Source: Somniosus microcephalus
Lineage: Eukaryota
Length of the DNA: 64,000 bases
Assembly (NCBI GenBank): GCA_052327205.1
Contig: CM126220.1
Coordinates: 33,046,001-33,110,000 of the forward strand
Reading direction: 5' to 3'
The notes under the pieces are model-generated. The model had not been told where the DNA came from. It saw nothing but the letters and a program-made list of their open reading frames with translations, and ran no database searches. Shown in pieces: positions 1 to 64,000 of the stretch (positions are counted from its first letter, which is position 1; the number at the start of each line of letters is the position of its first letter). Made by a program: the position numbers and the translations under genes.

Positions 1-239
1 ATTACATTGGCTACTCTCTGATCCCATGATACAGTTTTTCACATTTAAGGAGGATTGAAAAATTGTCGTCAGAACCTCTCCTATCTCCTCTCTGACTTAA
101 CTCAACAGATCAGTTATGTTACGCAGAAGAAAGGTCCCAGTACAGATCCCTGGACACATCACCAACTATACCTTGTCTTACCTTCAGTACAATTGAAGCA
201 TCAATCAGCATTTTGGATCATCACCAGCAGGAGCTGGAT

Positions 240-850
240 TCTGAGGGAGTGCTGCACTGTTGGAGGTGCTGCCTTTCGGATGACACATTGGGCCTGAATT
301 TGCGGTCGGAGACTTCCCACCAAGCATAAGAATTTCACGGGCATTCGCTGGGCAGTAGTTGGGCAAATACCCACAGAGGCCCTTTTCCCATGGATGCGGA
401 TGATCTGTCAAGAAGATTCTTGACAGATCACAAGTTCCGGGTTTTCGAGCATGATCTTCGCGCGCGAAAACCCGGAACTTGCGGGGCCCTTACAGGTGCA
501 TAAGCACCACATATACACCCATAGGCCCTGGAAAATCAGAGCCATTAAATCGAGGCCCCGCCTGCTCTTTCAGGTGGATGTAAAAGAGCCCATGGCACTA
601 CTTTGAAGAAGAGCAGCGGAGTTATCCCCGGTGTCCTGGCCAACATTTATCCCTCAATCAACATCAATAAAACAGATTATCTGGTCATTATCACACTGCT
701 GTTTGTGGGATCTTGCTAAGCGCAAATTGGCTGCCACGTTTCCTACATTACAATAGTGACTACATGGCAAAAGCACTTCATTGGCTGTAAAGCGCTTTGG
801 GACGTCCTGAGGTTGTGAAGGGTGCTCAATAAATGCAAGCCTTTCTTTTT
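240..850 (+). mobile_element. DeuSINE (SacSINE1/AmnSINE1-like), interrupted by a MITE at 290-543
   Basis: The Deu-domain-like core (gagggagtgctgcactg...caggtggatgtaaaaga...ttgaagaagagcag...cctggccaacatttatccctc) and the taaatgcaag-ctttcttt tail are shared with the copies at 3183, 4235, 8020 and 47124. Confidence 0.8.
290..543. mobile_element. Harbinger-type MITE, 254 bp
   Basis: Imperfect TIRs gggcctgaattt / aaaatcagagcc, with a 3-bp TSD ATT (287-289, 544-546). Removing it restores the SINE. Two internal hairpins. Confidence 0.75.
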
Positions 851-852
851 TA

Positions 853-1195
853 TTATTGATAGGGTAGATAGTGAGAAACTATTTCCTCCAGTGGGCGAGT
901 CCAAGTCAAAGAGGCATAACTTTAAAATTAGGCCGATCAGGGGGTGATGTCAGGAAGCATCTTTTTACACAAAGGGTAGTGGAAATCTGGAATTCTCTCC
1001 CACAAAAAGCTGTTGAGGCTTGGTCAATTGAAAATGTAAAAATTGAGATTGATAGATTTTTGTTAGGCAAGAGTGTTAAGGGTTACGGAACCAAGGCGGG
1101 TAGATGGATTTAAAATACAGATCCACCATGATCTAATTCAATGGAGGAACAGGCTCAAGGGGTTGAATGGCCCACTCCTGTTCCTATGCTCCTAG
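853..1195 (+). mobile_element. CR1 LINE 3' fragment
   Basis: Encodes the ORF2 C-terminus (RKHLFTQRVVEIWNSLPQKAVEA...IDRFL) followed by a CR1-type 3' UTR (tcctgttcctatg). Confidence 0.85.
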
Positions 1196-2020
1196 AAACA
1201 GGGACCCTGGCTAATTTCTTGCCTCCCTACCCCAGTACATTCAGGCAATTGTAGTTCCCCTAAATACTTTTCAGCTGGGTCTATTGCATAGTCTACACTA
1301 ACTCGACATGGGTCTACATAACTATATTTGCTGCAGTTCAGGAACAGTGTGATTGAGAGCAACTGTGGTGCTGTGCAGGGCTCTCATTGGATTTTCTAAC
1401 AGTCTGATTTGAAAGATTGAAGGAAATCTCTTTTGTACATGTTGAGTGACAGATGGGAGCTGCAGCCGATGGCAGGTTTTTTTGTAAACAAAGGTTTAAA
1501 CAGGAAATGCCACAACGAGTCATACAAGCCGAAGACTACAACAGAAGTTTGAGGTAAAAAGAAGTCAGATAGTCACTTTGAGACATTTGAGAGACGTGAT
1601 AAGGTGCAATATAAATGTAAGTTTTCACTTTTTTTCCCCCTTCCTTATAAACGAGGTGCAGCGACCTCTAAATATGGCTGTTGGAACTATTGTGCTGGTG
1701 AATTTACTTGTCATTTTGTTCCAGTAATGAGCAGTTTAGTAGCAGAGGTGGATAAACAGAGGTACAGCTGGCACCTGTATTTTCATAGTCTGGATACAGA
1801 GGTCCCCAGAGAGAAGCCTTACTCCATCTACACTTGCAGAATGCAGCATTTCACAGAACAGGGTAAAACCTGTAAATTTAGGAGACAGAATATAGATCAT
1901 GCAACTTAAGATATGGCATGCATTTAAATTTATTTCCATACATGCTGCCTGTTTTGAGGTGAATCTTGCTCCCATCCCCCTGACTCAGCACCTTGGTTAC
2001 ATGAGTCTTTGATGTTTACT

Positions 2021-2280
2021 GTCTTCTTCTTCTCCTTCTTAGGCAGTCCCTCGGAACCGAGGATGACTTGCTTCCGTCTCTAAAAATGAGTTCTCAGGTG
2101 ACTGATGAGTCCAATGCGGGACCTACAGTCTCTGTCACAGGTGGAGCAGACGGTGGTTGAAGGGGCGGGTGGGTGGGGTGCTTGGGTTGACGTGCGCTCC
2201 TTCCGCTGTTTGCGCTTGGCTTCCGCTTGCCCCTGGCGAAGAGACTCGAGGTGTTCAGCACCTTCCCGGATGCTTCTCTG
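2021..2280 (-). mobile_element. RTE-clade LINE 3' fragment
   Basis: The minus strand encodes a C-terminal CDRDCRSRIGLISHLRTH motif and ends in a (GAA)n tail. Highly similar to 63495-63898. Confidence 0.75.
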
Positions 2281-3182
2281 TTTACTGTGGTCTTAGGATC
2301 ACAAACAGACTGGTTAATATAAGGCAACGTTGGAAGCCCCTGAACAATAGCCGAAACTTGTGGAGCCCTCAGCATCATCCTGCGCTTCCCCTCCCTGCCC
2401 CAAGAGGCTCAGACAGAACTCTTTAAGTCTGTACACAGGGATCTACAGCAGATGCTTCTCCTGTTGTTTGGACACATTTAGTTCGCAGCCTTCAAGCTTT
2501 GTTATGTAATAGCACTCCTAGCAACTGGTGAATAGGAAATGAGCTCATCGAGCTGGATGATGAAGCACTGTCCTCTCTCCCACCTCCTGAAAAATCTGCG
2601 AGGAGATCTCAATCTCATTAAATTATACAAGTTTGTCTTCAGATTCATATTATAATCTTTCCTGATGAACAGGCCACCTCCTGCCCCCAGACTGAGTACT
2701 CACCTCTCCCTTGCCAATCAACAATCTATCCCATCCCAATTATTGATCCAGGACTGGCAACATTCTGTCAGGGAAACCCAAACACTCTGCAATTTTTTTG
2801 CTGCCCCATTTTTTGTCTCTCATCTCCTGAATGTGCAGACTCGCTGGTCTCTGACCCCAAGTGACCGTTATTCATGAGTGAGCTTTGACATTGAATATCA
2901 TCAGACTATTTGACCACAAGTGAAACCTGTCCTTATCTGTTTTCCAAATGCTCACACGTTTCAGCACCGAGGGGGGGGTCACTGGATAGTGATTGTGAAC
3001 AGGAACCCTCACTAGCATTAATACTGAGGTCAATACTTTTTCTCCAGCTGAAATTAATTATCTCAGCACAGACCAGAGATGGAATCAGGGATCCTCCTGG
3101 TGCCTATGGCTCCACTACTGACTGGATAAACTTACTAAGACATGGGAGAAATCCTTTGTTGCTTGGTATGATGAGAGCCCTG

Positions 3183-3548
3183 TCAGTACAGTGCTACACT
3201 GTCGCAGGTGCCGTCTTTGGGATGATATATTAAACCGAGGCCACGTCTGCCCTCTCAGGTGGACGTAAAAGATCCCATGGCACTATTTTGAAGAAGAGCA
3301 GGGGAGTTATCCCTGGTGTCCTGGCCAATATTTATCCCTAAATCACCATCACTAAAAAACATTATCTGGTTATTATCGCATTGCTGTTTGTGGGAGCTTG
3401 CTGTGCGCAAATTAGCTGCCGCATTTCCTACATTACAACGGTGACTACACCTCAAAAAGTACTTCATTGACCGTAAAGCGCTTTGGGATGTCCGGTGGTC
3501 ATGAAAGGCGCTATAAAAATGCAAGACTTTTTTTTTCTTTTTTCTTTC
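3183..3548 (+). mobile_element. DeuSINE (SacSINE1-like), 5'-truncated
   Basis: Same Deu core and T-rich tail as the other copies. Confidence 0.8.
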
Positions 3549-4234
3549 TCCAACTTCCCAGTTGAGATAAAAATTTAGTGCGTAAGGAAGTGTTCGGTTC
3601 AAAATTTTACATAAATAATCTGTTGAGTAAAAGAGCAGAGACACAGAGCTTCAAATGGAATATGTCCAGCTTGGTAAATGAAAAAATATTTCATTGTTTT
3701 AGCATTGACACACGTTCTTGCCTCTTAGATGGATAATACAAGGTGGTGGTGTTTGGGAACCGGGGGAGTGGCTGTACCAGATACAAAATCAATCTATTCA
3801 CATGGAGCACTGTAACTAACCATCTGTTCTCGTTCATCATTTTTTAAAATATACTCTGCCTCAGATTGTAAAGACTACCAGTTCTGTTTTTTAGATAACT
3901 TTTACAGATTTATTATAATACCAACACAGAATTTTGTTTTGAACAGCAGAAGAGGATCAATGGCCCATTACTGGATATAGCAGATCCATTAACAACTCAA
4001 CTTAACTCCTCCTCCAAACATAAAGTCCTCAGCAACTGCCCCTTCGGTTGCACAATGATATTAATGCCCTACAGTCTCCCAACATTTTTGGGAGGCTACC
4101 ACTCTCATGTTCTATCCTGTTTAATCCTGAAGTAATCTTCTGCACTGCTGCAGATCACCCTGACCATCGAAGCATCCCTGTTATTGAATGATGGCCTTTC
4201 TGGGTTCAGATTGTCAATGAGTGGATCCTCCTTG

Positions 4235-5500
4235 CGTGTCAGTCGTGGCTCAGTTGGTAGCGCTCTTGCCTCTTAGTCAGCATGATGTGGGTTCAAGTCC
4301 CACTCCAGAGACATGGGGGTTGATTTTGTCAATGGGGGCGCGTTGGAGGCGGGACTGTTGCTTGTCGGGTTTCAGTCCCGCCTCCATCGACTTCTGGCCA
4401 ACCCACGCTATTTTCCCTTGATTAACCTTGTTAAGCCTGCCCAGCGGGCTTAGCAGGCCAAGTAAGGGGAAGCCGGTTACAGAGAACGTCAGCGTATGAC
4501 GTTTCATCTGTCAAAAATCTTTGACAGATGAATTGCCATCGTTTGACAGCTCTGTGAAGCTGTCAAACACTGACGTTCTCTGTTGTTTGATGAGTCCTTG
4601 TATTCAAGACTCATCAAACCTCTTTTGTGAGCAGAAATTAGATGGTTGTTGCATCGGAGAATGCAGCAGCCATTCTGTCATCTCTGCCGGTGAGATACGA
4701 AACTCTCCGCATCCCCAACTGTTGAAGCCTGCAGGAAGAAACAAAGGTAAGTAAATATTTTCTATCACTTTTCACTCACCTCACATACTTACCTCTCCAC
4801 ACTTGCACCCATCACTTACCTCCACGGCGCACTTTTGGACCCCTCCGACCCCCGCAGACCCACTGCTCGCCTCGATGACCCTAGCGGGGTTTCCCGACAT
4901 CGGGAAGCCCACGCCTCTGGTGGAAAATTGGGGATAATCCTTTTAACTGTCTGTTAACTACCTGTTAACAGGCAGTTAAGTGGCTGTAATCCCCTTCCCG
5001 CCTCCAGGAGATGGGTCCCGGCGCGGGTCGGGTACCCGCCTCCTGGGAAGATGGCACGGAGGCGGGATGGGTACACGCCCCCAGATTCTGCCATTTACCC
5101 GGCAGCCCCGCCTCCAAACCTGCCCCCCCAGGGCTGGCAAAACCCAGCCCTTGAGCACAAAATCCAGCCTGACATGCCAGTGTAGTACGGAGGGAGTGCT
5201 GCACTGTCAGAGGTGCCATCTTTTAGATGGACATAAAAGATCCCATGACACTATTTCAAAGAAGAGCAGGGGAGTTCTCCCCGGTGTCCTGGACAACATT
5301 TATCCCTTAAGCAACATCACTAAAACAGATTATCTGTTCATTATCACATTGTTGATTGTGGGAACTTGCTGTTCATAAACTGGCTGCCACGTTTGCTACA
5401 TTACACTACACTTCAAAAGTACTTAATTGGCTGTCAAGCTGATTGGGACGTCCTGAGGTCATGAAAGGTACTATGTAAATGCAAGTCTTTCTTTCTTTTC
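4235..5500 (+). mobile_element. Full-length tRNA-headed DeuSINE, split by a MITE at 4316-5150
   Basis: Pol III A box (tggctcagttgg) and B box (ggttcaagtcc) lie at about 4246-4300. The SINE resumes at 5151 (ttgagcacaaaa...) with the Deu core and tail. Confidence 0.8.
4316..5150. mobile_element. Harbinger-type non-autonomous element, 835 bp
   Basis: Imperfect TIRs ggggttgattttgtc / ggcaaaacccagccc, flanked by atg/ttg (degenerate TSD). It interrupts the SINE cleanly and has internal ctgtcaa/ttgacag hairpins. Confidence 0.65.
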
Positions 5501-7196
5501 TCCCTAAACTCTTGAAGGTGTAATGTTCAATTTCCTCCCAACCAAATCAACCTTATAGAGATTATTAATGACCAGTTGATGTAGTGTGATGGACACCATG
5601 GTGTGATTTGAACATTGCGAGATGCTGTGGTGGTTCTGCCTGATCCTAATTATATAGACGTTCAGGGAAAGTGATTGCAAAACTCAAAAACATACATTTC
5701 AAATGTCTGACGCAAATCACTTGGCTTTCCCCAGCGTAGCATTGTTTTCTGCATGACATATTTGTTATCTGAGACACTAGCACATATATGGAGGACTGTC
5801 AATTCCTGTGCTGTTACCATCAGCCCCATTTCACAATCTTTTTGTTTAAACTCTTGAGTAAATAATGTGGAGACGAGAAGTAAAAGTAATTTTCACATCG
5901 TTCCCTTGTTGTAGATTGAGCAATAAACAGATTATTGATCAGTAGGCTACTGTGGATTATTGATTGCCCCACAGGCAGAGCAACATCTGTTAATACTCTG
6001 TGTATGGATCAAAAATCTTCAGAGACACACTAGTTTCAATAGTAAGCTTGGAGGAAGCTTTGATTGGAAAGTACAAGCCTTCCTAAGGTTATCCATCTTC
6101 CCATGGGGAAAATCTTTGTACTTTCTCATCAACAACTTTCATATAAGAAAAGAATTCTTCAGAGATCCTCTGATTAATGTGCAATGGAAACACTCCCTCA
6201 TTGCATCTGCTCTCCCACCTGCCCCTTTTTATTACTGAGAGGCCACTACTGTAGCACTTGTCATTACTGGCCTATAATATAATTGAGTTTTTATTGTTTG
6301 CCATCCAATACACAATGAATTGACAAAGGTAGCCTTGAAAAAGACCTGGGAAAGACAGAAGACTCATCACTTTCAATGACTGGACAATGTTACAAAGCAG
6401 TTAGAGAATGTTGGTATATATAACCAGAGGTTATGTTGGGTCTTTACAATGCACAGGTCAGACTGCGTTTGGAGTACTGTGTTCAATTCTGATTAGCAGA
6501 TCACAAGAAAATACAGAGAAGTATAGTGTGCCTGGCAGGCCCTTCCTACTTCTCCATCAGCATATAAACTGGAGTCTGGGAAGCCAGAAAGCCAAAACAG
6601 AAAAAGGTGTTGGTGCTCTTTGGCTTGTTTCGCTAAGGCAACCAAGTTGAGCTTTATGAACCTTAAAAGCCATGTCATGGGCATCAGGAGAACCACGTGT
6701 CACTTCCTGAACCCTCCTCTGCCCCAGCAATGGATCCTTCTATACTGGAGTGCAAGAATTCCTGCATTGAAAATTATAAAACGCCTTGGAATCATGTCTG
6801 CTGGGATTTAATTTACCAGCAGCCCAGGGATCCAGGCCTATATATTTAGGCTGAATACCTGATTACTCACGAGCACAGCAGAGAAAGCTGACACTCTGAG
6901 CGGGAGAGCAGGCACATGTCAAGTGACTTTATTTGGTTTGTCAATTCTTATTCATTGAAAGCACTAGGCTATAAATTGTGTCCACCTTTCTCTGGCTCCT
7001 GCTGGCTTGTTCCATGTCCTCTCTTTCCTGTGCACCTTCCTCATGTTGTGAGGAGGGAGGTTTCTGGTGTGACTTGAGCCTACAACCATCTGACTCGCAA
7101 GCAAGAATGCTACTAACTGAACCAAGGTGCCACTAGGCCAAAAGGATGGCTGGTGTGGGCAGTGGAAATGTGTAGTAGGGAGCGCTCTTCTGACAT

Positions 7197-7861
7197 GGGG
7201 AGAAAAATTGGGTTGCTTTGCACCTCCCGTTAGCGCCTGTGGGGGGGGCGCTAATGGGGTGCAAAGCCCCTAGCACCGTGGCATGGTGCCGCTAACTCCT
7301 CCCGTGAAAATCAGCGGGAGGTTAGCGGCGGCGGTAGCCGGTAGCGCCCCACGGAGCTGCGGCCCCGGCGATGACATCATCACTGTGCGCAGTGCCCCGT
7401 TCGCGCCCCGGCTGCAAACTTCAGTTGTGCCCCCTGACCTGTTGCCGGACGATATGTCTGATAGTGTCAGGGTGGCGTTTTTGCTGCCACGGCGGCGCAA
7501 GTTAAAGGGCAGGTGTCGGGCGGATGTTTTTTTTTTGGCCGCCTGCCAGCACCTGCCCCCTTCCCCTTTTTTATTCAGAGTGCCAGCCGTGATCGCTCAG
7601 CCCAGCACTCCAGCAGGGCCCCAGTGCGCACAGTGCTACACCCCTCATCTTTAATCAGGGGAGGGAGGCCTGCAATACCGCGGTGCTACGAGCCGACACG
7701 TGGCGCTGTTGCACGTAGCGCCGCGATGTTCACTTGTAGCTCCCCAGGAAGGAGGGGAGTGCTTCCATTAGCGCCCCGCCTCCTGCTTGGGGCGCTTCCA
7801 CTGAATTTACGCCCCGGCGAAGTGAGCGCCCCAAAAGGGGCGCCACCGAATCTTTCTTCCC
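7197..7861 (-). mobile_element. ~700-bp GC-rich Harbinger MITE family copy (diverged)
   Basis: Ends ggggagaaaaattggg / ccgaatctttcttccc. The interior is the reverse complement of 32810-33508 and 41045-41748 and is colinear with 62589-63263. Confidence 0.7.
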
Positions 7862-7908
7862 AGGATTTAAGTCACATTCTTGACACAGTGTAGAGGGAGC
7901 TTTAGTTT

Positions 7909-8014
7909 GGAGGTAATTTTAACCGAATCCTGGCAGGAGATTGACAACAGTTTTACACGCCACCCGATTTTGCTTTCCATCACTTTCCATTTGGATTAGG
8001 TTAAAATTACCTCC
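7909..8014. mobile_element. 106-bp mini-MITE
   Basis: Perfect 16-bp TIR ggaggtaattttaacc / ggttaaaattacctcc, with TTT on both sides (3-bp TSD). Confidence 0.8.
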
Positions 8015-8019
8015 TTTTG

Positions 8020-8325
8020 TCTGGTCCCACTGCAGGACTTGAGCACATACCCCAGGAAGACATTTCAGTGCATTACTGAGGGAGTGCTGCACTGTCGGCA
8101 GCGACATCTTTGAGTTGAGACATTAAACCAAGGCTCTCTCTACCTATTCAGGTGGGCATGAATGATCCCTTGACACTTGAAGAAGAACAGGAGTTGTCCA
8201 GTGTCCTGTCCAATATTTATTCCTCAAGCAACACCAAATACAGATTAACTGGCCATTCATCTCATTACTGTTTGTGGAACCATGCTTTGTGCAAATTGGT
8301 CGTTGTTGTGTTTGCTTACCTAAGA
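8020..8325 (+). mobile_element. DeuSINE, diverged fragment
   Basis: Deu core motifs present (actgagggagtgctgcactgtc, cttgaagaagaacagg, ccaatatttattcctc). Confidence 0.65.
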
Positions 8326-8434
8326 ATATTTAAGTATTTGTATTTACATTACATATTATAAAATATATATTTTCGAGGGGGTTAGGTTTGGATTATTTAT
8401 ATTAAAATAAGAAGGGAAATTGGGAATGCCCAAA

Positions 8435-9005
8435 GCAGGAAGATTTTGGCCTTTAGTTTTGGCTGCGCAGTGCCCATGGTTTGGGCGCTAACTGGCCTAT
8501 GAAGCCTTCAATATAGCGAGCAGGGAGCGTGCACACATTTCCGGCTAGAAATGCACCGCCCGCCAAATTGAGATAAGAAAAAAAATAGGTGTCCTTTACC
8601 CGCGCCTGACGCAGGCGTTAATCCTTTGCATATGCAAATAAGGGGCCTAATGCCAGTTTGAGGCCCCCTCTGCAAGATTGGTTTTCCCTGAGGAAGCTCA
8701 TGCCAGCTCCCCCCTCCCCGAGCGCCACCGCCCCTGACAACTGCTCATCCCCACCCCACACATCACCCCCACCCCGCCGGCCTGTTTTCTCAATCCCTGA
8801 TTCGCCCCCACAGCCTCCTCCGACTCCCGACCCAGCCAGCTGTCCCTGGCTGCGATCCTGGACCCGGCTCCTGACCCACTTACCCGAGGCCCGTTTCAAC
8901 GCTAGCAGTGGCCCACTATTGCTCTACTCTTTGCCGGCCGGCTCCATTGTAATGAGGCCTGAGGCCTCTGGCCGCACCAGTCAGGTGCAGGGAATTTCCG
9001 GGCCT
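8435..9005. mobile_element. GC-rich MITE-like element
   Basis: The right end ggaatttccgggcc resembles the local Harbinger TIRs. The interior is homologous to 17745-17960 and, reversed, to 61640-61788. The left boundary is uncertain. Confidence 0.45.
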
Positions 9006-10074
9006 TTGCCTTTATCGGCCCTGGTGAGCTAAGCTATGTGCTGGAATGCTAAAGATGAACTTTATCTCTATCTACGAACCAAGAAAGGAAAGTAGAAAAT
9101 AGCAGGAAGACAATGAACAGTAAAAATTAAATGCACAGAATGGATGAGAAGATGAGCAATATATGTGCTTTTTAAACTGAAGAAAATGCACTTCCTCCAC
9201 AACAGGTCATAGATCAGTTGTGCCGTATGTACAGCATAAGTCAAATATTGCAATCCATCTGGTATTATTTTGGTCCATTTCCTCCTTGAGCTAATGTATG
9301 AACCGAATGTCTGTTATGCAGCTTCTCTACGGGAATTAAGGTCAGTATAAATGCTGTGCAAACATTCTAAACCCAGATAATTATGGGCACTGTATGCCCT
9401 TTGTTGATCTACATATGCTGTACTGTAAAATCATTATTCATGAAAAAACACCTTCACAGCCTGTCCATGTAAACAAGTGATAATAAGCAAAGCATTAACT
9501 GTTCTATCTTTAGAACAGTTCTTACTTTGAACTTGCTGCAGGATTCTTTGTAATCCAACATCGAATTAAAAAGAATAACTATATTAAGGTGTAAATGCAT
9601 TGTAAATTCCAGCAGATGTTCAGCTTCTGGTAACAGAAGACCTTCAGTCTTCAGTGCTCTGGCTGGTGTCTAATTGATACATTGTCAAATACTGATTGAT
9701 AAGAGGTTGATAAGGGAATATTTCTGTATGACGTTCCTTGGGGTCAATTTTAACTTTCTGAAATTGGCATTAACAGGTTCCCTAATGGTCTCAAATTGGG
9801 GTCAGTAGACCTACCAACCCTATAGACATCGATGCTCTGCCCGCTGCACTTATACAGGGGCCTAGCTCTGGGCGGCCAAAGCGCCTCCCTGTTTCAAGTG
9901 GTAGGTCCCTTTTAATATGCAAATCAGGGACCAATGATGTACATAGGACTCCAAATTTCATCTTATGGTTTGAACTGGTAGGAGCGTGCGTTGTGAGCTC
10001 TTCGGCCAGTTTAGCAGGTGATGCTGCCAAAAGAGGCCCTGTGAAGGTAAGTTTTAAATAATTTTTATGGGGCT

Positions 10075-13000
10075 ACATAAGAACATAAGAAATAGGAGCA
10101 AGAGTAGACTATTCAACCCCTCGCGCCTGCTCCGCCATTCAATGAGATCATGGCTGATCTGATCTTGGCCTCAACTCCACTTTTCTGCCCGCTCCCCATA
10201 ACCCTTGACTCACCTGTAGTTCAAAATCTGTCTATCTCCACCTTGAATATATTCAATGACCCAGCCTCCATAGCTCTCTGGGGTAGAGAATTCCAAAGAT
10301 TCACAACCCTCTGAGAGAAGAAATTCCTCCTCTGTCTTAAATGGGTGACCCTTTATTCTGAAACTGTGTCCCTAGTTCTTGATTCCCCTATGAGGGGAAA
10401 CAACTTCCCTGCATCTACCCTGTCAAGCCCCGTCAGAATCTTATATGTTTCAATAAGATCACCTCTCATTCTTCTAAACTCCAATGAGTATAGGCCCAAC
10501 CTGCTCAACCTTTCCTCATAAGACAACCTCTTCATCCCAGGAATCAACTAGTGAACCTTCTCTGAACTGCCTCCAATGAAAGTATATCCCTCCTTAAATA
10601 AGGAGACCAAAACTGTACGCAGTACTCGAGATGTAGTCTCACCAATGCCCTGTACAGTTGTAGCAAGACTTCCCTACTTTTATACTCCATCCCTCTTGCA
10701 ATAAAGGCCAACATTCCATTTGTCTTCCTAGTTACTTGCTGTACCTGCATGCTAACTTTTTGTGTTTCATGTCCGAGGACACCCAGGTCCCTCTGTACCA
10801 CAGCATTCTGTTGTCTCTCTCCATTTAAATAATATTTTGCTTTTCTATTCTTCCTACCAAAATGGATAACCTCACATTTTCCCACATTATACTCCATCTG
10901 CCAAATTTTTGCCAACTCACTTAACCTATCTATATCCCTTTGCAGACTCGTTGGCTGCAAATTTAATGGAGGAGGTGGGGTGGGGGCATCATCAGCCGGT
11001 TTCCTTAAAGGGACCATGTCTACATGGAGTTTGACAGTTGTTCTGTCAGTGTTTGACAGCATTGAGGTGCTGCAAACACTGACAATCACTGCACAATGGT
11101 AAACGCTTGCACCCAGGCTCTCCAATGACTCCCTCCATATGCACCCAACCCTCTCCATCTACTTTATCACTTCCCCATCTCACTAGCCACCCCTCACACT
11201 CACCCTCATCCTACTGCAAGCATACCAACTAACAACACACAAAGGTAGGCACTTGAGAGGTTTAGCCAATATCCATGTGAAGTTTCTGGTAATGTGATGT
11301 CATACAGTGAAATCTCTTTTTCAAAAAGTGCCCCTTATTGGACAGATCTGAGCGAACCTTGAGAAGTGTCTTACTGAGTTCCAGTGATTGGTCAGTCATA
11401 ACCTCTCCGCCCCCCCACCCCAGCTATAGTGATGAGTGTGCATGGAATGGCTTGGACATTAAAGGGATGCTTCATGGTGCTGGTGTGGGGTGGTGTGAAC
11501 CTGCCACATCATGTGGCAGTCAGGGTTTACAGCGTCAAGAGAAGAAAATCTGGCCATGCAATTTTGTCGGGGGCTGATGCCCTGTGTCCAGTGCAGCATC
11601 AGGTGATGGCGGAGAAGGTTGGTGATGTTTGTGTTGGGGCTGATCGTGGAAGGATTCGGAGGACCAAGGTCTGATTGTTTCATTGGCTCCAATGTTCCTG
11701 GAATAGATGGCAGCTGCAGGTGAGATGACAGAAGCGATCTGTCACTGGTGAGAGAGGTTCTCCCAATGAGGTGGCACTGGACATACAGTTGGATCTAAAA
11801 ACTTGTAAGCTAAAGAAATCTCTATATGTATTAAAAATGCAGTAACCAACTTTTTCTGTGCTCTGAAACTCACCATCTGCAACATGGCATCCTTTACACC
11901 ACTTCTGTAGCTGTCAGCTTTTCACAAACATCAGAGCAGACTCAAAGCACGCCAGGCTGAGCTGGCGTGTTCCCCGATCAGCAGGTAACCCATGAGAGAG
12001 AAGGTAAAATTAGAAGTAAGCCTCAAAAGATTCTTAACTTGGCTCTTAACAAGCCATTTAAGCAGCTGAATTGTATCCCCAGCCGCTTGGTGTCGGGCCA
12101 GTTCTGCGCTGACGGACCCGACACCTGGGAGACTCACATGGAGGCGGGTTGACAGCGGGTTTCCTACCCACTGTCAATCTTTGCTATTTTGATAGCAGAT
12201 CCACCTCCAAACCCACCCCCTCAGCGCTATTAAATTTGCGGCCTCTGTTTTCTATTAGTTAGCCAATCCTCTATCCATGCTAATATATTACCCCCAAACC
12301 ATGAGTTCTTATCTTGTGCAGTAACCTTTTATGCGGCACCTTATCAAATGCCTTTTGGAAATCCAAATACACTACATCTACTGGTTCCCCTTTATCCAAC
12401 CTGCTCGTTATATCCTTAAAGAATTCTAATAAATTTGTCAAACACGATTTCCCTTTCATAAAACCATGTTGACTCTGCTTGACTGTATTATGATTTTCTA
12501 AATGCCCTGCCATTACTTCCTTAATAATGGACTCCAGCTTTCCCCAATGACCGGTGTTAGGCTAACTGGCCGATAGTTTCCTGCTTTCTGTCTCCCTCCT
12601 TTCTTGAATATGGGCGTTACATTTGCGGTTTTCCAATCCGCTGGGACCTTTCCAGAGTCTAGGGAATTTTGGAAGATTACAACCAATGTATCTACTATCT
12701 CTGCAGCCACTTCTTTTAAAACCCAAGGATGCAGGCCATCAGGTCCAGGGGACTTGTCAGCCTTTAGTCCCATTAGTTTGCCTAGTACTTTTTCTCTAGT
12801 GATAGTGATTGTTTTAAGTTCCTCCCTCCCTACTGCCACTTGACTTTCCACTATTATTGGGATGCTTTTAGTGTCTTCTACTGTGAAGGCAGATACAAAA
12901 TATTTGTTCAAAGTCTCAGCCATTTCCTTGTTTCCCATTATTAATTCCCCAGTCTCATCCTCTAAGGGACCAATGTTAACTTTAGCTACTCTCTTCCTTT

Positions 13001-14716
13001 TTATATACTTGTACAAGCTCTTACTGTCCGTTTTTATATTTCTTGCTAGTTTACTCTCATAATCTATTTTCTCCCTCTTAATTTTTTAAGTCATCCTTTG
13101 CAAGTTTCTAAAAATTTCCCAATCTTCTGGCCTACCACTAATCTTCGCAACATTGCATGCCTTTTCTTTCAATTTGATACCTTCCTTAGTAAGCCACGGA
13201 TGGTTCATCCTTCTCGTAGAATCTTTCTTTCTTACTAGAATATATCTTTGTTGAGAGTTATGAAAGATCTCCTTAAAAGTCTGCCACTGCTTAATTACCA
13301 TCTTACCTTTTAATCTATTTCTCCAGTCCACTTTAGCCAACTCTGTCTTCATACCCTTGTAATTGCTTTTATTTAAGTTTAAGACACTAGTTTCAGACCC
13401 AAGTTTCTCACCCTCAAACTGAATGTGAAATTCTGTCATGTTCTGGTCATTATTCCCTAGAGGATTCTTTACTATGAGATCATTAATTAATCCTGTCTCA
13501 TTACACATTACCAGATCTAAAATAGCCTGTTCCCTGGTTGGCTCCACAATGTATCATTTTAAGAAACGGACCTGAATATACTCTATGAACTCAACCTCAA
13601 GGCTACACTTGCCAATTTTATTTGTCCAATCTATGTGAAGATTAAAATCGCCCACGATTATTGCAGTACCTTTCTTACAAGCCCCCATTATTTCTTGATT
13701 TATACTCAGTCTCACAGTGTAGCTACTGTTAGGGGGCCTATAGATTACTCCCACCAGTGACTTCTTTCCCTTATTATTTCTTATCTCTGCCCAAACTGAT
13801 TCTACATCCTGATCTTCCGAGCCAAGATCATTTCTCACTGCTGTACTGATCTCGTCCTTTATTAACAGAGCTACCCCACCTCCTTTTCCTTTCTGCCTAT
13901 CCTTCCGAAATGTCAAATATCCCTGATCAGTTCCCAGCCTTGGTCACCTTGCAGCCACGTCTCTGTAATGGCTATCAGATCATATCCATTTATTTCTATT
14001 TGTGCCGTCAATTCATCTATCTTGTTATGACTGCTGCGTGCATTCAGATAAAGAATCTTTAATTTTGTCTTTTTACCATTTTCTTTACTCTGACCCTATT
14101 TGCTGGTGCATGCTTATGCTTGTACGATCTGTCCCTTCCTGTCACACTCTGGTTATCATTACCCCTATTGCTAACCCTGCACTATTGCCTTGTCCTTTCT
14201 CTTTGACTTTCTAAGTTTCCCCTCACTTGAACCCTTCCGCCTACTATTTAGTTTAAAGCCCTATCTCCCTATCTACAGCCCTAGTTATTCAATTCACCAG
14301 GACCCAGCACGTTCAATTGAAGCCTGTCGCAACGGAACAGCTCCCTCTTTCCCCCGTACTGGTACCAGTGCCCATGAATCGAAACCCATTTCTCCCACAC
14401 CAATACTTGAGCCACGCATTCAACTCTCTGATCTTATTGACCCTATGCCAATTTGCTCATAGCTCAGGTAGTAATCCAGAGATTATTACCTTTGTGGTTC
14501 TGCTTTTAATTTAGCAGCTAGCTGCTCATACTCCCTCAGCAGAACCTCTTTCTTAGTCCTACCTATGTCATTGGTACCTACATGGATTACGACAACTGGA
14601 TCCTTCCTCTCCCACTCCAAGTTGCTCTCCAGCTCCGAGGAGATGTCCTTAACCTTGGCACCGGGCAGGCAACACAGCCTTCAGGACTCACGCTCTTGGC
14701 TGCAGAGAACAGTATT
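10075..14716 (-). mobile_element. Long decayed CR1 LINE (ORF1 esterase + ORF2 APE-RT), interrupted at 10953-12243
   Basis: The minus strand gives an ORF1 SGNH-esterase-like motif (CCLPGAKVKDI...VVIHVGTNDIG, about 14300-14716), APE (GGGVALL, YRPP, GDFN) and RT (KSPGPDG, DFQKAFD) pieces with stops and frameshifts. The 3' tail (cataagaa repeats) is at about 10076-10092. Confidence 0.9.
10953..12243. mobile_element. Harbinger-derived non-autonomous element (deletion derivative of the 49611-51675 family)
   Basis: TIRs ggctgcaaatttaat / attaaatttgcggcc (14/15). Colinear with 50058-51675. Confidence 0.75.
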
Positions 14717-14885
14717 TAGGAGGAGCCGCATGAAAATAATTTGAGCGCACCCGCCCCGAACTCCCTTTCCTCCCCCGACACACCCACCCTACCCATGCCC
14801 CGCCCCATGAGCACAACCCCACTCCCTCGCTGCGGAACAGGTGGGCTGCCGGAATGCTCCACAGGTTGGCCACCCAAGAGTCAAA

Positions 14886-17100
14886 GGGAGCAAAATTGGG
14901 TTTGGGGCACTAACTCTTGAAATTTTGAAATTTAGCACCAGGCGCTAAGGATTTCAACTTCTACTAAACTGGGTGTTAGCACCCCAGGAAGGAAGTGGGG
15001 CGCTAAATCGAGCGCTAATGGCCTCAGTGGGGCACTAAAGGGGCGCTACCAGCAGAGCGCTAATGAATTTCAGGTGCAATGCATTCAGCAATGATCCTTC
15101 ACACTGGTTCCTTCCAGCTCTTAAAGGGGAGGTTGCATCATTGTGCAGATGCTCATTTTCAGCATTGCTGGCTTTGAGGCAACCTGCGAGCAATTGAATC
15201 CCCTGATGGCTGCGGCTGTTTCCACTCCCAGGGACAGAGCTGGCCGAGGGCGTCCTGCAAGGCCATCTGTCGTTTCTGGCACCGACACTCAGCAGTCTTC
15301 CACCAGCCCTGCTGTAGCCACTGGGGAGACACTAAGTAGGAGCTCTAGATTAGGAAAGGGGACTGTAAAGAGGGGAGGCAAGGGTTTGCACAAGTGTGAT
15401 TAGGCAATATTGTTGTTGTGTATATATGTGGTTAATGGTTTTTGATAAAAATTATTACTGAAATGTTGCAGATTTGGTGCTGTGTCTCATTTCAGTTCTG
15501 GGGTGTGGTATGGAATCACAAAGTGATGGAATGATGGCGACGAGGACTCAAAGTCACTGGAAACGAAGTCTGATGAGGCGGTCACAGACCGACCTTGCAG
15601 AACGCCGATTGAGTGGCTGCCTCCTCCATCGCTGCTGTTCGTCCTCCTATTCCTCCTGCTCCTCTTCTTCCTCCGCATCCTCCTCCACCTCCTCCTCGTC
15701 CTTGATCTCCTCCTCCTGAGGTGGTGCGGCTAAGCCTGCTGGCAATGGCTGGGCCCTCACAATGGCCAAGTTCTGCAGTATGCAGCAGATGATGACAAAA
15801 AGTGACACCCGCTCAGCCGAGTACTGGAGGGCTCCTCCCGAGCGGTCAAGGCAGCGGAACCGTTTCTTGAGCACTCCGATGGTCTGCTCAATGATGTTCC
15901 TGGTGGCAGCATGGCTCTCATTATATGAGTGCTGGGCACGAGTGTTGGGGTTGCGGAGGGGAGTCAGTAGCCAGGTGGAGAGCGGATAGCCCTTGTCTCC
16001 CAGCAGCCAGCCGTAAGCTTGATGTGGTGGCTGGAATAGAGCTGCACATCGGTCTGGCGCAGAATGAATGTATCGTGGCTGCTGCCAGGATAGCGGGCAT
16101 TGACAGTCAGGATTCACCGTGTGTGGTCGCACAGCAACTGCACATTAAGTGAGTGGTAGTCTTTACGGTTACGGAATACCTCAGGATTGTTATGAGGTGC
16201 CCGCAAAGTGCCGTGGGTGCAGTCAGTGGCGCCCTGCACCATGGGGAAGCCCACTATCCTGGCAAAGCTATATGCACGCTCGCGCTGCTTCTCTCTGGTC
16301 ATGGGGAAGGAAATATAACGCCTTCTCCTTCTGTACAGTGCATCTGTGACCTGGTGGATGGAGCAATGGATGGCAAACTGGGAGATGTTGGGGATGTTGC
16401 CTGACGCACACTGGAATGATCCACTGGTGTAGAAATTGAGGGCAACGGTGACCTTGACTGCCACTGAGAGCCATGGTGGGCCTGATCTGAGGCTCGAGAT
16501 CTGGCTTCAGGAAGTGGCAGAGCTCTGTGACCACGTCCTTGCTGAAGGGGAGATTTCTGTGCCTCAGTTGTCTCCGACGTTGATGCTGGAGGACGAGGTA
16601 CAGTGCCAGTACTGCCCCCATGAAAGTATACAAATATTGCACTTTCAAATCTCCCCTCAATGAAACTCAATAATCTTTATGTGCCAGAACATTTGTTAAA
16701 ATGCAAAACGCTCAAATCAGTCAAAAGGCCCCTTTGCTTAAGTGAAATTAACAACGCAGCATTGTTGGCCGACGAAAATAAACTGGATGCGGACGCCTTT
16801 AAATAGTGCCGCCTCCTCCAGGGGACATCCGACTGAAAGCTGCCTCCTCTACCTGTCGCTATTAACGGCAGGCGCACAAACAGGGGGCGAGAGGGAATTT
16901 TTCATCCTGGGCGCAACTGGGGCGCTGCGCACGGCAATGGCATCGCAATCTCTGGGAGCAGGAGATCGGGGCTCAACATCTTACAGCCGCTGCAAAACTC
17001 CCGCCGAACTTAGCGGGAGGCGTTGATATCCCAATTGCAAACCCATTTGCGCCCCCCGGATGCATTAACGGGAGGCGCCAATGAGCCCAATTTCTAGCCC
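14886..17100 (-). mobile_element. PIF/Harbinger DNA transposon, decayed
   Basis: Ends gggagcaaaattggg / cccaatttctagccc. Contains a frameshifted transposase. 15130-15270 matches the leader and the end of the Myb gene at 30790-32700, so the Myb gene is internally deleted here. Confidence 0.8.
15647..16660 (-). pseudogene. Harbinger (HARBI1-like) DDE transposase remnant
   Basis: Motifs spread over several frames: [58 protein letters not shown], plus an acidic tail. Confidence 0.85.
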
Positions 17101-17265
17101 AACGTATCTCAGCAATATCTGGGTCCCCTTGGTTACAATAGAAGAGTTATGTCCAATGCCCAGGATTATCATACAACTGAGCGAGATTAAGTGTTCAGTT
17201 TGTACTCAACCTATAGCTTCAAATGTCCAGCCTAACCCTTTTGTTATGAGAGCAAACATATGACT

Positions 17266-17494
17266 TGACATGAATCTTGTCATTCATGTGGAAATGACTT
17301 ATGAAATGATACTGGGCGGCCTGCTGGTGGCGCTGTCCAGGGAGAGTATAAATACTCGGGCATGGGCCCAGCTTGCTCAGGACATTCTTTAACAGGAACT
17401 AGTGAAGGACACAACGAGATCTCCATGTTGTAAAACAGTTGATTAAAGCCTTGTTTAACACTTAGACCAAGTGCCTAGTAGTTTTCTTACGTCA
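17266..17494 (+). mobile_element. Solo LTR, 229 bp
   Basis: TG...CA ends (tgacatgaa...ttacgtca), 5-bp TSD TGACT (17261-17265, 17495-17499), a TATAAATA box at about 17347 and ATTAAA at about 17442. Confidence 0.8.
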
Positions 17495-18063
17495 TGACTT
17501 TTTTCCTTTGGGTAGAAAACTTAATGGCATCGACTACTGACTTCCTCTGGGATGTTTAATTTTATTCTGCAAAGAGTTCAATCATGGTAGTCATTGTTTT
17601 TTTCAGTTATTTCCTTCTGCTTCCAATTTAATTAATCTTGCACGTAATTGTTTCTCTCTACTATTATGCTGTTCATTGACTCCTACACCATTTTCAAATC
17701 CCTGAGCTATTTGTTACTTGTTGCACTACTTTTCATAACTAAGCACTATAAATTCGACCATGTGGCGCCTGTTTTTCCCGTGCTAACCTGCTGACTAAGG
17801 CTCCAATATGGCAGGCAGGAAGCGCGCACACATTTCATTTCCGAAGTGCGTCACCCGCCATATTTGTGAAGGTGTTCGGCCCTTTGCCTATGCAAGCAAA
17901 GGGCCTAATGCTTGTTTGAGGCCCCCACTTCCAGATTGGTTTGCCCTAAAGCAGCCCGCGCTGGCTACACTCAGTAAAACCACACCATGGGACGGCCTTC
18001 TGAAACCATTTGCCGGAACTACCTTTCAGAAGTCTTCTGTCCTGAGTCTGAAGATCAGAGGAG

Positions 18064-18278
18064 AATCACAGAATCACAGAATCACAGAAACCCCACAGTG
18101 CAGATAGAGGCCATTTCGGCCCATCGAGCCTGCACCAACACATATCCCACCCGATCCCTGTAACCCCTACATCAACACATATCCCACCCTATTCCCGTAA
18201 CCCCACGTATTTAATCCCCCTAACACTAAGGGTCAATTTATCATAGCCAATCAACCTAACCCGCACATCTTTGGACAT
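18064..18278 (-). mobile_element. HE1-type (V-SINE) shark SINE, 5'-truncated
   Basis: The minus strand reads tgtccaaagatgtgcgggttaggttgattggc (V-domain-like), then a CR1-like 3' end and a (ttctgtga)n tail. Confidence 0.7.
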
Positions 18279-20082
18279 GCAGTGCAAGAGAGAACACAGC
18301 AGACACTTAAAAATTAACTGGTTTGCCCTGCTTATTTTTGCTTAATGCTATAAAGAGGGCAAAGAAAAGCAAAGCTGCTACAAGGGTAACTGAGACCAGT
18401 AGCTGAGGAAGGCTGATGCTGGGATCTTAAGGATGAATTGCCGTGTTCCATTGTGCTGTTAGATGGTGTGCAAGAATCCCAGCAAATGGAATCTGCATCA
18501 GAAAAGGATTAGAGGCGTTCATATGCACCATAGCTGTTTAGTCATTAAACCATTGGACTCTCAGTGCAGACCAGGGATCGATGCCTTTACCCAATAAACC
18601 ATCAGGGAATCAGGACTGATCAGGGTTCAATGCCTTTGTGCAGTAAACCATTTTCCACCCCTTTGTGGTGTAACTCCTACAGGAATTGTAAGGCTTTTTA
18701 TTAAAGAGCTACAGTTTTAAAGCATAATCAGATATTACATGTGGTTTAAGCTGAGTATAATAGACATACAACCCGTGACAGTAGAGAGTGATCTACGACT
18801 CCTGAATCGGAATGCCACAACCGGACGGACGGTTGGTTGGATGTCTGATGAGGCAGCGTGGAGGTCTTGGGTCAGCGGGTCTCTGCAGTCAGTAACAGCG
18901 GTCACTTCTGTCAGTTCGTCCCCCGGGCTGTTGGAGGTGTTAGGCATAAGCCAGCATTGATCCACCTCAGAGGCTAAACTTAGTCAAGGTGTTAGGCCTG
19001 AGCCAGCATTGATTTTCACCTCAAAAAAGCCTTTGCCCCTCGCTGTCTGATTTCCTCTCTCAGCCCTACATATTTATAGTTATTTCGGTGGGCTGTGATT
19101 TCTCTAGTGTCAATCATCTATAATCCAAGTGTGGTGTGGGAAGATATTTCTCACTCCCTCTCTCTGCACGGCTGGCGAGGCCTTTCTCTTATCTTTCTCA
19201 GGAATGTTTTGTTATGTTTCTTTAAGGACATTTTATGACTTTGTGGCTCCTTATTGTCTAGCTAGTGCTATCCTCCTGTGTTTTCTTGCATTTTACAACC
19301 TTCTTATCATTTTGGTGTTTGTTAATTGACCTCACTGACACTTCAACCATTTGTTCCTGACTGCATTTTAATTTCTGTTCTAAGAGTCAAACTTCATCTC
19401 TGAATCTAATAGCTATTTCTTACAATTACCTCCGCAGCTGCATCTTCAAAAGGAGCAGTTCTCCTTGTTCTGTTTGGAGCCATTTCTCCACCCTCATTGC
19501 AGGATAATTTTAAGGTGAAACAACAGCCTTTAAGTGCTACTTGACTCCTATGCACTCCCAGCGCATAATTGGATGCATGCTGCTAAATGATTTTAATTAG
19601 CTTTACAGCGGGAGGTAGGCTAACAGTGCTGCAGGTGCACGCAGCACTGAAAGACCAGCAGTACCGCAACTGCCACTGTGATGGGACCAAACTACCTGTT
19701 CTATAGTACAATACTGAATAACCTTACCCTAGCAGACTTCTGAAGACTATTAATGTTTTTCATCATCTACCACCACTTTCTTTGTACGCTGGAGATACTA
19801 TTCACTCAATCAGCCACTTCCTGCCAGACAGCATGGACATTTCTTCACCATAGAATGTGCACTGCAAGGTCTTAAAGAGTTGGAGCTATGCAGTGGTTTT
19901 CACCTCCATGCCAGCAAGCTCTCATCGCCAGGCCCATCTGGGCCAGGGATTCACTTTGAATACGCAATGGACGCAACCGTGGGAAATCCCACAAGATTGG
20001 GCCAGCGCAACTTTAGAGAGTGACGTACTTGTCTCTCCAAGGTCCTAGCACTTTGGTACTGGGATGAGAAAATTCTCCCTCT

Positions 20083-20345
20083 GTCTTACTCTTTCTCTTT
20101 GTCTCACTCTCCTTCTCACTCCATCTCTGTCACACTTTCTGTCTCCTATGTCATTCTGTCCCTATTTCTTTGTGTCACTCTCTCTATCTCTGTCTCCTCA
20201 TCTCACTCTCTCTGACCAACTTTGTTACTGTCCCATTGTCTCACTTTGACTCCATCTTTCTGTGTCACTATCTCTTTATCTCACAAGGTATCTATATCTT
20301 TCTTTCCCTCCCTCTCTGTCACTCTGGTTGCCTGACTGCCTTATT
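20083..20345. repeat. Degenerate (CT)/(CTGT)-rich low-complexity tract
   Basis: Pyrimidine-rich ctctct/ctgtca repeats are directly visible. Confidence 0.7.
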
Positions 20346-21249
20346 TCCGATTCTTTTTTATTTCTAGGTGCCCCAGGTCCAGGCAGGCAGCATGTCTTGG
20401 AGAACGGCTGTGTGCATTGTCGAGCTCTACGAGCTCTAATCATCTCTTGCAATGCCCAGAGAGAGAGATCAGCTTTGAGCCCAAAATATCTCTGAGCAAA
20501 TACATTGAGCATTTCAGGATCTAAGCCTGCAAATTACACTGCGCAGTATTATCATACGGATGCTGAAATGCCTCCGTATAAAAGTCCCACTATTTTAACG
20601 GAAGCATTAAACGGTTTAAAAGAAATGGTCTGCACCGCTCTCAAAATAGCGGAAAAAGAAATTTGATAGGAACATCATTAAGCATTCCTGCAATAATATT
20701 ATACAGTGTAATTTCATGTTTAAATCGAGAAATGCACCCTTGATGTTCACTGATATGTCTTGAATGCTTTGAATCTCTCTTGATTGACAGTGAAAGGTGT
20801 TTCCAGGATCTGACTGTACGGCGCACATGGGAAATATCAGTAAAACTGTTTTTAAGATCTATAACACATCAAGATGATCTAAAAATGTTTTGCTCCCAAA
20901 CTCAAAAAGATGCAGCTGGTCTCCCTGGTGGCAAGCCATGCTAATTGGATGAAAGTGGCTCATATGGCAGATTGGGAGGAGGTACAAGAACACTGGGCTT
21001 TGCATTGTCTCCAGTATCATTGAGTCATCTCCTGGCACATTCTGTGCTTACTCATTACTGAGATTTCAAACCATGATTTCAATGTTGTCTGTGTTCCAGT
21101 TCTTTCAAATATTCTGGGAAGCAGTTGCAGAATAACTCAAATAAGAAGTGAATTTGTCTGCAAATCCTTACTCTGCTGAAAAGAACAAAGAAGATCTGTG
21201 GAAACTCAATCATCTCCTCAAGATTCACAAACAGGGCTGTTCCGGTAGA

Positions 21250-22275
21250 ACCATTGTTACACCTTGCTCCTGTTCTATTGACTTTATCTTCTTCCCACAT
21301 GACCAGTCTCCATCTCACTCATCAAATGCTGTCTGCTGTTTTGAGGATTTCAGGCTCTCCAGCTCTAATTGTCTCCTATTAACCACGTGTGTGTAATCCT
21401 ATCAACATCTCCCTTCCTCACCAGAATCCTCTCCAGGCTCTTGGCTTCCTCCATGAGCCGTGAACCAACCAGTCTCCCTCCATTATCACCCTACACTTCT
21501 TGGTTGAACTTTTTCTTACCCTAAAATCTTCTCTTAGCTCCTTTCATTTCCTCCAGGTCAAAGAGGCCACTAAAGTAACCTACGTGGATCACAGTCATTG
21601 TAGAACATATGGAGCACTTTCTGTGCATATCCTACTTAAGCCCTCTTCCTGACCACTTCCTCTAATTCAATGATGACTGTGTCAGTGCTGCTTCCTGCTC
21701 TTGCTCCAAACTGGAGGATCTCATTAACTTTCTTCCTAATCATCAGCTGCTCTTTCTTTTCAATTCCTGGACTCTTTCTCCACTTCTGAAAATGGGCTTC
21801 TCACAGATATCAATTAAAATAAAGCAGACTCACTTGGACCATATTTCAGTCCCTAGACAGACTCCATTCAATGTTCCCAATTTCTCCACCTCCTTTATAC
21901 CTGCCCTGATGAGTTCACTTCCTGCACCAGCACTTCTGAAATGACCTTATTCGTCAGTTCAGGCTAACCGTCATCTGTGAAAGACTGCCCCTCCACTGCA
22001 ATGGCTCGATTTTCTTTGTCTCCATTCCCACTCCTTTCCTCCTATCACAACAAAGTTGCCTTGTCTTCATCTTCCATCTGCATTTGACTATTCTCTCCCA
22101 GGGACCCAGATACTCCTCCTGTGTGAAACTTTTGCACATTTAGTTTACTGTATTTGCTTCTCATGATGTGGTCACTTCTAAATTAAGGAGACCAAATGCA
22201 TATTCTGTGACCATTTAGCGAGACATCTTCAAGCTGTGCATTACTGTGATCCTGACCCCTTGAGTCTTGCTACTT
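21250..22275 (+). mobile_element. Highly decayed Penelope-like element (RT + GIY-YIG remnants)
   Basis: gatgactgtgtcagtgctgcttcctgc translates to DDCVSAASC (RT DD region). 22140-22230 resembles the GIY-YIG motif LVYCI.C..CG...IGETK..L.D. Confidence 0.55.
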
Positions 22276-22314
22276 AAATCCGCGGGACCGGCAGAGAGAG
22301 GGAACGTTGGTAGC

Positions 22315-22655
22315 AACACAAGTTATCAAGGCCATAAAAATGCAAAAAAAGCACTGGGGTTTCTAGAGGGATAGAATTCAAAAGCAGAGAGGTTATCTTA
22401 AACTTACATAGAACGTTGTTTAGACCACACGAAGGTGCAAGTATGATACCAGAACTGAGAGGTTATTAGGAAAGACTAACATGCATTTAAGAGTAAGTTA
22501 GATAAGTACATGAGGGTGAATGGAATTAAAGGATATGCTGATAGGGTTAGATGATGAAGAGTAGGAGAAGGCTCGTGTGGCATATAAAAACTCCGGCATT
22601 GACCTGTTGGGCCAAATGGACTGTATCTGTGCTGCAAATTCTATGTAATTCTATG
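22315..22655 (+). mobile_element. CR1 3' fragment, decayed
   Basis: tagagggatagaattcaaaagcagaga...gttagaccacac, followed by an (aattctatgt) tail. Confidence 0.6.
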
Positions 22656-22889
22656 TGAAAACCTTTGATAGGGCCTGACTATGCATTTCAAACAAGTATG
22701 GCCTACTCACCACAGCTATCCACGGCTAACAGGTTTCCTCTTAAATCACTATCTGTGCCGCAATTGATGGCTCATCCTCTGACTCTTACTCAATTAACTC
22801 AAGGTTCCTCGTGATTTTATCCTCTCTCTCCCATTCCGTTCCTGCTTCATATCAATGACGCGCTCCATTCATTACCAACCTCTACTCTT

Positions 22890-25800
22890 TGTAATGATCA
22901 ATAACATGTCATTCTAGAATAGTACACTAGGTGGAGCTATAGAGCTGTATATTTAGTTGTATGTGTTTAAGACTACACTACCCACGATACACTAGGCTAC
23001 CCACAAGGCAGTAGTCAAGATGGAAGCCTGCACACAGAATCTCTACAGAATGCTGAATCTCTACAGATGCTGTACTTAGAGAACGTGTACTGAATAAATG
23101 ACTAGCTAGAAGCTAGCTGTGTTCATAATAAGAATGTCTAGTTATTAATGAACATAACATGGTACCAGGATTGGTGAAGATCTGCTCAAAATTGTGAAAC
23201 GCAACATGGAGAATTTGAAGCCACCGGAGTTTTTGAATCTCACGGGAAATGTCGACTACAATTGGCGGACTTTCAAACCATCGGGTTTGGTACGAAGCCA
23301 GATGCAAGGAAAATAGCATTGCTGCTCACGGTTGCAGGCCCACAGGCGATAGAGGTATTTAATACATTTGTATTTAATCCAGAGGAGAACAGAAACAAAT
23401 TAGACGATGTGCTAAAGAAATTTGATACACATTGTTCTCCCAAAAAGAATGAAACCTATGAGAGGTATGTGTTCTGTTCAAGGACACAGCAGCAAAATGA
23501 GACTATTGATAGCTTTGTGACTGATCTGAAACTGAAAGCACAGACATGTAATTTCTCTGAGCTGAAAGCATCCATGATTCGTGACCAAATTGTGTTTCAT
23601 ATTCATGATAAAAAGTTAGGGAACGTCTGTTGAGAGAAACCGAACTGACATTGGAAAATGCTGTGAAAATATGCCAAGCCAGTGAGCTAGCTCAAAAGCA
23701 CGCGAAGACTTTCAGTGAAATCAATAATGATGCGATTGTAGTAAGTGTTGTTGTCGGTGCTGTGTCCTATAAGGGGAAGAAACATGGGCAGAACAGAAAT
23801 GAAAAGCAATCGGAGGAAGGAAATTTTAATTGTAAACGCTGTGGTTACAAACACCAGTTAAAACAATGCCCAGCGTTTGGAAAAATGTGCACAAAATGTC
23901 ATGGAAAGAATCACTTTGCCAAACAATGCTTTTCAAAAGTAAAAACAAAGAAAGGGCAACAAGTCCAAGTCAATATGATTGAGGACACTGATTTAAGTGA
24001 GACATTTTTTGTACGAATGGTGTCATGTGACAATGTCAAAAATGATACAGAAAATGTGCAGCCCTCAGATATGGACAATGCTGAACATAAAGTTAATGCA
24101 GTAAAAGAGGACAAATGGATGATCCCACTGCAGGTAAATGGAGCATTAGTTACATTGAAACTAGACACTGGGGCAAAAGCAAACTTAATCAGTATGAGTG
24201 ACATTAAAAACATGAAAGAAAAGCCCAAAATACAGAAAAAGTCAGTACTACTGAAGGGCTATAATGAACAGAAAATAGATAGCTTCGGTGTATGCACACT
24301 TAAAGTGACAGTCAAAGACAAAGTGCATCATCTCATGTTTTCTGTTGTGGCTGAAGGACTTGATTCACTACTGGGTGACAAAGCTTGTGAAGACTTAGAA
24401 CTGGTCAAGAGAGTATACCGTATAAACTGTGCCATAAACAGACCAGATGACTCAGTGGATTCTGTAGTAAATAATTTCCAGGATGTGTTCAAAGGATTTG
24501 GAGTTCTACCATTCACTTACAGGATCCAGCTAAAGGAGAATGCTCAGCCAGTGGTACATGCTCCACAAAGAGTTCCAGCACCCCTGCGTGACCGGCTCAA
24601 GAAAGAACTGGACAGAATGACCACACTAGGAGTCATCAGGAAAGTCGAAGAGCCAACAGACTGGGTTAACTCCATGGTATGTGTAAAGAAAAAGAACAAT
24701 GATCTAAGAATATGCATGGATCCAAAGGACTTAAATGCAAACATAAAACGTGAACACTACCAGATTCCCAAGCGAGAAGAAATCACCAGTGAAATGTCAG
24801 GTGCCAGATACTTTACAAAGCTCGATGCCTCACAAGGATTTTGGCAACTAAAACTGGATGAAGAGAGCACCAAATACTGTACCTTCAACACACCATTTGG
24901 CAGGTATTGTTTCCTCAGAATGCCTTTCAGGATAATATCTGCATCTGAAATCTTTCATAGAGCGATGGAACACATAATTGAAGGTCTGGAAGGAGTCCGG
25001 GTCTATGTTGATGACATCATCTGGGGCTCCACACTGAAAGAACACAATGAGCAACTGACTAAAGTGCTACAGAGCACACACTGGAATGGACTGAAGCTCA
25101 ACAAAGCCAAGTGTCAGTTTGGCGTCCAGGAAGTCACTTTCCTAGGAGATATTCTATCTGGTAAAGGAATAGAGCCAGATATGGAAAAAGTAAATGCCAT
25201 ACTCAACATGCCCCGACCCACTGACAAAAAAGGAGTGCTACGCGTCATGGGGATGATAAACTTCATTGGAAAGTTCATTCCTAACTTGTCAGCCAAGACA
25301 ACCTGTCTGTGAGACCTGCTACATAAAACAAATGAGTTCGCATGGACAGAAAGACATGAACAAGAGTGGATGAACCTCAAAACAGTGCTGACAACCACAC
25401 CTGTACTCACTTTCTTTGACCCAACAAAGAGAATCAAAGTGTCAACGGATGCATAAAAAGATGGCCTAGTCGCGGTCTTGCTACAAGCAGAGGGTGAAGA
25501 TTGGAAGCCTGTTGCCTATGCCTCCAGGTCTATGACTGATACTGAGTGTCGATACGCCCAGATTGAAAAGGAATGTCTAGGCTTGGTAGTTGGATTAGAA
25601 AAGTTCCATGGCTACATATATGGACTTCCCACCTTCACAGTTGAGACAGACCACAGCCCACTGGTTGCCATCATTAAAAAAAATCTGAATGAGATGTCTC
25701 CAAGGATTCAACGACTCATGATGAAGCTGCAAAGATATGACTTTGAACTGATCTACACACCAGGCAAATACATAGTGTTAGCAGATGCACTATCCCGAGC

Positions 25801-26725
25801 ACCCACAATGAATCATGTGAGCTCTACTGAAGAAGACGTGGATGTTCATGTGAGTATGGTCACTGCTGCGCTGCCCGTGTCAGACACAAAATCAAAGCAA
25901 ATAGCAGAAGAAACAGTAAAAGATACAGTGTTACAAACAGTAATAGAAAACATTCATCATGGTTGGCCAAAAGGTTCCTGTCCAAAATACTATCACATAA
26001 GGTCAGAGTTGAGTGTCGCAAGTGGACTATTACTAAAACAGAACAGAATAGTCATTCCACAGGCTTTACGTCAAGACATGCTCAAAAGGATTCATGAGGG
26101 ACACCTCGGAATTGAAAAATGCAAAAGGAGAGCAAGAGACACTGTTTATTGGCCTGGCATAAATAAGGACATTGAGAACATGATAGGCAGATGGGAGACA
26201 TGTCAGAAACACCAGAACAATCTCATGAAAACACATCAGACTTACCCGTGCTGAGAAGATCCACACGTGAAGTAAAAAAGCCTGATAGACTTAATCTTTG
26301 AGTATAAAGTAAAGCTTTGAAAATGTGTTGACTGTTGTGAAAATATTTATGTTTATAGAGCACTAGCAAAAGTGTTACTGATATCATCTTTATCGTTTTT
26401 CTTGAAAGTTGATTGATATTGATTGATATTGTTTTTGTTTAACCTCAAAGAAAGGGGGATGTAATGATCAATAATATGTCATTCTAGAATAGTACACTAG
26501 GTGGAGCTATAGAGCTGTATATTTAGTTGTATGTGTTTAAGACTACACTACCCACGATGCACTAGGCTACCCACAAGGCAGTAGTCAAGATGGAAGCCTG
26601 CACACAGAGGCACACAAGCTGAATCTCTACAGATGCTGTACCTAGAGAACGTGTACTGAATAAATGATTAGCTAGAAGCTAGCTGTGTTCATAATAAGAA
26701 TGTCTAGTTATCAATGAACATAACA
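22890..26725 (+). mobile_element. Gypsy LTR retrotransposon A, with the integrase core deleted
   Basis: LTRs at 22890-23159 and 26460-26725 (TG..CA; about 5 substitutions plus one indel patch), TSD CTCTT, PBS tggtaccaggattgg (tRNA-Leu-like) and PPT aaagaaaggggga. Confidence 0.92.
23206..26301 (+). pseudogene. Gypsy gag-pol pseudogene
   Basis: Two CCHC knuckles, protease LDTGA, RT YVDD, RNase H (YASRS, ETDH) and the integrase zinc region HEGHLG. It then jumps to the terminal KKPDRLNL*. Stops and frameshifts at about 23280, 23630, 25310 and 25453. Confidence 0.9.
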
Positions 26726-26766
26726 CTCTTTTGTTGATTCTACTCTAAAGCCATCAAGTTCCCTCA

Positions 26767-28013
26767 TATAGAAACATAGAAACATAGAAGCATAGAAGAT
26801 AGGAGCAGGAGTAGGCCATTCGGCCCTTCTAACCTGCTCCGCCATTCAATGTGATCATGGCTGATCATCCAAATTCAGTACCCTGTCCCTGCCTTTTCCC
26901 CATATCCCTTGATCCCTTTAGCCGCAAGAAATATATCCAACTCTTTCTTGAATATATTTAATGAACTAGCCTCCACCGCCCTCTGTGGCAGAGAATTCCA
27001 CAGGTTCACCACTCTCTGGGTGAAGAAATTCCTCCTCATTTCAGTCCTAAATGGCTTACCCCTTATCCTTAGACTATGACCCCTGGTTCTGGACTCCCCG
27101 GCCATCAGAAACATCCTTCCTGCATCTAGTCTGTCCAGACCTGACAGAATTTTATAGGTTTCGATGAGATCCCCTCTCAATCTTCTAGACTCCAGTGAGT
27201 ATAAGCCCAATCGACACAATCTCTCCTCATACGTCATTCCTGCCATCCCAGGTATCAGCCTGGTGAATCTTTGCTGCACTCCCTCCATGGCAAGAACGTC
27301 CTTCCTCAGGCAAGGTGACCAAAACTGCACACAATACTCAAGGTGCAGTCTCACCAAGGCCCTGTACAACTGTAGCAAGACATCCTTGTTCCTGTACTCG
27401 AACCCTCTTGCTACGAAGGCCAACATACCATTTGCCTTCTTAACCGCCTGTTGCACCTGCATGCTTACTTTCAGCGACTGGTGCACAAGGATGCCTAGGT
27501 CTCTTTGCACTTCCCCTTCTCCCAATCTATTGCCATTTAGATAATAATCTGCCTTCCTGTTTTTGCCACCAAAGTGGATAACCTCACATTTATCCACATA
27601 ATAGTGCATTTGCCATGTTTCTGCCCAATCACCCAACCTGTCCAAATCGTATTGGAGTTTCCTGACATCCTCCTCGCAGCTTACCCTCCCGCCCAGCTTT
27701 GTGTCGTCTGCAAATTTGGAGATATTACATCCAATTCCCTCGTCCAGATCACTAATATATATTGTGAACAGCTGGGGTCCTAGGACTGATCCTTGCGGTA
27801 CCCCACTAGTCACTGCCTGCCACTCGGAAAACGACCCGTTTATTCCAACTCTTTGCCTTCTGTCTGCCAACTAGTTCTCTATCCAAGTCAATACCTTGCC
27901 CCGAATCCCATGTGCCTTAATTTTGCATGCTAATCTCTTGTGTGGGACCTTATCGAAAGCCTTCTGAAAGTCCAAATACACCACATCCACTGGTTCTCCC
28001 CTATTTATTTTAC
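26767..28013 (-). mobile_element. Young 5'-truncated CR1 LINE
   Basis: The 331-aa RT ORF (26875-27870) has GVPQGSVLGP and FADD. (tttctatg)n tail. Confidence 0.92.
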
Positions 28014-28872
28014 GATGTACGGTGTGCATAACCTCCAATCCTCTTGCAGTGCAATGACTGAATTCCTACACTTTGAGCTCCTCTATGTCCTGTGATTGAA
28101 CAATGTTTCTTCTGATTATTGAAAGATACATTTCTCACATCACTCACAACTCCAACAACCAGCAACCACCTCTTACATTTAATTATGTCACCGTTACTCA
28201 TTTCTCATCTGTTGACTTTCTTGGCCTTATTATCTCCCCTGAGGTCACAGAGGCTCTCTACAGTAGGAGAAGGGACTACATTTCCTTCTCATCACCAGAA
28301 AGAAGCAGGACGAGTGTGCATGTGGCTTTGCCAGGATAGCGGGATTCCCCATGGTGAAGGGTACTACTGACTGCACCCACGTGGCTTTGCGGGCACTGCA
28401 TAACAATCCTGAGATCTTCCGTAACTGCAAAGTCTACCACTCACTTAATGTGCAGTTGGTGTGCGACCACAGATGGCTAATCCTTAATGTCAATGCTCAC
28501 TATCCTGGTAGCAGCCACGATGCCTTCATCCTGTGCCTGACTGGTGAGCCAGCACTCTTCCCGCCACCACGCCAAGCTCGCGGCTGGCTGCTCAGAGACA
28601 AGGGCTATCCGCCTCCATCTGGCTCATGACTCCCTTCCGCAACCCCAACACTTCTGCCCAGCACTCATAATGAGAACCATGCTGACACCAGGAACTTCAT
28701 TGAGCAGACCATTGGCCTGCTGAAGTTCTGCTGCCTTGACCACTCAGGAGGAGCCCTCCAGTACTCGGCTGAGTGGGTGTCCCATTTCATGGTGGTCTGC
28801 TGCATGCTCCACAACTTGGCCATCATGAGGACCCAGCCCTTGCCACCAGGGATTGCAGGACCACTTCAGGAG

Positions 28873-30407
28873 CCCTAGAAATAGTAGATGCATTGCTGAT
28901 CATCTTCCAACATTCAATGGAATCTGGAACAGTACCCATGGATTGGAGGGTAGCTAATGTTACCCCACTATTCAAAAAAGGTGGTAGAGAGAAAACGGGG
29001 AATTACAGACCGGTAAGCCTGACATCGGTAGTGGGGAAAATGCTAGAATCCATTATAAAAGATGTAATAGCAGATCACTTGGAAAACAGTGACAGGATCG
29101 GACAAAGTCAACATGGATTTACAAAAGGTAAATCGTGCTTGACTAATCTACTGGAATTTTTTGAGGATGTAACTAGTAAAATAGATAAGGGAGAACCAGT
29201 GGATGTGGTGTATCTGGACTTTCAGAAGGCTTTCGATAAGGTCCCACATAAGAGATTAGCGTGTAAAGTTAAGGCACATGGGATTGGGGGCAAGGCATTG
29301 ACTTGGATAGAGAACTGGTTGGCAGATAGAAAGCAAAGAGTTGAAATAAACAGGTCTTTTTCCGAGTGGCAGACAGTGACTAGTGGGGTACCGCAGGGAT
29401 CGGTCCTGGGACCCCAGCTATTCACAATATATATTAATGATCTAGACAAGGGAACTAGATGTAATATCTCCAAATTTGCAGACAACACAAAGTTGGGTGG
29501 GCGTGTGTGCTGTGAGGAGGATGCCAAGAAACTACAGGATGATTTGGACAGGTTGGGTGATTGGGCAGAAGCATGGCAGATGCAATATAACGTGGATAAA
29601 TGCGAGGTTATCCACTTTGGTGTCAAAAGCAGGAAGGCAGATTATTATCTAAATGGCAATAGATTGGGAGAAGGGGAAGTGCAACGAGACCTGGGTGTCC
29701 TTGTGCACCAGTCGCTGAAGGTAAGCATGCAGGTGCAGCAGGCGGTTAAGAAGGCAAATGGTATGTTGGCCTTCATAGCGAGAGGGTTTGAGTACAGGAA
29801 CAAGGATGTCTTGCTGCAGTTGTACAGGGCCTTGTTGAGACCACACCTTGAGTATTGTGTGCAGTTTTGTTCGCCTTATCTGAGGAAGGATATTCTTGCC
29901 ATGGAAGGAGTTCAGCGAAGATTCACCAGGCTGATACCTGGGATGGCAGGAATGACGTATGAGGAGAGATTGGGTCGATTGGGCTTGTACTCGCTGGAGT
30001 TTAGAAGAATGAGAGGGGACCTCATTGAAACTTATAAAATTCTGGCAGGACTGGACAGACTAGATGCAGGGAGGATGTTCCCGATGGTCGGGGAATCCAG
30101 AACCAGGGGTCACAGTCTAAGGATAAGGGGTAAGCCTTTTAGGACAGAAATGAGGAGGAATTTCTTCACCCAGAGAGTGGTGAACCTGTGGAATTCTCTA
30201 CCACAGAAGGCAGTAGAGGCCAATTCATTAAATATATTCAAGAAGGAGTTGGATATATTTCTTAAGGCTAAAGGGATCAAGGGGTATGGGGAGAAAGCAG
30301 GGACCGGGTACTGAACTTGGATGATCAGCCATGATCGCATTGAATGGCGGAGCAGGCTCAAGGGGCCGTATGGCCGACTCCTGCTCCTATCTTCTATGTT
30401 TCTATGT
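28873..30407 (+). mobile_element. Young 5'-truncated CR1 LINE inserted in the Harbinger transposase
   Basis: Open RT reading frame to 30314 (FADN in place of FADD), ttctatgtttctatgt tail, and AGGAG on both flanks (possible TSD). Confidence 0.92.
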
Positions 30408-30790
30408 AGGAGGAGGAAGGGAGAGAGGAGGAGGAGGAGGAGCAGGACGAGGAGGAAGAGGAAGCTGAGCAAAATGAGGAGGAGGAGGAACAGGAGCAGG
30501 GAGGAGGCAGCTACTCAATCGTCCTTCCAGAAGAGCGGTCCGTGACTGCCTCATCAGACTGCGGTTCAAATCAATTAAACCCCAGATCCCCGTTGCTCAC
30601 CACATCCCCATTATTCCATCCCTGTCGCAGGCCATATCACAGCGCAAAGATTAAATGAGACACACCACAAAAGAATTCAAACTGAATTAATAATCTTATC
30701 AATAATCAGTGAACACATATTTACAACAAAAATATCATCTATTCACACTTGTGCAATCTCTTAGTTCCTCTCCTATTACTGTGCCTTTGC

Positions 30791-32596
30791 CTACGAACTC
30801 CTACATACTCCTACGAAGTGTTGGCCCAGTGGCTGCAGCAGGGCTGGTTGAAAGCTGCTGAGCGTCCATGCGGAAGACTTCAGATGGCCTTGCAGGATGC
30901 CCTCAACCAGCTCTGGGCCTGGAAGGCCCAGATGTAGACTGCACCAGCTCAGCACGGGCAGCAACAGTCTGGGCTGGCTGGATGACAGGCAGTGACAAGG
31001 GCAATGTCGGAGTGGCAGTGGTGGGAGCAGGAATGCTGTCATCCTGAGAGAGGACAGCAGGTTCCTGCTCCACTGACCAACTGCCACTCCCCCTAGGCCA
31101 GCCCCTCAGCATCCCTAGCACTGACCCAGCCACGATGGCAGCAGTCAGAGCTTGCGTGGCATCAAGCTGAGACTGCATGAGAGCAGTCTGAGATTGGTTG
31201 CCACCAAGCATAGATTGCATTACAGCACTAAGACGTTGCGTCGCTTCCGCCTCCACCTGTGCTGCAATGGAAGCTGCCAGATCGCCCATCACACGTGGCA
31301 TCAGGTCTCGATCGCCACAGTATCTCTGGGAGTCTACCATCCTTTGCAGACTGGGAATGATGGACTCCATGGAGGCACAGAGCCTTGTGCAATGTTGGAG
31401 ACGGACTCCTCCATGCTCCTTATCATTGCTGAGAAGCTCTTGGGCACCCTTGCCATTGCACCTATCATCTCCATGTGCATGCCCATCACCCTTCTTCTAA
31501 AGGCCTCCCCATCGAGGTCCTCATCTGAGTCCTGTGCAGCAGAACTTGTGCGCAAACGCGCCCTCCAGGGAGATGACCCCCGAGCTGCCCTTTACCCCTG
31601 GCCTTGCTGCAGGCCACTCGTCTCTGGTGCCTCATCCTGTGCAGATCCTGCTACTATACTAGCCTCTAAAGAATGCGTAGTGCCAGTATCTGAGCTGGTG
31701 CCTGCGGGTGAGACATGCAGTGACGCGGTGTGTTCTTCCTTCTCCTCTTCTCCCGCCTCACTCTCTATGGTACCCTCAGGGATGGGCTGCTCAGCTGCTT
31801 GCTCATTACCTGAAAGCATAACGGCACAAGAGTTGGGTTAAGGTGAGAGGAGGAGGGGCAGGAAGGGAGAAATGCATGCATATAGCATGATTAGCTGGAA
31901 AGTGCGAAACGCTTGTGGGGTGAGGGGGAAGTGGGATGTGAGAAGGAGTAGGGATGAATATACCGTTGTTGTCCCCAAGGGGGGCAATGTCGGCGGTGGC
32001 CACGGTGCCCACCACCTGGTGCCCAATAATCTCCAGCACTCTATTTTCCAGCGCAGACAGTGGTTGGGTGTCGGCTTATCCCCCACCTGTGTGCTCCTGC
32101 TCCCTCCTGTTGTGAGCCACCTTGGCCTGCAAGGGAAAGGAAAGCGTGTGAGTGAGTGTGGAGCAATGTGTTTGGGTGAGGTGCATGCCATAGTTGAATA
32201 GCTGTCACTTGTGTGCAAGGTGTGAGATGTGGGTGTGAGTGTTGGTCGGTAGAGATTGTTGGTGGGTGAGTGCTAGGGTGTGGTGCTTTGGGCAGTGTGT
32301 GAAGATTGTTGTACAGATGGTGGTATGTAGCATTTGTTGAAGCATTCACACATCCTGACCACCCGAGTGAGGTTGTTAAATTTCTTCCTGCACTGTGTGT
32401 GGGTCCTGGGGACCACAGTGCTGCCCAAGACATGCTGCGCTACCTCCCTCCACATGGTGTGAAAGATTTGCAGCGAGGGCCTCATGCCACTTGCCGGGTA
32501 GAGCACCGCCCTCCGTCTCTCCAGAGTGAACACCAACGCCTCCAAAGCTTCATCGCAGAATCTGCGGGCTCGCTCCCTGGGGCGTGGATCTGCCAT
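30791..32596 (-). pseudogene. Three-exon Myb/SANT-like (trihelix; NAIF1/MSANTD-like) Harbinger accessory gene
   Basis: Exon 1 reads RARRFCDEALEALV...WREVA...RTHTQCRKKFNNL. Exon 2 (32126-31964) reads AKVAHNRREQEHTGGG*..LSALENRVLEIIG and is bounded by AG/GT. Exon 3 starts at 31809 in matching phase 1. Contains stops and frameshifts. Confidence 0.78.
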
Positions 32597-32809
32597 GAGT
32601 ACAGCTGCTTCAGTCCTCCGGCTCCTTCTCCTTGACCTGCAGCTGCTTGCTGAGGCAGCTGCACAGCCAGCAATGTTGAGAATGAGGTTCTGCAGCATCA
32701 ATGAACCTCCCTTTAAAAGCCTGTGGCAATCATGACTTGCGATTAGACTGCACCTGATATTGGTCCACCCTTTGAATGTAACACCAATGAGCTTGGGCTT
32801 AAAGACTTG

Positions 32810-33508
32810 GGCCTAGAAATTGAGTTGGGCCCGCACTAGGGCTTTAGCGCCGGAAATTTTGCGCCGGCGCTAAGTCCCACTGCGCGTTCCAAAAATTCAG
32901 TAGCGCCACGCCCAGACGGCTGCGGGCACTACTGGAGGGTGTCAGCGCCTCCCAATGGGCGCTGACTGCAGGATTGCGGCACTAATCCCCCGCTGCGGCA
33001 CCCGATGCGGTGCGGCAGGCTGGGGTACTGCAGGCCTCCTCCTTCTGTTAAGGAGGAGCTGCCTGCAGCCGACAACTGTCCGGCGGATTCCCCCGACATC
33101 TGAGCCCGGCACCTCGGGGAAGTGCCGGGCTCGCAGCACACACTCATCAGGGCCGCGGGGGGGGTGATGCAGGAGTCCGGGAAGGGAGGTGCGGGCAGGC
33201 GGCCGCCGGGAACGCGGCCGGCCGCCGCTCCACCTTTATGCGCCGGCGCAAAGGCGTGGAAGAACACTTTTCACTTTCGTTAGTTGTGCCTGCCACGGGC
33301 GAGGCGGGCGCAACTGAATTTGGGCTTGGGGCCGGGTTACCACGGCAACCGGGACGCTGCGCACACCGATGACGTTATCGGTGCCGGCGCAGCGCTACCG
33401 GCTAACGCCGATGGTAAGGCCCAAGTCAATTTGCAAAACGGCTATAAGTCCGGCGCAAGGCCCTCTAGCGCCACTAATTGGGCGCTAAGCCCACTCAATT
33501 TCTAGGCC
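32810..33508 (+). mobile_element. ~700-bp GC-rich Harbinger MITE
   Basis: Perfect 16-bp TIR ggcctagaaattgagt / actcaatttctaggcc, TSD TTG. Confidence 0.9.
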
Positions 33509-33662
33509 TTGAAGTAGGACTCCAATCATTTCTTTGAGCAGTGAGCACGAATTTTGCCTGCAGTCTAAAGCATTAACGCCCGGCGCTAATTCTCCAACTT
33601 TTCTACTGATACTGCCCATTCCTTGGCTATAATGAATTTCTAGCCCAATATTGTTTCATAAG

Positions 33663-36600
33663 TGTAGTGTATGTACCCGTTTACCTTTAAGGGAACTATT
33701 GAATGTAACCGTTCGCCTTTAAGAGCACTATTTTAGGTGTGGCACTATTTGTTGGCTCATGTATACTGTAATACCGATAGTGACCACACCAGTATATAAG
33801 GGTTGTGATACGTTAACTAGGGCAGATTCGCCCGAACCTCTGAATAGTAAAGACCTGTTTTATTTGTTAATCTTGGAGTCTGTGTATTATTTGCAATACA
33901 ACCCACAGACTTTACAATGGCGACGAGGCCGATCGTACCCTGCGGCAACAGTAGTTCCTAAGCAACTAAGGAGCGTTGAAGTGAGGCAACCGCCTTCGTC
34001 GTGCTGCTGGAAGAACACACGAGGCTGCAGCAACAGACAGGAAGCAGACTAGCAACGAAAGTTCATCAGCAACAGGCACAACTACCCTTTTACCACGGTG
34101 CGGAGTGCGTCGATCAACTAACAAAAGAAAGCAACCGGCGACCGCAACGACTGTGAGTAGGGGAAAGTGTGGAAAATATCCGGAGGATAAGGGCAGTGAC
34201 CACCACGGTCGAGGGGGTGAAAAAGGCCGGACAGCGACCGGGATCACAAGGCGCGGTGGCGATAAATAAATAAATAACTAAATAACCCGCGAAGAATCAG
34301 CCGCAGCCGGGGAGGAAAGGGCCGGACGGCGGGAGGTCGGGGAGAGGCGTTTGAATCCGCTGAGCGAGAGCCCGAAAGGGAGCGAGCAAGAGTCGCTTCG
34401 AGCGGGAGGCGCTTCGCGAGCCAGCGATCGCACCAGCGATAAGGGCCGAGAGCCGCTTCGGGCGAGAGGCGCAGCGCGGGCCATCGATCGCATCCACTGA
34501 TAAGGGCCGGGCCGCTTTGAAGTGAGGGGCGCAGCCGGGCCATCGATCGCAATCCCTGATAAGGGCCGCACTCGGGCTGGTAGGGCAGAGTCGGCAGACA
34601 CTGAAGGCACGAGAGCTGCGGTGAACAGCGTGGGCCATCAATCGCGGCGGAGATAAGGGCCGCACTCGGGCTGAAAGACAGCGTCGGGGGTCGGGTGAAG
34701 ACCGCCAAGCGCGGGAAAACCGCCATTGAAGTGGGCGGGGAGAGCGAGAAGCGCGGGAAAGCCGCCATTTTTCGCGGGGAAACCGCTGGGGAAGAAGACA
34801 GAAGCGGGAAACCGCCATCTTAGAAAATTAATAAGAATTTTCAGAAATGCTGGTGTGTTCTCAAGAAGAGAGGAAAAATAAGAATAAGTAAAGCAATACT
34901 TGTGTTGTTCTCAAGAAGAGAAGAAGATGCCTAAGCGAGGAAATATTAATGATTTTAATGCTGAAATAGAAGACTGGGCCACGTATGTGGAACGCATAGA
35001 AATATATTGCGTAGCCAACGAAATTGAGGATGACGACAAGGCAATAACTTTGTTATATTCGATGGGAGCAAAAACATACGGGCTCTTGAAACATCTAATA
35101 GCACCAGTTAAACCAGTGGACCAGACCTTCGAAGAGATCGTAGCAGTGCTGAAGGATCACTTGAACCCCACACCGTTGATGCTGGCTGAACGATTTAAAT
35201 TTTACGCAAGAACCCAGAGGAAAGATGAAAGCAATGCGGAATACTTAGTCGAACTGCGTAAGCTAGCGAAATACTGCCAGTTTGGAGGGAATTTGACAGA
35301 GGCGCTGCGGGACAAGTTCGTATGCGGCTTGGCCAAAGAAGGAACGCAGAAGCGACTTCTGGAAGAAAACGACCTCACACTGGACAGGGCTGTCCTCATA
35401 GCTTCATCGCACGAAGCCGCAGCGAAAGGAACGGCGGAAATGCAGCTAAAGGCGGCGGCACTCGGGGTGGACCAAATTACTGCAAGCACTTCCAAATGCT
35501 ACCGTTGTGGAAAGACAACGCATGACCAGAATCAGTGCTGGTTTAAGAACCAAGAGTGCAGGAAATGTGGCAAACTGGGTCACATCGCGAGGGTATGCAG
35601 GTCCGGAAAGAAGACCAACAAGCAAAGGAAGCCACCACCACAAGAAAAGTACAACAAGGTACACCAGGTGGCTGAAAAGAGTTCAGACGAACAAAATTCG
35701 GACTCAGACCCAAACAGCCAGGAGCTGGATAGTCTGAGAATCCATAATGTGGGTAAAGTAACTGATCTACAGACGATCTGGGTCACACTAAAAATAGCTG
35801 GAGTCCAAGTACGAATGGAGCTGGACACGGGATCAGCTGTATCAGTCATCAACCAAAAGGACTACCACCGGCTATTCTCTCACATACCCTTAAGAAATAC
35901 CAAGTTCGTATTACAGACATACACGGGGCATAACGTATACCCCATGGGGAAAATAAGAGTCAAGGTGAGAGATAGGGGTAAAGTACACCCAAGAATGAAT
36001 TTGTACGTACTACCTGAGGGAGGACCACCACTTCTAGGACGGGAGTGGATCAGGAAAATAGACATGGAATGGCACTACCTACAAACAATGACGAGTGAGG
36101 ACTCGGTGCAGACAAGCAGCTCAGACTCCGAGCCGGAAGACGATAAGTCCAGCTTACGTATGAAAAACAAGGTTAACATGAACTCACGGACTAAGGTTGG
36201 AAAATCGATGGCGTGCATAAAGACAGAGAATTCTGAGTCTGTTCAAGTTACAGACATATGCATTACGGAAGAACACCGGGCTCGAACTCAACGTTATTTC
36301 AAAGTACGACAACAATTAGAACAATTAAGTTACCGCCTCGTACAAGAGATGAAAACAATGAAAAAGTTCTATGACACCGAATGGGAGAGTCTGGAAAGAC
36401 AACAGAACCTACTGGCTCAAGCAGAGAGCGACCATAGAGCCATCGTGACCAATTACCGATCACATCTCCCTTATGATGTTCAGGAGTTAGAATATTTGCA
36501 TGATCTAGAGATACAGCAGAAGGGCAAACCACGCTACACTGAGGATTTTGTTCTGCAATTGGAGACGGAGCTAGTGCAGGCAAGGTTAAGAGAAGTTGAA

Positions 36601-38565
36601 TCGCAGTGTGCTCTTAAGGAGATGCAGAAACAAATCTTGGACATGGAAAAGAGAAACGCTTCTTTACCTGATGTGAATAATGTGGACATGTTGCGAGAGG
36701 GGATTATTGAGGCGAAACTGAAAGAAGCTAAGCAAAGGATGTTGGAACTTGAAACACAGAACCAAATCAGCAGAAATCAGCTATGTCGAGCAGAGAAGGA
36801 GTGCTATGGTCTACATGAGAAGGTGCAATATCTCTCAGCCCAGAATAAGGGGCTACTCACTCAGTTAAATGAGAGTAAACGGGAAATGGCTGAGATAGAC
36901 TGCAAGAATAAAGAAGAATTGATGGCAGTGAGACTTCGAGAGGCAGATAGCATAGCAGCCTTGGCTGAACTCCAAAAGGAAATTGCAAAAAAAACAATTG
37001 CAGAGGAATCTTCAGGAAGCCAGGATTTTATTCCAGTCCTTCTCTACGACTCCTTACAAGCAGAGTGTGAGAAGTTGAAAGAACAGTATGGACAGGCCCA
37101 GGCTACAATGCTGGAGGGGATTAACTCGGCAACCCCCGAAAAGCTAGTTTCAGTAGAAGCATATGAACAACTAAAGGTTGAACATGAGCAAGAAGTCCAA
37201 AGGCTGCAGGAAATGTTTGATGAGCTCCAGGCCAAGGCTGCCTCATCGGTAAAGATTCCATCCATAGATGAAACATTAGTGGTGGAAGAGGAGAGGGGTT
37301 TGGAGCTCTCAAAAGTTATTGAAATAGCTGAGGTTGCAACACAGACTGAGAAGATGGCAGCAGAGCAACCCTTGGATACCAAAAGTACGCTGACTCACGT
37401 CAATGTAGAACAACAGACCGCTGAAACAGCTGCTCCGGTAGAGGGATTGAATAGTCCGATCAATCAATCTCCAAAGGAAGTTGAAGTATTAAAATCACAA
37501 ATGAGGTCATTAGTAAACGACTTGCTGAAAGCTCAGAAAAAGCTGGATGAAGAGGTACACATGAAGAAGTCTCTTCAGGAAAGATGTCTGGATTTGGAAC
37601 AAGAGCTGGCTAACGTCCAGCTGGGTATGGAGGAAATAGACGACCCTCTCGCTGGCCTAGCTCAGGACGACACCGAATATTACCATGACCTGGTGGACTA
37701 CACCGAATATTACGATGTCCTGTCCTGCCCAGCTTGTAACTTCGACTCCCAAAGTGCAGAAATCATGGAGGAGCACCAAAAGTCTACGGAACATCGGGAG
37801 AAGGTGGCTCTACTACGGAAAAAGGAGGAAGAGAAGGAGGAACTGCGCATGCAGCTGGCAGCTGACAGTGGAACCCAGAGAGTCTCCAAGAAGCAGAAAA
37901 GGAAAAGTCGAAACAGAAGATGACCCATCTGAACCATTATCACCTCTACCAGATCACACACGTGGTCCCTCCGAACGGAGCCAAATCAGTTCGGAAGTTC
38001 AAACTGTTAAATCCATGGAAGGACTGTTGAATGAGTCACTCCAGCAATGTGAACCGACTACACCACAGAGACTGAATCTGTGAACTGTTTTCCGCAGAGA
38101 CTGAATCTGTGATCTGTTTTGACATGAAGTTATATATGTTATTATGTTATGTTAAACATGAAGTTATATGACGTTGACTCCATCGAGAGTATATCTGTAA
38201 ATTGTTATATGACGTTGACTCCATCGAGAGTATATCTGCAAACTGTTTATATAAAGTTGAAGATTGTATGTTTAACGGGATTCTGTAAGTAAAAAGCTAA
38301 AAAGGGAGGATTGTAGTGTATGTACCCGTTTACCTTTAAGGGAACTATTGAATGTAACCGTTCGCCTTTAAGAGCACTATTTTAGGTGTGGCACTATTTG
38401 TTGGCTCATGTATACTGTAATACCGATAGTGACCACACCAGTATATAAGGGTTGTGATACGTTAACTAGGGCAGATTCGCCCGAACCTCTGAATAGTAAA
38501 GACCTGTTTTATTTGTTAATCTTGGAGTCTGTGTATTATTTGCAATACAACCCACAGACTTTACA
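33663..38565 (+). mobile_element. Very young non-autonomous Gypsy LTR element B, with pol replaced by host-like sequence
   Basis: LTRs at 33663-33916 and 38312-38565 (254 bp, no differences seen by eye, TG..CA), TSD ATAAG, PBS tggcgacgagg (tRNA-Ser-like) at 33918 and PPT aaaaagggagga before 38312. Confidence 0.95.
34927..37923 (+). CDS. Chimeric Gag-protease fused to a host-derived coiled-coil/zinc-finger mosaic (998 aa from ATG 34927)
   Basis: Uninterrupted ORF: Gypsy Gag (EDWATYVERIE, LRDKFVCG), two CCHC knuckles (35497-35598) and an aspartic protease (ELDTGS...LLGREW, about 35776-36072). No RT, RNase H or integrase motifs. The remainder resembles STK10, ANKRD24, EVI5, OPTN and DNAJC21 segments. 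Confidence 0.88.
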   Translation: MPKRGNINDFNAEIEDWATYVERIEIYCVANEIEDDDKAITLLYSMGAKTYGLLKHLIAPVKPVDQTFEEIVAVLKDHLNPTPLMLAERFKFYARTQRKDESNAEYLVELRKLAKYCQFGGNLTEALRDKFVCGLAKEGTQKRLLEENDLTLDRAVLIASSHEAAAKGTAEMQLKAAALGVDQITASTSKCYRCGKTTHDQNQCWFKNQECRKCGKLGHIARVCRSGKKTNKQRKPPPQEKYNKVHQVAEKSSDEQNSDSDPNSQELDSLRIHNVGKVTDLQTIWVTLKIAGVQVRMELDTGSAVSVINQKDYHRLFSHIPLRNTKFVLQTYTGHNVYPMGKIRVKVRDRGKVHPRMNLYVLPEGGPPLLGREWIRKIDMEWHYLQTMTSEDSVQTSSSDSEPEDDKSSLRMKNKVNMNSRTKVGKSMACIKTENSESVQVTDICITEEHRARTQRYFKVRQQLEQLSYRLVQEMKTMKKFYDTEWESLERQQNLLAQAESDHRAIVTNYRSHLPYDVQELEYLHDLEIQQKGKPRYTEDFVLQLETELVQARLREVESQCALKEMQKQILDMEKRNASLPDVNNVDMLREGIIEAKLKEAKQRMLELETQNQISRNQLCRAEKECYGLHEKVQYLSAQNKGLLTQLNESKREMAEIDCKNKEELMAVRLREADSIAALAELQKEIAKKTIAEESSGSQDFIPVLLYDSLQAECEKLKEQYGQAQATMLEGINSATPEKLVSVEAYEQLKVEHEQEVQRLQEMFDELQAKAASSVKIPSIDETLVVEEERGLELSKVIEIAEVATQTEKMAAEQPLDTKSTLTHVNVEQQTAETAAPVEGLNSPINQSPKEVEVLKSQMRSLVNDLLKAQKKLDEEVHMKKSLQERCLDLEQELANVQLGMEEIDDPLAGLAQDDTEYYHDLVDYTEYYDVLSCPACNFDSQSAEIMEEHQKSTEHREKVALLRKKEEEKEELRMQLAADSGTQRVSKKQKRKSRNRR

Positions 38566-39769
38566 ATAAGCATGCCAGCTCCCAACTCTAGTCTTCAATA
38601 CCTCTTTTTCCATTACATCCAATGTCATCTCTTTATTCTATTCATGCTAAATGGTCAAGATCCCTCTGAAGTATTCTCCTTTGTTTCTCCTAAGCTTCAA
38701 GTATGTCTTATACACATTCTTCTTCCTCCCTAAGTCTTCACTGTGCTGAAATCACAGGTGTGATACCATGACAAGGCATTTGCAGGAATCACACATCGGG
38801 AAATTGTGCTGTGCAGCTCTTCCAAAATGTGCTCCCGATGAGCACCATTCCCCAGTGGAAGTGTGGATCATGAAAAAAGACCCTCAAAAGATATTGGCCC
38901 AGTAATTCGGGTCCCAGCGCATGAGTACGGACGGGGTACTCACGCATGGGCCCGATGGAAGTGTCGGTTTTCAGCATGCACAGCGCATGCGCGGAAAACT
39001 GGCATTTCCTTTCCTCTGAACCAAGGGGTTAAGAGGCGGAACGCGTGCAACGTTTCAGGCAGCGCGTGCGCAGTGAAATTCGGCGTTTTCATGAATGGTT
39101 TGAGTGAGGGTAAGTCCCCACGATTTACACATTTGAAAAGGAGGAGTAAAGCTGGCCAGCAGCTCCGTAACGCTGAGGGTGAAGAATTGCTTCAGCAGTG
39201 CTGGTTCTGAACAGCAAATTTTTAGTTGTGAAAGGGAGGGAATTTATTGTAAGAAAGTCTGAGGTAAGTTTCCAACTTTATTTTTTTTTTTTAAACGGGT
39301 TTTGAGTAGTGTAGGTATAAGGATCAACTCTAGCTGTGTGCAAGGCCTAATTGAATATGATTTCTTTATTAAATGTGAAAATGACTGTTTAAAAATGAAT
39401 AAAATGTTTAAAAAATAAACTTCTCATCAGTAATATATCTTCTTTTTAGTAATTATGTATGTATGAATGTATGTATGTCTGTATATATTCCTTGAAGGAT
39501 GTGCATTTCTGTATGTATTCCTTTCAGTATGTGGATGAATGTATGTATGTAATGATGACTTTCTGAAAATGTAAGTTATTGGAAAATGATCTCGGCCTGT
39601 GATATTCATCAGGCAGGTATGACGTGTTCCCAAGCCGTTAAAGCATGTTTCCTGCCATAGGCCGAGTTGATTTTATAGCCACTCAGTTTATTAAAGTAAC
39701 TGTAACAACTATTTCCATTTCTTCCTTACAAGTACGTCTGTGTAAAGAGGAGTCCTGTGAGCGAGAAAC

Positions 39770-40921
39770 ATGCCTTCTTATAGAAATGTTACCGTGATGC
39801 TCTGTGTGGTTTTGCTTCAAAGAAATCGGAACTCCAGGGAACATCGTAGAAGAGTGAGGAACCATAACCGTCTCCTGATCAGAAGGAACAACTACCCACC
39901 CCACAGAGTGTACAGGGAGAGGCGATCATTTGAGATGCTGTCGGAGGAGTTGTGTGTGAGGAGGCTGCGCTTCAGTACAGAGGCAATCGGCCGACTATGT
40001 GACATGTTGAAAGCGGACCTGGAACCACGCTCAAAGACCCGCACTGCCTTGTCAGTGAACATGAAGGTAACCACAGCATTGAACTTCTTTGCAAGTGGGT
40101 CATTTCAAGCAGGCTCCGGTGACATAAGCAACATCTCCAAGAATGCTGCGAGGGTCTGCATTCACCAGGTCACAGAAGCCATTTGCCGTAGGCTTTCAGA
40201 TTTCATTAAGTATGACTTGTCCACTCGACATCAAAAGGAGATGGCCTTAGCATTTCATCGCATTGCTGGATTCCCCAAAGTGATTGGGGCCGTCGATGGA
40301 ACCCATATTGCATTGAAGGCACCAATGGATGCACCTGTGACATACATAAACAGGAAGGGGTATCATTCATTGAATGTAATGATATTATGTGATGCGCACC
40401 TCAGGATCCTAAACGTGAATGCAGGGCACCGGGGAAGTAATCATGATTCCTTCGTCCTCCGTAACTCTAAATTGTATGATGCTCTCAGCAAATTGCCTAC
40501 AGGATCCGCATGGATATTGGGCGACAAGGGCTACCCGCTAAGACCATGGCTGATGACCCCCTACCACAAGACCAATAATCAGTCTCAGGAGAGATACAAC
40601 CATGCACACGTGTCCACACGTCAAGTGGTGGAGAGGACAATAGGAGTTCTGAAATCACGCTTCCGGTGCCTGGATAGGTCAGGGGGGACCTTGCAGTACT
40701 CTCACCAGAAAGTGGCAAGGATTGTGATGGCCTGTTGTGTTTTGCACAACCTTGCCCTGCAGGAAGGACTGACCCTTAACACTGCAGAACAGCTCCCTGC
40801 TGAAATGGAGGATGAAGGCGATGGCAATGTGCATGTTGACAGGCCTCATGGGGAGGAGCCAAGTGCCGCCGAAAATAAGGCTGCTCAGGAACTGCTGGTA
40901 GCCAACACCTTCACGAGGTAG
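39770..40921 (+). CDS. Harbinger/HARBI1-like DDE transposase, 383 aa, intact
   Basis: HTH region ALNFFASGSFQ, with catalytic motifs [17 protein letters not shown] and [21 protein letters not shown]. No stops. Confidence 0.92.
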   Translation: MPSYRNVTVMLCVVLLQRNRNSREHRRRVRNHNRLLIRRNNYPPHRVYRERRSFEMLSEELCVRRLRFSTEAIGRLCDMLKADLEPRSKTRTALSVNMKVTTALNFFASGSFQAGSGDISNISKNAARVCIHQVTEAICRRLSDFIKYDLSTRHQKEMALAFHRIAGFPKVIGAVDGTHIALKAPMDAPVTYINRKGYHSLNVMILCDAHLRILNVNAGHRGSNHDSFVLRNSKLYDALSKLPTGSAWILGDKGYPLRPWLMTPYHKTNNQSQERYNHAHVSTRQVVERTIGVLKSRFRCLDRSGGTLQYSHQKVARIVMACCVLHNLALQEGLTLNTAEQLPAEMEDEGDGNVHVDRPHGEEPSAAENKAAQELLVANTFTR

Positions 40922-41044
40922 TGCCACCTTGTACCTACCCCTCCCCCCGCAAGGCAAAGACAGGAGCAGACACATATTAAAGTGAAGCAGTGACCTTTTA
41001 TTGCATCATCAAACAGTTTTCAGCTTCAGTTTCGTAAAGTTTAT

Positions 41045-41748
41045 GGCCTAGAAATTCAGTTTGGGGCGGCCAGCTCGCTCGCGCCCAGAAAGTACCGCTG
41101 CGCGCGGAGCCACTTGCGCCCGCCGGAAATTCAGTTTCAGCACCCCAACTCGGAGGCGGCCGCTATTCAAGGGTTTCGGCGCCCCCGCTTGGGGCGCTGA
41201 AACTGAATATCGGCGCGCTAGGTGCCGCAGCGCCACCCGCTGCGGAGCGGCAGGCTGCGGTACTGCAGGCCTTCCTCCCTCTCTTAAGGGGGAGGTGCCT
41301 GCAACAGCGAGATCGCCGCTCGCTAGTGCCGGCAAATGAGCCCGGCACCATGGAGAAGTGCCGGGCTCCCGGAAAACAGCCGGCAATGCCGCGGGGGGGG
41401 CGGGTGGAGGAGGCCGGGGAAGGAGGTGCGGGCAGGCGGCCGCCGAAAAAGCGGCCGACCGCACCTCCGCCTTAACTCGCCCCACTAACGCTACAGGACG
41501 GCCCCGTTTTCTGATCGCTGTTTGCGGCCGCTGCGGAAGAGGCGGCCGCAACTAAATATGGCGGTCGGGCCAAGTAGCGGGGCGGTAGCGGGGCACTGCG
41601 CACACCGATGACGTCATCGGTGGCGGCGCAGCGCTACTGGCTAACGCCGCCATTACCGCAGCACTGAATATCGCCGAAAGCTCAGCAAGTGGTGCAAAAG
41701 CCCTCTTTGGGCGAAAACTGGGCACAAAGCCTACTGAATTTCTAGCCC
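41045..41748 (+). mobile_element. ~700-bp GC-rich Harbinger MITE nested in a Harbinger
   Basis: TIR ggcctagaaattcagt / actgaatttctagccc (15/16), TSD TAT. Homologous to 32810-33508. Confidence 0.9.
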
Positions 41749-41759
41749 TATAACTTGTA

Positions 41760-42150
41760 AATTTTAAGTAGCGGTTCTCTACTTTTAAAACATTAGTGAA
41801 CAGGAACAGTTAAGAGAAAAATTTGTAAACAGTTTGTATTTACTTGTCTTTCTTTCTTAGTGCAAGTAAGACATTGAGGATGTTAACTACCTCTTTTTTG
41901 CTATTGAGAAATATGCAAACGTTAACAGTTTGGAAATCACTTTGTAAACAGTTTTAAGTCACTTTTTTTGGTTTCTTAGTGAAATTAAAAAATTGAACAT
42001 GTTAACTACCTAGTTTCAAGTTTTCAAACATGTGCAAACTGATAAATGTTTGAAAAAAAATTGTAAACATTTTACAGTAATTTTTTTTGTTTCTTACTGC
42101 AATACAGACATTCAAGGTGGAAACTACCTATTTTCTAATTTTATAACAGT
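41760..42150. repeat. AT-rich ~119-bp tandem repeat, about 3 copies
   Basis: ttgtaaaca at about 41823/41942/42061, tttcttagtg-like motifs at about 41853/41972/42090, and aactacct at about 41885/42004/42122. Confidence 0.75.
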
Positions 42151-42295
42151 TGCTGTCAAAAAAAAATTTCTCCAATAAAAGTTGAATTTCTTTTCACATT
42201 GACTAGTGGATGTACTACTTAAACGAAAAGGTTACATATCCTTTCAGTCAAAAAAAAACATTTGAATTTAAAAATCAAAGAAAACATTTAACATT

Positions 42296-42571
42296 TCAAT
42301 AAAATGAAAAATTAAACAATTGAATGATTTGGCCACTCGCTTCTGTGATTGAGGGTTGAAGGAGGCGCAGTGAGCTAATGGTGGAGGTCGCGCTGACAGC
42401 CTGGGCAACTTCTGACCAAGCTATCATCTGACCTTTTCGCGGCGCCCTGGAATGCTCATTCCCAATGATGCGCAGGCGCTTCGCCTCCACCTCGTTGAGG
42501 AGATTACTGAGGTCATCTTCAGTGAAGTTTTGAGTTCTTTTAATCACGTGAATTGTGCTCATTCCAGCCAT
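42296..42571 (-). pseudogene. Truncated Myb/SANT-like ORF of the Harbinger
   Basis: KRTQNFTEDDLSNLLNEVE...WSEVAQAVSA is the start of a Myb/SANT-like domain. The third helix is not seen. Confidence 0.7.
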
Positions 42572-44744
42572 TTCACTTTGCTAATTAAATGAAATGAATG
42601 AAAAGAATGCTTTCAAGGCTTTCAAAACTGTTTAAATAGCTTCAAATCTCTTTAAAACTATTTCAGAGTCCTCAAAATCATGTAAACGTATTTAAAAGAT
42701 TAAAGAAGTTACCAAAACATTCCTAAAAATACAAAGAACCTACTTACAATGCTGCTCTGTATGTATGAAGCATCTCCAGCTGCTGAGAAAGATTGGGGGC
42801 GTGTCCTATGGTAATGCGACCTCACGGGGCGTGTCTCACTTACACTCCGCGCTCGAGGCTTCACGCTGGCTGCACTCCTGGGCGGCGTGACGTCAGACGC
42901 TGCCCGGGAGTAATCATCAGAAAAAAGGAATTCCACGCGCCCCGAGAGCACAACGGCCGGCGCGCCGGGTAAGTGCACATCAGGGGCTTGCACACGCGGC
43001 AAGCCCCCGAACCTAATTTCTGGGCCATTACACTCTATCTAACTCAATCTTTAACAGGACCTCAACATTGTGAAACTCTTTACCTCACTCAATCTTCTCT
43101 TTGACAATTATCAGGCTTTTAAAACCCAAGGATAATAACATTAATCATTACATCCTGATTTACTTGCTCTTCTCTTATACTCTTTCCAACATTGGCGATA
43201 TTTTGCACAATGGGTGAGCACATTTTACTAAGATTTTCTCACTTAAAGAATAAAATGTACCAATTATATCCCGCTACCAAACTACCACCAATTGTGTCCT
43301 GTTATTTGTGACTAAGTCTTATACCAGGTAGTGAATAAGGCTCTTCGGAGACCAACAAGGAATAGATTCTGCATTTTTTATCAAATAGCTGCTGATGTTG
43401 GATGGTTAGGTGGGCATTGGTGGGCAGAATTGGTGGCAAGGAAGTTATTTTGCATTCAGTAATATGTTGGCATTTTGTGGGAATTAATTAGCTGAATAAA
43501 ATTTCAAGCAGATTCGATTGGTGTTCTACTTTGCCACTTCAAAACAAGCAAAATGATTTGAAAGAGATTTGCCGTGTCTCTGTGTCGTACCTCAATGAAT
43601 GTTTTACCCACAATTTAGTTTATAAATATGTTTCCGAATTCTTAGGATTTACAGATCTCTGGGTAAATACGTTACGCAAGTCTTGATTTCCACCTCAGAC
43701 AAAAATATTCATTCATTTAAAATGAAACGAAAAGTCACTGCTGATATGAAAGGGTTTTCAGTTGAGCAGAATAATCAGCTCACGCTCTAAAGTGGTAATG
43801 CAATCAATGTTTCATTCAATTTTCCAACAAAACTTGTGGAAGTCTGGGGGGACGGGGGGGGGAGTAACCTGCGGCAATTCACAAGCCAAATAATGAAGAG
43901 TATATGCGAGGAAAGAAGTGAGCTTCAAGGAGAGCTGGTGCACGAAACTAAATTGTCCCCACATTTGCTGCGATTTTACCGATCCTTGGGGGATTCAATT
44001 GTAAAATATTTTAATTTATGTGATTCGTATCACAGTCCCAGTGATAGGCTGATTTCCGCTTGTTTTACGGCCTATTTTACGTTCTGGCAGATGCTAACGA
44101 GATTCTCAGGATATTCTGGCATAATTTGCCGTTGGCAAGATCGGAATAGAAAGCTACGTAAATTTCAGCGTAATTTTGGCTTAAACCAGATGAAGGAAAT
44201 TCCGTCCCAAGTGTGTCTAATATTAAAACACGCGTGATACACTTGATCATATAAACATATATTTACATACAGTGTACACACCTGAGATGCACTCAGAGAG
44301 CACAAACCCAACACGAGACTGGGATGAGGAGTGAGTGCTTCAGGCGATAACAAAACTGAATGTAATCAGCCCCTGGGTGGGGACAGATGAGGCTTATTAA
44401 CATTAATTGTAATTATAATTGGACTGTTTGTTATGCAGTACACAGCAACTAATCAGGAAATTTTACCTGAGGATTTTACAGTAGGTTAAGGATTATTTTG
44501 TGAGGTTAAAGGGTAATTGAGAGCAAAGTAAAGATGATCATGTTAATTAGTAAAGGATAAACAGATGAATAATTGATGTTTCCGTAATCTATTAACATAT
44601 GGTAATTACACAATTAACGTGTATACCACTGAAGTAGTTAGATATTGAGTGCCCAACTCTTGGTGCCTTTGTGTGTCAGTCACAGTGATTTGGGCCAGGA
44701 TTATGTGTTAGCCTGTGTTTGAGCTGCTACAGCTCTGCTTTTTA

Positions 44745-45150
44745 TAGCAAATCCCGTTTACCCATCATCCCTGTGCTCACTGACCTACATTGGCTCCTGG
44801 TCCAGCATCATCTCCATTTTAACATTCTCATCCCTGTTTTCAAATCCCTTCATGGCCTCGCCCCTCCCTATCTCTATAACTTCCTCCAGCCCAACAACCC
44901 TCCACAATCTCTAAGCTCCTCCAATTCTTGTCCCTTGTGCATCCCCGATTTTCATCGCTCCACCATTGGTGGTCATGCCTTCAGCTGCCTAGGTCCTAAA
45001 CTCTGGAATTCCCTCCCTAAACCTTTCTGCCTCTCTACCTCTCTCTCCTCCTTTAAGACACTCCTTAAAATCTACCTCCTTGCTCAAGCTTTGGGTCACC
45101 TGTCCTAATATCTCCTTATGTGGCTCAGTGTCAAATTTTGTTTGATTAAA
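44745..45150 (+). mobile_element. L2 LINE 3' fragment
   Basis: IIPVLTDLHWL...HGLAPPYL...GGHAFSCLGPKLWNSLP is a typical L2 ORF2 C-terminus. Confidence 0.75.
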
Positions 45151-46139
45151 CTGTCAATCTATTTTGTGTAGATACGTAGACCCAGTTTTGCCAGTTATTG
45201 AGGTTAGACAAAAGGGTCTATAGCTGTCACTTTTCCTGAATATAGTAACTATACGTGCCTATTCCTAGTCTGTCAGAACCTCCCAGTATTGGCAGGCTCA
45301 CTCAAAATGACAGGCAGTGCTGCACAGTCGCCTCCTTTTCTCTCTTCACAGCAAATTCAGCACATTCTGGGAGCATGTCTCACTGAATTGAGTGAGTAGG
45401 CCTCAACACCTGATTTGCTGGGTGCCAAATACACAAGCTGCAAATTTCAGTGTGAGTCTTGTTATACCTTGTAATTTTAGGCAATGGAAGTTTACAGCAC
45501 AGGAGGAGACCATAGTATCGGTGCCATCTTTTCGCTAAAACAAGCCAAAACTAACCCCGCTGTCCCACATTGAAATCATCAATCTTCTTTCTCCTGTTTA
45601 CTCTTTCAGTGCTGCTGATCCAGATCAAACGGGTGCTGCTGGGAATTTTGCTGTGGCTGTTTGCAGTTGGATTCTTAATGGTGTGATCGATGGTTGGGTA
45701 CTGAATTGAAAATTCTGTGGTTGATGCATTACTTGCTCCTGGTCTTTGCACATACCTTTTCCTATGGCACTGCTACTTCATTAATGTTCAAGGTGGGAAT
45801 TCCACTGGGCATGCCGATGGCAGTGCTGGATAGGGAAGAGGACTAGGAAGAAGAGCTCGTGCGGGGATCAGAGATGCAGGCGCAATTGCGCAGGAGGGGG
45901 ATAGAATTTGAGGCTTCCTGCCTGGTGGAAGCTGGGAGGTAGCACCCATGCAAATGTTGGGGAGTGACTAACCATGGCCATCGCCAAGGCCGCAGCAATC
46001 TTCTGCTGGGCAGCCCGAGCACGTCCCCACCCCAAATCAGGTGCAAGGTGCATTTAAAAAGCAAACAGTGGTCCTATGATGTGCATGCACCTCATTTGCC
46101 CTTTTAGGACAGTATGGGGCGGAGCTTGCGTCACCACAA

Positions 46140-46660
46140 CAATATAAGATTGTGAAGGGGTCGGATCGGGTGGATGCGGGGAAGATGTTCCCAATGATGG
46201 GTGAAACTAGAACTAGGGGGCATAGTCTTAGAATAAGGGGCTGCTCTTTCAAAACTGAGATGAGGAGGAACTACTTCACTCAGAGAGTGGTAGGTCCATG
46301 GAATATGCTGCCCCAAAAAGCTGTAGAAGCTACATCATTACATAAATTTAAAACAGAAATAGACAGTTTCCTAGAAGTAAAGGGAATTAAGGGTTACGGG
46401 GAGCGGGCAGGAATTTGGACATGAGTCTAGGTTCGGATCAGTCATGGCCCTGTGGGTAGCGGAGCGGGCCCAGGGGCTGTGTAACCTGATCCTGCTCCTA
46501 TTTCATGCGTCTAATTCTGTTAGATTCAGGAGATGGTTCTGTGATAGTGGATTGGCGGTTAGGATCAGATCAGCCATGATCTTATTGAATGGCGGAGCAG
46601 GCTCGAGGGGCCGATTGGCCTACTCCTGCTCCTATTTCTTATGTCCTTATGTTCTTATGA
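46140..46660 (+). mobile_element. CR1 3' fragments (two adjacent 3' ends)
   Basis: RVDAGKMFP...RRNYFTQRVV ORF, then two tcctgctcctatt UTR ends, the second with a (gttcttat) tail. Confidence 0.8.
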
Positions 46661-47123
46661 ACCTCCGATTGCATTTTAACTGGGGCCTGAGCAGGAAATC
46701 TGCCGCTGATCCGCAGACAGAAGAGATCCTCCAAGGTATGTGTAAAGCTTTCCTTTCTAAGGTCAGGAAGAGCAGAAGTGCTGCTCTGGGCTCCGCAAGG
46801 AAAGTCTTGGCCTATTCTGTCGCGGACTCCCCCCACCTCCCTCGAAGCTCACTTCCCACTTATCTACTTGCTGGTGAGCCTTCTCTTAGTGCCGGCCGGG
46901 GTCCTCTAGTTGCCTGAGTTTCTTCTCCTGTTCACCAGTTACCTGCCACTTTCCACCTGTTTCGGACAGGCAGCTCGGCAGCATGTAGATGAGGCTCAGG
47001 AGTTAAAATACTCCTCAAACTACCACCGAGTGCATTTCACAGTTGCCCCGCCGCTCCCCCACTCCACCCACTCGAAACTTGCTCGGGGTTAAAATCGACG
47101 CCAGGTCTTTACAAAGCACCACT

Positions 47124-47558
47124 GTGTCAGCCGTGGCTCAGTGGGTAGCACTCTTGCCTTTGATTCAGAAGGTTGTGGGTTCAAGTCCCACCCTTTGAGA
47201 TGTCAACACAAAATAAATACAGTTCAGTACTGAGGGAGTGCTATGCTGTCGCAGGTGCTGTCTTTTGGATGAGATGTTAAACTGAGGCTCAGTCTTCCTC
47301 TCAGGCACTATGGCACTATTTCAAAGAACTGCAAGGTAGATCTCCCCAGTGTACTGGCCAATATTTATCCCTCATCCAACATCACTAAAATAGATTATCA
47401 TTGCTGTTTGTGAGACCTTGCTGTTTGCAAATTGGCTGCTGCATTTCTTACTTTACAACAGTGATTACACTTCAAAAGTACTTAATTGGCTGTAAAGCAC
47501 TTTGGGATGTCCTGATGTCACGAAAGGCACTATATAAATACAAGTCTTTCTTTCTTCT
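47124..47558 (+). mobile_element. Full-length tRNA-headed DeuSINE
   Basis: A box tggctcagtgg, B box ggttcaagtcc, Deu core and ctttctttc tail. Confidence 0.8.
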
Positions 47559-48084
47559 TGTTGGGGCCAGTTGCCGAATGAGTCAGTCTTCAGTGCACAG
47601 GTGAATAAAACCAGTAACAGAATCCTTGTTTGCTAGGCGTAATATTTTACCACTTTCCCCATGAAAAGGAGGCAACAGCACAGTAGGATGCAGCACTTTT
47701 ATCAGATGACAAGCTTTCAGAAAGTGCAGGGCCTCATTGATGGAGGATGAAGAAGACTAGCTGAGGGACATGTGCAGCCAGGGTGACAGCTGCATCATTT
47801 AATGACTGACGGGACTTTTACTTAACTCTGTAAATGTGTCCCTGCACGAACAGTTCTATGGTCTTGAACACTATGTGGCCCCAGTGAACAACACGTCCTG
47901 CCTAATCGTCAACACTGCTAATCAGTCCACAGCCTGCTGTGTTAATATGTCCCTTCTGGAAATAAGTCTCCACACTACCATCCAAAAGAAGTTGCAACTA
48001 GTTTATCTCATAACTACAATGTGTCTTAATGTTTGCTTCCCTGCTGCTTGTGCGCAGTGACAGTGTGGCATCTCCTACCTAATC

Positions 48085-48745
48085 TTGGGAATACAGATAC
48101 ATAAATCACTAAAAGTAGCAACGCATGTTGAAAGAGCCATAAAGAGTGCGAACGGCCTACTGGGATTCATTTCTAGAGGAATAGAATACAAAAGCAAGGA
48201 GGCAATGTTAAATTAATGTAGAACCTTGGTTAGACCACACTTGAGTACTGTGAGCAGTTCTGGTCTCCAAACTACGAAAAGGATATTGAAGCATTGGGGA
48301 ACGTGCAGGAAGATTTACAAAAATGTTACCAGAATTGTGAAGATGCAGCTATCTAGAAAGATTTAGCAGGCAGGGCTTCTTTTCTCTGGAAAATAGAAGA
48401 CTAAGAGGAGATCTGATAGATGTCTTTAACATTTATGAAAGGGTTTGATAGGGTGGACATGGAGAAACTGTTTCCATTTGTGGGTGAGTCCAGATCAAGG
48501 GAGTATAAATATAAGATAGCCACAAATAAAGAATTTAGCAGGAATTTCTTTACACAGAGAATGGTGAGAATGTGTAACTTGCTGCCACATGGAGTGGTTG
48601 AAGCGAATTGAATTGATGCATTTAACGGGAAGCTTGATGCTTCCATGAGGGAGAAGGGAATAGAGAGATATGGAGGGGGGGGCAGAGTGGGAAGAGGTCA
48701 TTACAATTGGGTGGAGGCTCGTGTGGAGTATAAACACCAGCATAA
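48085..48745 (+). mobile_element. CR1 3' fragment, decayed
   Basis: LVRPHLEYC-like and RNFFTQRMVRM-like remnants. Confidence 0.75.
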
Positions 48746-49610
48746 GCCATCCATCACCCCAGCCCTCCCGATGGCTCCCTTCCAGTGACAACGACCGGCC
48801 CCAAGGGACCCCGGATTCATCCTCCTGCCACAACAATCCCTCCCATCCACCGGCCAGGCTGTACATTTGACGGGCAGGAGGCAACATTACAATATGTTAA
48901 TGAGGCCCTGTCGTTAAGATCAGCAGGGCCTCCACCTCCCCAGCCTTGTCGGCTTCCTCAGCCGACTTCAGCCTCCCCCCTCACCCTCCCTGCCACCCCA
49001 TTAATATCGGGGCCGATGTAATTCTATGTAGGGTAAAGTTCATCACCATTCCAGGGCAGTTATTGGTTTTAAACTCCTTTTGCCTATTTAGACCCAATAC
49101 TTTACTAATGTCAGAACCCACGGTGTGCACTGGATATTGGGTGGTATATTGTTCGCGTCCTCTCTGATAACAATCCCCAAGCAGCAGTCATTTAGCAAGT
49201 TCATTCATGTTGAACATGATATTCGTCCCTCAGGGCTTTAACTCCACCCTGACTACCTCCCGCATCCATTTTATTCCTTTCCAGTTTTTTACTCATACTC
49301 CAATCCTAGTTTTTGACCCATTTCTTATATTTAGCCCAATCAACACCCTTTTTTCTCAATGGAAATGAACATGCGGGGAGATGTAAAACAGGCTGCTGAT
49401 TCTAATATTGCAATGAAGCTAAATTTATTCTAACAAATATTGGCCTAAGCTAAGAATCTTCACTTGTGTAGTTGTAACTAGCCAAATTCAAACAATTTTA
49501 GGAAAATATACATACATAACTATTATGATTGATTTCCATAAATGTTAACATCTTATTTCTTTTCTATTCAAATACATTTAAATAAAAAACGTTTTTGTAA
49601 TACACACTAT

Positions 49611-51675
49611 GGCCGCGATTTCGCCAGCTGTCGTGAGCCAAGTGCAGCCGGAGTAGACAGCGGCCTTAAATTCCACACCCGTCTTCATCCCGCCTCCTCC
49701 AAGTGATTTTGCCCTACCCTGCGAGGTTCCCAGCCAATTAAAAGGAAGCGGGACTGATGACATCATTTGATGACGCTGACGTGCCTCAATAACTTCAAGA
49801 CTCGAAGTTAGCAGAATAAAGCAAGGCTTTTATTAGCAAAGAAAAGATGCCGGTGGCTGCACCTAGCTTCACCTGGCGTGCTGCTGTTCTACTGCAGGAC
49901 AAGCCTGGACTTGTCTTAAGTAGGGCCAGGTATGGGCGGAGCCGACACACAAAGGGGGCGGTGCCCTATACACAATACAAGGTACAAACACCAGAGCAGG
50001 CAATACAATATATACAGTTAACTACAGAGTCTGATGAATGACATATTTCATCACAGACGCATCATCAGCCGGTTTCCTTAAAGGGGCCATATCCACATTC
50101 ATTTTGACAGTTGTGCTGTCAGTGTTCTACAGCATTGAGATGCTGCAAACACTGACAAACACTGCACAGAGGTGCACGGCTGCACCCAGGCTCCCCCATT
50201 ACTCCCTCCATATGCTTATGGAAGGAGTCACAGCACGCAGGGAGGTTCTCTTCCCTTCCCATGGGCGGAAGAGACCTCCCCATGACACTAACGCAGCATG
50301 GTTGCACATTGCACAGGAGGGCACAAGCAGGGATGTCATCAGGAGGACCAGGCTGCAGTGGTGCAAATCTTTCAATGATCTCAATAGATCACAAAACATT
50401 ACTGCAAAGCCACACTCAACCTCATCCTGCTGTGCCACCCATCACATCCCCATCACTCTGCCTTCCCTACCCTACTCCTACATATCCTTACTCACACCAA
50501 CTTACCTTGCACCTCCACCCATCCCCCTCTATCTATATTATCACTTCCCCATCTCACTAGCCACCCCTCACAGTCACCCTCATCCTAGTCCAATCATATC
50601 AACTAACAACACACAAGGGTAGGCACTTGGGTGTTTTTTCCAATGTTCATGTAAACTTTCTGTTAATGTGTTGTCAAGCATTGAAATCCTTATTATCACC
50701 ACATTGCCTTCTAGGAAAGATTTGTGTGCAACTTTGAAAGTGTCTTAGTGAGTTCCAGTGAATGGTGAGCCATAACATCTCCCCCCTCCCCCCCCCCCCC
50801 AATGGTGATGAGTGTGAAAGGAATGGATTGGACATTGTAGGGATGCTTTATGGTGCTGGTGTGGGGTGGTGCCAACCTGGTGCATCAAGTGGCAGCCAGG
50901 GTGTATAGTATTCAGTGAAGCAAATCTGGACATGGTGAGGCCATTACTGCCGTCCCGGGCAGTAATGTGCACAGGTGATGATGCCCTGTGTCCAGCGCAG
51001 CGTCAGTTGATTGCGGAGAAGGTTGGTGTGGATGTTGGTGCTGCTGGTGTGGCCGGTGATGCTGGTGTTGGGGCTGATCGTGTTGGGATTCTGAGGACCA
51101 AGGTGAAATTTTTTCATGGGCACCGATGCTGATGGAGTAGATGGCAGGTGAGGTTGAGATGACAGAATTAATCTGTCAATGTTGAGATAGATTGTTCCAA
51201 GGAGGTGACAGTGGATAGAGAGATTACTCCAAACACTTCAAAAGTGCATAAAGCTCAAAAGTGGGTTTCAAATCATTAATTCTCCAGTTTCTAAGATTGG
51301 GAAGTGAACAGCTGTGAAATGGTAGGTTTTACACCACTTTTGCAGCTTTCACCTGTTCACAGCAATCCACAGTCATTGAGAACCCGACATACTTACCTGA
51401 CGTGATAGCCGCTCTCTGGGAACCTCGTTGAAAACCTGGTAAAATGATAAGTACATGAAAATGGTTCTTAACTACCTTTTAATAAGCTTCTAACAATCTA
51501 AATTGGCTGACCCGCCGCTTGGTGTCGGGTCTGTTCCGGGTTGACAGATCTGACGCTTGGGAAACTGACAAGGAGGCGGGTTTACAGCAGGATACCGACC
51601 CGCTGTCAATCTTTGTGATTTTGACAGCGGACCCGCCTCCAAACCCTTAGTTTGAGCTCCGGCAAAATTCAGCCC
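49611..51675 (+). mobile_element. Harbinger-derived element carrying a Myb/SANT remnant
   Basis: Ends ggccgcgattttcgcc / ggcaaaattcagccc. The 50038-50622 frame has LHMLMEGVTARREVLF...AAWLHIAQE...RRTRLQWCKSFNDL. Same family as 10953-12243. Confidence 0.7.
49777..50055 (-). mobile_element. Solo LTR, 279 bp
   Basis: TG...CA ends and a 5-bp TSD GACGC (49772-49776, 50056-50060). The minus-strand start tgtgatgaaatatgtcattc resembles the start of the Gypsy A LTR. Confidence 0.8.
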
Positions 51676-51811
51676 AATCAAACTGGTTTGCCCTCGGCGA
51701 CACCAGGACGTCACCATAACTCACTAAGCCTCGTCCGCCCAAGCTAACCAATCAGAACTTTTGGAAAATCCTAAGTCTTTGTTGTTTATCAATGGTGTGT
51801 TTTTAGTTAGC

Positions 51812-54403
51812 CAATCAATTCAATTCAATTCAATTTTATTTGTCATATATGCAGCAGACGTGTGTACTGCACAATGAAATGTTGATTTTTACGAGTCCTC
51901 CCAACATTGGAATAAATATGGCATAACAATGATAAAAATACTAATAGAAATACTAATAGAAAGACAGTAATAATAAATAAAACAACAGTAATAAATAATA
52001 ATAAATTAATCGTTCATGAGTCTTATGGCCTGGGGGTAGAAGCTGTTTCGAAACCTGTTGGTACGAGACCGTATGCTTCGGTATCTCTTACCGGATGGGA
52101 GCAGGGCGAAGAGGTTGTGGCTGGGGTGACTCGCATCTTTAATGATTCTCAGGGCCTTCCCCTGGCACCTCTCGGGGTAGATATCCTGCACAGCAGGTAG
52201 TTTAATTCCTATAGTGTGTTGTGCAGCTTTCATTACCATCTGTAGAGCCTTGCGGTCTGTGGCGGTGCAGTTGCCATACCAGGTAGTGATGCAGCCGGAC
52301 AGGATGCTCTCGATGGTGCACCGGTAGAAGTTGGTGAGAATCTGGGGGGCCATTCCAAATTTCTTCAGTCTCCTGAGGAAGAACAGGCGTTGGCATGCCT
52401 TCTTGGTTACAACGTCGATGTGATGGGAACACGTTAAGTCCTCCGTAATGAATATACCCAGGAATTTGAAGCTGCTGACCCTCTCCACCTCAGCCCCTTC
52501 AATGTAGATTGGGGTGTGTCCCTCCCCCTGCAACTTCCTGTAATCCACGATCATCTCCTTTGTTTTGCTGATGTTGAGGGAGAGGTTGTTGTACTTGCAC
52601 CATTCTCCTAGGGCTCTTACCTCCTCCCTGTAGCCTGTCTCGTCGCCATCTGTGATCAGGCCTACGACGGTAGTGTCATCAGCAAACTTGATGATGGAGT
52701 TGAAGTTGTGCGTGGCCATGCAGTCGTGAGTAAACAGGGAGTACAGAAGGGGACTGAGCACACAACCCTGGGGAGCTCCCGTATTCAGGATCAGTGTGGA
52801 GGAGGTGTTTCTGCCTATTTTCACCACCTGGGGTCTTCCTGTCAGGAAGTCCAGGATCCAGTTGCATAGGGAGGTGTTAAGTCCTAGCTCACTGTGCTTG
52901 TTGACAAGCTTGGAGGGGATAATGGTATTGAATGCTGAACTATAATCAATGAACAACATTCTCACATAGGTGTTCCTCTTATCCAGGTGTGATAAGGCAG
53001 TGTGCAGTACAGTGGCGATGGCATCATCCCTAGATCTGTTTGGGCGGTAGGCAAATTGGAGTGGGTCCAGTGTGTCAGGTAGTAACGAGTTGATGTGGGT
53101 TTTGACCAGCCTCTCAAAGCACTTCATGATGACAGAAGTGAGTGCTATGGGGCGGTAGTCGTTTAAACAGGTTACTTTTGTTTATTTGGGGACTGGAATA
53201 ACCGATGTCATCTTGAAGCGGGTGGGGACTACAGACTGGTACAGTGAACGGGTGAATATATCCGTAAACACGGCTGCCAGCTGGTCAGCGCATGCTCTAA
53301 GGACACGCCCAGGGATTCCATCTGGACCGGGTGCTTTGTGGGTGTTCACTCTCTTAAAGGTCTTGCTCACGTCAGCCACGGAGACTGAGAAGACCCGGTC
53401 GTCCTGAGCCGCAGGCGCCCTTGTAACAGGCCAGTTGTTGTTGGCCTCAAACCGGGCGTAAAAAGTGTTAAGCTCATCCGGGAGAGAGGCATTGCTGGGC
53501 ATGACACAGCTGGGTTTCCCTTTGTAGTCTGTAATAGATTGTAGTCCACTCCACATCCTTCGCGAATCTGAGCTATGATAGTGTGACTCCACTTTGTCCG
53601 TGTATTGTCTTTTTGCATTTTTGATGGTTTTTCTGAGGTCGTACCTTGATTTCTTGTACTCATCCATGTCCCCAGAGTTGAATGCAATGGACCGTGCTTT
53701 TAGCATAGCACGGATATCGCCATTTACCAATGGTTTCTGGTTGGGAAATGTTCGTACAACAATCCTCGGAACAACGTCGTCTATGCACTTGTTTATGAAA
53801 CTAATGACTGAATCTGTATATGTGTTGATGTCATTGTCCGAGGCATTCCGAAACATATCCCAGTCAGTGGAATCAAAACAGTCTTGTAACATAGCGTCTG
53901 ATTGATCCGACCAGCGTTGTAGAGATCTCATCACAGGCTTTTCCTGTTTTAGTTTCTGCCTATAGGTGGGGATCAGCAGGATGGAGTCGTGATCTGATTT
54001 GCCGAAGGGAGGGCGGGGGAGGGCCTTGTATCCATCCCGGAATGGAGTGTAAATATGATCTAGTGTGTTCTTGACTCGCGTTGGGCAGGTGATATGCTGA
54101 TGGTATTTAGGCAGTACTTTCTTCAGATTGGCTTTGTTGAAATCGCCAGCCACGATGAATGCAGCCTCTGGATGGGAAGTTTCAAGCCTGCTAATGATCC
54201 CATACAGCTCGTTTAGTGCCCTATTTGCGTCGGCCTGTGGTGAAATATACACCGCTGTAATAATCACGGATGAGAACTCTCTCGGGAGGTAGAAGGGTCG
54301 GCATTTGATCATCAGGTGTTCAAGATAGGGTGAACAAGAAGATGTAAGTAGTTCCACGTCGGAACACCAAGAATTGTTAATCATAAAGCATACTCCACCC
54401 CCA
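51812..54403 (-). mobile_element. Rex1/Babar LINE, 5'-truncated
   Basis: APE (AGDFN, GKSDH) and RT ([23 protein letters not shown]) lie in one frame broken only by a TAA at 53182-53184. AATAAA + (ttgaa)n tail at about 51812-51840. Confidence 0.9.
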
Positions 54404-57400
54404 GTATTTTGCCAGTCTCAAAGCTGGATCTACAATCCGGCGGTCACGGCCCTTCCCTTGAGGCAGCCAATGGTGCGGCCATTCGCACGTTCGGTAAACA
54501 GACAGTTAATTTAACTCTTGGAGGTCAACGTTTTGTATGGGAATTTATAACGGCTAAAGTATCACAGGCCATCCTGGGGGCTGATTTTTTTTGTGCATAT
54601 GGTTTTCTGGTCGACGTCCAACATTGTCGACTCATTAATGCGTCTACCTTCCATGCGGTGCTTTGTCACCGCAGTACTGCTGTCTCCTGGTCGGTTGCCT
54701 GTGCGGTTCCATCGCAGGAAGGGTTTAGGCGCCTACTTGGCGAATTCCCGGGGCTCACCAGGCCTACATTCTCGGCAGCAGTTGCGAAGCACGGTGTGGT
54801 GCATTATATTACCACAACGGGATCGCCTGTTTACGCCCGGGCACGAAGATTGGAACCCGGAAAGCTTATAGCCGCAAAGGCAGAGTTTCGGATTATGGAG
54901 CGCCTTGGGATTGTCCGATGCTCCGACAGTCCTTGGTCTTCCCCATTACACATTGTACCCAAACCAGGTGGCGGATGGAGGCCTTGTGGGGATTACAGAT
55001 GCCTTAACGAAGCCACTATGCCGGATAGGTATCCAATACCGCATATACAGGATTTTTCGGCTCATTTGGCCGGCAAAACAATATTTTCCAAAGTAGATCT
55101 CATCCGTGGATATCATCAAGTTCCTGTGTACCCTCAAGACATCCCCAAAACGGCGGCCATCACACCGTTTGGCCTTTTTGAGTTCCTTCGCATGCCATTT
55201 GGATTGAAAAATGCAGCTCAGGCTTTTCAGCGACTTATGGACTCTGTGTTACGGGACCTTCCTTTCATTTTCATTTACTTGGATGATATTCTCATTGCTA
55301 GTAAAGATAAGGAAGAGCATATGGCTCATTTACGTACACTCTTTGCCCGCCTCAGCCAACATGGCCTCATTATAAATCTAGCCAAATGCCAGTTTGGGTT
55401 AACCAGCATTGACTTTCTAGGGCATAGGATCACCTCAGAAGGCGCCGTCCCACTGGCCACTAAGGTAGAGGCAGTTACGGCATTCCCGCGGCCGCATATA
55501 CTTAAATCTCTTCAGGAGTTCCTGGGGATGGTGAATTTTTATCACCGTTTTGTCCCCAAGGCAGCCCAATTAATGCAGCCGCTGTACGAAGCACTTAAAG
55601 GGAAGTCGGGTAAAGATGTTATCATTTGGACACCACAGATGGACCAAGCATTCCTGGACACCAAGGCGGCATTGGCAGATGCAACTATGCTTGCACACCC
55701 ACTCCCGGGCGCGACCATCGCCCTTACTACCGACGCCTCCGATTACGCCATCGGGGCAGTGCGGGAACAATGGGTTGACGGGACTTGGCAGCCATTGGCC
55801 TTTTTTAGCCGCCAACTGCGTATAAATGAGCGAAAATATAGCACTTTTGATAGGGAGTTGCTGGCCTTGTTTTTGGCCATCCGGCATTTTCGTTTTCTTC
55901 TAGAAGGGCGCCCGTTTACTGCATTTGTGGACCATAAACCGCTCACTTTTGCAGTGGCCAAAACGGCGGAGCCGTGGTCAGCCCGGCAACAGCGCCACCT
56001 TACATTTATATCGGAATTTACAACGGATTTGCGACATGTGTCTGGCAAAGATAATCTTGTGGCTGATTGCCTGTCGCGTGCCCCAGTCCAGACAATTCAC
56101 CTGGGAATCGATTACGTCGGGTTGGCAAAAGAACAGCTGGCGGATCCTGAGGTTCAGGCGTATCGGACCATGCCTTCTAGCTTGCAGGTAGCCGATGTTA
56201 TGTTCCAATCAGCAGGAACCACGCTTTTGTGTGACATACCCATGGGAGTGCCCCGGCCCATTGTGCCAGTCGAATGGCGTAAGAAGATTTTTCAGATTAT
56301 ACATGGCTTATCACACCCGGGGATGCGAGCTTCACAACGACTTATGTCCCGTAAGTTTGTTTGGAAGGGAATGCATTTAGACGTTCGGGGCTGGACAAAC
56401 AATTGCGTGGACTGTCAAAAATCAAAGGTTCATCGTCACATGAAGGCTCCAATGGCCATCTTTCCAGTGCCTGAACGCCGGTTCGACCATGTACATGTGG
56501 ACTTAGTGGGCCCCCTCCCCATTTCGCGGGGTTTTATGCATCTCCTGACAATAGTGGACCATACTACCAGGTGGCCAGAGGCGATTCCCTTGGTTGCTAC
56601 TACCACAGCGGACGTATCCAGGGCATTTATTTCGTCATGGGTGGCCCGGTTTGGAGTGCCATCTGATATCTCCTCTGACCGTGGTCCACAATTTACGTCA
56701 GAGTTGTGGAATGCAGTTGCACAGGGCTTGGGTACCAAGCTGCATCGTACCACCGCGTACCATCCGCAAGCAAATGGCTTATGTGAAAGATTTCATCGGT
56801 CTTTAAAGGCGTCCCTCCGTGCCAGCTTGCGTGGTTCCAACTGGGTGGATAGACTCCCTTGGGTGCTGCTAGGCCTCTGTACAGCCCCCAAAGATGACCT
56901 CCAGGCTTCATCGGCTGAGTTAGTCTACGGTCAAGCGCTTCGAGTACCAGTGGATTTTCTCCCTCCACATACAGAATCATGGTCACCTGCTCAGCAGCTT
57001 CTTCAGCATCAAGAGGTGGCAAAGAATTTCCTGCCTATTCCAACTTCGCATCACAATCTACAGAAGCCTCATGTTCTGGCAGAACTTATGAGTTCCGATT
57101 ATGTTTTTATTCGGCAGGATGCTCATAGAGATACACTCAGACCACCTTATGATGGACCGTTTCGTGTTATTGCAGCGGGAGAGAAATATTTTACGGTCGA
57201 AATGGGAGGTAAATCGGATACCATCTCCATCGACCGACTTAAACCAGCCCATCTGGATTGGAGTGAACCGGTAGTTGTTGCTCAGCCACCTTGCCGTGGA
57301 CGACCACCATTGGCTACTAGACCAATTATGCAGCAGTCTACTATTAAATTGCCTGCTTCGGCTCCATCCTCGTCTACACCTTCTGCTACGGTTTCCTCCA

Positions 57401-57891
57401 CCCCAGATGTACCGCTTCAGACACAGACAAATGTTGGCTCATTTTCTAACGATCCAGCGTCTGAAGTTCGTAGTCGTTCGGGCAGAATAATTAAACTTCC
57501 TGCACGTTTGATGCTGTCTGTTAAAGAGAATTCTGGGGGGGCGCCTGTGGCGGAGCCACCAAGAGACACTGAACAATCTGTAATAATTCCTTTAACCACT
57601 CTGTAGTGCAGTTGTGGACTGTACCTTTAAGCTGTGTGTAGGTTCTTGTATTTCCACGTGATGACATCATGACGCCGATCACGTGACCCCCAGTTGGCGC
57701 GGAAAACGTGATGACGTCATGACATCGGTTTCTAGTATTTAAGGGCAGTCTGAGAAAGGCTGGGGACCTGGACAGACCTGCTGACCTCTGCTCTTGTAGT
57801 TATCAGTTAAAGTATTTTGTTTATTAAAGTTTAATTATTTTGTTTCACTGCGTTGGACTTCGTTATTCGGATAGGAACTTCCGTTCCTACA
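54404..57891 (+). mobile_element. Gypsy element C, 3' half (pol + 3' LTR)
   Basis: The PPT-like tctgggggggcgcc precedes an LTR tgtgg...ctaca (57546-57891). The 5' LTR, gag and the protease active site are missing at the Rex1 junction. Confidence 0.85.
54409..57606 (+). CDS. Gypsy Pol (partial protease, RT, RNase H, integrase), open for 1065 codons but 5'-truncated
   Basis: ILGADF, RT YLDD, RNase H TDAS/ELLA/DHKPL, integrase HGLSHPG..CVDC, HVDLVG, SDRGPQF and CERFHR, plus a GPY/F-like PYDGPF. No true start codon. Confidence 0.85.
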
Positions 57892-58304
57892 GTATCATAT
57901 TTACTATGTCTATAAATTAAAGACACTTTGACCATTTGATAGCATTTCTAGCTATCTCAATTGGTTGCATATTTAATCATGTTCCCTGTCATCCAAGTTT
58001 AACGTAAAAACTATTTGACCAGCAGGTGTTTCTTTTACTTGATGTCATGTTTTCAAAGGCACATGATTCTTTTAATGTTTGTGTTTCTGTTCTACATGTT
58101 AGCTCATAACACTTAAAACTGGGCATTCTCATTGTGTTCGTTGCAAACCATAGACCTTTCAGAAGCACCAATGGTTTGCGTCAATCTTTCATTGTTTTAG
58201 TATATTTAACTAATTCCCATTTCAAAGCTTGTTTACAACTTTGTTATCAACTGATCTTCATCTCAGGAGCCTGTATTCTGTTTACAGCCTGTGTCTCCAA
58301 GGCT

Positions 58305-61300
58305 TTAGATTTTTAAACCCAGTCTAAGAGCGAGCGTTAAAAAAACAACCCAGAAGGCTTTGTATCTTAATGCAAGGAACATTCGTAATAAGGTGGATGA
58401 ATTGGCTGCGCAAATAGAGGTAAACGAATATGATTTGGTTGGGATTACAGAAACGTGGCTCAAGGATGGCCAAGGCTGGGAACTCAACATCCAGGGGTAT
58501 TCGATATTCAGGAAAGATAGGCAAAAAGGAAAGGGAGGTGGGGTAGCATTACTGGTTAAAGAAGGGATAAACACAATTGTAAGGAAGGATATTAGCTCTG
58601 ATGATGTGGAATCTGTATGGGTAGAATTGAGAAATATTAAGGGGCAGAAAATGTTAGTGGGAGTGGTATATAGACCTCCAAACAGTAAGGCAGAGGTTGG
58701 GGATGGCATTAAAAGGGAAATTAAAGAAGCGTGCAATAAGGGCACAGCAGTCATCATGGGTGACTTTAATCTACATATAGATTGGGCTAACCAAATTAGT
58801 AACAATACTGTGGAGGAGGAATTCCTGGAGTGTTTACGGGATGGTTTCCTGGACCAATATGTCGAGGAACCAACCAGAGATCAGGCCATCTTAGACTGGG
58901 TATTATGTAACGAGAATTGATTAATTAGCAATCTTGTTGTACGAGGCCCCTTGGGTCAGAGCGATCATAATATGATCGAATTCTTCATTAAGATGGAGAA
59001 TGAAGTAGTTGACTCAGAGAAATTTAAGTAAAGGAAACTACGATGGTCTGAGGCGTGAGTTGGGTAGGATTGATTGGGGAATGTCACTCAAAGGGTTGAC
59101 GGTGGATAGGCAATGGCAAACATTCATAGACCGAATGGATGAACTACAGAATTTGTTCATCCCAGTTTGGCATAAAAATAAAACAAAAAAGGTGACTCAA
59201 CCGTGGCTAACAAGGGAAATTAGGGATAGCATAAGATCCAAGGAGAGGACATATAAATTGGCCAGAAAAAGCAATAATCCTGAGGATTGGGAGCAGTTTA
59301 TGATTCAACAAAGGAGGACAAAGGGAATAATTAAGAAGGGGAAATAGAATATGAGAGTAAGCTACAGGGAACATAAAAACTGACTGTAAAAGCTTTTATA
59401 CATATGTGAAGAGAAAAAGATTGGTGAAGTCAAGCGTAGGTCCCTTGCAGTCAGAATCAGGGGAATTTATAATGGGGAACAAAGAAATGGTTGACCAATT
59501 AAATACATATTTTGGTTCTGTCTTCACAAAGGAGGACACAAATAAACTCCCAGAGACGCCGGGGAACATAGGGTCTGATGAAAGGGTGGAACTAAAGGAA
59601 ATCAGTATTTGTGGGGAAATGGTGTTAGGAAAATTGATGGGACTGAAGGCCGATAAATCCCCAGGGCCTGATAATCTACATCCTAGGGTACTTAAGGAAG
59701 TGGCCCTAGAAATAGTAGATGCATTGCTGGTCATCTTCCAGAACTCGATAGACTCTGGAACAGTACCCATGGTTTGGAGAGTAGCTAATGTTACCCCACT
59801 ATTCAAAAAAGGTGGTAGAGAAAAAGCGGGGAATTATAGACCGGTAAGCCTGACATCGGTAGTGGGGAAAATGCTATAGTCCATTGTAAAAGATGTAATA
59901 GCAGAGCACTTGGAAAGCAGTGACAGGATCGGACAAAGTCAACATGGATTTACAAAAGGTAAATCATGCTTGACTAATCTACTGGAATTTTTTGAGGATG
60001 TAACTGGTAAAATAGATAAGGGAGAACCAGTGGATGTGGTGTATTTGGACTTTCAGAAGGCTTTCGATAAGGGCCCGCATAAGAGATTAGCGTGCAAAAT
60101 TAAGGCACATGGGATTGGGGGCAAGGTATTGACTTGGATAGAGAACTGGTTGGCGGATAGAAAGCAAAGAGTTGGAATAAACGGGTCATTTTCCAAGTGG
60201 CAGGCAGTGACTAGTGGGGTACCGCAAGGATCAGTCCTAGGACCCCAGCTGTTCACAATATATATTAATGAACTGGACAAGGGAATTGAATGTAATATCT
60301 CCAAATTTGCAGACGACACAAAGCTGGGTGGGCGTGTGTGCTGTGAGGAGGATGTCGTGAAACTCCAGTACGATTTGGACAGGTTGGGTGATTGGGCAGA
60401 AACATGGCAAATGCACTATAATGTGGATAAATGTGAGGTTATCTGTTGTGTATGTACCTTTAAGAGAATAACTGGTCTCAGACTGCAGTACCGGCAGTGA
60501 CCACCCCTGTATAAAAGGCGCTAGTGAGCCTCTGTGTTTTTAGTTTCACTATTGACTTCCACCAGTAAAGACTTATTTTGTTCACTCCTGCTGTCCGTGT
60601 CTCAATTATTCACGGACGTAACATTATCCACTTTGGTGGCAAAAACAGGAAGGCAGATTATTATTTGAATGGCAATAGATTGGGAGAAGGGGAAGTGCAA
60701 AGAGACCTGGGTGTTCTTGTGCACCAGTCGCTGAAGGTAAGCATGCAGGTGCAGCAGGCGGTTAAGAAGGCAAATGGTATGTTGGCCTTCGTAGCAAGAG
60801 GGTTCGAGTACAGGAACAAGGATGTCTTGCTGCAGTTGTACAGGGCCTTGGTGAGACCGCACCTTGAGTATTGTGTGCAGTTTTGGTCGCCTTATCTGAG
60901 GAAGGACGTTGTTGCCATGGAAGGAGTGCAGCGAAGATTCACCAGGCTGCTACCAGGGATGGCAGGAATGATGTATGAGGAGAGATTGTGTCGATTGGGC
61001 TTATACTCGCTGGAGTTTAGAAGATTGAGAGGGGATCTCATCGAAACCTATAAAATTCTGTCAAGCCTGGACAGACTAGATGCAGGAAGGATGTTTCCAA
61101 TGGCAGGGGAGTCCAGAACCAGGGGTCATAGTCTAAGGATAAGGGGTAAGCCATTTAGGACTGAGATGAGGAGGAATTTCTTCACCCAGAGAGTGGTGAA
61201 CCTGTGGAATTCTCTGCCACAGAGGGCGGTGGAGGCCAGTTCATTAAATATATTCAAGAAGGAGTTGGATATATTTCTTAAGACTAAAGGGATCAAGGGA

Positions 61301-61421
61301 TATGGGGAGAAGGCAGGGACAGGGTACTGAATTTGGATGATCAGCCATGATCTCATTGAATGGCGGAGCAGGCTCGAGGGGCCGAATGGCCTACTCCTGC
61401 TCCTATCTTCTATGTTTCTAT
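58305..61421 (+). mobile_element. CR1 LINE with nearly complete ORF2 (several stops), interrupted by a solo LTR
   Basis: APE (YLNARNIRNK, ITETWL, GDFN) and RT (FADD) motifs, C-terminus, and ttctatgtttcta tail. Same subfamily as the 26767 and 28873 copies. Confidence 0.92.
60444..60623 (+). mobile_element. Solo LTR, 180 bp, related to the element B LTR
   Basis: TG...CA ends, TSD TTATC (60439-60443, 60624-60628), TATAAAA and AGTAAA. Removing it restores the CR1 CEVIHFG. Confidence 0.88.
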
Positions 61422-62588
61422 CATGTATTAATAATATCAGTATCCTGTTCATATTATGGTGTATCTGTCTGAAATATGGCTTATTCCCTCACACCTTCAT
61501 GCCATTTAACGTCGTGTTCCACTGTGCGAGGTTAAGACAGGGTAGGCTTGAGCTTGACATTCAAAAATGGCAGCACTGGCGTCAAATCTGCATTGCACAC
61601 TGATTGACGTCATAATCTGCCTGCTCTGCATGCTGCTGGCGGTCGTTAGGTGCACACGTGCCTTTACCAAAATGGTACCTTGCGCACTTCCCGTTGGAAG
61701 TGTGCGCGCATCTCAGATGCTATTTTCCACCTAGGAGGCCACGTAACAGCTAAAAAAATGGGCACTGCACAAGCCCTATTTCTCCCCGCAAGTGTTTGAT
61801 TTCAATTTACGAGTTTCTGCTGTTCGGAGTTCATGAATTTGTATCGCACAAAACTGCAGAAGGAAACCTGGGAGTAGCTGTCAATTTGATTGGTGGGTGT
61901 TAGACATGGCCAGAAATATTGCAAAATGACCCAATTTTAGTACAAGAGGAAAATATACTCCATTGACAAAACAAAGGCATTTTACACAGAGGAGCAAAGG
62001 GAAAGTAGGAGGGTAAGCTGGGACAATGATCCTCGCCAATGCTGGGAAACAGGACATTAGTCCTCGTTGGCTGGCACTGAGCATAACAACATATTTGGTA
62101 CCCTTATGACACCGGGTTTATAATTAGGCACTTGGGACTTCTCCATTGCTTGTACTTTTATGGAGTTTAGTGGAGTTTAAGATTAAACTGAGACTATTAA
62201 ACCGAGTAACACTCGATCTTCAGAGCTGCACTTTCAGCAGTTCTCTCTGACTCTGCACTTCCATCGCTCAGCACAAGAATAACTTTAAATACTTTGCAAA
62301 ACGTTTACTTTTTTCTTCCCCAACTGGGTACAGCGAACTGCACAAATTGGGATACATGAGTTTTCTCCAGGTAGAGTACACAAGCTCTTTGGGAGTGGGG
62401 AGAATATGTATGAATCTGGTCTGGGGAGGAGAATTTAACCAGTTCAGGAAAGGGTACAAACCTTGTCCATGGGTATATAAGCCCTACCCATAGAGCGTAC
62501 AATTCCTGTCCAGAGGGTGTATGGAGGAGCAGAAGACCTGTTTGGGAAGACTATGAAGCATATCCAGAAAATGATAGACACCTTACTT

Positions 62589-63263
62589 GGGCTAGAAATT
62601 CGGTGCATTTGTGCCTCTCGTTAGTGCCCCTGAGGAGTGCTAACGGGGTGCAAACGACTTTTCGCCCGGGCGCAGCACAGCTAACGATTCCCGCTAAATT
62701 CAGTGGGTGGCGGTAATCGGTAACACCCCCCCCCCCCGCTCTACTGCACAGGCGATGACGACCTCATCACCGTGCGCGCCGTCCCGTTTTCGCACTACCT
62801 GCAAAATTGGCCTGCGCGCCCTGAATCGGTGGGAATGGAGCAGCAGGATGCTCGCTGGGGGCCAACTAAAGGGGAGGTGGTGGGCAGGGGAAAAAAATTG
62901 GCCGACTTACTTGTCGCGGCCTGTTACATCTTTGAACGCTAGGTCCATGCTGCGATCTGGCAGCCCGGCACTCCTCTTGTGTGCCGGACTGCTGGCACGG
63001 CACCCCACTCCCTGGGGGTCCAGGTAGGGCCCCGCAGAGTTGTGGGCTTGGGCCCTCCCCTTTAATGAGGGGAAAAGTCCTTCCATGCGGCACCGCTACG
63101 TGGCCCAGTGCGTAGCGCAGCAGAATGCACCGCCCCGATATTCGGGGTTAGTGCTCTAAGAGGGAAGTGGAGCGCTTGAATTAGCACCCCACCTCCCTCT
63201 TGGGGCACTAAAACTGAAGTTAGCAAGCGCCGGCGAAAAATGGTCCTAACTAATTTTTCCCCC
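62589..63263 (-). mobile_element. ~700-bp GC-rich Harbinger MITE family copy
   Basis: Ends gggctagaaattcg / ctaatttttccccc, TSD CTT. Colinear with 7197-7861. Confidence 0.78.
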
Positions 63264-63494
63264 CTTCTCTGTGGGTACATGAGTCTTGTCTGCAGAGTAT
63301 ACAATTTCTATCCGGAGGATGCCTGAGTTATGTCGTTGGGGAGGGAGTGTGAACCCTGTCCTTGGTGTATGAACCCTGACTGTGTAATGTGGAGGAGCTC
63401 ACCCATGGCCATGCTGAATTGCTTCACCTCTAATCACATCCTCCAGCTCTTACTAGATGTGTTTGGGCAGTTGATGACACAACTGGGCTGCCGT

Positions 63495-63898
63495 GTCTTC
63501 TCTTAGGCAGTCCCTCGGGACCGAGGATGATTGCTTCCACATTAAAAATCAGTTCTCAGGTGACTGATGAGTCCAATGCAGGACCTACAGTCTCTGTCAC
63601 AGGTGGGGCAGACGGTGGTTGAAGGGGCAGGTGGGTGGGGTGCTTGGGTTGACGTGCGCTCCTTGCGCTGCTTGCGCTTGGCTTTCGCTTGCACCCGGCG
63701 AACAGACTCGAGGTGTTCGACGCCTTCCCGAATGCTTCTCCTCCACTTTGTGCGGTCTTGGGCCAGGGATTGCCAGGTGTTGGTGGGGATGTTGCACTTT
63801 TTCAAGGAGGCTTTGAGGGTGTCCTTGAAGCATTTCCTCTGCACACCTGGGGCTCTCTTGCCATGTCAGAGCTCCGAGTAGAGCGCTTGTTTTGGGAG
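63495..63898 (-). mobile_element. RTE-clade LINE 3' fragment
   Basis: ORF reads RKCFKDTLKASLKKCNI...AQDRTKWRRSI...CPTCDRDCRSCIGLISHLRT. Paralogous to 2021-2280. Confidence 0.8.
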
Positions 63899-64000
63899 TA
63901 CCTTGCTGAAGATAAGCGTCCCACAGCAGAAGAAATATCATGCACCTCAATTAAATTAACTGACTCTGCAAAGAAGATACTGGCCCGGATTTTCCAATCG

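Follow-up and report, generated by a model that had tools for sequence, protein, structure and literature searches.

Structure of the element and its reading frame

The element at 33663-38565 of the window, the whole 64,000-nucleotide stretch of DNA analysed, is quite probably a recently inserted member of a non-autonomous Ty3/Gypsy subfamily in which pol was replaced stepwise during reverse transcription, partly from circular RNAs, by cargo that most likely acts as filler. Its features, all on the + strand, are as follows.

33658..33662, +, TSD, left copy, 5 bp (right copy 38566-38570)
33663..33916, +, 5' LTR, 254 bp, identical to the 3' LTR
33918..33928, +, PBS; first 9 nt common to the element and the autonomous relative L041
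33929..34926, +, 5' leader, GC-rich, with short direct repeats
34927..37923, +, single ORF Gag-protease-cargo, 998 aa (P0001), intact in 18/25 copies
34927..35601, +, Gag and two CCHC knuckles (Pfam); dN/dS 0.09 versus sister L033
35782..36066, +, aspartic protease, DTG at 35824 (Pfam); dN/dS 0.25
36091..36255, +, STK10-type kinase, part of the large linker exon (5' arc of permuted capture), 76-89% nt identity to host exon G000:C8:167.197 Mb
36265..36405, +, PKK coiled coil of the STK10-type gene, spanning a joint between two host exons
36403..36498, +, ANKRD24-like/ankycorbin C-terminal block; out-of-order joint 36483/36484, leading into codons 1-5 of the internal block
36502..36987, +, EVI5 coiled coil, circularly permuted; exon-end/exon-start joint 36516/36517; internal 64-aa deletion; TTGC(A) microhomology at both outer junctions
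36988..37296, +, ANKRD24-like/ankycorbin internal block, resuming after the EVI5 insert
37294..37637, +, optineurin coiled coil made of three host exons without their introns, 83-91% nt identity to the G000:C17 host gene
37642..37908, +, degenerate C2H2 zinc finger of the jaz type, flanked by acidic and basic stretches; DNAJC21/Jjj1-like as a lead
37885..37920, +, polybasic C-terminus, 8 K/R in the final 12 aa
37943..38035, +, 3' arc of permuted STK10 capture (large-exon start), out of frame, in the 3' UTR, 84-89% nt identity
38296..38311, +, PPT, resembling that of the autonomous relative
38312..38565, +, 3' LTR, identical to the 5' LTR

The identical LTRs (TG...CA), the TSD ATAAG on both sides, the PBS, the PPT, Gag-CCHC and the aspartic protease place the element in the Ty3/Gypsy LTR lineage. 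The PBS presumably corresponds to a Ser tRNA, and the 5' leader is the probable packaging region. The stop-free frame spans 34888-37923 and encodes 998 aa from the ATG at 34927, from which residues are numbered here (the 1007-aa track used in the initial annotation is +9). Pfam returned a Gag hint (E 0.047), zf-CCHC, and the aspartic protease (E 3e-5) on this ORF. The structure prediction of Gag is poor (pLDDT 47), and the capsid fold was not confirmed by the model. The 612 aa after Gag-protease are host-derived cargo. No RT, RNase H or integrase was detected by Pfam on the ORF, and 0/7 RT/RH/IN motif patterns match the tail, nor did Pfam scans of the element or of L041 reveal an env-like family. 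Hence, the layout read by the initial annotation was recovered in full, both the LTRs, TSD, PBS and PPT around one stop-free ORF and the order of Gag, CCHC knuckles and protease before a tail without pol enzymes. Lacking its own RT, RNase H and integrase, the element differs from autonomous Gypsy elements, and its coding capacity sets it apart from the non-coding TRIM/LARD class.

Donor genes of the cargo

The tail had been attributed to five donors. Four of them are confirmed, namely an STK10-type kinase, an ANKRD24-like/ankycorbin gene, EVI5 and optineurin, whereas the DNAJC21/Jjj1-type zinc finger is a lead only. The EVI5 block (E 8.5e-65) is identical to a shark EVI5 at 132/171 aa, and the optineurin block (E 1e-35) matches at 87/112 aa. 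The ANKRD24-like/ankycorbin blocks are identical at 75/98 aa (internal) and 22/27 aa (C-terminal), and their shark matches are mostly named ankycorbin by NCBI, with one named ANKRD24-like. At gene level, these three are gene-specific matches as proposed, not generic coiled coil. The STK10/SLK PKK domain (PF12474, E 2.4e-5) maps to exons of the host gene on G000:C8, and aa 389-443, previously unassigned, belong to the same STK10-type gene. A homologue search with aa 385-497 gave nothing at E 10, and a PDB search with the whole cargo gave chance matches only. In the limited number of homologue matches listed, which EVI5 dominates, there was no fusion protein of the Gag-protease-cargo kind.

The optineurin exons are joined at GT/AG borders with precise loss of the host introns, and the two PKK exons are likewise joined between the LTRs. 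Microhomologies, as read by eye, lie at the switch points. The zinc finger is a weak match to PF12171 in the window (E 0.009) and a clear one in a sister element (E 3e-10). Its Atlas neighbours are DnaJ/ZUO1 plus jaz proteins; in the Atlas search with the window's own finger all matches scored under 0.9. The host DNAJC21 gene was not located by ZUO1-domain or short-frame jaz searches, and a single 17-aa match came from a metagenome scan. The ZUO1-domain search pointed to a gene that we take to be DNAJC2-like, which does not match the finger and was rejected as donor; the best short-frame jaz match, L038, is another gene and was rejected as well.

Circularly permuted captures

Circular permutation is seen in two blocks, EVI5 and STK10, each with a downstream exon end joined to an upstream part. 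The first donor residue of the EVI5 block is 638 and the last is 637. Among 120 homologues, the sequence varies just before an HK motif and just after an LEIQ motif; because isoform variation occurs at these positions, they are taken as EVI5 exon borders, on the evidence of isoforms in other species rather than of host DNA. The two borders are joined back to front in the element. For STK10, the start of the 5' cargo and the end of the 3' cargo coincide in 14 nt of a single host exon. Three sisters retain the end of the last PKK exon: in L035 and L040 it breaks off exactly at the GT donor, and the sequence joined to it matches the kinase-domain end of STK10 (PDB E 8e-7), and L034 has a deletion there. 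The donor border of this junction comes from host DNA, and the upstream origin of the joined piece from the PDB match. The ANKRD24-like block has a similar out-of-order junction, but 12/12 informative homologues continue identically at its donor border, so isoform variation gives no border there. The optineurin capture is colinear, so a back-splice is not visible in every capture.

A reversed-order exon-exon junction, the mark by which circRNA retrocopies are recognised, is thus present in both EVI5 and STK10. Judged from sequence, their templates look like one full turn of a back-spliced circular RNA. Serial mRNA capture by template switching, as initially proposed, agrees with the GT/AG exon joints and the junction microhomology, but not with the EVI5 and STK10 templates, which look circular rather than linear. 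Linear templates could also account for the permuted blocks, through transcripts with repeated exons or produced by trans-splicing, a double switch on one mRNA, or rearrangement among element copies at a later stage. Non-colinear junctions are possible without circles (Dong et al., 2016; PMC4897178), recombination among these elements is frequent, and optineurin is colinear. However, two independent captures each combine an exon-end junction with start and stop at a single donor position, and the host kinase gene yielded one set of 3' exons. We therefore regard linear templates as unlikely and retain circular ones. Reads and DNA contigs contain a form that skips the EVI5 insert (joint 36500-36995), which indicates that an ANK-only precursor exists.

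Genomic copies, sister subfamilies and transcription

All 25 scored genomic copies are 97-100% identical and dispersed, and 18 have the full ORF. Among the 24 two-LTR copies, 23 are 4.84-4.95 kb long (the autonomous relative is ~5.2 kb), 23 have LTR pairs differing by 0-5 substitutions, and 23 have perfect TSDs of their own. These copies bear out the suggestion of a propagating non-autonomous family, and, being dispersed and near-identical, they exclude an assembly chimera. The initial annotation overlooked that many related subfamilies carry different cargo and that sisters recombine. Sister subfamilies share Gag-protease and differ in cargo, which includes Ig domains and a myosin-tail coiled coil; a first-look count gave 14,000-24,000 candidates per cargo type. 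The nearest relative is L033 from Gag through the ANK-internal block (80-97% nt), and L039 over optineurin and the finger (94% and 85%, respectively). As the nearest sister changes along the element, the mosaic arose partly by recombination between sister subfamilies. A C-terminal stretch of the sisters was at first taken as a Pol remnant, but ~53 aa of it are an STK10 exon and only the last part is Pol-derived.

The autonomous relative L041 has a 1318-aa frame in the order Gag-PR-RT-RH-IN and shares the PBS core, the PPT and the LTR start with the element. It is only 66-67% identical to the element in Gag-PR and is treated as a relative, not as the actual helper. All 8 of the complete non-autonomous ORFs in the comparison have 8-9 K/R in their final 12 aa, against 4 in the autonomous ORF, and these polybasic ends are reached via two different frame changes. 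Purine-rich frames could give rise to such tails as a by-product.

The family is transcribed. In RNA run X7, 12,932 reads covered all 30 bins, most of them in the orientation usually read as sense, and run X8 was of mixed strand; both runs may come from another species than the genome. Element transcripts carry the same junction as a parent circRNA would, and no circRNA turned up in the reads.

Selection on the frame and on the cargo

Gag (dN/dS 0.09) and protease (0.25) are under selection. Between subfamilies ~6 stops were expected and none was seen (P ~0.002), a count biased by the choice of sister loci mostly for long frames; among the 25 copies chosen by DNA similarity alone 18 are open, and one 1139-aa frame is common to 11/57 EVI5-bearing loci. 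That the ORF is kept open by selection, as had been proposed, is thus upheld. Corrected for transition bias, the cargo has 33 synonymous changes versus 29.3 expected under neutrality (p=0.24), with dN/dS of 2.35 for the zinc finger, 1.8 for ANK-internal and 0.99 for Ig. Some blocks are constrained, with uncorrected p of 0.011 for PKK and 0.028 for optineurin in L029 versus L031. Uncorrected dN/dS of 0.2-0.5 in several blocks had suggested cargo constraint, most of which the transition correction removed. Hence, the frame is kept open by selection while the cargo amino acids evolve about neutrally.

The open frame might instead reflect mere youth without selection, or a domesticated host gene. 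Abundant transcription and the near-identity of the LTRs fit such a reading, which is already largely refuted and which we hold to be very improbable: besides the dispersal of the copies and their own TSDs, private stops occur at the neutral rate (9/150 non-synonymous singletons), and the cargo blocks have diverged between subfamilies at 98 single-base and 21 multi-base codon positions with no stop. The copies do not show the pattern of domesticated Gag of the Arc/PNMA/RTL type, which is a single fixed locus with LTRs lost and no decay.

The cargo protein itself might be functional, its coiled-coil dimers replacing RT in protease activation or its released form acting as a decoy for autophagy or trafficking factors; the capture route would be unchanged. 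There is a precedent in HIV-1, where RT promotes Gag-Pol dimerisation and protease activation (PMC11998509). The cargoes are mostly acidic coiled coils (E+D 17-22%), and the dN/dS of L029 versus host optineurin is 0.16. Sisters carry an optineurin region with a motif that we take to be LIR-like, together with an autophagy-receptor-type finger (PF18112, E 0.01). In contrast, cargo is swapped freely among subfamilies, even for Ig domains, and the window's lineage is without the LIR-like region, has a decayed finger and gives an optineurin dN/dS of 0.59 versus host. Because the cargo amino acids evolve about neutrally in the corrected test, as against 0.09 for Gag, the scaffold or decoy role suggested in the initial annotation is unsupported, and we give a functional cargo a low probability. 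Most likely the cargo serves as translatable filler of about Pol length: it would avoid a long 3' UTR and nonsense-mediated decay, and/or deliver a polybasic C-terminus.

Proposed origin

The element makes its own Gag and protease and would have to borrow RT and integrase from autonomous relatives. In a first step, RT would have switched to a circular RNA of the STK10-type gene, gone round it once and switched back, with loss of RT-RNase H-integrase. Later captures would have landed inside this founder STK10 cargo: an ANKRD24-like piece would have come first, one full turn of an EVI5 circle would then have been inserted into it, and optineurin and zinc-finger pieces would have been added too. 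Recombination between co-packaged sister subfamilies and in-frame deletions would finally have given the present mosaic. From established RT chemistry, a circle would be favoured in that a single microhomology serves as both entry and exit, and RNase H would destroy the template once copied, forcing RT off it when a single turn is complete. This one-turn geometry is a concrete mechanism, testable on many natural events in one genome. More broadly, we lean towards the view that a vertebrate Gypsy superfamily of >10,000 copies routinely takes up host circular RNAs for one full turn, in frame, nested serially in a Gag-protease polyprotein and reshuffled by recombination. If true, this would be a circRNA-fed exon-shuffling system and a fossil record of germline circRNAs, and it would give rise to what look like gene duplications in large shark genomes; gene shuffling in this genome may draw on circular RNA as a major raw material.

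Relation to known systems

In replication-defective transducing retroviruses, which depend on helpers, Pol is replaced by host sequence fused to Gag (gag-onc). These viruses are infectious, contain one or two genes, and are under selection for what their cargo does. The shark element shares the replacement of Pol by Gag-fused host sequence, but has no env and near-neutral cargo, and its family allows selection for an open frame to be told apart, in a non-autonomous element, from selection on the protein sequence. In LTR-mediated retroposition in animals, host RNA replaces internal ORFs between LTRs via microhomology template switching, often sense and in frame, and one mouse retrocopy joins four genes (Tan et al., 2016; PMC5131818). 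Such cases amount to a few loci per genome, with loss-of-function changes in 14/21 older retrocopies; the shark element differs in its selected in-frame Gag-protease, high copy number, cargo exchange and circular-looking templates. Maize Bs1 is similar in being an LTR element with a hybrid ORF from three host genes that has retrotransposed again (PMC5131818, PMC13317346). It differs in belonging to a plant, in its 1-5 copies and in one donor being out of frame, and circular permutation is not mentioned among its features in the excerpts of these sources. Given the mouse four-gene retrocopy and Bs1, the novelty initially claimed for multi-gene capture was overstated.

CircRNA-derived pseudogenes, e.g. 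of mouse circRFWD2, have non-colinear back-splice junctions, no poly(A) and LTR association, and their route of retrotransposition was called unknown (Dong et al., 2016; PMC4897178). For circRFWD2, 33-42 pseudogenes derive from one circle (PMC4897178), whereas the circles in the shark element, with their one-turn geometry, appear serially nested inside a translated frame. LTR capture of several genes and pseudogenes derived from circRNAs are both already known; a high-copy in-frame family combining the two was not found in a literature search. A shark genome preprint describes single-exon OPTN copies with LINE/LTR sequence within 1 kb and reads them as host retrogenes; its available text does not mention a Gag-protease fusion, a mosaic or the copy-number scale (10.1101/2024.09.09.611499). 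LRAT, also named there, was rejected as a mass cargo (20 candidates and 16 matches here). Thousands of expressed intronless fragments of OPTN, EVI5, STK10 and other genes are mistakable for host gene expansions and can distort shark expression estimates.

Structure and copies of the element

The anatomy recognized in the initial annotation is right, from LTRs, target-site duplication, PBS and PPT to a single Gag-CCHC-protease ORF.

33663-38565: LTR element with two identical 254-bp LTRs, an ATAAG target-site duplication (TSD), a PBS and a PPT
34927: ATG of the ORF, a single frame of 998 aa

Pfam signals for Gag, CCHC and protease occupy the first 380 aa. Pfam detected no RT, RNase H or integrase in the ORF, and none of seven catalytic-motif patterns matched its tail. 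A dispersed repeat (32990-33410) adjoins the insertion and has a second, 75% identical copy 8 kb off (41225-41649). Two further Gypsy sequences lie in the window, a distant element homologous over Gag-PR-RT (23301-26218) and a degenerate pol fragment (54979-56823); they match the autonomous relative L041 at ca. 30% and 31% at the amino acid level, respectively.

Searching the 6.45-Gb host assembly with the element DNA gave 12,664 first-look candidates, 25 of which were scored. All 25 are 97-100% identical to the element. A single match covers 23 of them at full length; of the remaining two, one is interrupted by an insertion and the other is 5'-truncated. Two LTRs are present in 24 copies; the 5-bp TSD is perfect in 23 of these, and 23 show 0-5 substitutions between their LTRs. 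The ORF carries no indel in any copy, is open in 18, and has stops at differing codons in the other seven; its mean pairwise divergence is 0.8%. Hence, the element is a member of a young, propagating subfamily, as had been proposed. The 25 near-identical copies rule out an assembly chimera, and the element, with copies that have their own TSDs, is not a fixed host gene. The closest named proteins to the host genome's sequences are shark proteins.

Host genes contributing to the cargo

The tail had been read as a mosaic of at least five host genes. Four donors are shown. The EVI5, optineurin and ANKRD24-like/ankycorbin (ANK) blocks give gene-specific best matches, with 77-81% amino acid identity to other sharks. 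The host optineurin gene is located on G000:C17; the window's optineurin block consists of three of the host exons fused at splice borders (83-91% nt identity), and that of the sister locus L029 of six joined exons (96-99%, one being 86% owing to an internal deletion). A host STK10-type gene on G000:C8 supplied the PKK block (aa 447-493) and also aa 389-443. PDB matches narrowly prefer STK10 to SLK (E 8e-7 vs 1.6e-6), and aside from this margin we take the donor to be STK10. A fifth donor is likely. The zinc finger is of the jaz C2H2 type with DnaJ/ZUO1-domain proteins as Atlas neighbours (top score 0.95), but searches of the host genome did not locate its gene, which leaves DNAJC21 as a lead only. 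Elsewhere in the genome (L032 272-935; G000:C3:354.658 Mb), the five final exons of the STK10-type gene recur as a very young processed copy that matches them at 98-100%.

Permuted order of the captured blocks

In the sister loci, the STK10 cargo starts within a large host exon and finishes on the initial 159 nt of that exon, overlapping its own start by 14 nt. The last PKK exon of L035 and L040 stops exactly at the GT donor. The sequence that follows matches the end of the kinase domain of STK10, a region upstream of PKK in the protein; the order at this junction is reversed. A deletion spans the junction in L034. In the window's element, the reading frame is retained for the 5' arc but not for the 3' arc (37943-38035).

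EVI5 shows a similar arrangement. Variation among 120 homologues falls immediately before an HK motif and immediately after an LEIQ motif, which marks exon borders at both; in the element, these borders meet in reverse order at 36516/36517. The first donor residue of the block is 638 and the last is 637, and TTGC(A) occurs at each of the outer junctions. The block is nested within the ANK stretch, the two halves of which adjoin each other in the donor, and a form lacking the block is present in reads and DNA contigs (joint 36500-36995). In the ANK block, the C-terminal part is joined to an upstream internal part, and the acceptor side of this junction fits an exon border present in two homologues. 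The optineurin block is colinear, starts ca. 11 nt into an exon, and in L029 ends near an exon end. Reverse transcription around a circRNA would be expected to leave just this pattern, one full turn plus a back-splice junction. Given established RT chemistry, removal of the template by RNase H would force RT to exit at its entry point.

Sister subfamilies and an autonomous relative

Genome searches gave 23,841 first-look candidates for optineurin (66 scored), 16,569 for PKK (150), 13,825 for EVI5 (57) and 21,270 for the jaz finger (150), which are candidates and not copy numbers. All 66 scored optineurin matches are continuous and intronless. Of the 57 scored EVI5 loci, 25 lie in frames of at least 1115 aa, 11 of them exactly 1139 aa. 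Nine sister loci were fetched, eight being picked for long frames. The same Gag-protease is present in eight; the fetched stretch of the ninth spanned cargo only.

Cargo of the sister loci
L029-L031, L039: PKK and long optineurin
L034, L035: PKK and I-set Ig domains
L040: PKK, myosin-tail coiled coil and finger
L033, L036: longer version of the window element's cargo

The observation is real and larger than initially reported, a superfamily with varied cargo. The autonomous relative L041 encodes Gag-PR-RT-RH-IN in a frame of 1318 aa. It is 66-67% identical to the window's element in Gag-PR and has the PBS core, PPT and LTR start in common with it; 10 of 150 scored RT matches sit in frames of 1318 aa. 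The window's element is a recombinant of sister subfamilies: L033 is nearest from Gag through the ANK block and L039 for optineurin and the finger.

Several loci have further peculiarities. The Ig cargo of L034 and L035 comprises three to four titin/MyBP-C-like I-set domains, possibly from IGSF22. L034 (G000:C8:74.34 Mb) has an extra post-protease insert, in which ca. 120 further aa accompany a zinc finger of the autophagy-receptor type (PF18112, E 0.01). The coiled coil of L040 (G000:C6:64.21 Mb; E 2e-15), which we take to be cingulin-like, is inserted into the PKK block. The L039 frame (G000:C3:66.24 Mb) continues beyond the usual element end into another repeat, totalling 1413 aa. At G000:C6:183.83 Mb (L013, L027, L028), a family copy sits within the gag of an autonomous-type relative.

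LTR-mediated capture of multiple genes is already known (PMC5131818; PMC13317346), and so are circRNA-derived pseudogenes near LTRs (PMC4897178) and the capture of genes by telomeric elements of Drosophila (PMC13534243). A shark preprint treats single-exon copies of OPTN close to LINE or LTR sequence as retrogenes (10.1101/2024.09.09.611499), and a term search in two other shark genome papers found no passage on these genes (10.1101/2025.02.19.638963; PMC10468316). Relative to the full-text literature searched, what is new is the combination of LTR-mediated capture and circRNA retrocopies, each known separately, in a high-copy, in-frame, recombining family; preprint supplements, subscription journals or Repbase/Dfam may hold the family.

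Selection on the frame and the cargo

Private mutations among the 25 copies served as the neutral baseline (150 transitions, 54 transversions; 9 stops per 150 non-synonymous changes). With this spectrum, dN/dS between the window's element and L033 is 0.09 for Gag and 0.25 for protease. The two sequences are separated by seven gaps, five with lengths divisible by three and two that offset each other. The initial annotation held that selection keeps the polyprotein open, and this part stands: no stop was seen where ca. 6 were expected (P ca. 0.002), with the caveat that the sisters were mostly chosen for long frames. The cargo sequence, however, is mostly not selected. Its pooled single-base changes number 65 non-synonymous and 33 synonymous, the latter against an expectation of 29.3 (p=0.24), which makes a functional cargo, acting as scaffold or decoy, the weaker part of the proposal. 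Some constraint is indicated for PKK (p=0.011) and in one of two sister optineurin comparisons (p=0.028), uncorrected for 14 tests.

An open frame may avoid a 2.4-kb 3' UTR and decay, hold the genome length near autonomous size, or allow read-through to a polybasic C-terminus. Such a C-terminus is present in all eight complete non-autonomous ORFs, produced by two different frame changes. In yeast Ty elements, the nuclear localisation signal is located in integrase (PMC4974528).

Expression

DNA runs carrying element sequence have three organism labels. Two RNA runs, X7 and X8, whose species label is as in these DNA runs, were compared with the element at 94% likeness. About one quarter of X7 yielded 12,932 reads that cover 30 of 30 bins and are strongly biased to the orientation usually meaning sense; X8 yielded 7,971 reads with mixed strands. 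As most reads are 90-99% alike to the element, transcription is assigned to the family and not to this locus. Reads of both runs skip 315 nt of gag (35157-35473) without GT-AG ends, which probably reflects a deleted subfamily.

Follow-up and report, generated by a model that had tools for sequence, protein, structure and literature searches.

Plant retrotransposons of the TR-GAG type carry LTRs and keep gag with a protease, and their reverse transcriptase (RT) and integrase are missing. Retrocopies of circular RNAs (circRNAs) and gene capture by LTR elements are both already known. circRNA-derived pseudogenes are retrocopies in which an exon-exon junction is reversed (Dong et al. 2016, PMC4897178). 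Mouse circRFWD2 has 33 such copies with LTR sequence enriched in their flanks, and MMERVK10C-int is marked in the figure legend; the copies are described as pseudogenes and their mechanism is termed "mysterious" (PMC4897178). In LTR-mediated retroposition in animals, spliced parts of host genes replace internal ORFs between LTRs, and switch-point microsimilarity, multi-gene chimeras and further copying rounds are described (Tan et al. 2016, PMC5131818). The templates there are mRNAs, and words starting with "circ" occur 0 times in the main text. Human circEVI5 (hsa_circ_0013162) indicates that exonic circles arise from EVI5 in a vertebrate (PMC13414913).

The window analyzed here, 64,000 nt of Somniosus microcephalus DNA, contains at 33663-38565 a 4.9-kb non-autonomous LTR retrotransposon of the Ty3/gypsy type (Table 1). 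Paired TG...CA LTRs, which are identical, a 5-bp TSD, a PBS and a PPT support this assignment; the clade may be Mag-like, and the tRNA for the PBS-like motif may be Ser. The element has a single gag-protease ORF and lacks RT, RNase H and integrase. The pol order protease-RT-RNase H-integrase, absent here, is present in an autonomous-type relative in L095, which is 87% alike to L085 across gag-protease. Possession of gag and protease without RT or integrase, together with recent multicopy spread, resembles the TR-GAG type. The gag-protease dN/dS against relatives is 0.03-0.10, pointing to strong purifying selection on this part, and the host-derived cargo behind it appears weakly constrained.

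Table 1. Features of the element and its host-derived cargo (positions in the window).
Feature	Position	Strand	Remarks
TSD, 5-bp, left copy	33658..33662	+	flanking letters; right copy 38566-38570
5' LTR, 254 bp, TG...CA	33663..33916	+	same as 3' LTR
PBS-like TGG motif	33918..33928	+	
gag (Retrotrans_gag weak, CCHC knuckles) and aspartic protease	34927..36090	+	opens 998-aa ORF, end 37923
STK10-like capture, first part, eroded	36093..36407	+	76-89% to C8 host exons; PKK match
Ankycorbin-family capture: late exon of 66 nt, back-splice to nt 1-17 (17/17) of earlier 1,512-nt exon	36418..36500	+	
EVI5 exon E nt 81-96 (16/16), back-spliced to exon A	36501..36516	+	
EVI5 exon A, exon B nt 1-65, 192-nt deletion, exon C tail	36517..36759	+	
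EVI5 exon D and exon E nt 1-80; closes one circle turn	36760..36986	+	
Ankycorbin-family large exon, continuing from its nt 18	36987..37289	+	
Optineurin (OPTN) capture: three exon pieces, normal order	37294..37637	+	83-91% to C17 host
Acidic stretch, C2H2/matrin-like zinc finger, basic tail	37638..37914	+	leads only
STK10-like capture, second part, eroded; mostly past stop codon	37915..38035	+	host exons upstream of first part's
Polypurine tract	38299..38310	+	
3' LTR	38312..38565	+	

A sequence-only reading of this DNA had assigned one stretch of the cargo to EVI5. The peptide is indeed in frame, inside ORF 34888-37923, and every named protein among the best 120 of 2,723 matches is EVI5 or "EVI5-like", with sharks and rays as the source of the top matches among these 120 (best E 3e-64). 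The piece had been placed at 36535-36987; its true extent is 36501-36986, starting 34 nt earlier. Its nesting inside another back-spliced capture had been missed. Searching with the EVI5 block deleted from the element located the host gene, with 3 matches on C3 and C31 only (88 of 88 candidates scored). The donor is the locus on C3, at 88-96% DNA identity per exon; a paralog was located on C31, and the DNA comparison covered the C3 locus.

In the host genome, introns of 2.2, 34.9, 2.0 and 5.7 kb separate five exons (A-E) that the piece joins at their splice sites. The proposed mRNA origin is therefore upheld as far as a spliced RNA source goes; a plain linear mRNA is not supported, since the end of the last exon precedes the first and the length is exactly that of one circle. 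The permuted segments add up to 16+135+108+147+80 = 486 nt, which equals 678-192, i.e., one turn of a 678-nt circle minus the deletion. Exact suffixes at eight other exon ends and an intron end match over 0-4 nt only, and HDLEIQ as the end of a normal skipped-isoform exon was rejected (10/16 versus 16/16 for the exon E end). The EVI5 match stops at exon E nt 80 in 30 of 30 sampled copies.

Within 200 kb of the host EVI5 locus, only exons A-E are matched; the flanks of the piece are ankycorbin-family sequence, into which it was inserted without loss from the recipient. As in circRNA retrocopies, the exon-exon junction is reversed at true splice sites, here for EVI5 and other donors, and the EVI5 piece has no outside exons, no introns and no poly(A) tail. 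An L1-type processed pseudogene, with a poly(A) tail, its own TSD and independent insertions, was rejected, as one shared junction lies inside LTR elements. This junction has 1,955 matches in the genome compared to 0 for a reversed control. An empty-site element without EVI5 sits in an intron of the ankycorbin-family gene, and empty-site joints are also seen in RNA reads and contigs. Judging from these sequence comparisons, the EVI5 segment probably represents a back-spliced circRNA of exons A-E, reverse transcribed in frame into a non-autonomous LTR element by RT template switching, a process that the lineage appears to have repeated.

The block missing from the piece measures 192 nt against the host exons; of 122 stored proteins, 120 show it as 64 aa, and the other two are translations of the element itself. 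The sequence-only reading had proposed a deletion between (K/R)LREA-like repeats where KLKEA meets KQRM; the crossover lies about 5 codons earlier, at exon B nt 64-66. The repeats used, AKLREA in exon B and AELKEA in exon C, are alike at about 14 of 18 nt when read by eye, and the deletion is microhomology-mediated. Alternative splicing was rejected as its source because the deletion ends are not splice sites. No copy retaining the 192 nt was found among the copies searched, and the complete EVI5 circle was seen in none of the elements, a point against the circRNA model.

Microhomology-mediated rearrangement is frequent in the lineage, with deletions of 192, 150 and 45 nt and recombination of gag and cargo parts, and could in principle imitate back-splicing if linear mRNA pieces were captured and later rearranged in the element by duplication, deletion or intramolecular RT jumps. 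However, the deletions lie within exons, all four reversed joints connect a real donor end to a real acceptor end, and the EVI5 16-mer would turn up by chance among 20 exon ends with a rough probability of 5e-9 to 3e-7. Later rearrangement is thus largely refuted and highly improbable.

Five captures were compared with host DNA in a non-blind selection: the BAZ1A-like piece was picked on a suspicion of permutation, and at least four further inserts are untraced. Four of the five are back-spliced, and OPTN is colinear. In the relative L085, the STK10-like piece consists of five permuted host exons at 98-100% identity, with an 11-14 nt overlap; it replaced a region of about 2.6 kb, with 7-8 nt microhomologies with the autonomous-type relative at both ends. 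The BAZ1A-like piece in the relative L077, for which atlas searches gave nothing, is back-spliced, covers a single turn, shares a core of 3 nt and left its recipient without loss. Together with EVI5, these make three of four back-spliced captures one circle long. The ankycorbin-family back-splice junction is exact, and the piece falls far below one full turn in every copy seen. This shortfall and the lack of a reversed junction in OPTN weigh against the circRNA model.

A homolog search with aa 405-540 returned nothing among 164 candidates, and donors were traced via relatives instead. First-look PKK candidates numbered 16,569, a figure not to be taken as a copy number; the top PKK match on C3 did not correspond to the element. 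No donor was found for the tail that follows OPTN, for which an atlas search gave generic zinc-finger clusters only.

Linear RNAs with repeated exons, arising by trans-splicing or tandem genomic duplication and captured by ordinary template switching, would have the same reversed junction. On return to the same microhomology core they would also leave one unit, as in the STK10-like (7-8 nt) and BAZ1A-like (3 nt) pieces, which counts against the need for a circle. But such RNAs would be required in four unlinked genes, no duplicated exon block exists in the host stretches analyzed, where each donor exon is present once, and in EVI5, which lacks a shared core to steer the return, there is exactly one unit. 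We consider this source unlikely. The EVI5 junction itself has no in-register match, only a 4-nt match one base out of register, and is in this respect unlike a typical template switch, a further weight against the model.

Alternatively, copying of the circle into circular DNA, or its joining as RNA, might have come first, with one crossover instead of two RT switches then bringing it into the element; this would retain the circRNA source and differ in the joining step alone. EVI5 and the BAZ1A-like piece, pure insertions with 0 or 3 nt shared and an intact recipient, are what a single crossover would yield. The STK10-like replacement, however, used two different microhomologies and so needs two switches, and template switching is the documented route for LTR retrocopies (PMC5131818). 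A single crossover is accordingly very unlikely.

Under circRNA capture by template switching, the element would supply its own Gag and protease and presumably depend on autonomous relatives for RT and integrase. While the minus strand is being made in the particle, RT would jump from the element RNA to a co-packaged host circRNA, travel around it once and return to the element, with the one-turn stop perhaps forced by RNase H cleavage of the template behind RT. Captures that preserve the open ORF would be those that spread. A STK10-like circle would have replaced RT-RNase H-integrase, followed by OPTN and the ankycorbin-family circle, with EVI5 entering within the latter; a BAZ1A-like circle would have entered a sister branch.

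dN/dS is 0.61 for EVI5 versus host (p 0.23), 0.55 for the ankycorbin-family piece (p 0.17), 0.39 and 0.49 in two comparisons with the empty-site element (p 0.23, 0.10) and 0.28 for OPTN (p 0.012), values that carry no transition correction and include host-branch change, so we make no claim of selection on the protein encoded by the cargo. Most likely the cargo is filler that is tolerated and weakly constrained. The element-specific deletion joint occurs in 16 and 6 RNA reads, with run X7 strongly sense-biased. The host back-splice joint was absent among the joints listed from two RNA runs, partly read and of unspecified library enrichment, and no RNA holder was found among the indexed runs listed. 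In a weak test, inverted repeats in introns flanking the EVI5 circle were few (3 matches against the 50-kb downstream intron, none in its first 6 kb), which speaks against the model.

More tentatively, and with some doubt, we suggest that the lineage may take host circRNAs, a single turn each time, as its main source of new sequence, its thousands of copies forming a fossil archive of germline circRNAs. The coiled-coil cargo behind Gag-protease might then be translated and aid the element in particle assembly or trafficking or, at 94-99% host identity, act back on EVI5, STK10, OPTN and others via small RNAs or dominant-negative fragments. If this holds, the copies would be a natural read-out of circRNA retrotransposition.

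The route of circRNAs back into genomes was left open by PMC4897178; here, before and after states lie in one genome, and base-level junctions for four genes, three of four one circle long, make a mechanism testable. No report of serial, nested, in-frame circle capture, nor of this element family, was found in the mostly open-access literature searched. The captures would imply circRNA entry into germline retrotransposon particles, and they show serial exon shuffling within an amplifying element. In this lineage, such copies would make gene families look more expanded than they are and would interfere with circRNA calling.

Compared to the TR-GAG type, this element has an animal host, and its ORF runs on through about 600 codons of host cargo. 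The human circEVI5 has 339 nt and three exons, whereas the circle proposed here would have 678 nt and five. The system of Tan et al. uses mRNA templates; the captures tested here are mostly permuted, and two are insertions that left the recipient intact. With circRNA pseudogenes, our captures share the reversed exon-exon junction and the LTR association. Unlike them, our captures comprise four putative circles of a single lineage. They are nested, keep the reading frame and lie in an open gag-protease ORF; empty-site and parent-type elements reveal their junctions, one-turn lengths occur, and EVI5-bearing copies alone number about 2,000.

The EVI5 peptide reported by the sequence-only reading is present in the window; every named homolog among the matches listed is EVI5 or EVI5-like. 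The closest protein matches come from sharks and rays, which makes a cartilaginous fish the probable host. C3 carries the host EVI5 gene and C31 a paralog. Over 200 kb at C3, five exons, A to E (135, 141, 159, 147, and 96 nt, all phase 0, summing to 678 nt), match the element at 88-96%, and the window copy differs from host EVI5 at 28 positions in 480 nt. The introns between A and E (2.2, 34.9, 2.0, and 5.7 kb) are absent from the element, indicating that the source was a spliced RNA. The earlier suggestion of an mRNA origin therefore holds as to the joining of five spliced exons but not as to their order, which is permuted. The internal deletion proposed at a repeat was borne out: a 192-nt block is gone, with the crossover at nt 64-66 of exon B in an imperfect repeat.

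The 16 nt directly before exon A (36501-36516) are the final 16 nt of exon E (16/16 identical). Eight other exon ends and an intron end matched exactly over no more than 0-4 nt of suffix, and the 16-mer has a single occurrence across those 200 kb. Downstream, the exon E match ends at nt 80, the base preceding these 16 nt, and the piece measures 486 nt, or 678 − 192. The piece therefore corresponds to a single complete circuit of an A-E circle whose opening falls between E80 and E81.

A 29-mer across the left EVI5 junction has 1,955 genome matches (1,009 + 946; ≤2 mismatches), and a reversed 29-mer control has 0. In the first 30 of these matches on C1, the EVI5 match stops at E80 in every copy; 23 carry the 192-nt deletion form, six have lost a further 150 nt, one shows another loss, and none keeps the deleted block. 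The 22 of these 30 copies that passed an ungapped-length filter differ from host EVI5 at 8-32 positions per 486 nt. We consider it very improbable that the exons were rearranged after capture. EVI5-bearing copies spaced ~4.5 kb also occur on C1, and one copy with 100% identical LTRs (L131) lies inside a short-period tandem satellite.

The flanks of EVI5 match an ankycorbin/ANKRD24-like gene on C13, a name given at family level. This piece is itself back-spliced: a late 66-nt exon is joined to the first 17 nt (17/17 matching) of an earlier 1,512-nt exon, EVI5 comes next, and the 1,512-nt exon then continues from nt 18. Such a junction implies a circle of 1,743 nt, a full turn of which is in no copy seen. 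A relative without EVI5, located in an intron of that gene and with LTRs 98.4% identical, has the same ankycorbin-family junction, and empty-site joints appear in reads or contigs of 4/4 runs examined; EVI5 was therefore inserted without loss or duplication. Because another relative has STK10-like and OPTN pieces without the ankycorbin-family piece, capture probably proceeded from STK10-like to OPTN, ankycorbin-family, and EVI5.

The limits of the 4,903-bp element are marked by its LTRs and a target duplication of 5 bp, together with a polypurine tract and a PBS-like motif. In its ORF, which includes the EVI5 segment, Pfam detected an aspartic protease, a zinc knuckle, and a weak Retrotrans_gag match, but no RT, RNase H, or integrase. 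Searching the 6.45-Gb genome with element DNA returned 1,530 candidates, and the 40 scored were all ~100% identical. The 5′ leader repeats differ among subfamilies.

Features of the element and its surroundings, in window coordinates
Feature	Position	Strand	Remarks
LTR pair	33663-33916 and 38312-38565		254 bp each, identical
Tandem repeats, GC-rich and 60 bp long, with some shorter ones	34389-34800		5′ leader
ORF	34888-37923	+	1,011 codons stop to stop; ATG at 34927
Late ankycorbin-family exon	36418-36483		66 nt; joined to first 17 nt of earlier exon
OPTN capture	37294-37637		exon order normal
Second, unrelated LTR element	22890-26725		LTR pieces 97-99% alike; gag-pol broken, integrase truncated
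LINE-type RT copies	26782-30407		inverted pair, 91% alike
DDE_Tnp_4 transposase ORF	39761-40921
LINE-type RT ORF	52006-54417
Other gypsy-like element	54352-57606		1,084-codon pol ORF (RT, RNase H, integrase)

A genome search with the Pfam family PKK gave 16,569 candidates; 150 were scored, and 20, picked for long or varied ORFs, were fetched. All those viewed among the 20 are gag-protease elements with cargo that we take to be STK10-like, a naming with protein-level support. The reversed STK10-like junction is found by DNA pattern in 17; in the other three it is visible in protein for two and lost in one. The piece in relative L085 matches five host exons on C8 (1,245 nt) at 98-100% identity, begins and finishes in one exon with an 11-14-nt overlap, and has a donor joined to an upstream acceptor. 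In an autonomous-type relative with protease-RT-RNase H-integrase, each end of the replaced ~2.6 kb has 7-8 nt in common with host sequence. The window element retains eroded STK10-like remnants flanking later cargo on both sides, in permuted order. For this one capture, identity to the host is 98-100% in the L085 branch but falls to 76-93% in the branch of the window element; accumulated change thus differs greatly among branches.

Relative L077 carries a 462-nt insert whose source gene, presumably BAZ1A-like, lies on C12 with a WAC-domain exon ~46 kb upstream. The insert is back-spliced and makes one turn, with a 3-nt core at both sides, an intact recipient, and a 45-nt internal deletion. 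Hand calculation puts the circle at 507 nt (508 with one extra host-assembly base). That base (L141, C12 offset ~47255-47260 from 104293000) makes the host exon one base longer than the element copy and seemingly out of frame, possibly through an assembly error.

Back-splicing characterizes four of the five captures compared with host DNA, in a lineage that carries at least four further inserts, and three of the four make one turn, each with a chance of ~0.02 (a rough value assuming random exit points). Linear exon-repeat RNAs could have served as templates instead, which we regard as improbable; entry of the circle by a single crossover seems somewhat less probable still. Most likely, RT jumps from element RNA onto a co-packaged circRNA, circuits it once, and then rejoins the element RNA. 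From general RT biology, RNase H would degrade the template behind RT, accounting for the single turn. Circle length is a multiple of 3 in three captures and probably the fourth, as ORF survival demands. Filler is the simplest reading of the cargo.

An in-frame insert of ~three Ig I-set domains follows the reversed STK10-like junction in L074 and in most of L066-L075, L079, and L082; PDB matches make it titin/obscurin-like, and it is presumably obscurin. Immediately behind the protease, L066, L073, L074, and L075 carry an insert of ~150 aa that opens with a zinc-finger-like CxxC...H and matches no Pfam family, and L077 and L081 have an additional ~50-aa insert close to the ORF end. Element relatives also lie within donor genes or paralogs (L038-L039, L052-L053, L054-L057, L090, L095), which high copy number alone may explain. 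Host EVI5 introns (L038-L039, L052-L053) hold three gag-pol types, and in the ankycorbin-family gene (L054-L057) the empty-site element occupies an intron belonging to its circle.

The stretch was found in six runs under three organism labels. Two RNA runs from the same study, X7 and X8 (24% and 31% examined), both cover the entire ORF at 88% likeness, with X7 reads strongly sense-biased and X8 mixed. Host mRNA may contribute to the read depth across EVI5, and few reads carry the letters specific to the window subfamily (at 36686 in X7, 8/185). Because the joint of the 150-nt deletion, found in 16 and 6 reads, is specific to the element, EVI5-bearing elements are transcribed. No host back-splice joint is among the joints listed for these portions of the two runs.

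The dN/dS ratio is 0.03-0.10 for gag-protease and 0.28-0.61 for cargo, significant among the cargo for OPTN only. Relative to the empty-site element, dS is 1.2 in gag and 0.11-0.17 in shared cargo, a disparity best read as a sign that gag and cargo lineages have recombined. In 7/8 fetched EVI5-bearing copies the two LTRs are 98.4-100% identical; the eighth yielded no pair. Three residues common to host EVI5 and the element differ in 5/5 aligned shark and ray EVI5 proteins, which makes the EVI5 capture lineage-specific.

In humans, a circEVI5 with a length of 339 nt has been reported (PMC13414913); host exons D, E, and F sum to the same length (147 + 96 + 96). Our literature search found no account of this element family, nor of circles captured serially at one turn each. 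CircRNA-derived pseudogenes have been described, among them 33 in mouse whose flanks are rich in LTR sequence, with the mechanism of origin left open in the main text, on which our comparison is based; junction detail is possibly given in the supplements (Dong et al. 2016, PMC4897178). LTR retroposition via microsimilarity, multi-gene chimeras included, is also established; the portions of that report consulted do not mention circles, whereas most captures tested here are back-spliced (Tan et al. 2016, PMC5131818). The EVI5 capture is real, of kinds already known but in a form that is new.
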